36,998 nt of DNA from a virus: the IMG/VR virus record IMGVR_UViG_3300043219_000413; one strand, written 5' to 3'. The notes under the pieces are model-generated. The model saw only the letters and a list, made by a program, of their open reading frames with translations, did no database searches and had not been told where the DNA came from. The position numbers were made by a program, and so were the translations under genes. Below, one piece after another: positions 1 through 36,998 of the stretch (its first letter is position 1; the number at the start of each line of letters is the position of its first letter).

Positions 1-127
1 CTATTGAAGTTGCCGATGAAATGGGCGCAGGGAATAGAGTCACTGCGACAATGTTTAAGCTTGCTGATGAAGCGAAGACTGCCATTATCTCGCAAGCTAT
101 CGACCTGGTTCCCGCTGTTACAGAATT
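1..127. repeat. Left copy of the 127-bp end duplication (identical to 36872-36998)
   Basis: Direct comparison of both ends: ctattgaagttgccgatgaaatgggcgcagggaatagag...gctgttacagaatt appears at both. Confidence 0.95.
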
Positions 128-170
128 TAATCCTATTGGTGTTTACAACATAGAAGCCGACGACTATTAA
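1..170 (+). CDS. 3' portion of the head-to-tail adaptor gene (P22 gp4 / T7 gp11 class); continuation of the ORF starting at 36349
   Basis: Codon phase at base 3 continues the frame of 36349-36998 across the circular junction. Stop TAA at 168-170. Joined product is 230 aa. Confidence 0.7.
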   Translation, partial: IEVADEMGAGNRVTATMFKLADEAKTAIISQAIDLVPAVTEFNPIGVYNIEADDY

Positions 171-189
171 AATAAATCCAGCTGTTAGC

Positions 190-1710
190 TTGGACATACA
201 GGGATTTAGTGGCTCAGCAATTACCGATTACAACACGGGACTAACCAATACAATTATAGGTGTAAACGCGAAAGCAACTCAGCGTCCATCTATAAATATA
301 ACGGAAGACAGCACAACCATCGTTGGGATTCTCGCCAGGGCACGCGGTATTTATTATTGGGAGACAAACGAAAAAAGATACATCGTTAATGACGACAATG
401 TATTTGAATCGTCCCAGAGCAATATACCTATAGCTCCAATATCAGGCACCTTTTCCAGTGGAACGGAGCGCTGCACAATATTAGAAACGGTTAGCCTGGG
501 TGATAACCGGCTAGTTATTCTTGATGCTGAAAACAATAAAGGCTGGCAAATGGATGCAGCCTTAAATCTAAATCAGATTGCTTCTAACTTTCCTTCAACG
601 CTCGCTCATGGCGGCGCTATTTTAGATGGTTACTTGTTTGTCATGGATGAAGATGGTGTTATTTATAATTCCGCCGTCAACGATCCTACTATTTTTCCTG
701 CGACTGGGTTTATAACAGCAGAGCGAGAAAGTGATAAGGGCGTCTATCTTGCAAAACATCATGACCATCTTGTTGCTTTTGGTACACGAACAATTGAATT
801 TTTCTATGACGCATCAAATACAGTCGGTAGCCCCTTAAATAGAAGGCAGGATGTCGCTTATACCTATGGTTGCGCGTCAGGATTAAGTGTCTGGGAAGAC
901 AACGACATTGTTTATTTTTTGGGAACAGACTCATCGGGTCAGCTCGGTGTCTGGAAGCTTGAAAACTTTCAGATCTCACCAATTTCTACAGACGCTATAA
1001 ATTCTTATCTATCAAAAGGCCTCACTCAAACAGGCTTGGTTGTGCGTTTTGAAGGTCTCTCTGCAATGGGACATCGAACGCTCATCGTTACGATTTATAC
1101 ATTAACCGGCGAGGCACCTGGTGAGATCTTTCCAAAGATTACATTGTCATTTGATTCACTAACGGGCCTGTGGGGTTTCTGGCAAACCACCTTAAATTCA
1201 AATACGACGTTCCCGTTAGTTGACTGGACAAAAAGAACGGGCGGACAGAACGAGACGGATGCAGCGAGAACAGGCGAAGGTTTGTTGTTTAGTGGCGACA
1301 TTATTGAACTCAATGATGATTTTATTCCGATCGATACCGTTTTGGGTACAGCTATTTATGAAGCCGGTATCTATGAAGTTGATATTTATTCCGTCTCCTC
1401 TGATGTTGGCACAAACATCTCATCCATTATCCGCTTCGGCTTAACTGATGGCGGAGCGTCCGTTTATAAGTTTCAAAACAGAGAAACAGTCGTAATGGAA
1501 AACACCGCTTTTTCTCAGACTCTCACGATCAGACACTCAGATGAATCCAGTAGCGACTTTGGTGTAGGAAACATAATCGATACCGCTTTGACCCGAAAAG
1601 AAATTTATCAAGGGGGGCGCTTTATGAAACGAAATTATCAAACTGAATATGCAGGTGATGAGCAGTTCTTTATTGAGTCACTCGATGTTGATTTGAGCGT
1701 TGGGTTTTGA
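190..1710 (+). CDS. Tail hub / packaged-DNA stabilisation protein, P22 gp10-like (506 aa), TTG start
   Basis: N-terminus MDIQG.. resembles P22 gp10 MPIQQ... Internal block AERESDKGVYLAKHHDHLVAFGTRTIEFFYDASN resembles gp10 AESQPDGIIGIGTWRDFIVCFGSSTIEYFSLTG. Sits directly after the adaptor gene. Confidence 0.7.
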   Translation: MDIQGFSGSAITDYNTGLTNTIIGVNAKATQRPSINITEDSTTIVGILARARGIYYWETNEKRYIVNDDNVFESSQSNIPIAPISGTFSSGTERCTILETVSLGDNRLVILDAENNKGWQMDAALNLNQIASNFPSTLAHGGAILDGYLFVMDEDGVIYNSAVNDPTIFPATGFITAERESDKGVYLAKHHDHLVAFGTRTIEFFYDASNTVGSPLNRRQDVAYTYGCASGLSVWEDNDIVYFLGTDSSGQLGVWKLENFQISPISTDAINSYLSKGLTQTGLVVRFEGLSAMGHRTLIVTIYTLTGEAPGEIFPKITLSFDSLTGLWGFWQTTLNSNTTFPLVDWTKRTGGQNETDAARTGEGLLFSGDIIELNDDFIPIDTVLGTAIYEAGIYEVDIYSVSSDVGTNISSIIRFGLTDGGASVYKFQNRETVVMENTAFSQTLTIRHSDESSSDFGVGNIIDTALTRKEIYQGGRFMKRNYQTEYAGDEQFFIESLDVDLSVGF

Positions 1711-2564
1711 GTTTTAACATTGAACCACCTCCATCGACGATTAAAGAATTTACCTTTCAATGGAAGACCTGGCTTAACAATTTTTATACATGGGTGCGAC
1801 TTAACATGGGAACAGATTTCTATACAGAAGTAGCAAAAGGGAATGTTGAGGGACACTCCATTATCCATAAATTCGGGTCGTCACTCTTAACATCAACTCA
1901 GCGCGTTGTTACTCAGACGGGAACATATGAGACGCCATTAGCCCCCGTGACACTGGAAATTTTGAGTGACAACGTTAATGACACAGCGGCAGGAACTGGT
2001 GCGCAACAAGTCACTCTAATTGGACTTGATCTCAACTACGAGGAGATTAGTTTTACGGCAGAGATGAACGGAACAACGCCCGTGACGCTCGATACTGATC
2101 TTGTTCGGCTATATCGGTGGTACGTCAATCGATCAGGATCTTATGCCGATTCAACAACGTCATCTCACGTCGGTGTTTTATCAGTGCAGGTGTCTGGTGG
2201 TGGCACAGTTTGGGACATTCTGCCCAATACACCGCTACCTTACGGTCAGTCCTCTATTGGTGCATACACCATCCCAAAAGGGAAAACAGGTTACCTCCTT
2301 TCAAAGCAGATTTTTGTTGATTCAACAAAGTCAGCGGATATCTTTTTCTTCCAGCGAGACCACGCTGATGATGTCACCACGCCATTCTCTGGAACCCGGC
2401 GATTGCTTGAAAATGAGATTGGTGTTGCAGGTACTTTAACTATGAATTTTAGATCACCGAAAGGCCGCTTTGTTGGGCCATGTGATGTTGGCTTTTTTGG
2501 TAGTGTCGAAGTAAGTACAGCTTTTACTTCTGTCGAATTTGAATTGCTGTTGGTGGACAATTAA
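1707..2564 (+). CDS. Conserved tail-associated virion protein of unknown function (285 aa)
   Basis: Long ORF overlapping the upstream stop (TTGA). Possible alternative ATG start at 1806 (MGTDFYTEVAKGNVEGHSIIHKFG...). Lies between the tail hub and the tail fibre. Confidence 0.6.
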   Translation: MSFNIEPPPSTIKEFTFQWKTWLNNFYTWVRLNMGTDFYTEVAKGNVEGHSIIHKFGSSLLTSTQRVVTQTGTYETPLAPVTLEILSDNVNDTAAGTGAQQVTLIGLDLNYEEISFTAEMNGTTPVTLDTDLVRLYRWYVNRSGSYADSTTSSHVGVLSVQVSGGGTVWDILPNTPLPYGQSSIGAYTIPKGKTGYLLSKQIFVDSTKSADIFFFQRDHADDVTTPFSGTRRLLENEIGVAGTLTMNFRSPKGRFVGPCDVGFFGSVEVSTAFTSVEFELLLVDN

Positions 2565-3827
2565 ATGGCAGCAATTATTACACGAACTGGCAAAGGCGCG
2601 GCAATAACGCAATCTGAGAACGATTCAAATCTTGACTCACTTTGCGGCATTAATGAACCTCAGACAGGAATAACTTATACGGTTGATGCCGCTGATCAAA
2701 ACAGCACAATTGAATTCTCGAACGCATCGTCGGTTACAACAACACTGACATTAATATCAACAATCATTGCCGCAAATGATACCTCTGATTTTCAGGTGAC
2801 GTTAAAAAATATTGGTGCTGGTATTGTCACGGTTACGCCAACAACTGACACTTTTGATGATGGTACAGTCACGAAAACATTGGCTCAATACGAGTGGATG
2901 ACAATTCAGACTGATAGTACGCAGGCCCTGTGGAATATCATTGCCTCATCGGATGCAAGTAAAGTTGATGGGCTGGATGCTTCTCAATTTTTGAGAAGTG
3001 ATGCAAGTGATACCGCAACCGGAGACTTAATCTTTAATGGAGCAAATACATATAACGGTATAAATGTATACACGGCTAGTAATGATTTTGCTGGCGGAAT
3101 CAGTATTGACTCCGTCGCCATCACATCAACGGCAGCAGAATTAAATATACTGGACGGTGTGACGGCTAATGCGGCAGAGCTAAATTATAACGATATAACA
3201 ACACTGGGTACAGTTGAAGCTAGTAAAACAGTAACGGCTGATGCGTCAAAAAATATTATTGATGTAAATGACTTAACTGTTGATGGTGCAATAAGTACGG
3301 ATACGATTGCAGCGACAACATCTATTACAACCGCAGCAACAAGCACCGACACAATTACCGCAACAATAGCTGATGGGGATCTTGATTTGATCCGCAATGG
3401 AACAGGCAACATAACTGTCGATAGCATACCAATTTACGGTTTCACATTACTTGACGTTCCCGTTCAGATAAGTAGCAACACAACAGAAGGATCTTTTTAT
3501 ACTGTTGACGCGACAAGTGCTGCCAGCGCTGATACTAAGAAGCTGATCGTGAATGTCATTATAGAAGCGTCAGGAGTTCTTGCTCTTGGCAGTCATAGCT
3601 TCTGGGCAGTGCCTTTCGGCCAAACCGAGAATGCCACTGACCCCAACCTGAAAGCATGGACGATTGTTAACCCATTTAATGCCGGCGCAACTGACATTCA
3701 AACTCGATCGTCAAATGAATTCACTATTAATTGTGACAGCGCACAGCGAATCAGAGTTCGTTGTGATGAGCTTTTAGGCAACACTATAAATAAATGCATA
3801 GTGTACCTGGTTGGTTATTATTCATAA
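2565..3827 (+). CDS. Tail fibre protein (420 aa)
   Basis: N-terminus TRTGKGAAITQSENDSNLDSL and the motif LDASQFLRSDASDTATGDLIFNG are typical of phage tail fibres. Thr/Ala-rich repetitive shaft (ISTDTIAATTSITTAATSTDTITAT). ATG abuts the upstream stop. Confidence 0.75.
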   Translation: MAAIITRTGKGAAITQSENDSNLDSLCGINEPQTGITYTVDAADQNSTIEFSNASSVTTTLTLISTIIAANDTSDFQVTLKNIGAGIVTVTPTTDTFDDGTVTKTLAQYEWMTIQTDSTQALWNIIASSDASKVDGLDASQFLRSDASDTATGDLIFNGANTYNGINVYTASNDFAGGISIDSVAITSTAAELNILDGVTANAAELNYNDITTLGTVEASKTVTADASKNIIDVNDLTVDGAISTDTIAATTSITTAATSTDTITATIADGDLDLIRNGTGNITVDSIPIYGFTLLDVPVQISSNTTEGSFYTVDATSAASADTKKLIVNVIIEASGVLALGSHSFWAVPFGQTENATDPNLKAWTIVNPFNAGATDIQTRSSNEFTINCDSAQRIRVRCDELLGNTINKCIVYLVGYYS

Positions 3828-3962
3828 CTAAATCACCCTGTTTTTTATTTTTTGTCCTTTTAATTTTAAACCTGGCTCTCTCTTCTCACTAATACTTATC
3901 TGTTTTTTCGTGTCGACACATCTGTGTTTTTTGATGCGCGTCTTTGTTTTTTGGAAAATTTA

Positions 3963-4457
3963 ATGAACATAATAATTGAATACAAAGGCCACTCAACTGT
4001 TGAAGGCTTTTCGGACAATCGTGTCATTAAGCAGAGCAAAAAAAACAGAGACAAGATCGTTGAGTTACAAGACGAAATGATGAGGATGAAACAAACGCTA
4101 GATCTATTTCCGCTGATTCATCATTTCGCGCCTGGCGTCTATGCCAGAGAGATGTCTCTGCCCGCAGGTCATACCATCATTGGAAAAATCCACAAACATG
4201 CTCACCTCAATATCGTCTCAAAAGGTGTTGTTGTTGTATCAACAGAAGAAGGCTCAAAGGAGCTAAAAGCGCCCTGTGTTTTTACTTCTTACGCCGGAAC
4301 AAAAAGGGCTGTCTTTATAAAAGAAGATGCTGTTTGGATAACGATTCATATCACAGAAAAAACAGATTTAAGAGAAATTGAAAACGAGTTAATCGCGAAA
4401 GATTTTAATGATTTTGCGGGGGAACAAGAAGTGAAAAAAGTAGGAAACAATTTATGA
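3963..4457 (+). CDS. Cupin-fold-like protein (164 aa from ATG 3963; ORF is open from 3924)
   Basis: His-rich beta-barrel-like core GHTIIGKIHKHAHLNIVSKGVVVV resembles cupin metal-site motifs. Start is uncertain. Confidence 0.45.
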   Translation: MNIIIEYKGHSTVEGFSDNRVIKQSKKNRDKIVELQDEMMRMKQTLDLFPLIHHFAPGVYAREMSLPAGHTIIGKIHKHAHLNIVSKGVVVVSTEEGSKELKAPCVFTSYAGTKRAVFIKEDAVWITIHITEKTDLREIENELIAKDFNDFAGEQEVKKVGNNL

Positions 4458-5626
4458 CCTGGGGAGTAGCGGCGGTTGTCGGTACTATAGCCGCACCGAT
4501 TATTGGTGGTTATATGGGGGCGCAAGGTGCAGAGGGCGCAGCCGAGACATCAGCGGCCTCAACTGATCGAGCGACACAGTTGCAACAGCAGATGTACCTG
4601 CAAGGTCGAAGTGATTTACAACCGTGGATGAATGTTGCTACAGGTGAACCACAATACAATCGAATTTATGATCCCGAACCACCCAGGGCTGGAAGTCCAG
4701 AGGATCTTGTTGCTTTTAGTGAGTTTGTAACTGCACAGGCACGAGGTGAAGTTGATGCGCAGGGTTATGCTTTAAATAATCTTGGCGCGAGAGAAGTTAC
4801 TGGTTATGGAGAAGGTGGTGCTCTCGGTCAGTTGGCTGGGTATGGTCGCAGTCAGGTTGCGCCTGGTGAATATATTCCTGAGTCAGCGATTCCCGAATAT
4901 GATCCGCGCTCAGCTATTCAGGGCTTTGACGTTACAGGAGACCAACCTGCCTATGGTCGTTTAACTGATATCACTCAAGATCCATCTTATCAATTTAGAA
5001 AAGCAGAACAAGATAGATCAATTAATCGAAATATGGCTGGCATGGGCAAGTTGATGTCAGGTAATCGTCTTGAGGAATTGATGGCCCGAAGTGGTGATTT
5101 AGCTTCACAGGAATATGGAAATGCTTACCAGCGAAATATTCAGGACTATGAGATAGGTCGAGGCCGAGAGGCAACAGGTTATGCGCGAGACTTGACGGGT
5201 TTTGAGCAAAATCGGTTGGCCGAAGAGTCACGTTATGGTCGAGATATTACTGCATACAATGCGGCGTCCCAGAGGGAAGCACTTGGTTACGGTCGTGGTG
5301 TAGATGCCTATGGCCGCGCCTATGGAGAGGAGGGTGATTATTTAAACCGACTTTCCAATCTATCAAATGTTGGGCAGACCACTGCAACCAACATGGCAGG
5401 TATGGGAGCGAATGCCGCAAATACAATGGGCGCTAACATCATAGCTGGTGGTGGTGCCCGTGCAGCGGGACAGTTGGGCCAAACAGCTGCATGGACAGGT
5501 GCATTAGGTGATCTGACTTCGCTAGGAACACAGTATTTTATGAATCAACCATCACAGCAATCTTATACGACAGCACCTGGTTATGGCGGCACATCCATAA
5601 GAGGGTGGGACGCTTACGGGGCTTAA
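4454..5626 (+). CDS. Internal virion / ejection protein with N-terminal transmembrane segment, Gly/Tyr/Arg-rich (390 aa)
   Basis: ATGA overlap with the upstream gene. N-terminus WGVAAVVGTIAAPIIGGYMGAQG is hydrophobic. Internal repeats of type Y(G/A)R(D/G)xx(A/G)(Y/F). Position after the fibre gene matches podovirus internal proteins. Confidence 0.55.
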   Translation: MTWGVAAVVGTIAAPIIGGYMGAQGAEGAAETSAASTDRATQLQQQMYLQGRSDLQPWMNVATGEPQYNRIYDPEPPRAGSPEDLVAFSEFVTAQARGEVDAQGYALNNLGAREVTGYGEGGALGQLAGYGRSQVAPGEYIPESAIPEYDPRSAIQGFDVTGDQPAYGRLTDITQDPSYQFRKAEQDRSINRNMAGMGKLMSGNRLEELMARSGDLASQEYGNAYQRNIQDYEIGRGREATGYARDLTGFEQNRLAEESRYGRDITAYNAASQREALGYGRGVDAYGRAYGEEGDYLNRLSNLSNVGQTTATNMAGMGANAANTMGANIIAGGGARAAGQLGQTAAWTGALGDLTSLGTQYFMNQPSQQSYTTAPGYGGTSIRGWDAYGA

Positions 5627-5627
5627 T

Positions 5628-6857
5628 ATGGCGCTAAATCAACTCATTGCCCAAGGCGGGCGAAACATTAAATCACCTGTTCAGCGTTACATGGAAACGC
5701 GAGCGCAAATGAATAAGGAACAACAAAATCGTTTAGCTCAGGAATCAACGCGCCAGGGAATGGCTGCACAAAGGCAACAGATGGGAGTGCAGCAACAACA
5801 ACTCGCTATGCAGCAACAAAAGCAAAAAGCTGAAATGGGAACAGCTTATGCTGAGTCGATTACACCCATAATTTCAGGGATTAATCGACTGCCTGAAACG
5901 GAAAGGCAATCAGCGTGGTCTCAATCGATGCCTCGAATAGAGCAAGTGGCTCAGCAATACAATATTCCGTTAGCGCCACAGATGGAACAGTGGAATCAGC
6001 AAAGAGCTGATGCGCTTATAGCTCAACATGGTGTCCCGTTAGTTGCCCCGCAAATGAGGACAGTTTTAAAAGGCAATGAAAAAGTAAATCAGGAATGGAA
6101 CGAAAAGACTGGAAGATGGAAGGAGGTCGGTCGAGGTGTTTCAACTCAAATAACGGCTGCACCTGGAGAGTTGACTAAGCAGGCTGTTACAAGTTTACAA
6201 AAACAGTTAACAAAAAACCTGTTGTCGAAAGATAAAATAACAACTGGCATTAATTTTATTATGAAAAACCAGAATCTATTCGATTTAGGTTCACGCATGT
6301 CAGCAGGTGTTGGAAACGCAATGGAGTTTATCGGAATAGATGCGCCCGAGTATCTAAAGAAAGAGGTCGAGGGGATGGCTGACCTCAAGACTTATACACT
6401 CAACATCGCTAATGGTATAAGGAAAGAAACCACAGGCGCGGCATCCTCTTACAAGGAGTTGGATAAGTTTATTTATCCGCTGGTTGCTGTTGCGACTGAT
6501 GGTAAAACGCGAGCGATAAAACGGATGCAGGCGCTTACGCAATTTAACGAGTTAACTACTGTTCGATTAAATCAATTGCTAAACGATGGTTATAAGGTTA
6601 TTTCAAAACAGGGCGATAAAACGATGAGAGTTAAATCGCCAGATGGAAAAGTAATTGCCGTCGATAAATCCTTTCCATTATCGAGCATTCCCTCGTATGA
6701 CGAGCGAAAAGGTCAGCTTCTTTCCGCTATGGCTCAGGGAAAAAAACCAGGTGACTTTTCAGAGCAGCAACGAATCGACATGTTCAATGAAGTACAAAAT
6801 GCAATGACACAAGAAGGATACAATACTGATGTCTCTCGCGCAGGCTGGAGACAATAG
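5628..6857 (+). CDS. Internal virion / ejection protein, Gln-rich coiled-coil N-terminus (409 aa)
   Basis: Long ORF starting 1 nt after the upstream stop. Contains a QQQQLAMQQQKQK tract. Call rests on position in the ejection-protein block. Confidence 0.5.
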   Translation: MALNQLIAQGGRNIKSPVQRYMETRAQMNKEQQNRLAQESTRQGMAAQRQQMGVQQQQLAMQQQKQKAEMGTAYAESITPIISGINRLPETERQSAWSQSMPRIEQVAQQYNIPLAPQMEQWNQQRADALIAQHGVPLVAPQMRTVLKGNEKVNQEWNEKTGRWKEVGRGVSTQITAAPGELTKQAVTSLQKQLTKNLLSKDKITTGINFIMKNQNLFDLGSRMSAGVGNAMEFIGIDAPEYLKKEVEGMADLKTYTLNIANGIRKETTGAASSYKELDKFIYPLVAVATDGKTRAIKRMQALTQFNELTTVRLNQLLNDGYKVISKQGDKTMRVKSPDGKVIAVDKSFPLSSIPSYDERKGQLLSAMAQGKKPGDFSEQQRIDMFNEVQNAMTQEGYNTDVSRAGWRQ

Positions 6858-9526
6858 TGGCCAACCCCTGGGAAGATTATGAGCCACAGGTTACGCCCGA
6901 CAAAAATGAATGGGCTGATTACTCGCCTGGTGCCCCGGTTCCTGAACCAGAACAACCAAAAGTAGGCGGTATTGATTTAGTAAAAAACTCCTATGAATCA
7001 CTGGTTAATGCCCTAAAGGGGACAGGAATGACAATCGCTGATTTCGAAAGGAACCTGGCTGCCGGTGCCCTTAAAATGCCAACTGAAGCAGCGGGCGCTG
7101 TTTTGGAGTTCGGTGAAGACTTGGGTGGTAATTTAGTCAATGTTGGTAGACAGATTACCGGGCAGCCCATGATGGAGCAGGATAATGTTTTATCAGAATG
7201 GGTTAAAGGTCAGGGGCGTCAGGCCGCTGAAATGATTCGCCCTTCTGATCAAGGTATTGGTGGTCGTATTGTCGAGGAAGTTGGCTCTTATGCGCTCCCA
7301 TCGGCAGGAATAACAAAAATGATGATAAGTAGCGGGGCCTTACTTAAAAATGCACCACGAACATTAGGCATGTTTGAAAACATGCTCGTGGATACTGCAA
7401 AAGATCCTAGAAAAACAATGATATTGGATCAAACACTGAGCGCTTTAATGGCTAGCGCTGGACAGGCGTCAGAGGAGGCGGGTTTATCTCCAACTCAGCG
7501 CGCATTAGTTGAACTGACAACCGGCGTTGTGCCAGCTGGTGTTCCTGCCGCTTACGCAAGGGCGAAAAACATTGTCGGTAACGCTCGCTTTTCTAAGTAT
7601 GCCGTTGGTAAATATCTGAATGATGTTGCTGGTGAAGATCCTTTGTTTTGGAAAACATATAACGAGATGTCTGGTTTATCAAAAAAACATGGCGTTGAAA
7701 TGGATCTACCTGAGCTAGCTAAAAACCCAGAATTAAAAGCCGCTCAGAAAGCGCTTACAGAAGAAGCTGTTGGTGGAGCAACTAGAGTTGAGTCGGTAAT
7801 ACCTAAGCAGCAAGCGCAGCAAGTTCGCGGCGCTTTTGATTATTCACCAAGGGCTGTGGATCAGGCTATAAAGACAGAAACAGAATCTATCGCTACTGTT
7901 GAGCGAACACTGCAAAACAAGATAGCCTTGGCAGAAAAAGTCGCTACAAAAGAAGCAATACCCTACAAGCAATCATCAATAAGGGAGGCAGGGGATGCGG
8001 CCGTTATTACCCTGGATGCTGAAGAAGCATTAGCAACTACCGCCCTGAATAAACAATATGCCGAGATAGGCTTAGAAGTTCCTGTAAAAACCGACCTTAT
8101 TCGCACGGCAATAAATAATGCAAGAAAATCAGCGCTACCTAAAAATCAATGGCGCGGGGAATTAGAACCTCATCTGAAAGGCGTATTAAACGTCTTAACA
8201 GGAGGCGCAAAACCACAGCCAAAACTCTATGGCGTAACTCGACCTGCACAAATACAAAAAGAGCAACCAACAAAAGATTTAACACTTGAGGGTATTCAGG
8301 AATTACAGGGTTTGCTGAAAACAGCTATAAGAACTGAACGTACAGCGGGAAAGGATCAACTCGTCAGAGAGCTATCAAAAGTTTTAGATTCAACATATAA
8401 ACAGTTGGATTCAGTAACAGGTTTATCCCAAAGAGATGTTAGCGCATTAAAAGCAGCAAACAATCAATCTCGATTGGTTCATCAGCGATTCGATGATTCG
8501 CGAGTGAGTATCTTTAATAAAATGGATAAACAAGGTGTTGTTAAAACAGCATCCGAGGATGTTATAAAAAATATAATAAGGCCTGATTCACAAGCCAATT
8601 CAATTCGATCGGTGGAGACTTATCAAAACGCTGTTGGTGACCCAGCAAAAGCGAAAGCTATTTTGAAAAATGGTTTTATCGCCAAGCTTGCTGTCAATTC
8701 ACTGAATAAACAAACAGCCAGTGGTTCAGATTATTTATTGAATGTTAAGTCAACGGCTAACTTCTTAAAACAACATAAAAATTTTTTAAATGCATCGGGA
8801 TTGAAGAATGAATTTAAAAACCCGGCAGCCGCATCAAAAGAGCTGGAGCTAGCTCAAGCTGGCTTGCAGGATCATATAAGCCAGATATCTAAAAGTGAAT
8901 TATCTAAATGGGTCGGTTCGGACGATCCAATCGGATTTGTTTCAGAAGCCATTAATAATGGGAGTATAAAGCGCTTACTATTAAAGACGAAGAGCAAGCC
9001 ACTTGTTCAACGTGGTATTCGTGAAGCTGCATGGGAAGGGATTTTAAAAGGAGCCAATGTCACGCGAGGTATGCGTGGGTTAGAAAATGATCTAACAGTT
9101 GACTCGTTGAAGCTGGCTTTTCAGCGAAACAATGAGAACTTAAGGCTTGGCCTGGGAGAAGCTCATTACAATGATGCAAAAGAGCTAGCTCAGATCGTCG
9201 ATAGTCTCTCACTTCAACCAACAACAACAGCAGGTTTTGCAACAGAGCGCCCGATAGAGGGACTAACCGAAAAACTTTTTACTGGCTTGCGCGCGGCATC
9301 TCACGGGTTTGTTCGCCCTGATTTGATTGTTGCTCAGATGGGGAAAAGGAGCTTTGATGCAATCAGACTGGCTGAATCTAAGAAACTTCTAAAAGAAGCT
9401 CTAATTAATCCAGATGCTGCAAAAGAAATGATAAGGATTTATCGAAGCGGAAAACCTGGAGTTGAAGCGATTAGAGCTACCTTATCCCCGTTCGCAACAT
9501 CAGCAGGGCAACTTGCAACCGAGTAA
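6857..9526 (+). CDS. Large internal virion / DNA-ejection protein (889 aa), GTG start overlapping upstream TAG
   Basis: Longest ORF in the genome, largely helical composition. GGAG lies 7 nt upstream of the GTG. Last gene before a strong terminator. Confidence 0.55.
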   Translation: MANPWEDYEPQVTPDKNEWADYSPGAPVPEPEQPKVGGIDLVKNSYESLVNALKGTGMTIADFERNLAAGALKMPTEAAGAVLEFGEDLGGNLVNVGRQITGQPMMEQDNVLSEWVKGQGRQAAEMIRPSDQGIGGRIVEEVGSYALPSAGITKMMISSGALLKNAPRTLGMFENMLVDTAKDPRKTMILDQTLSALMASAGQASEEAGLSPTQRALVELTTGVVPAGVPAAYARAKNIVGNARFSKYAVGKYLNDVAGEDPLFWKTYNEMSGLSKKHGVEMDLPELAKNPELKAAQKALTEEAVGGATRVESVIPKQQAQQVRGAFDYSPRAVDQAIKTETESIATVERTLQNKIALAEKVATKEAIPYKQSSIREAGDAAVITLDAEEALATTALNKQYAEIGLEVPVKTDLIRTAINNARKSALPKNQWRGELEPHLKGVLNVLTGGAKPQPKLYGVTRPAQIQKEQPTKDLTLEGIQELQGLLKTAIRTERTAGKDQLVRELSKVLDSTYKQLDSVTGLSQRDVSALKAANNQSRLVHQRFDDSRVSIFNKMDKQGVVKTASEDVIKNIIRPDSQANSIRSVETYQNAVGDPAKAKAILKNGFIAKLAVNSLNKQTASGSDYLLNVKSTANFLKQHKNFLNASGLKNEFKNPAAASKELELAQAGLQDHISQISKSELSKWVGSDDPIGFVSEAINNGSIKRLLLKTKSKPLVQRGIREAAWEGILKGANVTRGMRGLENDLTVDSLKLAFQRNNENLRLGLGEAHYNDAKELAQIVDSLSLQPTTTAGFATERPIEGLTEKLFTGLRAASHGFVRPDLIVAQMGKRSFDAIRLAESKKLLKEALINPDAAKEMIRIYRSGKPGVEAIRATLSPFATSAGQLATE

Positions 9527-9557
9527 TAAGTAGATAGATCACAGATAAGTAAATACA

Positions 9558-9585
9558 AAAACCCGCATAAAGCGGGTTTTTTTTT
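9558..9585 (+). terminator. Rho-independent terminator after the ejection-protein operon
   Basis: Hairpin acccgc-ataaa-gcgggt followed by T9. Confidence 0.8.
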
Positions 9586-9596
9586 GGGAAAAAATA

Positions 9597-9932
9597 ATGA
9601 CAGTTGAAAATATAACAAAGCATGTCCTTCTGGATAATGTTTCCACTACCGGCGCTGGAAGCAAAGTTCCATTAATAAAAAAAGGTGACTCTAGTGCTAC
9701 ATTTCAGGCAACAGTTAATGGAACATCTGGAACCGTTACAGCAACAACTGATATCGAAGTCTCTAATAATGAGACGGACTGGATCTCTATGGCAACAATA
9801 AGTCTATCCGCTTCCGCGCCTGTCGCGGACAGTGATGGCTTTGCCTCAAATGCATCATGGTGTTTCGTTCGAGCCAACCTCACAGCGGTAACAGGCACTG
9901 GTACCCGAGTGACTGTGGTTATGGGGTTATAA
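9597..9932 (+). CDS. Small beta-rich protein, probably virion-associated (111 aa)
   Basis: ORF with Thr/Ser/Gly/Val-rich beta-strand-like composition. First gene of the post-terminator cassette. Confidence 0.5.
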   Translation: MTVENITKHVLLDNVSTTGAGSKVPLIKKGDSSATFQATVNGTSGTVTATTDIEVSNNETDWISMATISLSASAPVADSDGFASNASWCFVRANLTAVTGTGTRVTVVMGL

Positions 9933-9936
9933 TCCT

Positions 9937-10452
9937 ATGATCTTTACTCAGCCAAGCCTAACTGGAATCCCAGTGAAGACAGAAAAAGTTATTGCTGCTA
10001 GTTCTGATTTTTCTGCTACTTCATCTAGTGATCCAAACTATCTTAGCCAAGTGATTCCGGCGAATTCGATCGGGGTTGATGGTTTTTTAATTCTTGATAT
10101 TTTTATGACTAGGGGTGGAACCGTTAGTCTCGTCTTTTTAACCTTTACGTTAGGAGGAGAAGAGTTCTCTTCGGATATTATGTTTCCGTTCAATGGTAGT
10201 TATCAAACCCGGATCATTCTGTATTCAAATCATTCTATCAACGAATTGAAATCACTTGCTAATTTAACAACAACACCCACTCCTTACTTTAAAGGCAATG
10301 CCGGTAAAGTAGTAACTCCCGTGAATCTGAAGAGTGACAATTTATTGAATTTAGATGTACAAATGTTTGATGCCTCAGACAGCTTTACTGTCGAATCCTA
10401 CAGCGTGAGAGCATTCAATCCTTCTGGAATCAATACTATTATTGGTGGGTAA
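9937..10452 (+). CDS. Fibre-associated / host-recognition candidate, paralog A (171 aa)
   Basis: Clear paralog of 10520-11023. Shared blocks: IPA(N/R)S(I/L)G..G(F/Y)(L/I)ILDI(F/Y)MTR(G/A)GT and DSF.(V/L)E.YS(V/I)R.FNP.GI. Confidence 0.55.
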   Translation: MIFTQPSLTGIPVKTEKVIAASSDFSATSSSDPNYLSQVIPANSIGVDGFLILDIFMTRGGTVSLVFLTFTLGGEEFSSDIMFPFNGSYQTRIILYSNHSINELKSLANLTTTPTPYFKGNAGKVVTPVNLKSDNLLNLDVQMFDASDSFTVESYSVRAFNPSGINTIIGG

Positions 10453-10519
10453 ATAAACACACAATGTTTATCTGCTCTGAAAAAAATACGATTTTTCGAC
10501 AATCACTAAGGTCTTTTTT

Positions 10520-11023
10520 ATGTCTATAATTACTTATCCTGATATCTCTGGGACGACACCCGCCTCTGATCGTATTATTGCTTCTTCCACCTCAGCGACA
10601 CCGATAACTGATGTCGGTCTCATTTCTATGTTTAACCAGATTATACCTGCCAGATCTCTCGGACCAAATGGTTACATCATTCTCGATATCTATATGACGA
10701 GGGCTGGTACCAGTGGCGATATCTCTGTTGCCCTGGGCTTGGGAGGTACGCCATTCCATATCTCACCGTTGGGGATTCTCGATACTGGTTTTCAGACACG
10801 ATTCTATATTTATGCTGACGACTCTGAGAACGCCCAAAAGATCGCATCAGACATGTCGATTGTTGATACACCTTATACCAAAGGTACATTGACTAAAGTG
10901 GTTATGTCGGAGGACTTAACGCTCGATACTCACCTCACTATGCAGATAAATATAGCCAATGTTGGTGACTCTTTTGTTTTAGAAGGTTACAGTATTCGTT
11001 TATTCAATCCAGATGGCATTTAA
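10520..11023 (+). CDS. Fibre-associated / host-recognition candidate, paralog B (167 aa)
   Basis: Paralog of 9937-10452 (see that entry). Confidence 0.55.
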   Translation: MSIITYPDISGTTPASDRIIASSTSATPITDVGLISMFNQIIPARSLGPNGYIILDIYMTRAGTSGDISVALGLGGTPFHISPLGILDTGFQTRFYIYADDSENAQKIASDMSIVDTPYTKGTLTKVVMSEDLTLDTHLTMQINIANVGDSFVLEGYSIRLFNPDGI

Positions 11024-11205
11024 TGGCGACCGCTTGCTTTTCTAATATAATAGCTAACTAGAAGTATATCCGGTATAAGAACCCATCACAGCCGAGTTAC
11101 TATCGTTTCGTTTTTCAGCGTCCCTCTGCTATTGACACCCACGTTCTTTTCATTAAAATTAATAGTAACTCCATGGCTTCCCCCTGTATTCAATTGGAGA
11201 TGAAA

Positions 11206-11490
11206 ATGACAATTATCAAATGGTTGGAAGAATTCGATCCCATAAAAAACCCTGAAAGACCCCAGTCTAATGACGTTTACGGCTTCAGAGGGTTTATGTT
11301 TAACCTTGGCTGTTTTCACAGCTTTGATCCCGAGACTCACGACCCCCATGCCAATAATAAGATTTGGTCATTAGTTAAAGAACATGAAAAAATCTTTCTC
11401 GTTAATGGATTTCACCCTGAACACGCTGAAGGTTTTTTTATGACAAGGGTTGAGTGCAATAAGAACTATCGAATCTCCAAATTAACGTGA
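11206..11490 (+). CDS. Hypothetical protein (94 aa; ORF is open from 11173)
   Basis: GGAG lies 6 nt upstream of ATG 11206. Protein-like composition. The antisense ORF 11086-11349 was judged a shadow. Confidence 0.5.
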   Translation: MTIIKWLEEFDPIKNPERPQSNDVYGFRGFMFNLGCFHSFDPETHDPHANNKIWSLVKEHEKIFLVNGFHPEHAEGFFMTRVECNKNYRISKLT

Positions 11491-11648
11491 GTTTTTTTTG
11501 GTCAGGATGGTGGCGACAAATACTGACTTGATGTCAGGGGCGTCGAGATCAGTGTCACTCACACTTACGTCACGACATAAAAAATTAACAACTTCCTCGG
11601 TTACAATCACTCTCTTAACTTCTCTTTTTTTTAAAAACATAGAATTCA

Positions 11649-11687
11649 TCGGCACTTAGTGCCGACGGTTTTGCTCTTTTTTAAAAA
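11649..11687 (+). terminator. Hairpin plus T-rich tail, candidate terminator
   Basis: tcggcac-tta-gtgccga followed by cggttttgctctttttt. Confidence 0.4.
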
Positions 11688-11878
11688 AAAAGAATTTATT
11701 TTACTTTTATTTATTGTCTCGACTATCTATCCCTGTGTTTCTGTATGAATCATAAGGAATCACCGTACGTCTTCTGTTTTTTTAACTGACATCTTTTTTG
11801 CATAAATCGAGAATGGATCGCTTTGTCTTTTGCTTGTACTGCTGATTAAATGTGTAAAGAACAAAGGGGTGTAACAGC

Positions 11879-12262
11879 ATGAAACAAAAGAAAACAAAGA
11901 CTATTTTTTATTTTTTTCTACTTATTATTTTATCTTTTTCGGCGCACGCAAGAGTAACCGATTCTTCACCTGGGTTTTTTATTGGCCCAGATTGTCCGCT
12001 TGAAGAATTTGGTGAATCGAGCGCGTCTCCTGATCGTGTCGGGCTTCTTCCTATTTTAGTGGAGGCAGGCTCTAGGTGCCCTAGGAATCCAACAAGGCCA
12101 CCCCGCACTCTCGAAGAAAGATGCTCGGACACCCGGTCTGAATGCATTAATAGTTGTCTCAATCGTATAGGTCGAAATGAGAGCAACGCTAAGCTACGTA
12201 AAAGCGAAAAGAACTGTTATGCCGTGTGTGGAGCAAACTATAGATCTTGTATGGGATGGTGA
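11879..12262 (+). CDS. Secreted cysteine-rich small protein (127 aa), moron
   Basis: Signal peptide MKQKKTKTIFYFFLLIILSFSAHA, then 8 Cys in the mature part. AGGGG-type RBS upstream. Confidence 0.6.
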   Translation: MKQKKTKTIFYFFLLIILSFSAHARVTDSSPGFFIGPDCPLEEFGESSASPDRVGLLPILVEAGSRCPRNPTRPPRTLEERCSDTRSECINSCLNRIGRNESNAKLRKSEKNCYAVCGANYRSCMGW

Positions 12263-12264
12263 TA

Positions 12265-12675
12265 ATGATGAATTTTTTCGAGAATAAAAAGCTAGTGAAC
12301 AGCGCTCTCGCTTCACATAAAGAGCTAAAGAAATATATAGCTAACAATTCGTCGGTCATTGCGACACGAGTGCTTTATTTTTCCTTGAAAGGTGAAACTG
12401 AGAAAAATGAACTCGTTATTAAATTATACGCGCCTATTCAAGTAAGCACCTCGACTCTGGCGACGGCCGGGCTTAATGGCCCATTCGCTTGTTATCTTGA
12501 GTTTAGTCGCTTGTGCAACGGCCATTTGTTTTATGGCTATGATGAGTTCCAGGCTATTGGTTTTGCGTCAGACATTGACCCTATTTTAAAAACACTGGGT
12601 GATCGATGTAACTTGTATTTCGACGATAGTATTGAGTGTGAATTCTACTTCGATAATGCCTGTAATCGTTGGTAA
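12265..12675 (+). CDS. Hypothetical protein sharing a domain with the N-terminus of the next gene (start uncertain: 12247, 12256, 12265 or 12268)
   Basis: Blocks GPFACYLEFS ... GYDEFQAIGFASDIDPILKTL parallel GTAYCYLDFG ... GTDTLDALRSALQIEEHLSLF in 12714-13265. Confidence 0.5.
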   Translation: MMNFFENKKLVNSALASHKELKKYIANNSSVIATRVLYFSLKGETEKNELVIKLYAPIQVSTSTLATAGLNGPFACYLEFSRLCNGHLFYGYDEFQAIGFASDIDPILKTLGDRCNLYFDDSIECEFYFDNACNRW

Positions 12676-12713
12676 TTTTTGATAAAAAAACAAAAGTTAA
12701 AAGAGGTAAAAGT

Positions 12714-13265
12714 ATGAAGATTAAACCTATAGCTGAAAGAAAAATCATTACTCGATCGGTATCTACAGGAGAGGAGAAGAGCTTTATTTTTAAAGTTGGT
12801 ATGTTGGCACACATAGGCCCAGGTGGAACGGCTTATTGCTACCTGGACTTTGGATGGTTTGGCGCTGAACTTGCTCCTCATGTCTTGACGAGCATAAGTA
12901 AAGTAAAAGGCACCGATACGCTGGATGCTTTGCGCAGTGCGCTACAGATAGAAGAGCACTTATCTCTTTTTACGGATAAGTATACTCTCTCCTGTTGCCA
13001 CAATGACAGCAGCTTCTATCCCAAGAATGAAGCATCTCTTTTTATTAACATCAGCGATGTTATGAAGATAACTGGTAGTGCTAAAAGTACAATATATTCA
13101 TGGGTGAAAAGTGGTTTTTTCCCTAAGCCAGTGGCTACCGGCCCAAACTCAAGTCGATTCAGATTACAGGAGATTAGGGAGTGGTGTGCCGACCCCGTTA
13201 AGTGGCGTGAAGAATGTGCTTTATCAGTGATTTGTGAGGGGGATATATGCCCGTCCGAAAAGTAA
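12714..13265 (+). CDS. Two-domain protein: N-terminal CYL(E/D)F domain fused to a C-terminal AlpA-type HTH (183 aa)
   Basis: C-terminus ISDVMKITGSAKSTIYSWVKSGFFPKPVATGPNSSRFRLQEIREW matches the AlpA/Phage_AlpA pattern. RBS AAGAGG lies upstream of ATG 12714. Confidence 0.65.
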   Translation: MKIKPIAERKIITRSVSTGEEKSFIFKVGMLAHIGPGGTAYCYLDFGWFGAELAPHVLTSISKVKGTDTLDALRSALQIEEHLSLFTDKYTLSCCHNDSSFYPKNEASLFINISDVMKITGSAKSTIYSWVKSGFFPKPVATGPNSSRFRLQEIREWCADPVKWREECALSVICEGDICPSEK

Positions 13266-13378
13266 AAGGGGGTTATCAATATGGGACAAAAGGAAAGGTC
13301 TATCGAAATAGAAAAGACGCAGTAAAGCAGGGACAAGCTATTGCTATATCACAAAAGAAGAGAGGTAAGAAACCATGA
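13247..13378 (+). CDS. Small basic protein, 43 aa (MPVRKVKGGYQYGTKGKVYRNRKDAVKQGQAIAISQKKRGKKP); below the ORF-track cutoff
   Basis: GAGGGGG lies 4 nt upstream of the ATG. The stop overlaps the next start as ATGA, which suggests translational coupling. Confidence 0.5.
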   Translation: MPVRKVKGGYQYGTKGKVYRNRKDAVKQGQAIAISQKKRGKKP

Positions 13379-13692
13379 AAACTGCAATCGACTATCGTCG
13401 TGCAGCCCTGAAAGCCAAAGGGTATTTTGGCCTGGAGCAGGAGATGTTACTTGCCTGGGCGAAGGATTACGGCGCGGTGTCAACCAATACCAAAGAGGCT
13501 GTTCTGGAGGTTTTGCATCAGAGCGGCGCAGCATCAGATAATCTGAATCAGGCATGGTTGGAAACCTATGCTTTATCTGGATTGACAGGCGATGAAGTTG
13601 AGATGAATCTCGCTTTCTGGCGAGACTTAGGTGGCAACCTTCCCTTGACTGCTGTAGTCGGCTGGACAGGTAAAACCTGCTGTGAGGAGTGA
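13375..13692 (+). CDS. Hypothetical protein (105 aa)
   Basis: ATGA coupling to the upstream small ORF. Protein-like composition. The longer antisense ORF 13349-13741 was rejected. Confidence 0.55.
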   Translation: MKTAIDYRRAALKAKGYFGLEQEMLLAWAKDYGAVSTNTKEAVLEVLHQSGAASDNLNQAWLETYALSGLTGDEVEMNLAFWRDLGGNLPLTAVVGWTGKTCCEE

Positions 13693-13697
13693 CTGAT

Positions 13698-14000
13698 ATG
13701 ATACATACGATTGTTTTTAATCGGCGGTGCTGCTTTTCCAATCAGCATGGTGTTGAGTTTTTTAATTTGACGACAGCTAAGCACCCTATCTCTTTTTCGA
13801 CCGATACGACCCTGCCATCAGACTGTATAGTTTTTCAGGTTGAGTGGGCTAATGACCCACAGAAGGGGGAACATATTAAATGGCTATATGATGGAACGGG
13901 TACTTATTGCGACACTGATGAAATGCATATGCTGCTACAGGATCTAGATATGATCAATTGCGCAGATCATGAAGACGATGATTCCCTGGTGACAGAGTAA
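13698..14000 (+). CDS. Hypothetical acidic protein (100 aa)
   Basis: GAGGAG lies 8 nt upstream of ATG 13698. Confidence 0.5.
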   Translation: MIHTIVFNRRCCFSNQHGVEFFNLTTAKHPISFSTDTTLPSDCIVFQVEWANDPQKGEHIKWLYDGTGTYCDTDEMHMLLQDLDMINCADHEDDDSLVTE

Positions 14001-14082
14001 ACAACCTATATGCGTAAAAGAATTCCACCCGCTTTGGGTGAAATGAAAGATACATAATTTTAATTAAAAAGAGGAACGTCCT

Positions 14083-14292
14083 ATGAATAAAGTAGTTAAA
14101 CCAGCAGTTATAGCAGCAGTGGTTTCACTGTTTTCTTTTTCAGCTATGGCTTATGATCGCGATGTATCTGATCCGCAAGTATGTGGACTGGCAGCAGCGG
14201 GCAACATGACCTCTCACTCAGATACGATGAAAGGGATCAAATCGACAACGACCGGCGACCGCCTGCCGATTTTAGGTATTATGAAAACGTAA
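14083..14292 (+). CDS. Small secreted protein (69 aa)
   Basis: Signal peptide MNKVVKPAVIAAVVSLFSFSAMA. RBS AGAGGA upstream. Confidence 0.55.
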   Translation: MNKVVKPAVIAAVVSLFSFSAMAYDRDVSDPQVCGLAAAGNMTSHSDTMKGIKSTTTGDRLPILGIMKT

Positions 14293-14364
14293 CCGATATG
14301 CAATATCCCTCGTCGAAGTCTCCTTTTGGCGAGATATAAAGTTATCACTTAGCTTTATTCACCC

Positions 14365-14409
14365 TGTAGATCCACGTTTAAAAAAACGTGGATCTACATT
14401 TCTTTTTTT
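14365..14409 (+). terminator. Strong terminator between convergent gene blocks
   Basis: 15-bp perfect stem tgtagatccacgttt / aaacgtggatctaca with a 4-nt loop, followed by tttcttttttt. Confidence 0.8.
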
Positions 14410-14441
14410 ATACTGTTGGCATTCTCGATATTTATCAGCAA

Positions 14442-14807
14442 TTATCTCGCATGTGTCTCAATAGTGACATCAGGTTTGCTTGTCCAGTTTATTGGCCGGA
14501 TTTGGCCGACACAACCTGTACGGTATGTTTTGTATGAGGTTATACCGGTAACCTGTCCATATTCAAACCAGATTATCTTGTGATCATTGTAACCAAAACC
14601 TGCACCCGATACGCAGTACTGCCATGCTTCCGCATTGAATCGAAATTGCCGATCTTCAGGAATTCCCATTACCTCGATAACACTTTGCTTATCGTCGCCA
14701 GGGCCGACGAGAATCGTCTTGCTGTCAAGCGTACCGCAACTAGCCAGTACTAATGCTAATGGTGATAGTAGTACTAATTTCAAAAAACCCATCCTCTTGC
14801 CTCTCAA
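14442..14807 (-). CDS. Lipoprotein, SmpA/OmlA (BamE)-like (121 aa; TTG start, alternative ATG at 14792)
   Basis: Lipobox LVLASC after a positively charged n-region. DDKQSVIEVMGIPEDRQFRFNAEAWQY resembles the BamE/SmpA_OmlA fold signature. Confidence 0.55.
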   Translation of the reverse strand: MRGKRMGFLKLVLLSPLALVLASCGTLDSKTILVGPGDDKQSVIEVMGIPEDRQFRFNAEAWQYCVSGAGFGYNDHKIIWFEYGQVTGITSYKTYRTGCVGQIRPINWTSKPDVTIETHAR

Positions 14808-14878
14808 CGTGCTTCTAAACGATACCCAAAAAATTGAGTATAGTTAATATTTTGCTGTTTTTTTTAAGAAATCATCAG

Positions 14879-14926
14879 GGGGGAGATAGACTATCTCTGA
14901 TGATTTTTATTTTTATGGAGCTAATT
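14879..14926 (+). terminator. Long hairpin with a T-rich 3' tail, plus-strand orientation
   Basis: aaatcatcag / ctgatgattt outer stem with inner agata/tatct stem, then ttatttttat. Lies between two minus-strand genes. Confidence 0.4.
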
Positions 14927-14987
14927 TAATTGTCACTAGCTTAAGAGCGGTCGGATCTTACTGTCTCGCTGTCGATCCTTTATTCGT

Positions 14988-15224
14988 TTAGTTTTGTCTA
15001 CTCCATTTTCCTGGGTTTTCCGCCCATGACTCATAATCTAATTCGCGCCAAGCAACAGAATTAGGGCCGATGCGAACAGGTTTAGGGAATTTGCCTTCTC
15101 TCACTAGACGCCACAAGGTCGTGCGACCTATCTGAGTCAGCTCCAGCACTTTTCTCACTCGGATAAATTGTGTTAACTTTGTCTTTGTTGAATCTTCTTG
15201 TGTTTGCATTGTTATACTTCTCAT
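14988..15224 (-). CDS. AlpA-family HTH regulator (78 aa)
   Basis: VRKVLELTQIGRTTLWRLVREGKFPKPVRIGPNSVAWRELDYESW matches the AlpA pattern. Confidence 0.7.
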   Translation of the reverse strand: MRSITMQTQEDSTKTKLTQFIRVRKVLELTQIGRTTLWRLVREGKFPKPVRIGPNSVAWRELDYESWAENPGKWSRQN

Positions 15225-15245
15225 TGGATTGTTAGTCTTTTATGG

Positions 15246-15479
15246 TTATATTTTCTTGTTCATTTCTTCTATTTTATCAATAAGCGCCCTGATGTCTTCT
15301 ACGCGCCAGACGGTTACACGCGCTGATATCTTTCTTTGTCTTGGAAAGCGCCCATCGCTAACCCCTGCCCACCATGCGGATTTAGAAATAGGGATGATAG
15401 GTGGGATGGGTGGATTCGCTTTTGGGTTACCGACTATTTGACTGACGCGCAGGTAACCAATCTCTGGTATTAATGTCAT
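15246..15479 (-). CDS. AlpA-family HTH regulator (77 aa)
   Basis: YLRVSQIVG...PISKSAWWAGVSDGRFPRQRKISARVTVWRVEDIRALI matches the AlpA pattern. Confidence 0.7.
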   Translation of the reverse strand: MTLIPEIGYLRVSQIVGNPKANPPIPPIIPISKSAWWAGVSDGRFPRQRKISARVTVWRVEDIRALIDKIEEMNKKI

Positions 15480-15508
15480 AAATTTTGCCTTATCTATCTA
15501 ATGAATAA

Positions 15509-16411
15509 CTAAATTGAGTTTTTAAAAAAGAGCGTCTCCCTATTTACGCCATCAATCTCAGGGAATGGTTGACCTGAGCGCCACCTTATCGATCCAATCG
15601 TTACCTCATTGTAGTAAGCGTTCCATGTATTAATTAAGTAAGCTAATGCGTAACGTTTATCTAAAAGAACTTGTTGAGAGCGATACTTTATCATTATTGT
15701 TCTAAACGCGAGTATGGGGTCTTTTTTGCTTAAACCCTCGCCATGTTCTACTTTGTTGAAAAAATCAAAACATTTTTCTGGGTCTATGTGTTGAGTTACA
15801 TATATAAAGAAAGCGCCAATACTGGGTTGAAGAACATGTCGCATATGTTCGGCATTCACAACTAGATCTTGCATTCTGGGCCAGCGTTTCAGTCCTTCCA
15901 GGATGTCTTCAGGACATAACTCCGATGTCCAACGCAGATACTCATCCCTCTCATACGTCAATAGCCAGCGTACGGCGGCTGAAAGGACGTGGACATTCTT
16001 ATATCCTGCCATTTTTAATATGTCGCCCGCTGACCTGGCTCGTCCCGTATCAATCGTTTTGAAATGATCAGGACTTAATCCTAGTGCCAAAGAAACATTA
16101 ACTGGCTTGTCGGCTGACGCAATTGCGTTCAGTCTATGCTGTCCATCGAGCAAGACAAAAAGACCATCCACCTGTCCCACTTTTATTGTTTCACCGTTTA
16201 ATACCCATCGCCCTATATTCATTAATCTTCGATATTTGTTTATAAGGCTTTTATTCAGATGACGATTATTTTCATTTCCTTGGAGTAATTTTTTCGCACC
16301 TTCCTGTGATAATTCTACATTCATAAACTCAACGACAGGTTCTTTCTCTTTCGCAATACGATCTATTGCTTTCTCCCAATCTGTCTTTTGTTTTTTTCTT
16401 ACGGCTACCAT
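15509..16411 (-). CDS. ParB/Srx-fold (DGQHR motif) protein, 300 aa
   Basis: VLLDGQHRLNAI motif preceded by NR.L....I..Y...M..G.W. GAGGAG RBS upstream. Confidence 0.6.
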   Translation of the reverse strand: MVAVRKKQKTDWEKAIDRIAKEKEPVVEFMNVELSQEGAKKLLQGNENNRHLNKSLINKYRRLMNIGRWVLNGETIKVGQVDGLFVLLDGQHRLNAIASADKPVNVSLALGLSPDHFKTIDTGRARSAGDILKMAGYKNVHVLSAAVRWLLTYERDEYLRWTSELCPEDILEGLKRWPRMQDLVVNAEHMRHVLQPSIGAFFIYVTQHIDPEKCFDFFNKVEHGEGLSKKDPILAFRTIMIKYRSQQVLLDKRYALAYLINTWNAYYNEVTIGSIRWRSGQPFPEIDGVNRETLFFKNSI

Positions 16412-16451
16412 CTTGGACTCCTCAAAGAGTATAAGTATTATTGACGCCTCG

Positions 16452-16499
16452 ATAGTAAGCCTAGCTTAAGTTTAATTCAAGAACTTTAGCTACACTTAA
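16452..16499 (-). promoter_or_regulatory. Candidate promoter of the ParB-like operon (TTGAAT-17-TACTAT) with two TTAAG-N5-CTTAA-type operators
   Basis: On the minus strand, -35 is at 16475-16480 and -10 at 16452-16457. Operator-like sites are 16455-16469 (gtaagcctagcttaa) and 16485-16499 (tttagctacacttaa), each 1 mismatch from the palindrome. Confidence 0.45.
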
Positions 16500-16544
16500 T
16501 TTTTGTGAGATGAAGGGTTTTTGGGCGTATGTTCAAGATAGTTA

Positions 16545-16607
16545 ATGTGCGACAAAGGAATGAGTGTGATAAATGTGTGAAAAAGTGTGCGAAAAAGTGT
16601 GTAGTTG
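16545..16607. repeat. Array of GTGTG / TGTGCGA / TGTGTAGTTG motifs (candidate integrase arm-type sites, P arm)
   Basis: atgtgcga at 16545. gtgtg at about 10-12 bp phasing (16564, 16575, 16585, 16597). gtgtgcga at 16585. tgtgtagttg at 16598. Confidence 0.45.
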
Positions 16608-16683
16608 CCTACGGTTTTGAAGAGTAATCGCGAGATCCGTAGAAACCTCGCTTTCCTTGAGAGGTCGCTACGACGCGGTAATA

Positions 16684-16734
16684 TGGCTCCCCGACCTGGA
16701 CTCGAACCAGGGACAGACGGATTAACAGACCGTT
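16684..16734 (-). other. attP core: 3' half of a tRNA-Asn(GUU) gene (anticodon loop, T-arm, acceptor 3' strand, CCA); not a complete tRNA
   Basis: Reverse complement reads aacggtCTGTTAAtccgtctgtCCCTGGTTCGAGTCCAGGtcggggaGCCA. This parallels E. coli tRNA-Asn ...GGACUGUUAAUCCGUAUGUCACUGGUUCGAGUCCAGUCAGAGGAGCCA. No D-arm or 5' acceptor strand lies upstream. Confidence 0.75.
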
Positions 16735-16767
16735 AGAAACATCGCTGTGGCGGCCTCTTAGCAACTT

Positions 16768-16790
16768 ATGTGCGAGTTTCTGTGTAGTTG
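16768..16790. repeat. Second copies of atgtgcga and tgtgtagttg on the other side of the att core (P' arm candidates)
   Basis: atgtgcga at 16768-16775 and tgtgtagttg at 16781-16790 repeat 16545-16552 and 16598-16607 in direct orientation. Confidence 0.45.
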
Positions 16791-16858
16791 ATGGCCGGAG
16801 AGGCCCGTCTCATGGGGTCTTGTGCTTTCCTGGTTGGCGCTTTATTTTCTGCTCAGGC

Positions 16859-16885
16859 ACAAAAAAACGGGAACTAGCCCCGTTT
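16859..16885 (-). terminator. Terminator downstream of int
   Basis: On the minus strand: aaacggg-gctagtt-cccgttt followed by a T-run (A7 on the plus strand at 16861-16867). Confidence 0.6.
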
Positions 16886-16907
16886 CTTCGCTTAAGTCAT
16901 GCTTTAG

Positions 16908-17951
16908 TCAACTAACGATGCGTAGGTCTGGTTTTGGCTGTTGAGGTATCGTTCTCTCTGGCATTGAATCGCGCAGATCATCCGTGTGCAATGTCATGTA
17001 ACGGCGCACCATAACATCTGTTGAGTGTCCCATTAAACGCATAATCTTGTACTGGGGGACTCCCGCTTTCGCCATGAGAGTACCGAAAGTGTGGCGTAAA
17101 TCATGAAATGTACAATGCAGTAACTTACATTTTTTCCTGGCATGTAAAAAATCTTCCTTAATCTTACTTGCGGAGCACTGCAATGGGATGTTGTCTTTTA
17201 TGAATATAACCTGCTCGTCACTCAGCGGGATTACTCGCAATTTTTTTCCTTTACCATCAATATGTAAATCGTTGTTGTGTAGAGATTTACTATTGAGTCG
17301 CCATAGTTCAGCTGATCGCAACCCAGTATAAGCGGTAAATATAATTAACTCACTAGTTAGCTTTAACTTACAATTTTCAGCCAGCATTTCAACTTCGCCT
17401 ATTTCTATGTAGGTATCGCGCTCGCTGGCTTTTTCATCCAGTCGAACAATCTTTTTGCTCGCTGGCTCCGCAAGCCAACGGTAAGCGCTGGAATGAGCCA
17501 AGGTGGCAATGCCGCTTAATATGGCTGTTTTCTTGTTGATGGTAGAGTTTTTAAATCTGAGGATAAACTCTCCGCTGTCTTTGTTTAGCTTGAGTTCTTC
17601 CTGCATATCTAACACCATCTGGTTGGTTGCGTCATAGATCTGGGATAGAGGTCTGCTCAGATCGATGAACTTACGAATAGTATTGATGTGGGTGTTGTAT
17701 TTTTCAGGCTGCGACAATGTAGGCTGCTTTCTCCGCATCCACAATATCAAACCATCTTGGATTGTTCTATGTGTCTGGATACCATTTACTTTGTCTTTTA
17801 ACTCTTCTCTTTTTTCCAGGTAAGCCGCATAGGCTAAGTTCTCCTGCCCGACCTTGTAGCCAGTAGTTGATCTAATATTTTCTCCTTCGTGCGAAAAGTT
17901 GAAATAGAGTGTATTTCCTCTGGCCCTAATTGGCTGTTTTGCTTTTGACAT
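16908..17951 (-). CDS. int: Tyrosine integrase (347 aa)
   Basis: LRSAELWRL (Arg), HDLRHTFGT (HxxR) and GHSTDVMVRRYMTL (His...Tyr) catalytic signature. Adjacent to the tRNA-fragment attP. Confidence 0.9.
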   Translation of the reverse strand: MSKAKQPIRARGNTLYFNFSHEGENIRSTTGYKVGQENLAYAAYLEKREELKDKVNGIQTHRTIQDGLILWMRRKQPTLSQPEKYNTHINTIRKFIDLSRPLSQIYDATNQMVLDMQEELKLNKDSGEFILRFKNSTINKKTAILSGIATLAHSSAYRWLAEPASKKIVRLDEKASERDTYIEIGEVEMLAENCKLKLTSELIIFTAYTGLRSAELWRLNSKSLHNNDLHIDGKGKKLRVIPLSDEQVIFIKDNIPLQCSASKIKEDFLHARKKCKLLHCTFHDLRHTFGTLMAKAGVPQYKIMRLMGHSTDVMVRRYMTLHTDDLRDSMPERTIPQQPKPDLRIVS

Positions 17952-18139
17952 GACGTTTGCCCTCTTTGTCTTAGTTTTTCAATATAGTCAGTTAGATCGT
18001 CTGGGTGTATTCGATCCGAACGTGACGTCGTAGCTAATCTCACGACATTTAGATCACCGTTAATAACAGCGCGTCTTAATGTTTTTTCTGAGCAACCGAG
18101 ATATTCGGCGGCTTCAGCGAACGTTTTTAGAAATGCCAT
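17834..18139 (-). CDS. xis: Excisionase-type (MerR-like winged HTH) DNA-binding protein (101 aa)
   Basis: FAEAAEYLGCSEKTLRRAVINGDLNVVRL....RIHPDDLTDYI is typical of the excisionase-family HTH. Lies immediately upstream of int and overlaps its first 118 nt in another frame. Confidence 0.6.
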   Translation of the reverse strand: MAFLKTFAEAAEYLGCSEKTLRRAVINGDLNVVRLATTSRSDRIHPDDLTDYIEKLRQRGQTSCQKQNSQLGPEEIHSISTFRTKEKILDQLLATRSGRRT

Positions 18140-18263
18140 AATTTAACCTGTATTAAGTGTAACTTAATATTTGCTGTTTATAAACGGACTGGAGTTTATA
18201 TTTAGTGCTCATTCGACGGACGGCCTATGGTTCATTTAATGTTGCTGCTTTTTTGATCAGCTG

Positions 18264-19028
18264 TTATGTCGTCATTTTCATTAATAACTGTCTTGCCGCT
18301 ATCTGATGCTCATTACTGAGTCGCTGCCATACAATGGCTTTTCCTGCTTCTCCTAGCTCCTCGGCAGCTTCCAGTAATCCGCCGCTGTCGTCGACTTCGA
18401 TGCAAGTCATAAATAACGCTTCATATCGGTTGATCATTTCAGCGCCTTTGTGCTCCAGCTTTTTAACAAGCTCTTTCATCTTCACTTTTTGTCCCTTAGC
18501 AAATGAGCCATTCAGTGCGATCATTGCATTTAAGGGGATACGCTGAAAGAAAACATACATACCCAATGCATCATCATCGTCAATTAACTGCGTAAAGTGT
18601 TCATGCTGCTCGTCAGTAAAGTCGGGTGCATTTATTGGAAGATCCTCGCCCTGGAAAACAAACAAACCCAGCCCATGCATTGCAATTGCCTTTACCATTG
18701 CCCGCTGAATACTGGTATTTATTTCAAATGTTGTAGGTGTTGAGACAGGCCCATTTGTGTAATCAAGGACGGGATGAATCTGTGTCCTGACAACACCGTT
18801 AATGATGATGGACACTTCAACAAAGTAACCCAGAGGTGTCTCAAGATAAGGGACTTCATACTCAGGCTGAGAAAGAAGTGGAAAGTGCTTAACCTGTATG
18901 ACGGCCTCCGGGTGATATTGACCTAATGCTTCTAATGCAAAAGGCCACGATAAATAGCTATAACTCCCCTTCTGTTTAAGATGTGGGCTGATATCAACTT
19001 CAGACAATATCTGAAAATAATTTTTCAT
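18264..19028 (-). CDS. Single-strand annealing protein, DUF1071 / Sak3-like (254 aa)
   Basis: KGSYSYLSWPFALEAL..YHPEA and QRAMVKAIAMHGLGLFVFQGEDLP are hallmark blocks of this family. GGAGG RBS. Confidence 0.65.
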   Translation of the reverse strand: MKNYFQILSEVDISPHLKQKGSYSYLSWPFALEALGQYHPEAVIQVKHFPLLSQPEYEVPYLETPLGYFVEVSIIINGVVRTQIHPVLDYTNGPVSTPTTFEINTSIQRAMVKAIAMHGLGLFVFQGEDLPINAPDFTDEQHEHFTQLIDDDDALGMYVFFQRIPLNAMIALNGSFAKGQKVKMKELVKKLEHKGAEMINRYEALFMTCIEVDDSGGLLEAAEELGEAGKAIVWQRLSNEHQIAARQLLMKMTT

Positions 19029-19315
19029 GTTAATTTTTCCTCCGCCAGTTCATCAGCCAGCTCAGTGAGATATAAACTGATGAGTTCCAGTGTTATCTCC
19101 CCTAGCAATGATGCGCTGTTGTTGTTGTAACAGTATCTGATGATAGCTGCGTAATCATTTGATTCAGCCAGGGAGTCGGCAAGTGCCTCCTGGATCGATG
19201 AAGGATCTGTCCATAGGTCATTAAATATTTCTACTGATAGTTGACTTAAGTGCTCATTGAATTGGTCTTTCATGTCCTGGTAACCGTGATAGTAGTTGTA
19301 CTCGCTTTTATCCAT
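19025..19315 (-). CDS. Hypothetical acidic protein (96 aa), first gene of the leftward early operon
   Basis: ATGA-type overlap with the downstream gene. Candidate promoter directly upstream. Confidence 0.55.
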   Translation of the reverse strand: MDKSEYNYYHGYQDMKDQFNEHLSQLSVEIFNDLWTDPSSIQEALADSLAESNDYAAIIRYCYNNNSASLLGEITLELISLYLTELADELAEEKLT

Positions 19316-19322
19316 GACCAGT

Positions 19323-19362
19323 AAGATAAACTTGTCTTAATGCAAACTCAAGCATTACTTAA
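19323..19362 (-). promoter_or_regulatory. Candidate leftward early promoter (TTGAGT-17-TATCTT) with overlapping operator-like site
   Basis: On the minus strand, -35 is at 19346-19351 and -10 at 19323-19328. The -10 ends 7 nt before the ATG (19315). tcaagcattacttaa (19348-19362) is 1 mismatch from TTAAG-N5-CTTAA and overlaps the -35. Confidence 0.45.
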
Positions 19363-19534
19363 GTTTTTGTTATCAGAGAATTGTCGGTAGCAGAGAAGAA
19401 TTAGGATGAAACGGATTAGAATTGGAGTTGAAACGTTTCCTTTTTTTTTACTGATAGAGAGAAGATTAGGGACGGAAACAATAATCCCTAATTCTTTATT
19501 TGATTGTTGTTTTTATTGACTATATTTCTTTTTT

Positions 19535-20005
19535 TTACTTCTTTTTGTTGTTTTTTTTAATTGTCATCGGCATTGCTTCCTCTAGCCCTACATATTTCAT
19601 CAGCTGAATGTCACTGAGTGACTGGTCTATGGCAAGCCCTGAATAGAGAGTGTATAAGGCCTTGAAAAGGTTGGCTTTTCTTGTCAAGTTGCTTTCATCA
19701 AAAAAATTGGTTAAACCTTCTGTTTGAGTCAGTGTGGTAAATACTCGCGTCAGTAATCGGGAACTTAATTCTTCTCCTGCTTCAGGCCCAATGTCTATAT
19801 TCGTCGACTCCATTAAATGTTCAATTGTTGTGCCAAATAATTTCGCTATATTTAATACAGTCTCAAGTTCCGGCGTCGTTGGATTCTTTATTGATTCCCA
19901 TTGTGAAACAGCTGCATTACTTACCTTGCAAGCACGCGCAAGCTGGTCTTGAGTCATCTTCTTTCGTTTTCTGAATCCTTTGATATTGATAGCTAATAGC
20001 GTCAT
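19535..20005 (-). CDS. CI-like repressor, XRE-family HTH, no S24 peptidase domain (156 aa)
   Basis: MTQDQLARACKVSNAAVSQWE HTH. Divergent from the Cro-like gene. No Ser/Lys autocleavage-type C-terminal domain is visible. Confidence 0.75.
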   Translation of the reverse strand: MTLLAINIKGFRKRKKMTQDQLARACKVSNAAVSQWESIKNPTTPELETVLNIAKLFGTTIEHLMESTNIDIGPEAGEELSSRLLTRVFTTLTQTEGLTNFFDESNLTRKANLFKALYTLYSGLAIDQSLSDIQLMKYVGLEEAMPMTIKKNNKKK

Positions 20006-20049
20006 GTCGTTCCTTATGATGGCTTGTTATGGCTTATTAGTCGCCCATC

Positions 20050-20064
20050 TTAAGTGCTTCTTAA
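20050..20064. promoter_or_regulatory. Perfect TTAAG-N5-CTTAA palindrome in the cI/cro intergenic region
   Basis: ttaagtgcttcttaa, 45 nt upstream of the CI start codon. Confidence 0.5.
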
Positions 20065-20147
20065 CTTTTCCGCAAGAGGATAGGGAATCGAGACGCTTGT
20101 CTTTGCTGGTTTTTTCTTTTTTTTGTTAAATCGACTGAAATAGGGTG

Positions 20148-20176
20148 TTGATATAAACTATAGCCAGTCTTAATAT
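20148..20176 (+). promoter_or_regulatory. Candidate rightward early promoter TTGATA-17-TAATAT
   Basis: Near-consensus hexamers with a 17-nt spacer. The -10 ends 7 nt before the ATG at 20184 and no SD lies between. A degenerate operator-like site, tatagccagtcttaa, is at 20159-20173. Confidence 0.55.
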
Positions 20177-20183
20177 ATGCCTC

Positions 20184-20384
20184 ATGACTAAAGCACCACT
20201 TGACCTAATACTCGAATTCACCACAGAGGCCAATATCGCCAGGTACTTCAACATCACTCCAGCCGCAGTTAATCAGTGGCGGAAAAATGGTATCCCAGCT
20301 GAACGCATTATTGGTCTTGAAAAACTGGTTAAGCGGCAGGTCTCTCGTTATGAAATAAACCCAAAACTATATCCGAAGGAGTAA
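20184..20384 (+). CDS. Cro-like small HTH protein (66 aa)
   Basis: ANIARYFNITPAAVNQWRKNGIPAERI is typical of the Cro/YdaS-type HTH. Divergent from the CI-like gene. Confidence 0.7.
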   Translation: MTKAPLDLILEFTTEANIARYFNITPAAVNQWRKNGIPAERIIGLEKLVKRQVSRYEINPKLYPKE

Positions 20385-20386
20385 CT

Positions 20387-21118
20387 GTGTCTAATTCCTG
20401 GTTCCGTCTTTATCACGAGTTTACGACTAACACAAAGGTTCAGCGATTGAGTGAGGCTGATCAGCGCCGTTATCTTTTTACGTTGGCAGCGCGTTGTCGT
20501 TTAGGCGATAAGCCGTATGTCGACGAAGATGCTTCGTTTGAGCTGCGCATTAGCGATGAAGATTGGTTGGTATCAAAAGCCACTTTGATCAAGGCTAATT
20601 TGATTAACGATTTTAACTACCCAACTGGCTGGGATGAACGCCAATATGTCTCTGATTCCAGTACGGCTCGCGTTGCCAAACACCGGAGGAAAAAAAAGCA
20701 ACAGGATGCCGTTGCTGTAACGCCCCCAGATACAGATACAGATACAGATACAGATACAGATACAGATACAAATACAGATGTAACTTCGTGTAAAAAAAAA
20801 CTAGAGAATAAGCACGAAAAAAAAAGTGGTTCAGTGCCTTACAAAAAAATAATCGAACTTTATCATCGGTTGTTGCCTGAGCTGCCTGCTGTTGTGAAGT
20901 TGACACAAAGAAGAAAATCACAGATACATCAGCGATTTAAGGAAGACCTGGATAGCCTGGAGAAATGGGAAAATTTTTTTGCATTTGTTCAGCAGTCGGA
21001 TTTTTTAATGGGGCGTGTTGATCCACCCAGTGGTCGAACCTTATTTCGAGCCGATATCGAATGGCTGACTAATGCAACGAATTTTACAAAGATAGCGGAG
21101 GATAAATATCATATTTGA
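20387..21118 (+). CDS. Replication-initiation / primosome-loading-like protein with a (DT)7 linker (243 aa), GTG start
   Basis: AAGGAG lies 5 nt upstream of the GTG. The N-terminal domain resembles the DUF1376/YdaU type. The C-terminal block W.NFF..V..S.FL.G.......F.ADIEWL is common in phage replication proteins. Position right after cro. Confidence 0.5.
   Translation: MSNSWFRLYHEFTTNTKVQRLSEADQRRYLFTLAARCRLGDKPYVDEDASFELRISDEDWLVSKATLIKANLINDFNYPTGWDERQYVSDSSTARVAKHRRKKKQQDAVAVTPPDTDTDTDTDTDTDTNTDVTSCKKKLENKHEKKSGSVPYKKIIELYHRLLPELPAVVKLTQRRKSQIHQRFKEDLDSLEKWENFFAFVQQSDFLMGRVDPPSGRTLFRADIEWLTNATNFTKIAEDKYHI
20729..20776. repeat. Hexanucleotide microsatellite (GATACA)7 plus one AATACA unit
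   Basis: Read directly. Encodes DTDTDTDTDTDTDTNT inside the replication gene. Confidence 0.95.
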
Positions 21119-21164
21119 AGCACCTAAAAAGGTTAATCGTAATCACTTAAGAGAAACACCAACA

Positions 21165-21326
21165 TTGGTTAAGCGTTGTGGCGTTGAAGGTTGCAATCGA
21201 CTCATGGTTGTTTACATGAAGGAGCATGATATTTCCCGGTGTGCTGTCTGTTATCAGCGTGATATTGACAGGGCTGGCAAGTCAGCCAATCAACTAAGCG
21301 CGCAAGGTTTTGATGTGAGCGATTGA
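21165..21326 (+). CDS. Possible small Cys4 zinc-ribbon protein (53 aa from TTG 21165, or 40 aa from ATG 21204)
   Basis: RCGVEGC ... SRCAVCYQ gives CxxxxC...CxxC. Below the ORF-track cutoff. Start unclear and no good RBS. Confidence 0.3.
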   Translation: MVKRCGVEGCNRLMVVYMKEHDISRCAVCYQRDIDRAGKSANQLSAQGFDVSD

Positions 21327-21403
21327 TATCTGAGGTTTTTGTAATAACTGGAGGTTGTTTGTTTTTTTAATCAATTAACTTAAAGATCAAGAGGGCATTA
21401 ATA

Positions 21404-21676
21404 ATGCGGGAATTAAAAATAATAACTGCAACTCACGACGGAATATTGAAGTCGTTAACTGTACCAGAGTGGTCACCAATTTTGGACGTATCAAAAAAGG
21501 AACTCTATAACCGAAAGACGATTGGATTATCTGATCAGGATACGGTTGATGGGGTATATAAAAAAGACAGGAAAAGAACAAAAATAAACGAGGAAGAACT
21601 GGCAGAAAAATACAGAGAATTTAATTTTAGTCATGGCATTGTTAAGTTGTGGAGGCAGAAAAATGGCATACGATAA
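21404..21676 (+). CDS. Hypothetical protein (90 aa)
   Basis: AAGAGGGCA RBS lies 6 nt upstream of the ATG. Confidence 0.55.
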   Translation: MRELKIITATHDGILKSLTVPEWSPILDVSKKELYNRKTIGLSDQDTVDGVYKKDRKRTKINEEELAEKYREFNFSHGIVKLWRQKNGIR

Positions 21677-21932
21677 TACTAACCGGGGGGCAATGTGGCT
21701 CAACAATGATAGAGCGAGTGAGAGACATCCAGACTTTAAAGGATCACTCAATGTTGATGGCCTGGAGTACTGGGTCTCTGGTTGGGAGCGAAAAGCGAGC
21801 GCTAATCCAGCTGCGCCAGCAATTACTTTTACGATTGAATCAAAACAAAAAGACAGGGTGCTACACCGAGAGGATAAGCGGGAGCCGCCCACGCCAGCTG
21901 ATTATAGTTTCGATGATGATCTGCCGTTTTAA
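21663..21932 (+). CDS. Small SSB-like protein carrying an SSB C-terminal tip (…SFDDDLPF), 89 aa
   Basis: GGAGG lies 7 nt upstream of ATG 21663. The C-terminus DDDLPF mirrors the E. coli SSB tip DDDIPF. N-terminal block NTNRGAMWLNNDRASERHPDFKGSLNVDGLEYWVSGWERK. Confidence 0.6.
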   Translation: MAYDNTNRGAMWLNNDRASERHPDFKGSLNVDGLEYWVSGWERKASANPAAPAITFTIESKQKDRVLHREDKREPPTPADYSFDDDLPF

Positions 21933-21944
21933 CTATCATTAACG

Positions 21945-22235
21945 TTGAGACTAAGGTCAAGAACTGACAAAAACCAGGGAGAGATTGTAAAAGTCTTTCG
22001 CTCTTTAGGTTGCAGTGTTCAACATCTTCATACTATCGGGAGAGGGTGCCCTGATATCCTGATTGGGTATAGGGGCATTAATTTGCTGGTAGAAATAAAA
22101 GATGGATCACGTAGACCCAGCGCTAAAAGGTTAACTGTGGACGAACAGGGATGGCACGATAGCTGGTTGGGGCAAGTATGCATAGTTGATAATACTGACA
22201 GTGCAATTGCGTTGATTAGAAAAGTAGATATTTAA
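21945..22235 (+). CDS. PD-(D/E)xK nuclease, VRR-NUC-like (96 aa), TTG start
   Basis: GCPDILIG ... LLVEIKDG ... LTVDEQGW fits the PD...E.K nuclease core seen in VRR-NUC phage proteins. Confidence 0.5.
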   Translation: MRLRSRTDKNQGEIVKVFRSLGCSVQHLHTIGRGCPDILIGYRGINLLVEIKDGSRRPSAKRLTVDEQGWHDSWLGQVCIVDNTDSAIALIRKVDI

Positions 22236-22299
22236 AATAACTTAGCTAGATTTGACATATCTTTATCGATTTAGTTTTGACCAATAGGTGGATCATTAA

Positions 22300-22638
22300 T
22301 TGACTTACAACCCGAACGAAATCTATCATGCGTTGTTAGTTTCAGGAGAGGATTATGCTGATAAAAAGGCCGCTTATCTGCTTTTGGATAGCATGACAAA
22401 ACCCCAATTATCTGGTGCTTTTTATCGCACCATGGGGCAAAGTGCGACAGAGAAAAGAGAGCTAATGTTTCGCGACGATCTGTATGTTAAGCATCTGCAT
22501 GTTGTTGCTGACGCCCGTCATGCCTATCTCTTATCGGACATTAAATACAAGTCGATGCAAGCCTTGGCGGACGCCAAACGCACAGAGGCAAGCACTCGAC
22601 GGGCCGAGGCTAAGTATGTAAGTATGCAGCCATCATGA
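22300..22638 (+). CDS. Hypothetical protein (112 aa), TTG start
   Basis: ORF with a GGTGG RBS-like element upstream. No recognisable motif. Confidence 0.45.
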   Translation: MTYNPNEIYHALLVSGEDYADKKAAYLLLDSMTKPQLSGAFYRTMGQSATEKRELMFRDDLYVKHLHVVADARHAYLLSDIKYKSMQALADAKRTEASTRRAEAKYVSMQPS

Positions 22639-22827
22639 TCCCCTCCTTTTTCTCTTTAAGTACCTTTTAAGTTCATAATAATCATATCGGATCGCTTTTT
22701 TACCGATCTTGATATACGGTATTTCTCCCTTATTCATTCTATCTTTTGCTAACATCGATACGGATATTCCAAGCATGTCGGCGGCCTCTTTTGTGGTGAG
22801 TAATCTTCTCTCTTTTTTATTTCTCAA
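22633..22827 (-). CDS. Small excisionase/MerR-type HTH protein (64 aa) on the opposite strand within the rightward operon
   Basis: LLTTKEAADMLGISVSMLAKDRMNKGEIPYIKIGKKAIRYDYYELKRYL matches the HTH_17/excisionase-family pattern. Confidence 0.6.
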   Translation of the reverse strand: MRNKKERRLLTTKEAADMLGISVSMLAKDRMNKGEIPYIKIGKKAIRYDYYELKRYLKRKRRGS

Positions 22828-23136
22828 TTGTTTGCCCCTCGTTATTTTTTTATCTTTTTTTTTGTCTTCTAATCATTATTTATGGTTGATGTCGGTACTT
22901 TATGATTGATCTGCTGTCATCTTTATTCCTGTCGTTCCCGGCTTCAGCTTTTATTTGATGTCTATGTGTCTTTATTAAAAAATAGTCTTAAGCAGTACTA
23001 TACATTATGTCTATTAGTTTTTGGTATTATAGTTATGGCTTGCTATTGGCATTGATGGGGCTTTCGGTGAAACATCTAACCTCATCGGGTTTCTGTCAGC
23101 GTTTCTTTTTTGTTTCTTTTGTTACCAGGGGGACTC

Positions 23137-23436
23137 ATGCTCAAAACACCACCATTTCGATCCAGGACATATCTCGATTACATTTCACGCTTGCCTTGTT
23201 GTGTTACTGGCCGCGAGGGAGACCGCAACGATCCGCATCATATAAAAGGGCGGGGGTATGGCGGCAGCGAAAAATGCTCTGATCTTTTTTGTATTCCAAT
23301 AAGTCATGAACTGCATCAGGAATTGCACCAGATAGGCTGGAAAAGCTTTGAAGAGAAATACAATGTATGCCAGATTCTTGTTGTTTTGAAGACAATTCAA
23401 AAGGCTTTTGCTGAGGGGGTTTTAAGTGAATCCTGA
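23137..23436 (+). CDS. DUF968 / Ref-like HNH-family protein (99 aa; ORF is open from 23110)
   Basis: YLDYISRLPCCVTG.....DPHHIKGRGYGGSEKCSDLFCIPISHELHQELH matches the DUF968 pattern. AGGGGGA RBS precedes ATG 23137. Confidence 0.55.
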   Translation: MLKTPPFRSRTYLDYISRLPCCVTGREGDRNDPHHIKGRGYGGSEKCSDLFCIPISHELHQELHQIGWKSFEEKYNVCQILVVLKTIQKAFAEGVLSES

Positions 23437-23971
23437 ACTTTTGCGGCTACTTAATCCGAAAACAGCCCGGCTGGATGGGGTAAATAGAGGTTTGCCGATG
23501 ATAACGACGGATGATATTAATTCTGCATGTGCAGGCGCTGATCAGATCGGTTTGGATCTGCTTTTGTCTAAAGTCTGTGACGACCGGGCAGCTCAACACA
23601 GGGCTTTTTATAGTCTGTATCAGGAAGTCGTTCAATTAGCTGTCGATAAACACTGGAAAATAAGGGAAAAAGGACAAGAGAAGATCCGCAGTTTAACGCA
23701 ATTGATTCTCTTTGAACTGACTGCTGCGCCTCGCTGCCCTAAATGCAATGGAACTAAATTTAATAAGCGATTGAGGCCTTGTCGATCTTGCAATGGCACC
23801 GGTTTTTATAAGATAAGAGATGCTCAGCGCGCCAGAGCATTAGGGATAAACTCCAGCACCTGGAACAGAGTCTGGGCTTATCGTTACGCTGAGGTATTGT
23901 CGTTAATTTTGAATCATGAGACTAATGCGCTTAAGAGTATTGGTCAAAAACTAAAGCGTGACTTGAGTTAA
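23426..23971 (+). CDS. Q: Late-gene antiterminator Q-like protein (181 aa), GTG start
   Basis: Zinc finger CPKCNGT-x10-CRSCNGTG followed by ARALGINSSTWNRVWAYRY..L...E..A, as in lambdoid Q proteins. Last gene of the rightward early operon. Confidence 0.6.
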   Translation: MNPELLRLLNPKTARLDGVNRGLPMITTDDINSACAGADQIGLDLLLSKVCDDRAAQHRAFYSLYQEVVQLAVDKHWKIREKGQEKIRSLTQLILFELTAAPRCPKCNGTKFNKRLRPCRSCNGTGFYKIRDAQRARALGINSSTWNRVWAYRYAEVLSLILNHETNALKSIGQKLKRDLS

Positions 23972-24046
23972 CGCAAAGATAAGCGTACATTGGTCATAAG
24001 AATAGGGATTCTATACCTCTCTTTTTTTTAGATCCCTGTGAATATT

Positions 24047-24075
24047 AGCCCGCAAGTTAATGCGGGCTTTTTTTA
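24047..24075 (+). terminator. Strong rho-independent terminator 76 nt downstream of Q
   Basis: agcccgca-agttaa-tgcgggct followed by T8. Confidence 0.8.
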
Positions 24076-24273
24076 TGATTTTTTTTGCATTGGGCGTAGT
24101 AAGCACTTTAAAAAGCTTATTTCTCTATCAGGCATAGGTCTAAATGACACGTTACTTGTGGGTTTTAGCCAACTATCCAGGGTATTTTCGGGCAATTCCA
24201 TGATGATAGCTGTTTTTTTTCTGGTTAAACCGTAGTCTTTCATTAGTTGCCGAAGTGTTTCAGGGTTACTCAT
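24073..24273 (-). CDS. Small HTH protein (66 aa), last gene of the opposite-strand island
   Basis: LTRKKTAIIMELPENTLDSWL HTH-like segment. AGGA RBS. The 12-bp palindrome gtcttgcaagac (24365-24376) lies upstream. The overlapping plus-strand ORF 24038-24235 was rejected. Confidence 0.5.
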   Translation of the reverse strand: MSNPETLRQLMKDYGLTRKKTAIIMELPENTLDSWLKPTSNVSFRPMPDREISFLKCLLRPMQKKS

Positions 24274-24471
24274 TCTCGATTCCTTTAAATCGTTGATATG
24301 TAATACGCTTTGTAAGTGGATTAGCTGTATTCTACTTCAGGTCATAATGTGTCACAATACACAGGTCTTGCAAGACAGCCCGCCTTTCTGAGTTTGCCCT
24401 CTTAAGGTGGGTTTTTTTTTGCCTGCCAAGTAAGACGCTGATGATTAAAACAGCTAACTATCAGCGCGTTA

Positions 24472-25095
24472 CTAACTGGAAAAGACATGGCCATCAACAA
24501 ACGCATAATCCATGAATAATTCATAAGTGAACTGTTTCCAGTCGAAATATTTGCTTGTGTCCATACCACATCCGTCGGCGTAGTTTTCGGCAAATGACTC
24601 CTCGCTGTCATGCTCCCCCTGGTAGCAGTCTTCAAAATCTGACTGAGTAGCATATTCCTGGCCGCGATTAGATACATAAGCCGTCCAGGCGTCGCCGTGT
24701 TCCGCCAGTTGTTCGGCTAACTCGGAGACTACCTGAAGGCTTGTATATTCGCCTACGTCGATTCCATTGGTGTCGTGAATCGCAAACTCTTCCGCCGTGA
24801 CGGTTTGTCGCAGATTGTCAGAGTCGCACCCAGGACAAGTTTGTTTAGCAGGATTGTCCCAGCCGTTAATGTCTGACAGTAGACGCCCGTGCAAAACAGA
24901 AACGGTTGCATAATGTTCTATATGTCCGCAATTGTTACACACAGTACAGGGGATGTTTGATTCTGGTGATTCAAGTAACAGGTTATAAACTTCGTTATTT
25001 AACTCTTCCAGGGTTTGGTTCGCGTCGATCCACTTGCCGCGTAAAAAACCTGCATTGTATGCCGCTAAGTCTGCAATATAAATTTGAGTTTCCAT
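24472..25095 (-). CDS. ardA: ArdA-family anti-restriction protein with a Cys4 insertion (207 aa)
   Basis: METQIYIADLAAYNAGFLRGKWID, AEEFAIHDTNG..VGEYTS and the acidic C-terminal half parallel Tn916 ArdA (MQVYIANLGKYNEGELVGAWF, YEEYAIHDYE..VDEYTS). An extra segment carries CTVCNNC...CPGC. Confidence 0.75.
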   Translation of the reverse strand: METQIYIADLAAYNAGFLRGKWIDANQTLEELNNEVYNLLLESPESNIPCTVCNNCGHIEHYATVSVLHGRLLSDINGWDNPAKQTCPGCDSDNLRQTVTAEEFAIHDTNGIDVGEYTSLQVVSELAEQLAEHGDAWTAYVSNRGQEYATQSDFEDCYQGEHDSEESFAENYADGCGMDTSKYFDWKQFTYELFMDYAFVDGHVFSS

Positions 25096-25173
25096 AGTCG
25101 TTTGCCCTCTTTATGGTGCCTGGCAGTATTGCCATCAAAACCGGCTACAAGGTAACCGGCTTTAATTGCTACA

Positions 25174-25650
25174 CTAATCCGCGTACTCGTTAATGGTGTA
25201 ACCCATAGTCAAAGCGGCTTCTGTTAAAGCCTGTAAGTAATTAGTGTCACTGGAATAGTTGCCAGAAAAACAAGTATTACGCGGTACAATTCGACGCAAG
25301 ACTTCAAGTCTAAAATTATTAGATGTCGCCAGCATTGATTTTTTAAGTGGATAAAACAAAAGCTCACTTGTCTTTAATTGATCAACATAAAAAGCGGCCT
25401 GGATCTGTATGGTATTTTCTGGACTATTACCGCTAGAGACACGGTTAGTTTTTTGACCATAGTATTTACTGGCTGTCTTTAATTGCTTAAGAAAATAATT
25501 AAGCCTTTCAATACCGGTTTTTATTTTATAGTTACCCTGGCGTCCATTATCTAATTCAAAGGGGATGTTTAAAAAATCAGGTAAACTATTTTTACCCCCT
25601 AGTGTGTTGATGTGATTTTTTACTGTTAGCTCAGTTATTAATGTGTTCAT
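25174..25650 (-). CDS. Hypothetical protein (158 aa) in the anti-restriction operon
   Basis: ORF between ardC and ardA on the same strand. No recognisable motif. Confidence 0.55.
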   Translation of the reverse strand: MNTLITELTVKNHINTLGGKNSLPDFLNIPFELDNGRQGNYKIKTGIERLNYFLKQLKTASKYYGQKTNRVSSGNSPENTIQIQAAFYVDQLKTSELLFYPLKKSMLATSNNFRLEVLRRIVPRNTCFSGNYSSDTNYLQALTEAALTMGYTINEYAD

Positions 25651-25660
25651 GACTTATGCC

Positions 25661-25912
25661 TTAATATGATTGACGCGTTAGAAGAGCGGATAAGTTTTCA
25701 AGCTTTTCTAGCTCAATGGCTTCTATTGGTGTTAATTCATCGAAGCCAATAGGATCAACCGCTTCAAAGTAGGACTGGCACAAAAGCAGATCAATATCGA
25801 TTACTTGATCATCATTAACCAGGGTGATTTTGTCGCCGTGCATACTCTGAGCGGTTCCGGTGATCTGTGAGCCATCATTTAAAATGGCGGTCATGAGTTT
25901 AGAATGTTGCAT
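25661..25912 (-). CDS. Hypothetical small acidic protein (83 aa from ATG 25912; ORF is open to 25945)
   Basis: The conserved AGAGGGCAAAC element lies 3 nt upstream of ATG 25912, which argues for this start. Confidence 0.5.
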   Translation of the reverse strand: MQHSKLMTAILNDGSQITGTAQSMHGDKITLVNDDQVIDIDLLLCQSYFEAVDPIGFDELTPIEAIELEKLENLSALLTRQSY

Positions 25913-25982
25913 AAAGTTTGCCCTCTTTACTGGCTTAATTGCCACATAAACCCCCTTAACAAAACAGGGGCTTAAATTGCTA

Positions 25983-26840
25983 TTAAGCAGCGGCTTTCAG
26001 TTCAATGGTTTTGTGTTTGCCCTGGATGTAATCAGCGGCTCTTTGTGCTTTCGATGCGGCCTGGATGATTAACTTACTGTCTTGCCTTAATCGCTGAGAC
26101 CAGCTCTTGATATATGCGGCGCTATTATCAATTGTGGTTTGCTCTATCCCAGCAACACCGCAAAGCATCGCCGCGCTGAATTCGGCGACTAATTCTTCTT
26201 TGCTGTATTCGTGACTGCCAAAATGCGCATTGTTACTGGTTAAGGTCTCCCGGTTCAGTCGATTAATATGGCCGGTACTGTGTGACAGTTCATGAAACAG
26301 CGTTGAATAATAACCAGCGTCATTGATGAACAACTCAGGGGCTGGTATTTCGATTCGATCCTGGCTCGGCGAGTAAAACGCTTGCGGCCCATTCTTAATG
26401 CCTGGTTTGTCAGCAAACCCTTTAACTAGATTCTCACAAGTTTCTATAGGGGAATGAGTCCGGCTCGATTCTGTTTTTTGCCAGTCGATGCCCTCTGTTT
26501 GTTCAAGGTTAAATACCGTGTAATAACGAAGGATAGGAATATTTTTATCTTCACCTGTATTTCTATCTTTATAAGGTGACATCTTAAAAAAGATAATCAT
26601 TTGACCTTTTTCGCCCTTTTTAACATTACCTTTTAATTGTTTCGCTTGCTTGTAAGTTACCCAGTGCGGGCACGAATAACCGGCGCTATTTAATAGAAAA
26701 GGATTAATACCGGTGTACGCTTTTTTACTGACAAAATTTTGGATCTCGCCAGAGTTAACCCACGGTTTACGCCAGGGGATAACACCAGCTTTTAGTTGAT
26801 CAAGAATTTGATTGGTAATGATCTCGTATACTTTACTCAT
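25983..26840 (-). CDS. ardC: ArdC-like anti-restriction protein: ssDNA-binding N-domain plus HExxH metalloprotease domain (285 aa)
   Basis: ILDQLKAGVIPWRKPW...YTGINPFLL (ArdC N-domain) and YYSTLFHELSHSTGH..RLNR...EELVAEFSAAMLC (zincin domain). Confidence 0.8.
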   Translation of the reverse strand: MSKVYEIITNQILDQLKAGVIPWRKPWVNSGEIQNFVSKKAYTGINPFLLNSAGYSCPHWVTYKQAKQLKGNVKKGEKGQMIIFFKMSPYKDRNTGEDKNIPILRYYTVFNLEQTEGIDWQKTESSRTHSPIETCENLVKGFADKPGIKNGPQAFYSPSQDRIEIPAPELFINDAGYYSTLFHELSHSTGHINRLNRETLTSNNAHFGSHEYSKEELVAEFSAAMLCGVAGIEQTTIDNSAAYIKSWSQRLRQDSKLIIQAASKAQRAADYIQGKHKTIELKAAA

Positions 26841-26909
26841 AAGTTTGCCCTCTTATTGATATTGATTTTGCTTGAATTCACTTACTAAATAAATTCGAAG
26901 CCTGGTTAA

Positions 26910-27101
26910 TTAAAATTCGTATGTCACGCCTTTGTGCTCAATACACGGGCAAGCTTCTTGCTCTATATGCTCAAGTAATTCATCAAAAGCATATTCCGTG
27001 TCATATCCGCATTTAGTCATTAAAGAGCGAACAAACTCTTCTGATAATTCGGTTTGTTTTGTGCTTGTTTTGGTGTGTATATAACATTTTAAAGTTTTCA
27101 T
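26910..27101 (-). CDS. Small acidic protein (63 aa from ATG 27101; ORF is open to 27131), first gene of the island operon
   Basis: An AGAGGGCAAA element lies 2 nt upstream of ATG 27101. A promoter lies directly upstream. Confidence 0.5.
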   Translation of the reverse strand: MKTLKCYIHTKTSTKQTELSEEFVRSLMTKCGYDTEYAFDELLEHIEQEACPCIEHKGVTYEF

Positions 27102-27123
27102 AATTTGCCCTCTATGGTTATAA

Positions 27124-27151
27124 ATTATCATAGGTACTCAGTACCTGTCAA
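27124..27151 (-). promoter_or_regulatory. Strong sigma70-type promoter of the anti-restriction operon: TTGACA-16-GATAAT, with palindromic operator in the spacer
   Basis: On the minus strand, -35 TTGACA is at 27146-27151 and -10 GATAAT at 27124-27129. Palindrome aggtac-tca-gtacct is at 27132-27146. Confidence 0.65.
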
Positions 27152-27176
27152 CAATAAAGATATAATACGGTATAAA
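27148..27176 (+). promoter_or_regulatory. Candidate promoter for terS (TCAACA-17-TATAAA), back-to-back with the island promoter
   Basis: The -10 ends 7 nt before ATG 27184. No SD is present. A second -10-like TATAAT lies at 27161-27166. Confidence 0.35.
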
Positions 27177-27183
27177 AATATAC

Positions 27184-27666
27184 ATGAACGATAAAACAGC
27201 GCCAGGTAAGCAAGCCGTCGAATTGACGGAAAACACTATAGATAAAGGGATTAGACTAAAACCGGAAGAGATTGACGAGCGATACATTAACGCTTATTTA
27301 GAGCATCCTGAAAGAAGTAAAACATTTGCTTTGATCGCCGCAGGTCATCCTAATCCTACAGCGCAGCGCGCCTATCAAATACACGAGCGCCTACTGAGTC
27401 AAATAGATAAGGGCTTAGATAAACTTATCTTGCAAGATGCTGCATTAGGTCGATCTGTTTTAGTTGACCTGGCACTTAATAGTGACAGTGACGCGGTAAG
27501 AGGATCAAGCGCCAGCAAATTAATGGAGTACGCCGGAAAACAAAAACCCGACCGCCTTATTGTGGAGAGTCGAGAGCCGGAAGATATAGACGCCGAGATT
27601 GCTGCAATACAAAAACGCATACTTATCGCGCAAGGTGAAGAGGTGCCAGATAGTGAGCTGCATTAA
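27184..27666 (+). CDS. terS: Terminase small subunit (160 aa)
   Basis: YINAYLEHPERSKTFALIAAGHPNPTAQRAYQIHERL and VLVDLALNSDSDAVRGSSASKLMEYAG resemble Terminase_2-type small subunits. First gene of the late/structural direction. Confidence 0.6.
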   Translation: MNDKTAPGKQAVELTENTIDKGIRLKPEEIDERYINAYLEHPERSKTFALIAAGHPNPTAQRAYQIHERLLSQIDKGLDKLILQDAALGRSVLVDLALNSDSDAVRGSSASKLMEYAGKQKPDRLIVESREPEDIDAEIAAIQKRILIAQGEEVPDSELH

Positions 27667-27707
27667 TAAGAAGGAAAGAACATTACTACCAGGAAGAGCT
27701 TAAAACG

Positions 27708-27740
27708 TTAGTTAACGTTTAGTTGACGTCTAGTTGACGT
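27708..27740. repeat. Three tandem 11-bp repeats (T/C)TAGTT(A/G)ACGT
   Basis: ttagttaacgt / ttagttgacgt / ctagttgacgt, read directly, 42 nt after the terS stop. Confidence 0.9.
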
Positions 27741-28130
27741 TAATTGAAATGTAGAGCGTCACCCTGAATGACTATCTTTGTTACTCACTCACACATCTTT
27801 TTTCTACCAGGTGACGGGGTACTGATAAAAGCCTGGGCATTAACCAAAACAATGGTCAGATTTATCAACAAACAAACAAACATCAGCTATTTATCGAGCC
27901 TTTTACACAAAAAACAACACATAAAGCGCTGATAGCCTTCTATAGCGGCATTTAAAACGGATTGATAGTCCGTTTGATGCCCTGCAACCGGGGGCCGCGT
28001 GGGTTTCTCGCGCGGCGCGATGGGCGTCGACATAGCTCGTTCTATCATTTCGGGGAAATTAGGCAAATAAGAAATCCTTGTTTTTCAACAGCTTAATTCC
28101 CATCCTCTACTACAGATATCCCGGTGCTAT

Positions 28131-28502
28131 ATGAACAATCGACTGCACAACGCTACAAACGGATATCAGGGAAAGGCTAAACGGGTGCTGTGTATATGCA
28201 GTGCCGGACTCTTGAGAAGCCCCACCGCCGCAAACGTGTTTCACAGGGAGTTTGGGTTTAATACCCGCGCCGCTGGGTTGGAGTCGAGCTTCGCTTTGAT
28301 ACCGGTTGATGATGTTTTATTGCACTGGGCCGATGAGATTGTGTGCATGGAGGCATACCAGAAAGAGGCGTTAGAAAAGCGCACAGACACACCGATCATT
28401 AATCTGGGTATTCAAGACAGCTTTGAGTATATGGATGAAACGTTACAGACAACGATAAAAGAGCGGTATTTGAACGGGAAAAAGAAAACAGCAAAACAGT
28501 AA
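28131..28502 (+). CDS. Low-molecular-weight phosphotyrosine phosphatase / ArsC-fold-like protein (123 aa)
   Basis: RVLCICSAGLLRSPTAANVF matches the LMW-PTP P-loop CX5R(S) (compare LFVCLGNICRSPMAE). No clear SD. Confidence 0.55.
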   Translation: MNNRLHNATNGYQGKAKRVLCICSAGLLRSPTAANVFHREFGFNTRAAGLESSFALIPVDDVLLHWADEIVCMEAYQKEALEKRTDTPIINLGIQDSFEYMDETLQTTIKERYLNGKKKTAKQ

Positions 28503-28585
28503 CTTAACTAATCCCTTACAGCAATACCGTTATCTGTTTGGGTCAACGTTATCGCGAGTTACTTTGGTTTTGCAGGATTTTCTGA

Positions 28586-28614
28586 TTGATATGCTGTTAA
28601 GCATAACTTAACAT
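28586..28614 (+). promoter_or_regulatory. Candidate moron promoter TTGATA-17-TAACAT with a perfect TTAAG-N5-CTTAA palindrome in the spacer
   Basis: -35 at 28586-28591, -10 at 28609-28614, palindrome ttaagcataacttaa at 28597-28611. Confidence 0.5.
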
Positions 28615-28642
28615 ATACCCTTTAATATTAAGAGGTATTGCT

Positions 28643-28996
28643 ATGCTGAGATCTAAAAATAGACGAGAAGAAAACCGTAATTATTTTCACTATGGTGTGA
28701 TGACATCTCAACTGTATGACCTCTCTTTTGCTCAGGAGCAGGTTATGAAGATAGTGAAACGCCTCAGAGCCAAACCGAACAGGAGCGTCGTGGATATACT
28801 GGATGCGTATGACCAGATCGATATCTTGATGTTTGAGCCGAGGAACAATGTAACGATCCATAAGAGTTACGAGGAGATAATGCAAACGTTTGACTATGTT
28901 TATCCTCGATTAACGCGCCGAAATCGCCGACACAAGGTATACACCACGCGCCAGTGTTTGAATTTTCTGTCACCGATATGGACATCATTTAGTTAA
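28643..28996 (+). CDS. Hypothetical basic protein (117 aa)
   Basis: AAGAGG RBS lies 8 nt upstream. Promoter upstream and terminator downstream. Antisense ORFs 28628-28885 and 28764-28988 were rejected. Confidence 0.5.
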   Translation: MLRSKNRREENRNYFHYGVMTSQLYDLSFAQEQVMKIVKRLRAKPNRSVVDILDAYDQIDILMFEPRNNVTIHKSYEEIMQTFDYVYPRLTRRNRRHKVYTTRQCLNFLSPIWTSFS

Positions 28997-29097
28997 CCTG
29001 TAAAGGCGCAACGACACTTCGGCTGCCTGTTTAAGTTATCTAGACAGGTGGCGCTCGCGCAAAAAAAAAGAAAAAAACCAGTTCGCCATTCGACAGG

Positions 29098-29132
29098 TCG
29101 GATTAATGTACTTAATTCGATCCTGTTTTTTT
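29098..29132 (+). terminator. Candidate rho-independent terminator
   Basis: tcggattaa-tgtac-ttaattcga (9-bp stem including one G-T pair), then tcctg and T7. Confidence 0.5.
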
Positions 29133-29157
29133 AAGAAATAGAAAAGAAGAGAATCCA

Positions 29158-29382
29158 ATGAAAAAGAAAAAGATACCTATTATCCTGGCAGGCATCATCT
29201 TACTGACAACCTTAATGCTACCCGGTATTTCTGTTTCTGCTCAGGAGGAGAAATGCGAAACACAAGATAGAGATCGAGCGATAAAACTTGCCGCTGAAAA
29301 ACGTCGAGACGCTCTCAAAGCATGTCTTGATAAAGAATGTATCGAAAAAATTATTTATGAGTTCTATAACCCTAATAGATAA
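29158..29382 (+). CDS. Small secreted or membrane-anchored protein (74 aa)
   Basis: N-terminus MKKKKIPIILAGIILLTTLMLPGISVSA is a signal peptide or anchor, followed by a charged helical part with 3 Cys. Confidence 0.5.
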   Translation: MKKKKIPIILAGIILLTTLMLPGISVSAQEEKCETQDRDRAIKLAAEKRRDALKACLDKECIEKIIYEFYNPNR

Positions 29383-29490
29383 GCGCTGCTTATAATTCTT
29401 TATTTCATTATCTTCTATCATTACCCCTAGCTTTTCTACACCTTCTCTTAGCTACAACGCTCCCAGTCATTATATGTAATAGGCACAAAT

Positions 29491-30978
29491 ATGGACGATA
29501 AAACCCGTATTGTTGAGCTATTGCGCGAGCAAGAAAAGTCAGTACTTGAGCATCAGATTAATTATTACGACCCTTATTCTTATCAGCTTGCCTTTCATAA
29601 CGATACCGAAAAATTCCGCTGTCTACGGGCTGCTAATCGAATAGGAAAAACCCACTCCGGCGGCGCAGAGTTGAGTTATCACGCAACGGGACTTTACCCT
29701 GAGTGGTGGCAAGGGCGACGCTTTGCTAAACCGGTAAAAGCTGTCTGTGGTGGCAAAAATAACGAAAAAACACGCGACATTATCCAGGCTGCACTTTTTG
29801 GTGATCCGACAGATGTCAATGCCTGGGGCACTGGCTGGATACCAAAAAAACTGATTGGTCGGGCGATGCGAAAACCCGGTGTCCCGGACGCTAAATACCA
29901 CGTTCTTGTTAAACATGTTTCAGGTGGTTATTCCAAAATTTCCATGCTGGCTTACGACATGGGAAAAGAAACCTGGATGGCGCACAAAGCCGATGTCAAT
30001 TGGCTCGATGAAGAGCCGCCCGAAGATATTTTATCTCAGGCCGTGCGCTCCATTATCGACACGGGCGGCATCATTTATATGACGTTCACACCAGAGAATG
30101 GAACAACCGGTGTAGTCAAGATGGTTCAGAATCAATGGTCTATGCATGAGGCAGGTTGGAAGGATGTTGTCGGTGATGATTTTGTTATTGATACCGCGTC
30201 GCTTCATTACGAATTTAAAACAAGATACACACGCAAAGGAAAGCGAGGTCATTTAACGAAGGACAAGATTACCGACGCTATAAAAGCCATGATGCCGCAT
30301 GAAATAAAAATGCGAGCCGAAGGTATTCCATTACTGGGAACCGGGTTGGTGTTTCCTTACTCAGAAGCAAGTATTACCTATGATGCTTTCGATCTTCCTT
30401 CTCACTGGCCTCGCATTGCGGGAATTGATTTTGGTTATACCCATCATACCGCCGTCGTTTGGATGGTTCATGACCCTGACACTGATGTGCTTTATATCTA
30501 TGACGCAGTAAAAATAAACAAAAGAGAAATCAACGAAATCGCGCCCTTTCTGAACGCGCGTCCCTCCCTTTGGGTGCCGATTGCATGGCCCCATGATGGC
30601 AATAAAAATTTTGGCATGGGCGGTTCTATTCAAAAGCAGTATCGAGACTATGGCATTAATTTACTTGACGATCATTTTACAAATCCCCCAAAAGATAACC
30701 AGATTGAAGGCGCGGGTGGTATTCAAATAATGCCTGGCATTGTTGAGATGGCGAACCGCTTTAATGACGGTCGATTGAAGGTGGCCAGTCACCTGTTTGA
30801 ATGGCTGGAAGAGTTTCGCAATTACCATCACAAGGACAATAAAATTGTCGATCGTGATGATGACTTAATGGCCGCAACTCGCTACGCCGTTCAATCGGTT
30901 CGCTTTGCTGAGAAAGAAAATGCGACACCTGTTTACAAATCCAGTAGCCAGGACAGTGCTGGCTGGATGAGCGCATGA
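29491..30978 (+). CDS. terL: Terminase large subunit (495 aa)
   Basis: Walker A-like ANRIGKTHSGG, Walker B VNWLDEEP, and nuclease-domain block IAGIDFGYTHHTAVVW. ATGA overlap with the portal gene. Confidence 0.9.
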   Translation: MDDKTRIVELLREQEKSVLEHQINYYDPYSYQLAFHNDTEKFRCLRAANRIGKTHSGGAELSYHATGLYPEWWQGRRFAKPVKAVCGGKNNEKTRDIIQAALFGDPTDVNAWGTGWIPKKLIGRAMRKPGVPDAKYHVLVKHVSGGYSKISMLAYDMGKETWMAHKADVNWLDEEPPEDILSQAVRSIIDTGGIIYMTFTPENGTTGVVKMVQNQWSMHEAGWKDVVGDDFVIDTASLHYEFKTRYTRKGKRGHLTKDKITDAIKAMMPHEIKMRAEGIPLLGTGLVFPYSEASITYDAFDLPSHWPRIAGIDFGYTHHTAVVWMVHDPDTDVLYIYDAVKINKREINEIAPFLNARPSLWVPIAWPHDGNKNFGMGGSIQKQYRDYGINLLDDHFTNPPKDNQIEGAGGIQIMPGIVEMANRFNDGRLKVASHLFEWLEEFRNYHHKDNKIVDRDDDLMAATRYAVQSVRFAEKENATPVYKSSSQDSAGWMSA

Positions 30979-33017
30979 AGCCGCTTAAAGGTAAGAAATA
31001 CGAGAAGATTGTTAAAGAGGCGATCAAACGATTCAAGATCGCAGTTGATGCCGAGATGGATAATCGATCACTCGCGCAAGATGACATTGATTTTAGAAAT
31101 GGCGATCAATGGGAGGACGGTATAAAACGGATCAGGGAACATGAGGGACGCCCTTGTCTAACCATAAACAAGTTAGAACAACGCGTTGATCAAGTTACAG
31201 GAGATCAGCGAATGAATCGAATGGGCGCGGTTATTCGTCCCCTGGATTCAACCAATTCCTATACCGAGCGAGTACCGGGCCGAAATTTCACAATGGCCCA
31301 GGTTTACTCAGGCATTATCAAGAATATTGAATCCACTTCAAATGCAAAAAGCGCTTACGATATCGCGTTTGATCAGGCGGTGGGTCACGGGTTTGGTTTC
31401 TGGTCAATAAAAACTGAATACAACGACGATGACTCGTTTGATCAGGACATAAAGATTCGCCGCATCAATAATGCCATGCGTGTTTACCTTGATCCCGCCG
31501 CACAAGAAGTCACTAAAAAAGACGCGATGTGGGGATTTATCACTACGATGGTCGACAAGGATGAGTACCCCGATGCCAGTTGGGAGATTGGTATAGGCGA
31601 GGAGCAGTCACTTTGGTTTGATAGCGAAAAAGTACGTATTGCTGAGTACTTTCGCCGTGTTGAAGTGGAAATTGAAATATGGAAAACGCGCGCGGGTGTG
31701 CTTCGTGTAAAAGATGATGACATGGATATTCGCGATGAATTGATGATGCGCGGAATCAATCCCGATAAGAAACGAATCGCAACCACCTATAAAGTCGAAT
31801 GGTTTAAGTTAAGTTCAAATGAAGTTTTTGAAGAGACCTTATTTCCCTCAAAGTTTATTCCAATCATTCCCTGTTACGGCAAAGAATTAAACGTTAATGG
31901 TGAGACTATTTACCGGGGCGTTATTCGTTATGCCAAAGATCCTCAGCGCATCTACAACTACACCCGAACGGCCAGTGTTGAGCAAGTAGCACTTGCGCCA
32001 AAAGCGCCCTGGGTTATTGAAGAATCACAAATAGGTAATCATAAACAGGTTTGGGAAAACGCGAATGTTAAAAACTATTCGATGCTGCCTTACAAAAACA
32101 AACCCGGTGTGCCTCCGCCAATGCGACAAGCGCCCCCTCAGCCTTCTAGTGGCTGGATCAGCGAATCGCAAATCGCCGATCAGGATATCGACGCCTCAAG
32201 TGGCATGTATAAAGCATCACTGGGCGCGCCGAGTAATGAGCGATCCGGTAAGGCTATCAATGCGCGAAAAGTGGAAGGCGATGTCGGTACTTATCATTAC
32301 CACGATAATCGCGCGTTAAGTCTTCAGCATACCTACGAGATTCTTGTCGATATGATTCCCCGCGTTTATGACACTGCGCGCGCAGTTCGAATTCAAACAC
32401 CGGATGACAAAGAAGAAATAATAAACATTAATCAGGAAATTTTTGATCGAGAAACCCAGCAATGGATAAAAGCGTATGACCTCTCGATGGGCAAATACGA
32501 TATTGCGGTTGATGTTGGCGCGTCGTATACAACCCAGCGTCAAATGGCCTCTGAAAGCATGATGGAATTAATTCAATATGCGCCACAACTGGCGGGACAA
32601 ATAATTGACTTAATTGCGAAGAATTTAGACTGGCCCGGCGCTGATGAAATTGCTGAGCGACTAAAAGATAACCGTCCAACGATGGATCAGATGCAGCAGC
32701 AAATTCAGATGGAAACACAAAAAGCAGTACAGGGCGCACTCAATGGCGAGCAGCATCAACTTGATATGTTTAAAGCACAAACCGATCGAATGTCGAAAAT
32801 AAGAAAAGCCGAAAACGATGACGACTCACTAGAAGTTGAGTTGCTCAAGTTACTTGAAACGGCCAATTATGATACCCGAAGCCAAGTCCTCCAGCTTATT
32901 AACGAGTTAAATGAAGAACAGCAAATGAGCGCGCCCGTTGCGCGAAACTCCCAACAACCACCACCCATTAATAATCCACCACAAGGGAACATACCACCAG
33001 GTGTTCCAGGGCAATAA
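30975..33017 (+). CDS. Portal protein, P22-like (680 aa)
   Basis: DDIDFRNGDQWEDGIKRIREHEGRPCLTINKLEQRVDQVTGDQRMNR is a typical portal N-terminal signature. Size and position after terL fit. Confidence 0.85.
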   Translation: MKPLKGKKYEKIVKEAIKRFKIAVDAEMDNRSLAQDDIDFRNGDQWEDGIKRIREHEGRPCLTINKLEQRVDQVTGDQRMNRMGAVIRPLDSTNSYTERVPGRNFTMAQVYSGIIKNIESTSNAKSAYDIAFDQAVGHGFGFWSIKTEYNDDDSFDQDIKIRRINNAMRVYLDPAAQEVTKKDAMWGFITTMVDKDEYPDASWEIGIGEEQSLWFDSEKVRIAEYFRRVEVEIEIWKTRAGVLRVKDDDMDIRDELMMRGINPDKKRIATTYKVEWFKLSSNEVFEETLFPSKFIPIIPCYGKELNVNGETIYRGVIRYAKDPQRIYNYTRTASVEQVALAPKAPWVIEESQIGNHKQVWENANVKNYSMLPYKNKPGVPPPMRQAPPQPSSGWISESQIADQDIDASSGMYKASLGAPSNERSGKAINARKVEGDVGTYHYHDNRALSLQHTYEILVDMIPRVYDTARAVRIQTPDDKEEIININQEIFDRETQQWIKAYDLSMGKYDIAVDVGASYTTQRQMASESMMELIQYAPQLAGQIIDLIAKNLDWPGADEIAERLKDNRPTMDQMQQQIQMETQKAVQGALNGEQHQLDMFKAQTDRMSKIRKAENDDDSLEVELLKLLETANYDTRSQVLQLINELNEEQQMSAPVARNSQQPPPINNPPQGNIPPGVPGQ

Positions 33018-33019
33018 TA

Positions 33020-33817
33020 ATGAGCGAAGAAACACAAATAGAAACCGATGCGATTGATGAATCTATCGATGATATTCAATCGGACATTTCTGAGGAAGCC
33101 ACTGATGCTGGCGATATTGCACAAAGCGATATGCAAGCTGAAGAGGAACCTAAGTCAAGATCTCGCAATCAGAACGCAAAAGCCCGCTTAAAGCGAAAGC
33201 TCAACGAAGCTGAACAACGTAATCAGCAGTTGGCTGATTTAATTAATAACTATACCGCACTTGAAACAAAAGTAGACAGTGTGATTAATCCGCCAGCCGC
33301 AAGACCGGACAGGGTTGATTTTGAAACCGAAGAAAATTACGAAGACGCATTGTATGACTGGCGACAGCCTGCAAAAGCTGAAGAGAAACCTACGCCTACT
33401 CATCAGGGATCACCTGCGCAAAAAAGCTTTGCGACAGATGAAGTTCGAGAGCACTGGCTTGATCAGGTTGATTTGGCGAAAGACAAATACAGCGACTTCG
33501 ATGAAAAAGTAAAGTCAATTCCGCTTGCCAGCATGACCGATGTTATGACGTTAAGCATTATGGAATCTGATTGTGCGGGTGAAATCGCTTACTTCCTCGG
33601 TGACAACTTACCTGAAGCTGAACGCATCTCACGATTGAGTCTGGCTTCCCAGGTGAAAGAAATCGACAAACTTGGAAACAAGTTTCAATCCAATACTTCA
33701 AGTGCCCCCTCTCCAATCGTTCCCACTGCTGGCGCAGATTCTCCCGTTGCTGATTTATCAAAAATGTCGATGAGAGACTATGCCGCGTATATGAATAAAA
33801 AAGAGTACGGAGGGTAA
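33020..33817 (+). CDS. Scaffolding protein (265 aa)
   Basis: Acidic, helical, low-complexity protein between the portal and coat genes. Confidence 0.6.
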   Translation: MSEETQIETDAIDESIDDIQSDISEEATDAGDIAQSDMQAEEEPKSRSRNQNAKARLKRKLNEAEQRNQQLADLINNYTALETKVDSVINPPAARPDRVDFETEENYEDALYDWRQPAKAEEKPTPTHQGSPAQKSFATDEVREHWLDQVDLAKDKYSDFDEKVKSIPLASMTDVMTLSIMESDCAGEIAYFLGDNLPEAERISRLSLASQVKEIDKLGNKFQSNTSSAPSPIVPTAGADSPVADLSKMSMRDYAAYMNKKEYGG

Positions 33818-33835
33818 TATTTTTAGGAGTCAGAA

Positions 33836-35047
33836 ATGGCTAATACTAACCTCACGATTGATCAGATTACGCGAGAAGCACTACGCATACTGGTTAATAA
33901 TCTGGGCTTTGCCCGTAACACCAACAAAGAATACGATGCTTCTTTTGCAAATGATGGCGCAAAAATAGGCGACACTTTACGTATTCGAAAACCCGCACGT
34001 TACACCATCCGAACTGGCGCTGCTCTTAATGTTCAGGATCACACTGAAACTAAAGTTGATTTGCAGCTCGATACACAGGCCGGAGTTGACGTTAACTTTA
34101 CATCAAAAGAATTAACGCTCGATATCAGTGATTTTTCCAGTCGCGTTTTAAAACCGGCAATGGCGACCATCGCAAATAAAATCGATCTTGATGGGTTGGC
34201 TTTATATAAAGATGTTTACAGTTCTGTCGGAACACTCGGTACACCGCCCGCAACAGCCGCAATCCTTTTAGATGCGAATCAGGTAATGGATGAGATGGCA
34301 ACCCCGCGTGATGGTCAGCGCTGCCTGGCTGTTAATCCTGCTGGCAATGCTTCGTTAGTGAATGGTCTCAGGGAGTTATTTCAGTCCAGTGGCAAACTCG
34401 ATGCGCAGTATCGCAAAGGCATGATGGGCATGGATACATTAGGTTTCAAAGAAATCTATATGGATCAAAACATCAATACGCATACGACTGGTGATTCGGG
34501 TGATTTGACCTGCGCAGTAAATGACACGGTTATCGAAGGCGATAGTGTCATAAGTATGAATACGTTTAGTGTTGCCGCACCGACTGTTAAGAAAGGCGAC
34601 ATTTTTACGATCGCAGGCGTGAATGCTGTCAATCCACAAAATCGCTCATCTACTGGAACGCTGCAACAGTTTGTTGTGACAGCGGACAAGATTGGAAGCT
34701 CTAACGCGATTGCTGATATTGCTATTTCGCCATCATTTAAGGCAGCTGGTGCATTCCAAACAGTCGACGCCTTACCTGTTGATGACGCTGTTGTTACTTT
34801 TTATGCGACGTCTTCAAGTCAGTCACCACAAAACATTGCTTATCATCCTGACGCCTTCACGTTAGGTACAGCTGACTTGTTAATGCCAAAAAATGTGGAT
34901 TTCGCTTCACGTCAAGTTCACGAAGGAATATCAATGCGCATTGTCAGAGATTACGACATCAACAATGACGCAATGCCTTGTCGGATTGATGTGCTCTATG
35001 GTTGGAAAACGCTTTATCCAGAGTTGGCTTGCCGTATCTGGGGTTAA
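33836..35047 (+). CDS. Major capsid protein, P22 coat family (403 aa)
   Basis: ITREALRILVNNLGFARNTNKEYDASFANDGAKIGDTLRIRKPARY matches the P22 coat N-arm / spine-helix signature. AGGAG RBS. Strong terminator follows. Confidence 0.85.
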   Translation: MANTNLTIDQITREALRILVNNLGFARNTNKEYDASFANDGAKIGDTLRIRKPARYTIRTGAALNVQDHTETKVDLQLDTQAGVDVNFTSKELTLDISDFSSRVLKPAMATIANKIDLDGLALYKDVYSSVGTLGTPPATAAILLDANQVMDEMATPRDGQRCLAVNPAGNASLVNGLRELFQSSGKLDAQYRKGMMGMDTLGFKEIYMDQNINTHTTGDSGDLTCAVNDTVIEGDSVISMNTFSVAAPTVKKGDIFTIAGVNAVNPQNRSSTGTLQQFVVTADKIGSSNAIADIAISPSFKAAGAFQTVDALPVDDAVVTFYATSSSQSPQNIAYHPDAFTLGTADLLMPKNVDFASRQVHEGISMRIVRDYDINNDAMPCRIDVLYGWKTLYPELACRIWG

Positions 35048-35054
35048 TAAAAAC

Positions 35055-35080
35055 GGGAGGATTTATTCCTCCCTTTTTTT
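35055..35080 (+). terminator. Rho-independent terminator after the coat gene
   Basis: gggagga-tttat-tcctccc followed by T7. Confidence 0.8.
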
Positions 35081-35094
35081 AAGAGGAATAAAAA

Positions 35095-35580
35095 ATGTCT
35101 TTAGAACAATTAGGAACAAATTCAACAGATGGATGTGTTGCCCCCGGTCTGCACCAGAGCGTAATTCAAAACGTTGGGACAACCAGGCAACTATTTGCTG
35201 ATGAATCCGGCTCACTATGTCTTCTCGATTCGGCTGGCGGTGTTATTTATACATTACCTGCGCCCGTTGCGGGTATGCGGTTTGAGTTTTTAGCGACAGT
35301 CGCTGTTACTGCATCTGATGTTTATACCGTTATCACTAATGATACGGCTGCTGTCTTTTTGGTTGGTGGTGTGATTATGGGTGATGTCACTGTAGCAACA
35401 TCCGGCGATTATTTTGAAGCGGACGGTTCAACCATTGTTGCCTTAACGTCGAATGGCTCAACAACAGGTGGCCTTCTAGGTGAGCGCTTTCAAGTGACGG
35501 CTATATCAACAACCCAGTGGGTTATTGAAGGTGTTTGTCACGGAGCGGGAACACTGGCAACTCCATTCGCAACAGCTTAA
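35095..35580 (+). CDS. Small virion-module protein, paralog 1 (161 aa); head decoration/accessory candidate
   Basis: Paralog of 35617-36075. Shared blocks: IQNV...R.L.A.ES..LCL.DS..G..Y.LP and NG.TTGG..G.R...TAI.T..WV.EG.C..G...TPF. Confidence 0.55.
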   Translation: MSLEQLGTNSTDGCVAPGLHQSVIQNVGTTRQLFADESGSLCLLDSAGGVIYTLPAPVAGMRFEFLATVAVTASDVYTVITNDTAAVFLVGGVIMGDVTVATSGDYFEADGSTIVALTSNGSTTGGLLGERFQVTAISTTQWVIEGVCHGAGTLATPFATA

Positions 35581-35616
35581 AAGCAAACACAGGGACGTGT
35601 ATAACTGAGTATTACT

Positions 35617-36075
35617 ATGACTTCAAATGTAGCTCCACCAGGTTATTATCACCAGAAAATAATTCAAAATGTAGTCCTGTCGAGAAAATTAAATGCTTAT
35701 GAGTCAACAGCCTTATGTCTCTTTGATTCACCAGACGGTATCACTTATATATTGCCACCAACGGAAGTTGGCCTGGTATTTTCTTTTTTCACGACCGTTT
35801 CAGTTCTTGCTCCGAATGTTAACAAGGTAATTACCGACAAGGACACGACGCTCTTGGTAGGCAATGTTGAGATGATCGATGTCATGAGTCAATATTTTCC
35901 TAAAGTCTTTTCGGCGAACGGTGCGACCGATATTGCAGTTGAGAATAACGGAACAACAACAGGTGGTCGCATGGGCTGTCGGTATGATTTGACAGCAATA
36001 GCAACAAATAAATGGGTACTTGAAGGGCGCTGTATTACTGAGGGCAGAGCTACTACGCCATTTAAGGCATCTTGA
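35617..36075 (+). CDS. Small virion-module protein, paralog 2 (152 aa)
   Basis: See 35095-35580. Confidence 0.55.
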   Translation: MTSNVAPPGYYHQKIIQNVVLSRKLNAYESTALCLFDSPDGITYILPPTEVGLVFSFFTTVSVLAPNVNKVITDKDTTLLVGNVEMIDVMSQYFPKVFSANGATDIAVENNGTTTGGRMGCRYDLTAIATNKWVLEGRCITEGRATTPFKAS

Positions 36076-36113
36076 TCTCCTTTCTATAGGGGGTCACTCA
36101 GTCGGTTATTAAT

Positions 36114-36359
36114 ATGAAATGGTTTTATAACAAAAGCAAACAAGGCGTTATCGCTGAAGATCAACCCGAAGGATATCACTATGATTTTAGAGGCAAGGAT
36201 CTGTCATGCGCCATTATTCCAGAGCGATCGGAGCAAGAGCTTAAAGATGCGATCGAGTTTGAAGAGGTTAAAAAAGAATATATGCAGCGATTCGGAAAAA
36301 AACCAAATGGACGAGCAAAAAAAGAAACCTTAATAAAAGCATTGGCCGATGATAGCTAA
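36114..36359 (+). CDS. Small protein with a C-terminal HeH/SAP-like motif (81 aa)
   Basis: FGKKPNGRAKKETLIKALAD resembles the HeH/Rho-N-like motif common in phage head-module proteins. Confidence 0.5.
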   Translation: MKWFYNKSKQGVIAEDQPEGYHYDFRGKDLSCAIIPERSEQELKDAIEFEEVKKEYMQRFGKKPNGRAKKETLIKALADDS

Positions 36360-36998
36360 CACTATTATTACAGCTGCTTTACGTCGATTGCTCGTTATCC
36401 CCAGTGGTGGATCGCCTACGTCGAATCAGTTATCAGATGGACTCGAAGTTCTTAACGATATGATTGGTAGCTGGTCAGCGCAGCGGGATTTAATTTATGA
36501 AGACACAAAAGAAGATCTGACGATTCCAGGTGGTACGCAATCAATTACGATTGGCCCAACAGGTGATTTGGTAACCGGGCGTCCGCTGAAGATAAATGTA
36601 GCAACACTACGTGATAATACTATCGATTATACGATGAGATTGATTGGTGAGATCGAATATCAAAGTTACTCACAAAAAACAAATATTAGCCGACCTTATC
36701 GACTTTATTATCGTAATACCTGGCCAAACGGTACGGTTTATTTCGAGTACACAACTGATCAATCCTACACTTTAGTTCTCACCTCGATGAAACAATTATC
36801 AACGTTTCCCGATGGAACAACCGATGTTGTGCTGCCTGATTATTATGAGCGCGCATTAAAGACAAATTTCACTATTGAAGTTGCCGATGAAATGGGCGCA
36901 GGGAATAGAGTCACTGCGACAATGTTTAAGCTTGCTGATGAAGCGAAGACTGCCATTATCTCGCAAGCTATCGACCTGGTTCCCGCTGTTACAGAATT
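36349..36998 (+). CDS. Head-to-tail adaptor (P22 gp4 / T7 gp11 class), 5' portion; continues at base 1 and ends at 170
   Basis: IITAALRRLLVIPSGGSPTSNQLSDGLEVLNDMIGSW parallels P22 gp4 [39 protein letters not shown]. Overlaps the upstream stop. Runs off the window end in frame with 3-170. Confidence 0.7.
   Translation, partial: MIANTIITAALRRLLVIPSGGSPTSNQLSDGLEVLNDMIGSWSAQRDLIYEDTKEDLTIPGGTQSITIGPTGDLVTGRPLKINVATLRDNTIDYTMRLIGEIEYQSYSQKTNISRPYRLYYRNTWPNGTVYFEYTTDQSYTLVLTSMKQLSTFPDGTTDVVLPDYYERALKTNFTIEVADEMGAGNRVTATMFKLADEAKTAIISQAIDLVPAVTE
36872..36998. repeat. Right copy of the 127-bp end duplication (identical to 1-127)
   Basis: Direct comparison of both ends. Confidence 0.95.

Follow-up and report, generated by a model that had tools for sequence, protein, structure and literature searches.

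A recurrent TTAAG-N5-CTTAA palindrome as the probable operator of a P22-type CI/Cro immunity switch in a phage genome

What is the role of a 15-bp palindrome that recurs at promoter after promoter of a single phage genome, and which protein would read it? The window analysed here is the whole stretch of 36,998 nucleotides of IMG/VR virus record IMGVR_UViG_3300043219_000413. A first-pass annotation, made from the sequence alone, had proposed that TTAAG-N5-CTTAA marks six promoter regions of a phage-wide regulon controlled by one dimeric DNA-binding protein, either the CI-like or Cro-like protein or one of several small helix-turn-helix (HTH) proteins. In our view the palindrome is quite likely to be the operator of this uncultured phage's CI/Cro immunity switch, placed on nearly every early promoter.

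Counting the palindrome

The 15-bp repeated palindrome is real. All of the coordinates and sequences in the first-pass annotation were correct, and its three perfect copies (18153, 20050 and 28597) were found again, compared with 0.13 expected in the window, a count that none of 100 shuffles reached. With at most one mismatch there are 8 copies against 2.24 expected, which is again beyond all 100 shuffles; they include the three one-mismatch copies listed earlier, but also two that had been missed (16892-16906 and 22656-22670). All 8 are in non-coding DNA (about 15% of the genome, taken as what falls outside a crude ORF map), which bears out the claim that the copies are intergenic. At two mismatches or fewer, however, the window holds 33 copies against 27.8 expected, which is chance level; the two-mismatch copy reported at 20159 is present, but its support comes from conservation among relatives and not from counting. 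A scan of inverted TTAAG/CTTAA with spacers from N0 to N12 found exact copies at N5 only.

The argument that such a palindrome is expected well under once in 37 kb nevertheless overstates its post-hoc significance. Some 5-Nx-5 palindrome is present in at least 3 copies in 75% of shuffles, and thus the exact-copy count, on its own, does not pass a look-elsewhere test. Besides TTAAG-N5-CTTAA, the one non-homopolymer palindrome with three copies is AACAG-N12-CTGTT, with all of its copies within structural genes. With that count failing and two-mismatch copies no commoner than chance, it is conservation among relatives and the match to phage P22 that carry the case.

A scoring matrix for the operator was built from the relatives alone and then run on the window, where it returned 11 matches of at least 12 bits (shuffles: mean 0.55, maximum 4), with a clear gap in scores between 13.8 and 7.7 bits. 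The sites of the first-pass annotation stand, but its list was incomplete, as the matrix added sites at the int stop codon, over cro codons 2-7, ahead of the ATG at 23007 and at the -35 of the late promoter. The two-mismatch matches at 20189, 23952 and 22988 call for caution, as all overlap coding or promoter constraints. The candidate sites are confined to 16.4-28.6 kb, the early third of this complete circular genome, and the motif and matrix scans of the window found none in the structural module, so that "phage-wide" was too broad a term. The frequency with which shuffles yield some three-copy palindrome might suggest that an AT-rich palindrome has merely clustered by chance in AT-rich intergenic DNA; yet the spacer specificity, the non-coding location, the gap in matrix scores and the orthologous conservation in 15 relatives make this the least credible of the explanations considered, and the comparative data effectively refute it.

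The switch proteins and their relatives

19535-20005, minus strand: CI-like repressor, 156 aa, with an N-terminal Cro/C1-type HTH, a linker and an all-helical C-terminal domain
20184-20384, plus strand: Cro-like protein, 66 aa, with the recognition helix I-T-P-A-A-V-N-Q-W

The recognition helix of the CI-like protein, V-S-N-A-A-V-S-Q-W-E-S, does not vary among 10 homologues that are 54-99% identical. A Pfam search matched the protein to HTH_3 (3e-10) and gave no match to Peptidase_S24, the S24 autocleavage domain. Its best PDB match is the P22 c2 repressor (E 3e-4), and Foldseek places the N-terminal domain on 2r1j/3jxb with an rmsd of 1.6-2.3 Å and 32% identity; in the AlphaFold model this domain has pLDDT values of 76-90, and the helical C-terminal domain has low-confidence values of 50-71. 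The Cro-like protein matches Pfam YdaS_toxin (5e-13) and P22_Cro (7e-6) and has a weak PDB match to P22 Cro (1rzs), in which ITPAAVNQW is aligned with ISDAAVSQW; its helix is conserved across all relatives. The CI-like helix (VSNAAVSQWE) may be compared with those of P22 c2 (VSNVAISQWE) and P22 Cro (ISDAAVSQWK): the key Val33 of c2 aligns with Ala in the CI-like protein, and P22 Cro also has Ala there. The operators of P22, ATTTAAG-ATAT-CTTAAAT, contain TTAAG half-sites, with the consensus ATTTAAGATATCTTAAAT (PMC5175364).

Phylogenetic footprinting relied on 15 syntenic loci from metagenomes, with CI proteins 38-99% identical. At orthologous promoter positions the half-sites form invariant islands, the central 5 bp and the flanks diverge, and both helices are unchanged wherever the motif is retained. 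Every relative examined keeps helix and motif, with no heteroimmune relative among them, and the link between protein and site is thus one of co-occurrence and homology, without covariation. Among unrelated contigs, both viral and genomic, TTAAG-N4-CTTAA or TTAAG-N5-CTTAA stands beside the repressor gene in 8 of the 23 lineages with the AAVSQWE helix, compared with 0 of 20 lineages with other helices (Fisher p = 0.003). Each lineage uses a single spacing, and perfect N5 copies are found even in contigs of 65-66% GC. Conservation, helices and this independent association all support the earlier suggestion that a dimeric CI-like and/or Cro-like protein would act on a common operator.

One motif across many promoters is also typical of a global regulator, and the sites could belong to one encoded by the host, through which the phage would sense host state. 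This is very unlikely, as the half-site accompanies AAVSQWE-helix repressor genes in contigs whose GC content, from 43% to 66%, points to very different hosts, and as the helix found in both switch proteins is of the kind that reads TTAAG in P22. Boxes of the LexA type (CTGT-N8-ACAG) were absent from the phage promoters, the sole match (10388) being inside a gene and at chance rate.

Sites on the early promoters

The sites at the switch and the leftward promoter are as follows.

20050-20064: O(cI), perfect operator, in the spacer and -10 of the putative cI promoter
20075-20070 and 20052-20047, minus strand: putative cI promoter, TTGCGG, 17 bp, TAAGAT
20159-20173: O(cro), TATAG-N5-CTTAA, two mismatches, in the spacer and -10 of P_cro
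20148-20176, plus strand: P_cro, TTGATA-17-TAATAT, by hexamer scan
20189-20203: O3 candidate, TAAAG-N5-CTTGA, over cro codons 2-7, centre 30 bp from O(cro)
19348-19362: O(L), one mismatch, overlapping the -35 of the leftward early promoter
19351-19346 and 19328-19323, minus strand: leftward early promoter (P_L), TTGAGT, 17 bp, TATCTT

O(cI) is perfect in nearly all relatives (one mismatch in L044), 41-52 bp ahead of the cI ATG, with TTAAG and CTTAAGAT as invariant columns of the alignment (A1). The O(cro) orthologues have one or two mismatches (TTAAG-N5-CTAWA) in most relatives and, in the main family, keep a distance of 109±1 bp to O(cI); the window copy scores 15.5 bits. The O3 candidate (13.8 bits) was found in 15 of 16 loci, with a spacing of 30-31 bp in nearly all. 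At O3, operator constraint is inseparable from coding constraint on the Cro N-terminus. O(L), on the promoter upstream of a 96-aa gene and the gene for a Sak-like annealing protein, is present in 16/16 loci and has the highest matrix score (26 bits); AAAACTTAAG-N5-CTTGAGTTT stays unchanged where the rest of the intergenic sequence has diverged, and this one clear site is joined by overlapping weak registers offset by 11 bp.

The remaining sites are found at more distal genes.

18153-18167: O(xis), perfect operator, 14 bp upstream of the xis start (18139, minus strand)
16892-16906: int-stop site, one mismatch, adjoining the int stop codon (16908-16910) ahead of the int terminator (16861-16885)
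16455-16469: O(300)-proximal, one mismatch, in the spacer and -10 of P_300; 19.6 bits
16485-16499: O(300)-distal, one mismatch, 30 bp upstream of O(300)-proximal; 20.5 bits
16480-16475 and 16457-16452, minus strand: P_300, TTGAAT, 17 bp, TACTAT
28597-28611: O(117), perfect operator, in the spacer and -10 of P_117
28586-28614, plus strand: P_117, TTGATA-17-TAACAT
22988-23002: site B, TTAAG-N5-CTATA, two mismatches, 4 nt ahead of the ATG at 23007; 16.3 bits
23952-23966: O(R') candidate, TAAAG-N5-CTTGA, two mismatches, in the last codons of the Q-like gene; 20.1 bits
22656-22670: one-mismatch copy between convergent gene ends; 5.9 bits

O(xis) has a -10-like TACACT at its centre and is kept in relatives as TTAAG-NTAYA-CTTAA ahead of the xis ATG; the xis product matches HTH_17 and excisionase PHROGs. 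The int-stop site (16.4 bits in the window) is TAAAG-N5-CTTAA in relatives and perfect in one of them (L073, at 9681). O(300)-proximal is a conserved block in the alignment of relatives, and the 30-bp pair is retained in five of them (L001, L003, L004, L044 and L072). O(117), its promoter and the conserved 117-aa gene (28643-28996, no assigned function), which has a terminator-like hairpin (29096-29122) downstream, are all kept in L001 and L002. The hexamers previously proposed for P_117 and P_300 were recovered, the former by scan and the latter by reading the sequence, but two gene labels were not confirmed: the 300-aa DGQHR-motif protein called ParB-like, encoded downstream of P_300 together with two AlpA-like genes, matches only phrog_5931 (no assigned function), and the supposed terS (28131-28502) resembles by eye a low-molecular-weight phosphatase.

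Site B, upstream of the DUF968 and Q-like genes (the latter assigned from phrog_127), was found in 8/8 loci spanning the region and is a candidate internal rightward promoter-operator. The O(R') candidate, likewise in 8/8 such loci (L045 included), shares bases with the -35 of the Q-dependent late promoter, TTGAGT-17-TACATT at 23963-23991, with a terminator at 24047-24068; it is less certain because coding and promoter constraints overlap it. The 22656-22670 copy, retained only in a 99%-identical relative (L011), is probably a chance match.

It might be argued that true CI/Cro operators exist only at the immunity region and P_L, and that the copies at xis, the 300-aa gene, the 117-aa gene, the int stop, site B and the late promoter are conserved for other reasons, such as CTTAA-NAT doubling as a -10 element, or coding constraint. 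The right half-site does overlap -10-like hexamers (TAAGAT, TAATAT, TAACAT, TACTAT), the sites at 20189 and 23952 are within coding sequence, and two-mismatch copies occur at chance frequency. Yet at the distal sites the left half is conserved to the same degree, although TTAAG is no sigma-70 element; of the three perfect copies, two (18153 and 28597) are distal, and the 30-bp pair at P_300 mirrors that at P_cro. Moreover, the motif is placed differently from site to site relative to the -35 and -10, which a single promoter element would not be, and we regard the absence of an extended regulon as unlikely.

A second alternative is that the sites are read by another HTH protein of the phage, an excisionase or one of the HTH_17/AlpA type, for which there are several small genes:

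17834-18139, 22633-22827, 15246-15479 and 14988-15224: HTH_17/AlpA-type small proteins and excisionase

The sites at 16455, 16485 and 16892 flank attP, where recombination directionality factors act. MerR/AlpA-type excisionases, however, are not known to be linked with TTAAG palindromes, in unrelated contigs the motif goes together with the AAVSQWE helix, and it is the cI, cro and P_L promoters that bear the strongest of the conserved sites. The earlier suggestion of a small HTH binder thus found no support, and we consider it highly improbable.

Returning to a CI/Cro operator, the sites cover the spacer and -10 of P_cI, P_cro, P_300 and P_117, the -35 of P_L and the late promoter, and the -10 and start site of P_xis. 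Since they overlap core promoter elements, occupied sites should block RNA polymerase. What follows on the binder, on repression and cooperativity, and on how CI and Cro share the work is inferred. Dimers of the CI-like repressor would place the P22-type helix (xAAVxQW) into each TTAAG half-site, and the Cro-like protein most likely uses these half-sites too. In the lysogen, CI would keep cro and replication switched off, along with the leftward recombination operon, xis-int, the attP-proximal operon and the 117-aa gene; the Q and late promoters would probably be silenced as well, and at O(cI) the repressor would limit its own synthesis. During lytic growth Cro would act at the same sites and, if lambda OR3 is a guide, would plausibly turn cI off by binding the perfect O(cI). 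Site pairs 30 bp apart at both P_cro and P_300 suggest cooperative binding of two dimers.

The best palindrome is on the repressor's own promoter and the weakest is the cro operator, an unusual arrangement if CI is the main reader.

Comparison with known repressor systems

The closest likeness is to P22 c2 and Cro (PDB 2R1J, 1ADR, 1RZS), which share with the present system divergent cI and cro genes, a Cro/C1-type HTH in both proteins, nearly identical recognition helices (SNAAVSQWE here, SNVAISQWE in c2, SDAAVSQWK in P22 Cro), and inverted TTAAG half-sites in operators lying over both divergent promoters (20050 and 20159 here). Over some 65 residues, overall identity reaches only 32%. The central region of the 18-bp P22 operator is 4 bp, compared with 5 bp here, and perfect N4 copies are absent from the window and its relatives, which have N5 only. 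The P22 repressor carries an S24 autoprotease in place of the helical C-terminal domain predicted here. Unlike the three adjacent operators at OR and OL of P22, there is a single P_cI site, 109 bp from the 30-bp pair on P_cro, and additional candidate operators are found at xis, the accessory genes and the late promoter.

The candidate switch recalls lambda in having two proteins on common operators, an OR3-like site on the repressor promoter, paired sites on a lytic promoter, and a Q-type antiterminator with a late promoter and terminator downstream, although the lambda half-site differs from TTAAG. Lambda PR' is not known to carry a CI operator, nor int to be under direct CI control, whereas candidate operators are found here on the late promoter and P_xis.

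The repressor of Streptomyces phage phiC31 acts at conserved inverted repeats at many early promoters. The likeness is that of a regulon, a palindromic repressor site recurring at dispersed early promoters; its repressor family, motif and promoter type have no relation to those here. Cluster A mycobacteriophages also have one immunity repressor with many sites beyond the switch region, as is proposed for the candidate sites here, but those stoperators are asymmetric, bound by monomers, spread over the whole genome and stop elongation (PMC9283540). The present sites differ from stoperators in being palindromic, on promoter hexamers and within the early third of the genome. Judged from its sequence, this CI-like/Cro-like immunity system thus appears well supported and conceptually ordinary, of the P22-type kind.

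Palindromes in a complete phage genome

The last 127 nt of the window (36872-36998) repeat positions 1-127, so the window is a complete, circularly closed phage genome of ~36.9 kb, and a census of sites within it is genome-wide. The phage portal is of the P22 type, and the large terminase shares at most 43% identity with those of cultured phages.

Genes and signals of the phage genome
~16684-16735, minus strand, 3' half of a tRNA-Asn(GTT)-like sequence, read by eye
16908-17951, minus strand, integrase (int)
17834-18139, minus strand, HTH_17 excisionase (xis)
18264-19028, minus strand, Sak-type annealing protein
19025-19315, minus strand, 96-aa gene opening the leftward operon, start codon ATG 19315
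19535-20005, minus strand, 156-aa HTH_3 repressor (CI)
20184-20384, plus strand, 66-aa YdaS/P22_Cro-type protein (Cro)
20387-21118, plus strand, O-like replication protein
23426-23971, Q-like antiterminator (phrog_127)
24047-24068, strong terminator downstream of the Q-like gene
24472-26840, minus strand, includes ArdA-like (24472-25095) and ArdC-like (25983-26840) genes
29491-30978, large terminase

The perfect 15-bp palindrome TTAAG-N5-CTTAA, N5 being its central spacer, occurs three times, at the positions (18153, 20050 and 28597; sites are named by their start) reported in the first-pass annotation, where 0.13 copies are expected, and none of 100 dinucleotide shuffles contained three or more. 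Perfect inverted copies of the half-site are found at the N5 spacing only, when spacers from N0 to N12 are compared. An exhaustive search with shuffled controls, the check that the annotation had proposed, also places the count with up to one mismatch above expectation (eight versus 2.24 in the window), and all eight of these matches fall in the ~15% of the sequence that lies outside a crude ORF map. The one-mismatch copies already listed (16455, 16485 and 19348) are among them, but two others, 16892-16906 and 22656-22670, had been overlooked. With up to two mismatches the 33 matches do not differ significantly from the 27.8 expected, and thus counting offers no defence of the two-mismatch copy that had been pointed out in the cro promoter. 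Moreover, the argument that such a palindrome should arise well under once per 37 kb was too generous, because some palindrome reaches at least three copies in 75% of shuffles when all 1024 half-sites are tried at 13 spacers. A comparator for chance is AACAG-N12-CTGTT, the other non-homopolymer palindrome with three copies, every one of which lies within structural genes.

Conservation of the sites among relatives

Ten CI homologues with 56-99% identity were found in metagenomes, on contigs syntenic with the window; viral contigs extended the CI relatives down to 38% identity, and homologues of the 96-aa protein gave four further syntenic loci. A scan of viral contigs with the single CI protein returned no relatives, megablast of 16000-21000 against phage records gave no match, and tblastn of CI against the same records gave only distant Gram-positive HTH matches. 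A scan of genome contigs with the CI alignment returned only unrelated HTH proteins, hence no clue to the host.

In relative terms, the motif occupies the same positions in every locus. On the cI side nearly every locus has a perfect copy 41-52 bp ahead of the cI start codon (one mismatch in locus L044), the cro promoter carries TTAAG-N5-CTAWA in most, and the leftward promoter (PL) carries TTAAG-N5-CTTGA in 16 of 16. Across the loci there is likewise a copy directly before xis, a pair 30 bp apart before the gene for a 300-aa protein, and a copy before the gene for a 117-aa protein. In alignments the half-sites and the neighbouring promoter hexamers form invariant islands, whereas the five central bases diverge, as does the remainder of each intergenic region.

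A weight matrix was built from the relatives alone, with the window itself and L011, its 99% twin, excluded. It finds 11 matches of at least 12 bits in the window (16455, 16485, 16892, 18153, 19348, 20050, 20159, 20189, 22988, 23952 and 28597), as against 0.55 on average and at most 4 in simple base-order shuffles, and the scores are separated by a gap from 13.8 to 7.7 bits. A weak point is that palindrome strength is greatest at the cI promoter and least at the cro promoter, an unusual order if CI is the main reader.

The copy at 22656, which scores 5.9 bits and is kept in L011 only, is for these reasons probably due to chance.

Heteroimmune relatives were also sought. None was found in viral contigs with the 300-aa protein, used singly or as an alignment; the 96-aa alignment recovered one, previously known, locus from metagenome contigs; and in all four new loci reached through 96-aa homologues both helix and motif are unchanged. 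Consequently, there is no covariation of helix and operator to draw upon.

Further sites and their surroundings

Four of the matrix sites merit separate description.

Operator-like sites and candidate operators
16892-16906, operator-like site after the int stop codon and before the int terminator; conserved, perfect in locus L073
20189-20203, candidate operator in cro codons 2-7, 30 bp from the cro operator; spacing kept in nearly all relatives
22988-23002, candidate operator 4 nt before ATG 23007, upstream of the DUF968 and Q-like genes; present in 8 of 8 loci covering the region
23952-23966, candidate operator in the last Q-like codons, overlapping the -35 of a conserved TTGAGT-17-TACATT promoter (23963-23991)

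No promoter is evident near the first of these, which might serve as a roadblock or a looping partner. The other three overlap coding or promoter constraints, another weak point. The 30-bp spacing at cro is also that of the two sites at the 300-aa promoter, which suggests paired dimers at both places, with coding constraint as the alternative at 20189. The site at 23952 has the architecture AAACTAAAG-N5-CTTGAGTTA, mirroring that of PL, AAACTTAAG-N5-CTTGAGTTT, and its promoter is followed ~60 nt downstream by a terminator. With its Q-like gene, promoter and terminator, 23426-24068 is a typical lambdoid, Q-dependent late control region, a layout kept in relatives as distant as L045, although L001 is without the terminator hairpin.

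Several other regularities were observed around the sites. The centres of the cI and cro operators are 109±1 bp apart in the main family though the sequence between them diverges, and the cro -35 is preceded by a long T/A tract (20110-20128); possible causes are an UP element or a constraint on looping or phasing. At 19326-19373 and 16455-16480 weak half-sites repeat at 11-bp offsets, with common palindromic CTTAAG or CTCAAG hexamers, and in locus L002 two one-mismatch operators overlap at the same offset (10656 and 10667), arrangements that may represent alternative binding registers or arrays on one helical face. At 19313-19328 and 22998-23009, ATG 19315 (minus strand) and ATG 23007 each follow a -10-like hexamer by ~7 nt and have no Shine-Dalgarno sequence, so that both mRNAs may be leaderless; relatives do not keep the long ORF that begins at 23007.

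The tRNA-Asn half, situated between int and the 300-aa gene, is probably the attP core; it is kept in L001, L003 and L005, and other sequence occupies that place in L004. Nearby, at 16560-16600, AAAAAGTGTG occurs three times and may represent integrase arm sites. Some gene labels of the first-pass annotation could not be confirmed. The term ParB-like for the 300-aa protein goes back solely to a DGQHR motif read by eye, as searches of Pfam, NCBIfam and PDB gave no match, and its single-sequence structure prediction reaches a pLDDT of 37. The supposed terS at 28131-28502 bears a CxCSAGLLRS signature and by eye resembles a low-molecular-weight phosphatase or ArsC; a better terS candidate is the conserved 160-aa gene at 27184-27666, which has no family match. 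Family and structure searches with the 117-aa protein gave no match, and the 74-aa gene at 29158-29382 appears by eye to encode a signal peptide. The anti-restriction block (24472-27151, minus strand) has a near-consensus promoter, TTGACA-16-GATAAT, at 27151-27124. Having no high-scoring operator of the TTAAG type, the block appears to lie outside the regulon.

Candidate binding proteins and comparison with known systems

Among solved structures, the CI N-terminal domain is best matched by the P22 repressor c2 (E 3e-4), with VSNAAVSQWE aligned to VSNVAISQWE, and Foldseek superimposes this confidently predicted domain on 2r1j and 3jxb at 1.6-2.3 Å; matches outside the HTH have an rmsd above 10 Å and carry no information. 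A point against the parallel is that the position of c2 Val33 is Ala in CI, although P22 Cro has the same residue. The Cro-like protein has weak alignments to Cro proteins, that of P22 among them (ITPAAVNQW versus ISDAAVSQW), and P22 Cro binds the same operators as c2. The c2 operator consensus, ATTTAAGATATCTTAAAT, consists of TTAAG half-sites around a non-contacted 4-bp centre (PMC5175364; PMC4267663), and thus the half-site of the present motif is exactly that expected for the CI and Cro helices, spaced 1 bp wider. Neither helix, that of CI reading V-S-x-A-A-V-S-Q-W-E-S, varies in any relative in which the motif is kept.

An independent test used unrelated loci fetched by the peptide patterns KMTQDQLA or AAVSQWES. 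TTAAG-N4-CTTAA or TTAAG-N5-CTTAA, with at most one mismatch and no more than 400 bp upstream of the repressor match, was present in 8 of 23 lineages with an AAVSQWE-type helix and in 0 of 20 with other helices (Fisher p = 0.003). Each positive lineage has a single spacing, several have sites on both sides of the repressor gene, and perfect N5 copies are present in contigs of 65-66% GC. Among unrelated phage contigs with AAVSQWE-helix repressors, L053, L054, L056 and L063 belong to the N5 class and L064, L051 and L055 to the N4 class; by eye, N5 accompanies both S24-type and other C-terminal domains, and spacing class does not follow C-terminal type. String searches of the literature for the N5 motif found no papers.

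The sites cover the spacer and -10 of the predicted promoters of cI (TAAGAT), cro (TAATAT), the 300-aa gene (TACTAT) and the 117-aa gene (TAACAT), the -35 of PL and of the late promoter (TTGAGT), and the -10 and start site of the xis promoter, whose TACACT lies within the operator centre. As they overlie core promoter elements, binding should occlude RNA polymerase. In the mechanism that we infer from the observed sites, their conservation and the homology of the two proteins, CI dimers and Cro dimers would bind the palindrome; CI would repress every early transcription unit and also regulate its own promoter, and Cro would act at the same sites, plausibly cutting off cI at the perfect cI operator, much as lambda Cro shuts off the repressor gene at OR3. 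CI has no S24 domain and its helical C-terminal domain is predicted with low confidence, which makes RecA-stimulated self-cleavage unlikely; induction probably follows another route. The window holds one match to the LexA box, within coding sequence.

A broader reading, tentative and on balance rather doubtful, is that one CI/Cro pair, through a P22-type operator one base wider, directly gates nearly every transcription unit except the anti-restriction block, among them xis-int, an operon close to attP, an internal promoter that precedes Q, and the late promoter that depends on Q; that the 30-bp pairs and the 109-bp distance between the cI and cro operators reflect higher-order repressor assemblies; and that TTAAG-N5-CTTAA marks a widespread, undescribed spacing class of AAVSQWE-helix repressors, whose C-terminal domains are in some cases of the S24 type and in others not, alongside the classical N4 class of P22. 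Repressor sites placed directly on xis-int and on the late promoter, if real, would amount to a more ‘hard-wired’ lysogeny lock than that of lambda. The analysis provides a testable regulatory map of a complete, uncultured temperate phage with a P22-type portal, comprising 11 predicted operator sites, seven predicted promoters (six with operators) and two candidate binding proteins. One helix and half-site pair used at both 4-bp and 5-bp spacing also offers a natural comparison that bears on indirect readout of the P22 and 434 operators, a well-studied problem.

That phage repressors have operators on early promoters is textbook knowledge, and the concept is not new; of moderate interest are the N5 spacing class and the presence of candidate operators on xis-int and on the late promoter. 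As proposed, the immunity switch works like those of P22 and lambda, and its DNA-reading parts are homologous to P22's. However, three features that define P22 are missing here, namely the 4-bp centre, the S24 domain and the triple adjacent operators, so that the phage is a relative of the P22 immunity type and not a member of it. Mycobacteriophage stoperators are also repressor sites dispersed beyond the switch, but in another form, being asymmetric, bound by monomers and acting on elongation (PMC9283540).

What the first reader, a model, noticed from the sequence alone, without database searches (positions are those of the whole stretch)
24073..27151. Opposite-strand anti-restriction island between Q and terS, with three unknown genes as anti-defence candidates
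Six minus-strand genes form a compact block inserted between the Q terminator and terS:
- 26910-27101, 63 aa, acidic.
- ArdC-like.
- 25661-25912, 83 aa, acidic.
- 25174-25650, 158 aa.
- ArdA-like.
- A 66-aa HTH.

The block is driven by a near-consensus promoter (TTGACA-16-GATAAT). Its spacer is filled by the palindrome aggtac-tca-gtacct.

ArdA (DNA mimic against type I R-M) and ArdC are established anti-restriction families. The three unannotatable proteins co-transcribed with them are natural candidates for new anti-defence functions.

The terminal small HTH with its own palindrome (gtcttgcaagac, 24365-24376) resembles the acr-aca arrangement, in which an HTH autoregulates an anti-defence operon.
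Basis: partly seen in the sequence, partly recalled or inferred. Interest (0 to 1): 0.72.

Follow-up and report, generated by a model that had tools for sequence, protein, structure and literature searches.

The report
Aca1-like-controlled phage anti-restriction gene island
A temperate phage carries a variable block of early genes holding two known restriction-enzyme blockers (ArdA, ArdC) and three unknown proteins, apparently switched off by a small repressor related to the one that controls anti-CRISPR genes, so the unknowns are good but untested anti-defence candidates.

Summary
Six minus-strand genes lie at 24073-27101, behind TTGACA-16-GATAAT with the palindrome AGGTACtcaGTACCT in its spacer.

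- **Known genes.** ArdA (Pfam 3e-26) and ArdC (8e-53 to R388 ArdC, HExxH kept) are solid.
- **Regulator.** The 66-aa HTH protein is a remote Aca1 homologue (best PDB hits; hhalign 95.6%). The promoter palindrome, GGTAC-N3-GTACC, has the geometry of the JBD30 Aca1 operator, GGCAC-N3-GTGCC. Across related phages its half-site co-varies with the recognition helix. The operator is therefore this palindrome, not gtcttgcaagac.
- **Variable region.** Eight gene orders occupy the same Q-to-terS slot in related metagenomic phages. orf83 and the regulator are always present, and at least one of ArdA or ArdC.
- **Unknowns.** All three are under purifying selection and match no family. orf83 is very acidic with an Sm-like predicted barrel. 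Anti-defence function is association only.
- **Extra finding.** Nearly every island gene, and the integrase, carries the same motif AGAGGGCAAAC before its ATG. A further copy sits in the loop of a conserved opposite-strand terminator, so that strand's RNA is complementary to all these start regions. A shared antisense shut-off is possible but unproven.

Verdict: a new variant of the acr-aca / anti-defence-island kind.

The parts
27124..27151 (-). Island promoter: -35 TTGACA (27151-27146) and -10 GATAAT (27129-27124), 16-nt spacer.
   Evidence: Scores 11/12. The -35 hexamer (TTGACA or a one-base variant) is kept at this position in all nine related variants; the -10 is variable and poor in L002. 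This holds although synonymous sites are saturated.
27132..27146 (.). Putative Aca1-type operator, A-GGTAC-TCA-GTACC-T, filling the promoter spacer.
   Evidence: Unique in the window and unique in each related locus. The half-site changes symmetrically to GATAC/GTATC in L001 and L007, together with HTH66 residue 30 changing N/D to V. Its geometry matches JBD30 Aca1 IR2, GGCAC-AAT-GTGCC (PMC8633003).
26910..27101 (-). orf63, 63 aa, pI 5.0, 4 Cys; function unknown; variable cargo.
   Evidence: Only two homologue clusters among 5.8e9. dN/dS is 0.29 against L061. Relatives carry a 26-29-aa hydrophobic peptide and/or an unrelated orf64 at this position.
25983..26840 (-). ArdC: N-terminal ssDNA-binding domain plus zincin metallopeptidase (HELSH).
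   Evidence: Pfam ArdcN 2.6e-31 and MPTase-PolyVal 7.5e-35. PHROG_7245 2.6e-75. R388 ArdC (6i89) 8e-53 over 4-284. Present in 4 of 8 island architectures.
25661..25912 (-). orf83: very acidic (pI 4.1) small protein with a five-strand beta-barrel and a C-terminal acidic helix. Present in every island variant.
   Evidence: 17 homologue clusters, all unannotated. AF2 pLDDT 80. All of the top 50 Foldseek PDB hits are Hfq, with E about 1e-3, TM 0.5-0.7 and rmsd 1.0-1.8 A over 44-52 aligned residues. hhalign finds no match to Hfq or Rof. There are no conserved basic residues. pN is 0.19-0.31 with pS saturated.
25174..25650 (-). orf158: basic (pI 9.3) protein of unknown function, 10 nt after orf83. 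It is the only island gene besides the aca-like gene that lacks the shared start-region motif in this window.
   Evidence: 8 clusters among 5.8e9. An HMM search of 1.84e9 representatives gives 14 hits. The C-terminal ~80 aa (FYPLKKS..A.SN.FR...GYTI.EY) also occurs as standalone 88-129-aa proteins with no significant Pfam or PHROG match. AF2 pLDDT is 62 and there is no fold hit. Present in 5 of 8 architectures.
24472..25095 (-). ArdA-like DNA mimic, 207 aa, pI 4.1, with a ~45-aa CxxC...CxxC insertion.
   Evidence: PF07275 3e-26 at 93 bits. PHROG_2059 4.7e-20. 37 D/E against 8 K/R. Zinc-ribbon hit TIGR02605 at 3.5e-4 over residues 79-109. Present in 6 of 8 architectures.
24379..24420 (+). Conserved hairpin (stem 24379-24386 / 24404-24411, 17-nt loop 24387-24403) followed by T9. 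It is an intrinsic terminator for the Q-to-terS direction. Its loop is the exact complement of the shared start-region motif.
   Evidence: Plus-strand RNA folds at -25.9 kcal/mol (z -2.8); island-sense RNA folds at -18.2 (z +0.2). L001 and L006 show the same asymmetry. Four stem pairs show compensatory changes. Three A.C mismatches on the island strand are G.U pairs on the plus strand. The T-run is present in all variants except L007.
24365..24376 (.). Second palindrome, GTCTTGCAAGAC, 7 nt upstream of the -35 of the aca promoter.
   Evidence: Conserved as RTCTTGCAAGAY. In L007 it is GTCTGGCCAGAC, so palindromy is kept. It is unlike the GGTAC operator. Its binding partner is unknown.
24329..24357 (-). 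Internal promoter for the aca-like gene, TTGTGA-17-TAGAAT.
   Evidence: Scores 9/12. Both hexamers keep their positions in six relatives while the spacer varies.
24073..24273 (-). HTH66: Aca1-like helix-turn-helix repressor, last gene of the block.
   Evidence: Profile against PDB: Aca1 7c0g 1.3e-3, 7fa3 1.6e-3, 7vjn 0.014. hhalign 95.6%. Aca1 R59 aligns with invariant R45. Present in all eight architectures.
24047..24068 (+). Terminator after the Q-like gene, 5 nt beyond the HTH66 stop codon.
   Evidence: 8-bp stem with 6 GC pairs, then T7.
27104..27113 (-). Shared start-region motif AGAGGGCAAA(C), copy before orf63. Other copies: 26844-26853 (ArdC), 25917-25926 (orf83), 25101-25110 (ArdA), 24393-24402 (orphan copy in the terminator loop), 17956-17965 (integrase).
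   Evidence: Six exact copies in the window, all on the minus strand. In each related 7-12-kb locus the 9-mer GAGGGCAAA occurs only inside the island and only in island orientation. It lies before nearly every island gene (exceptions are the aca-like gene, L006 orf88 and this window's orf158), plus one orphan copy.

Best explanation
**What it is.** The block is a phage accessory region that works as an anti-defence operon under an Aca1-type autorepressor.

**Proposed sequence of events.**
1. On DNA entry, host sigma-70 RNA polymerase fires the near-consensus promoter at 27151-27124. This is inferred.
2. The mRNA yields ArdA, a DNA mimic that blocks type I restriction-modification enzymes. It also yields ArdC, an ssDNA-binding metalloprotease that counters restriction, and three proteins of unknown function. 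The family memberships are shown; the activities are inferred from the families.
3. The last gene encodes a 66-aa Aca1 homologue, which also has its own weaker promoter. As it accumulates, a dimer binds GGTAC-N3-GTACC in the promoter spacer and shuts the operon off. In a prophage this would keep the operon silent. The homology, the operator geometry and the protein-operator co-variation are shown; binding and repression are inferred.

**Cargo turnover.** Related phages show eight gene orders in the same slot between the Q-like gene and the packaging genes. The promoter, orf83, a conserved terminator hairpin and the regulator are constant.

**The unknowns.**
- orf83 is the best candidate for a new inhibitor. 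It is universal, strongly acidic, has an Sm-like barrel and has no conserved basic residue. It would act as a nucleic-acid or protein decoy.
- orf158 and orf63 are weaker candidates.
For: - **ArdA and ArdC membership:**
- **Aca1 homology of HTH66:**
- **Operator geometry:** 5-bp half-sites with a 3-bp spacer, one base per half-site away from the JBD30 Aca1 IR2 (PMC8633003).
- **Operator position:** Aca operators typically lie inside the core promoter (PMC9410906).
- **Co-variation:**
  - GGTAC half-sites go with N or D at HTH66 residue 30, which aligns with Aca1 R44. This is seen in the window, L002, L006, L008, L011 and L061.
  - GATAC half-sites go with V at that residue, in L001 and L007.
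  - The change in the half-site is symmetric.
- **Uniqueness:** the palindrome occurs once in the window and once in each related locus. It is therefore not a CI/Cro operator.
- **Variable slot with constant frame:**
- **Selection:** all genes are under purifying selection while synonymous sites are saturated. The conserved non-coding elements are therefore selected too.
- **Precedent:** Aca proteins are already reported to control other anti-defence operons (PMC13551039).
Against: - No experiment or transcript data is available. Early expression is assumed.
- The Aca1 match is remote (26% identity). The base-contacting residues R44, R47 and Y48 of Aca1 are not kept (N30, D33, S34), although this is expected for a different half-site.
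- The -10 hexamer is poor in L002.
- No known anti-CRISPR or other characterised inhibitor lies among the unknowns.
- Neither fold search of orf83 returns a hit to a characterised inhibitor; the PDB hits are all Hfq and the viral hits are unannotated.
- orf83 is universal, which is unusual for anti-defence cargo.
- The host is unknown, and no prophage copy was found in 185,579 species genomes. The defence systems the phage faces cannot be named.
Confidence: 0.7

Rival explanations
1. An antisense shut-off acts on top of the Aca-like control. A short plus-strand RNA ends at the conserved terminator (24379-24420). Its loop, 5'-UCUGAGUUUGCCCUCUU, pairs with the shared start region (AAGAGGGCAAAC...) of orf63, ArdC, orf83, ArdA and the integrase. 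This occludes their ribosome-binding sites, so a single RNA silences the whole set. It would act once transcription from the Q side rises.
For: - The motif precedes nearly every island gene in nine phage variants and occurs nowhere else in those loci.
- The orphan copy always sits in the loop of a hairpin with compensatory stem changes.
- That hairpin folds far better as plus-strand RNA: -25.9 against -18.2, -25.5 against -17.5, and -28.2 against -21.5 kcal/mol.
- Three stem positions are G.U on the plus strand but A.C on the island strand, and none shows the reverse.
- A T-run follows the hairpin in all variants except L007.
- Complementarity to the start regions runs 10-14 contiguous nt.
- Loop and motif are invariant although synonymous sites are saturated.
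- The apical loop UUUGCC begins with a YUNR-type UUUG. That point is from my memory of the antisense-RNA literature and was not checked here.
Against: - No convincing conserved promoter for such an RNA was found. The plus-strand -10 candidates are CATAAT, AAGAAT, AATAAT, AAGACT and GAGACT, with weak -35 hexamers (my reading).
- L007 keeps the hairpin but lacks the T-run.
- The motif never varies, so no motif-loop co-variation is available.
- A 17-nt loop with an inner 3-bp stem is not a proven kissing loop.
- No Rfam family matches.
Confidence: 0.27
2. The shared start-region motif is a strong ribosome-binding site (UAAAGAGG plus an A-rich spacer). It doubles as a short homology linker at which cassettes are exchanged between phages. 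The orphan copy is then the right-hand boundary of the array, giving N genes and N+1 motifs. No RNA regulation is involved.
For: - Non-homologous genes occupy equivalent positions directly after the motif.
- orf63 and the leader peptide of L001 share their first codons (ATGAAAAC) immediately after the motif.
- These phages encode a Sak-type single-strand annealing protein (PF06378 in L002).
- Each cassette also ends in its own hairpin (my reading).
Against: - 11-13 nt is very short for homologous exchange.
- It does not explain why the orphan copy is held in a loop flanked by co-varying stems.
- It does not explain why the motif stays invariant at saturated divergence, or why the integrase shares it.
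Confidence: 0.35
3. The universal genes (orf83, possibly with orf158) are not anti-defence. They serve a core phage function, such as controlling host transcription or termination, or the switch to late transcription, which must cross this block in antisense. Only ArdA, ArdC and the truly variable genes are counter-defence cargo.
For: - orf83 is present in 8 of 8 architectures, whereas ArdA, ArdC, orf63 and the others come and go.
- Its predicted fold is Sm-like.
- Rof, a known acidic Sm-like protein, inhibits the Rho termination factor (PMC10491184, abstract).
- The block lies between a Q-like antiterminator and the late genes.
Against: - hhalign finds no similarity to Rof or Hfq, and Pfam ROF does not hit.
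- Constancy is also expected for an inhibitor of a defence that every host strain carries.
- The family is confined to this island.
Confidence: 0.25
4. HTH66 regulates only itself, or an unrelated target, through gtcttgcaagac. The promoter-spacer palindrome is bound by another factor.
For: - gtcttgcaagac is conserved next to the HTH gene's own promoter and stays palindromic in L007.
Against: - Its form (6+6 bp, no spacer) is unlike any Aca1 site.
- The GGTAC-N3-GTACC site matches Aca1 geometry and co-varies with the recognition helix.
- In plus-strand RNA the 3' half of gtcttgcaagac can pair with the U-tract, so part of its conservation may act at the RNA level.
Confidence: 0.12

Closest known systems
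acr-aca1 operons of Pseudomonas phage JBD30 and relatives (Aca1 autorepressor; PMC8633003, PMC9410906, PMC13551039)
   Same: - A small HTH protein homologous to Aca1 is encoded last in a counter-defence operon.
- The operon has a strong sigma-70 promoter with an inverted repeat inside the core promoter.
- The half-sites are 5 bp with a 3-bp spacer, GGTAC against GGCAC.
- The loop-34 arginine (Aca1 R59) is kept.
   Different: - The cargo is anti-restriction (ArdA, ArdC) plus unknowns, not known anti-CRISPRs.
- Identity is only 26%, and the recognition-helix contacts are replaced.
- The 5' UTR is about 16 nt, so the Aca1 RNA hairpin described in 2026 has no room.
- The aca-like gene has its own extra promoter.
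- The operon is 3 kb with five cargo genes.
Anti-defence islands in the leading regions of conjugative plasmids (Samuel et al. 2024, PMC11541004)
   Same: - ArdA-type genes cluster with many small unknown genes in a single orientation.
- Expression is thought to come first after entry.
- ArdC and DUF2958, seen in relative L007, are to my knowledge typical conjugative-plasmid genes. The searched text of PMC11541004 mentions neither.
   Different: - This is a dsDNA phage, so there is no ssDNA (Frpo) promoter.
- Control is by a dedicated Aca-like repressor.
Phage accessory regions: variable genes at fixed genome positions, used to find counter-defence genes (bioRxiv 10.1101/2023.04.06.535777)
   Same: Conserved flanks (Q-like gene and packaging genes) enclose gene content that differs between close relatives.
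   Different: Here the slot has its own conserved regulatory frame: promoter and operator, a uniform start-region motif, a terminator and a repressor.
T7 gene 0.3 (Ocr) and the early-entering region of T7-like phages (PMC12455610)
   Same: A DNA-mimic inhibitor of type I restriction is expressed from a strong early host-type promoter.
   Different: - The phage is temperate, with a P22-type portal and headful-type terminase.
- That the island enters the cell first is only my inference, based on its position just upstream of the packaging genes.
Antisense or small RNAs that use C-rich loops to mask Shine-Dalgarno sequences, and the T4 'PeSL' shuffling cassettes (both recalled from memory, not checked here)
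   Same: - A loop containing CCCUCU is complementary to the ribosome-binding sites of several mRNAs.
- Repeated regulatory sequences sit at cassette boundaries.
   Different: - No transcript is shown here.
- All targets lie within 3 kb of the putative RNA, apart from the integrase.

Membership tests
ArdA (PF07275) | Profile match above the curated threshold. | tested here: met
   93.3 bits against a cut-off of 27, E 3e-26, residues 5-200. PHROG_2059 4.7e-20.
ArdA (PF07275) | Strongly acidic DNA-mimic composition. | tested here: met
   pI 4.1, with 37 D/E against 8 K/R.
ArdA (PF07275) | Canonical length of about 165 aa without insertions. | tested here: not met
   207 aa, with a ~45-aa CxxC...CxxC insertion (TIGR02605, 3.5e-4). 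phmmer finds no PDB match at E <= 0.01.
ArdA (PF07275) | Inhibits type I restriction-modification enzymes. | not testable with these tools
   Needs plating or in-vitro assays.
ArdC | N-terminal ssDNA-binding ArdcN domain plus a C-terminal zincin peptidase with HExxH. | tested here: met
   ArdcN 2.6e-31 and MPTase-PolyVal 7.5e-35. HELSH aligns with HEATH of R388 ArdC; 6i89 8e-53 over 4-284.
Aca1 (anti-CRISPR-associated repressor) | Sequence homology to Aca1 over the HTH and the C-terminal dimer/loop region. | tested here: met
   Best PDB hits 7c0g 1.3e-3 and 7fa3 1.6e-3. hhalign 95.6%, 53 columns, 26% identity.
Aca1 (anti-CRISPR-associated repressor) | Inverted-repeat operator inside the core promoter of its own operon. 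| tested here: met
   GGTAC-N3-GTACC lies in the spacer of TTGACA-16-GATAAT. It is conserved in nine variants and co-varies with the recognition helix. Binding itself is not tested.
Aca1 (anti-CRISPR-associated repressor) | Base-contact residues R44, V45, R47, Y48 and R59 of JBD30 Aca1. | tested here: not met
   Only R59 is kept, as invariant R45. The others align with N30, T31, D33 and S34. The paper notes that bacterial Aca1 homologues also vary at these positions.
Aca1 (anti-CRISPR-associated repressor) | Co-encoded with a known anti-CRISPR gene. | not testable with these tools
   No anti-CRISPR library is at hand. The unknowns match nothing in Pfam, PHROGs, NCBIfam or PADLOC.
Aca1 (anti-CRISPR-associated repressor) | Conserved RNA hairpin directly after the transcription start in the 5' UTR (PMC13551039). 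| tested here: not met
   There are only 22 nt from the -10 to the ATG of orf63, so an approximately 20-nt hairpin has no room.
Hfq / Sm-like proteins (for orf83) | Sm fold: N-terminal helix plus a bent five-strand sheet. | tested here: inconclusive
   The model has five strands and pLDDT 80. All of the top 50 PDB hits are Hfq, but E is only about 1e-3. The helix is C-terminal, not N-terminal.
Hfq / Sm-like proteins (for orf83) | Sequence-profile similarity and basic or aromatic RNA-binding residues. | tested here: not met
   hhalign probability 0.1% against E. coli Hfq. No Pfam LSM/Hfq hit. pI 4.1 and no conserved K or R.
Intrinsic (Rho-independent) terminator (24379-24420, plus strand) | GC-rich stem followed by a U-run. 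| tested here: met
   8-bp stem plus T9. Strand-specific stability and compensatory stem changes. The 17-nt loop is atypical, and the scan (loop 3-8 nt) missed it for that reason.
Integron-type gene cassettes (considered for the repeated motif) | attC sites with GTTRRRY / RYYYAAC core sequences and an integron integrase. | tested here: not met
   The motif AGAGGGCAAAC and its complement GTTTGCCCTCT do not fit either core (my reading). The integrase scores far below the integron-integrase cut-off, 20.7 against 265 bits.

The most novel reading that the evidence does not exclude
The island genes and the integrase form a small translational regulon, defined by an identical 11-13-nt start-region 'address', AAGAGGGCAAAC. 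A short RNA from the opposite (late-direction) strand controls the whole set. The loop of its terminator hairpin is the exact complement of that address. When transcription from the Q side rises, one RNA would mask the ribosome-binding sites of every counter-defence gene at once. Any cassette that recombines in behind the motif would come under this control automatically.
Probability: 0.25. Interest if true: 0.8.

Novelty: new variant of a known kind. Interest (0 to 1): 0.6.

Why it matters
- **Wider reach for Aca1-type control.** If the reading is right, it extends from anti-CRISPR genes to a classic anti-restriction operon in an unrelated, uncultured phage lineage. This gives a sequence-level way to find more such operons: an Aca1-like gene plus GGYAC-N3-GTRCC inside a strong promoter.
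- **Three concrete proteins to test.** orf83 comes first. It is present in every variant, strongly acidic and of a fold not yet linked to counter-defence.
- **A separate point of interest.** The uniform start-region motif and its complement in a conserved terminator loop form an unusually clean pattern. It points either to a one-RNA shut-off of a whole gene island or to a built-in cassette-exchange site. Either would be a useful design principle and is directly testable.

Tried and rejected
- **orf83 as an Hfq-like RNA binder that reads the shared motif.** Rejected. It has pI 4.1 and no conserved basic residue. hhalign to Hfq and Rof is null.
- **Fold assignment for orf158.** The model is poor (pLDDT 62) and the Foldseek hits are meaningless. 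Profile searches of the PDB return only noise.
- **Annotated context for orf83 and orf158.** A standalone relative of orf158 (P0034) was included. tblastn against 50,697 phage and 72,556 plasmid records gives no match.
- **Host or prophage copies.**
  - An orf83 profile scan and a hairpin DNA pattern in GTDB genomes gave nothing real.
  - The metagenome scan re-found only a known contig.
  - In IMG/VR, 43 of 44 pattern hits were chance 'EGKLK' coding matches.
- **Known RNA families.** Nothing in the block reaches a gathering score. The window has no tRNAs.
- **Close relatives of the block.** Megablast against GenBank phages finds none.
- **Integron-like cassettes.** The core sites do not fit (see the membership test).
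- **Promoter palindrome as a CI/Cro operator.** Rejected, because it occurs only once in the window.
- **A dedicated promoter for the putative antisense RNA.** The -10-like hexamers sit at a fixed distance, but the -35 hexamers are weak and not conserved. This is left open.

Full report
**1. What is in the sequence**

The region 24073-27151 holds six minus-strand ORFs with short gaps:
- orf63, 26910-27101
- a 285-aa ORF, 25983-26840
- orf83, 25661-25912
- orf158, 25174-25650
- a 207-aa ORF, 24472-25095
- a 66-aa ORF, 24073-24273

The 285-aa protein is a full-length ArdC. It matches ArdcN at 2.6e-31 and the zincin MPTase-PolyVal domain at 7.5e-35. It aligns end to end with the crystallised R388 ArdC at 8e-53, and the HExxH motif is present.

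The 207-aa protein is an ArdA. It matches PF07275 at 93 bits, E 3e-26. Its pI is 4.1. It carries a ~45-aa CxxC...CxxC insertion.

The promoter TTGACA-16-GATAAT is at 27151..27124 and scores 11/12. Only two sites in the window reach that score, and shuffles give 1.26, so the score alone proves little. The palindrome AGGTACTCAGTACCT (27132-27146) fills the spacer. It is the only GGTAC-N3-GTACC in the window.

The flanks:
- A Q-like gene lies at 23426-23971 (PHROG_127, 8e-13), followed by a terminator at 24047-24068.
- A 160-aa probable small terminase lies at 27184-27666. It rests on position plus a weak match (7joq, E 0.083).
- The large terminase and a P22-type portal follow.

The phage is novel. 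The block has no megablast match in GenBank phages, and the large terminase is at most 43% identical to any known one.

**2. The block is a conserved variable slot, not an insertion**

Exact-protein look-ups recovered related metagenomic phage contigs. Every one has an opposite-strand block between the same Q-like gene and the same terminase genes. The contents differ, read here from promoter to regulator. 'T' is the conserved terminator hairpin described in section 5, and 'aca' is the HTH66 homologue.

| Source | Gene order |
|---|---|
| window | orf63-ArdC-orf83-orf158-ArdA-T-aca |
| L001 | pep29-orf85-ArdA-orf158-T-aca-orf100 |
| L002-5 | pep29-orf64-ArdC-orf85-orf158-T-aca |
| L006 | pep29-ArdC-orf85-orf88-orf145-orf159-T-aca |
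| L007 | pep26-orf64'-DUF2958-orf83-ArdA-orf102-T-aca |
| L008-12 | (dead pep)-ArdC-orf85-ArdA-T-aca |
| L061 | orf63-orf85-ArdA-orf159-T-aca |
| L062-64 | pep-orf64-orf85-ArdA-T-aca |

- The orf83 family and the HTH protein are present in 8 of 8 architectures.
- ArdA is in 6, orf158 in 5 and ArdC in 4.
- Every variant has ArdA or ArdC.

Synonymous sites between these phages are saturated (pS 0.7-0.9), while pN is 0.09-0.31 for orf83, orf158, HTH66 and ArdA. These ORFs are therefore real genes under purifying selection. Any non-coding sequence that stays identical is itself under selection.

**3. The regulator is an Aca1 homologue, and the operator is the promoter palindrome**

- A profile of seven HTH66 homologues (A4) was searched against all PDB chains. 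Aca1 ranks first (7c0g 1.3e-3, 7fa3 1.6e-3, 7vjn 0.014).
- The alignment spans residues 5-58 of 66, including the non-HTH motif YRPxP...CL.
- hhalign against the Aca1 segment gives 95.6% probability over 53 columns at 26% identity.
- JBD30 Aca1 is a dimer that binds IR2, ATTA-GGCAC-AAT-GTGCC-TAAT. R44, V45, R47 and Y48 of helix 3 and R59 of loop 34 read the half-site (PMC8633003).
- The island palindrome, A-GGTAC-TGA-GTACC-T in island orientation, has the same 5+3+5 geometry. It differs by one base per half-site.
- Aca operators characteristically lie inside the core promoter (PMC9410906), as this one does.
- Aca1 R59 corresponds to the invariant R45 of HTH66.

The half-site and the recognition helix change together:

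| Half-site | HTH66 residue 30 (aligns with Aca1 R44) | Loci |
|---|---|---|
| GGTAC | N or D | window, L002, L006, L008, L011, L061 |
| GATAC...GTATC | V | L001, L007 |

The change in the half-site is symmetric, and the rest of the recognition helix also differs in L001 and L007. The palindrome occurs exactly once in every related locus.

I therefore place the operator at 27132-27146. It has a different form. It lies 7 nt upstream of the -35 of a separate conserved promoter for the HTH gene, TTGTGA-17-TAGAAT, whose hexamers are fixed while the spacer varies. Its binding partner is unknown.

**4. The three unknown proteins**

*orf83*
- It has 17 homologue clusters, all in this type of island. 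None occurs in the phage or plasmid collections.
- Its pI is 4.1, with no conserved Lys or Arg.
- The AlphaFold model (pLDDT 80) shows five strands followed by a C-terminal helix.
- All of the top 50 Foldseek PDB hits are Hfq. E is about 1e-3, TM 0.5-0.7, and rmsd 1.0-1.8 A over 44-52 aligned residues.
- Profile comparison with Hfq or Rof is null. The viral structure library gives nothing annotated.
- I read it as an Sm-like barrel used as an acidic decoy, not an RNA binder.

*orf158*
- It has 8 clusters among 5.8e9.
- An exhaustive HMM search finds 14 proteins. It shows that the C-terminal ~80 residues also exist as standalone 88-129-aa proteins with no significant Pfam or PHROG match.
- The model is poor and has no fold match.

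*orf63*
- It has two clusters only.

None of the three matches Pfam, PHROGs, NCBIfam or PADLOC. Their candidacy as counter-defence genes rests on association with ArdA and ArdC, an Aca-like regulator and a variable slot. That reasoning is used in the field (PMC13551039; PMC11541004), but it is not a test.

**5. An unplanned finding: a uniform start-region motif and its complement in a terminator loop**

- The 10-mer AGAGGGCAAA occurs six times in the window, always on the minus strand. Four copies lie 2-5 nt before the ATG of orf63, ArdC, orf83 and ArdA, and one lies before the integrase (17956-17965). One is an 'orphan' at 24393-24402.
- In each related locus of 7-12 kb the 9-mer occurs only in the island and only in island orientation.
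- It precedes nearly every gene there, including non-homologous cargo, plus one orphan copy. The exceptions are the aca-like gene, L006 orf88 and this window's orf158. Chance expectation is about 0.1 per locus.
- The orphan copy always lies in the loop of a hairpin whose stem changes by compensation: CCCACCTT/AAGGTGGG, CCCGCC/GGCGGG, CCCGCCG/CGGCGGG and GTCCCCT/AGGGGAC.

The hairpin belongs to the opposite strand:
- It is followed by a T-run on the plus strand in all variants except L007.
- The plus-strand RNA folds much better than the island-sense RNA:

| Locus | Plus-strand RNA | Island-sense RNA |
|---|---|---|
| window | -25.9 kcal/mol (z -2.8) | -18.2 kcal/mol (z +0.2) |
| L001 | -25.5 kcal/mol | -17.5 kcal/mol |
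| L006 | -28.2 kcal/mol | -21.5 kcal/mol |

- Three stem positions are A.C mismatches in island sense but G.U pairs in the plus sense.

It is therefore an intrinsic terminator for the Q-to-terS direction, with an unusually long and invariant 17-nt loop. That loop is complementary to the start regions of the island genes over 10-14 nt.

Two explanations remain open:
- A plus-strand RNA that masks all these ribosome-binding sites.
- A strong ribosome-binding site that doubles as a cassette-exchange linker, with the orphan copy as the array's right boundary.

I could not find a convincing conserved promoter for the RNA. Read-through from the Q side is the alternative source. No Rfam family matches.

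**6. Mechanism I commit to**

The block is an early, host-polymerase-driven counter-defence operon that its last gene product turns off.

*Shown*
- Gene identities for ArdA, ArdC and the Aca1-like protein.
- Operator geometry, its uniqueness and its co-variation with the protein.
- The variable-slot behaviour.
- Purifying selection on the genes.

*Inferred*
- The timing of expression.
- DNA binding and repression by HTH66.
- The activities of ArdA and ArdC in the unknown host.
- Any role for the three unknowns.

A further inference concerns late transcription. If it starts near the Q-like gene as in lambdoid phages, it must cross the block in antisense. That would also silence the block late in infection. 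The two plus-strand terminators flanking the aca-like gene would insulate the block before Q acts.

**7. Comparison with what is known, and novelty**

The closest system is the acr-aca1 operon. This block works like one. HTH66 passes the homology and operator tests but fails the test for conserved contact residues and lacks the 5'-UTR hairpin. I therefore call it an Aca1-like regulator of a new subfamily, not an Aca1 proper.

The cargo resembles the anti-defence islands of plasmid leading regions. The overall idea, an anti-defence island with an HTH autorepressor, is known. Four things are new:
- The lineage.
- Anti-restriction cargo under Aca1-type control.
- A universal Sm-like acidic protein.
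- The uniform start-region motif paired with a complementary terminator loop.

Interest is moderate to good (0.6). It would be higher if the antisense regulon, or an activity for orf83, were confirmed.

Noticed in passing
window 27104-27113, 26844-26853, 25917-25926, 25101-25110, 24393-24402, 17956-17965 (all minus strand): An identical start-region motif, (A/T)AGAGGGCAAAC, lies 2-5 nt before the ATG of four island genes and of the integrase, with one orphan copy. In related phages it precedes nearly every island gene and occurs nowhere else in those loci, although synonymous sites are saturated.
   Followed up: yes
window 24379-24420 (plus strand): A conserved intrinsic terminator points in the late-gene direction, between ArdA and the aca-like gene. 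Its invariant 17-nt loop is the exact complement of the shared start-region motif, and its stem shows compensatory changes. L007 keeps the hairpin but has no T-run.
   Followed up: partly
window 24472-25095 (ArdA residues ~48-95): ArdA carries a ~45-aa insertion with CxxC...CxxC, a zinc-ribbon-like signature (TIGR02605, 3.5e-4). The ArdA homologues in the relatives are also long (207-214 aa). I do not know of this feature in characterised ArdA proteins.
   Followed up: partly
window 27667-29490: There is a second variable slot between the probable small terminase and the large terminase. Here it holds a 123-aa ORF (28131-28502) with a CSAGLLRS (CX5R-S) phosphatase/ArsC-like signature but no Pfam hit. 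It also holds a 117-aa ORF (28643-28996). Relatives have different small ORFs or none at this position.
   Followed up: no
L001 4884, L002 2404, L006 3837, L007 3788 (first ORF after the island promoter): The first ORF after the promoter is a 26-29-aa very hydrophobic peptide (for example MKTINYYLIKIIGYLICFCALCITF...). In L008 and L011 it is inactivated (ATG to ATA). In this window it is replaced by orf63, which shares its first codons.
   Followed up: partly
L007 5521-5829 and 4156-4479: One relative carries a 102-aa protein matching the N-terminus of the PADLOC candidate defence protein PDC-S36 (1.2e-24). It also carries a DUF2958 protein (4.6e-29), a domain that to my knowledge is typical of conjugative plasmids.
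   Followed up: no
L060 (GenBank MW202801.1, Manatee Spring podovirus), locus 3880-5920: An unrelated phage has an analogous opposite-strand block led by ArdC (51% identical) with three unknown genes. Its promoter has TTGACA followed by the palindrome TAACCTAAgcgATTAGGTTA. It has no shared start-region motif and no homologues of orf83 or orf158.
   Followed up: partly
window 24365-24376: The palindrome GTCTTGCAAGAC lies upstream of the aca promoter. It is conserved, and it stays palindromic in L007 as GTCTGGCCAGAC. In plus-strand RNA its 3' half can pair with the terminator U-tract. An identical TCTTGCAAGA inside the terminase ORF (27428-27437) looks coincidental.
   Followed up: partly
L001 9859-10800, L007 9127-9987, L062 4953-5846: Several relatives encode a C5 DNA methyltransferase (PF00145) in the early region upstream of the Q-like gene. 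This is a second, independent route around restriction. I did not check whether this window has one.
   Followed up: no
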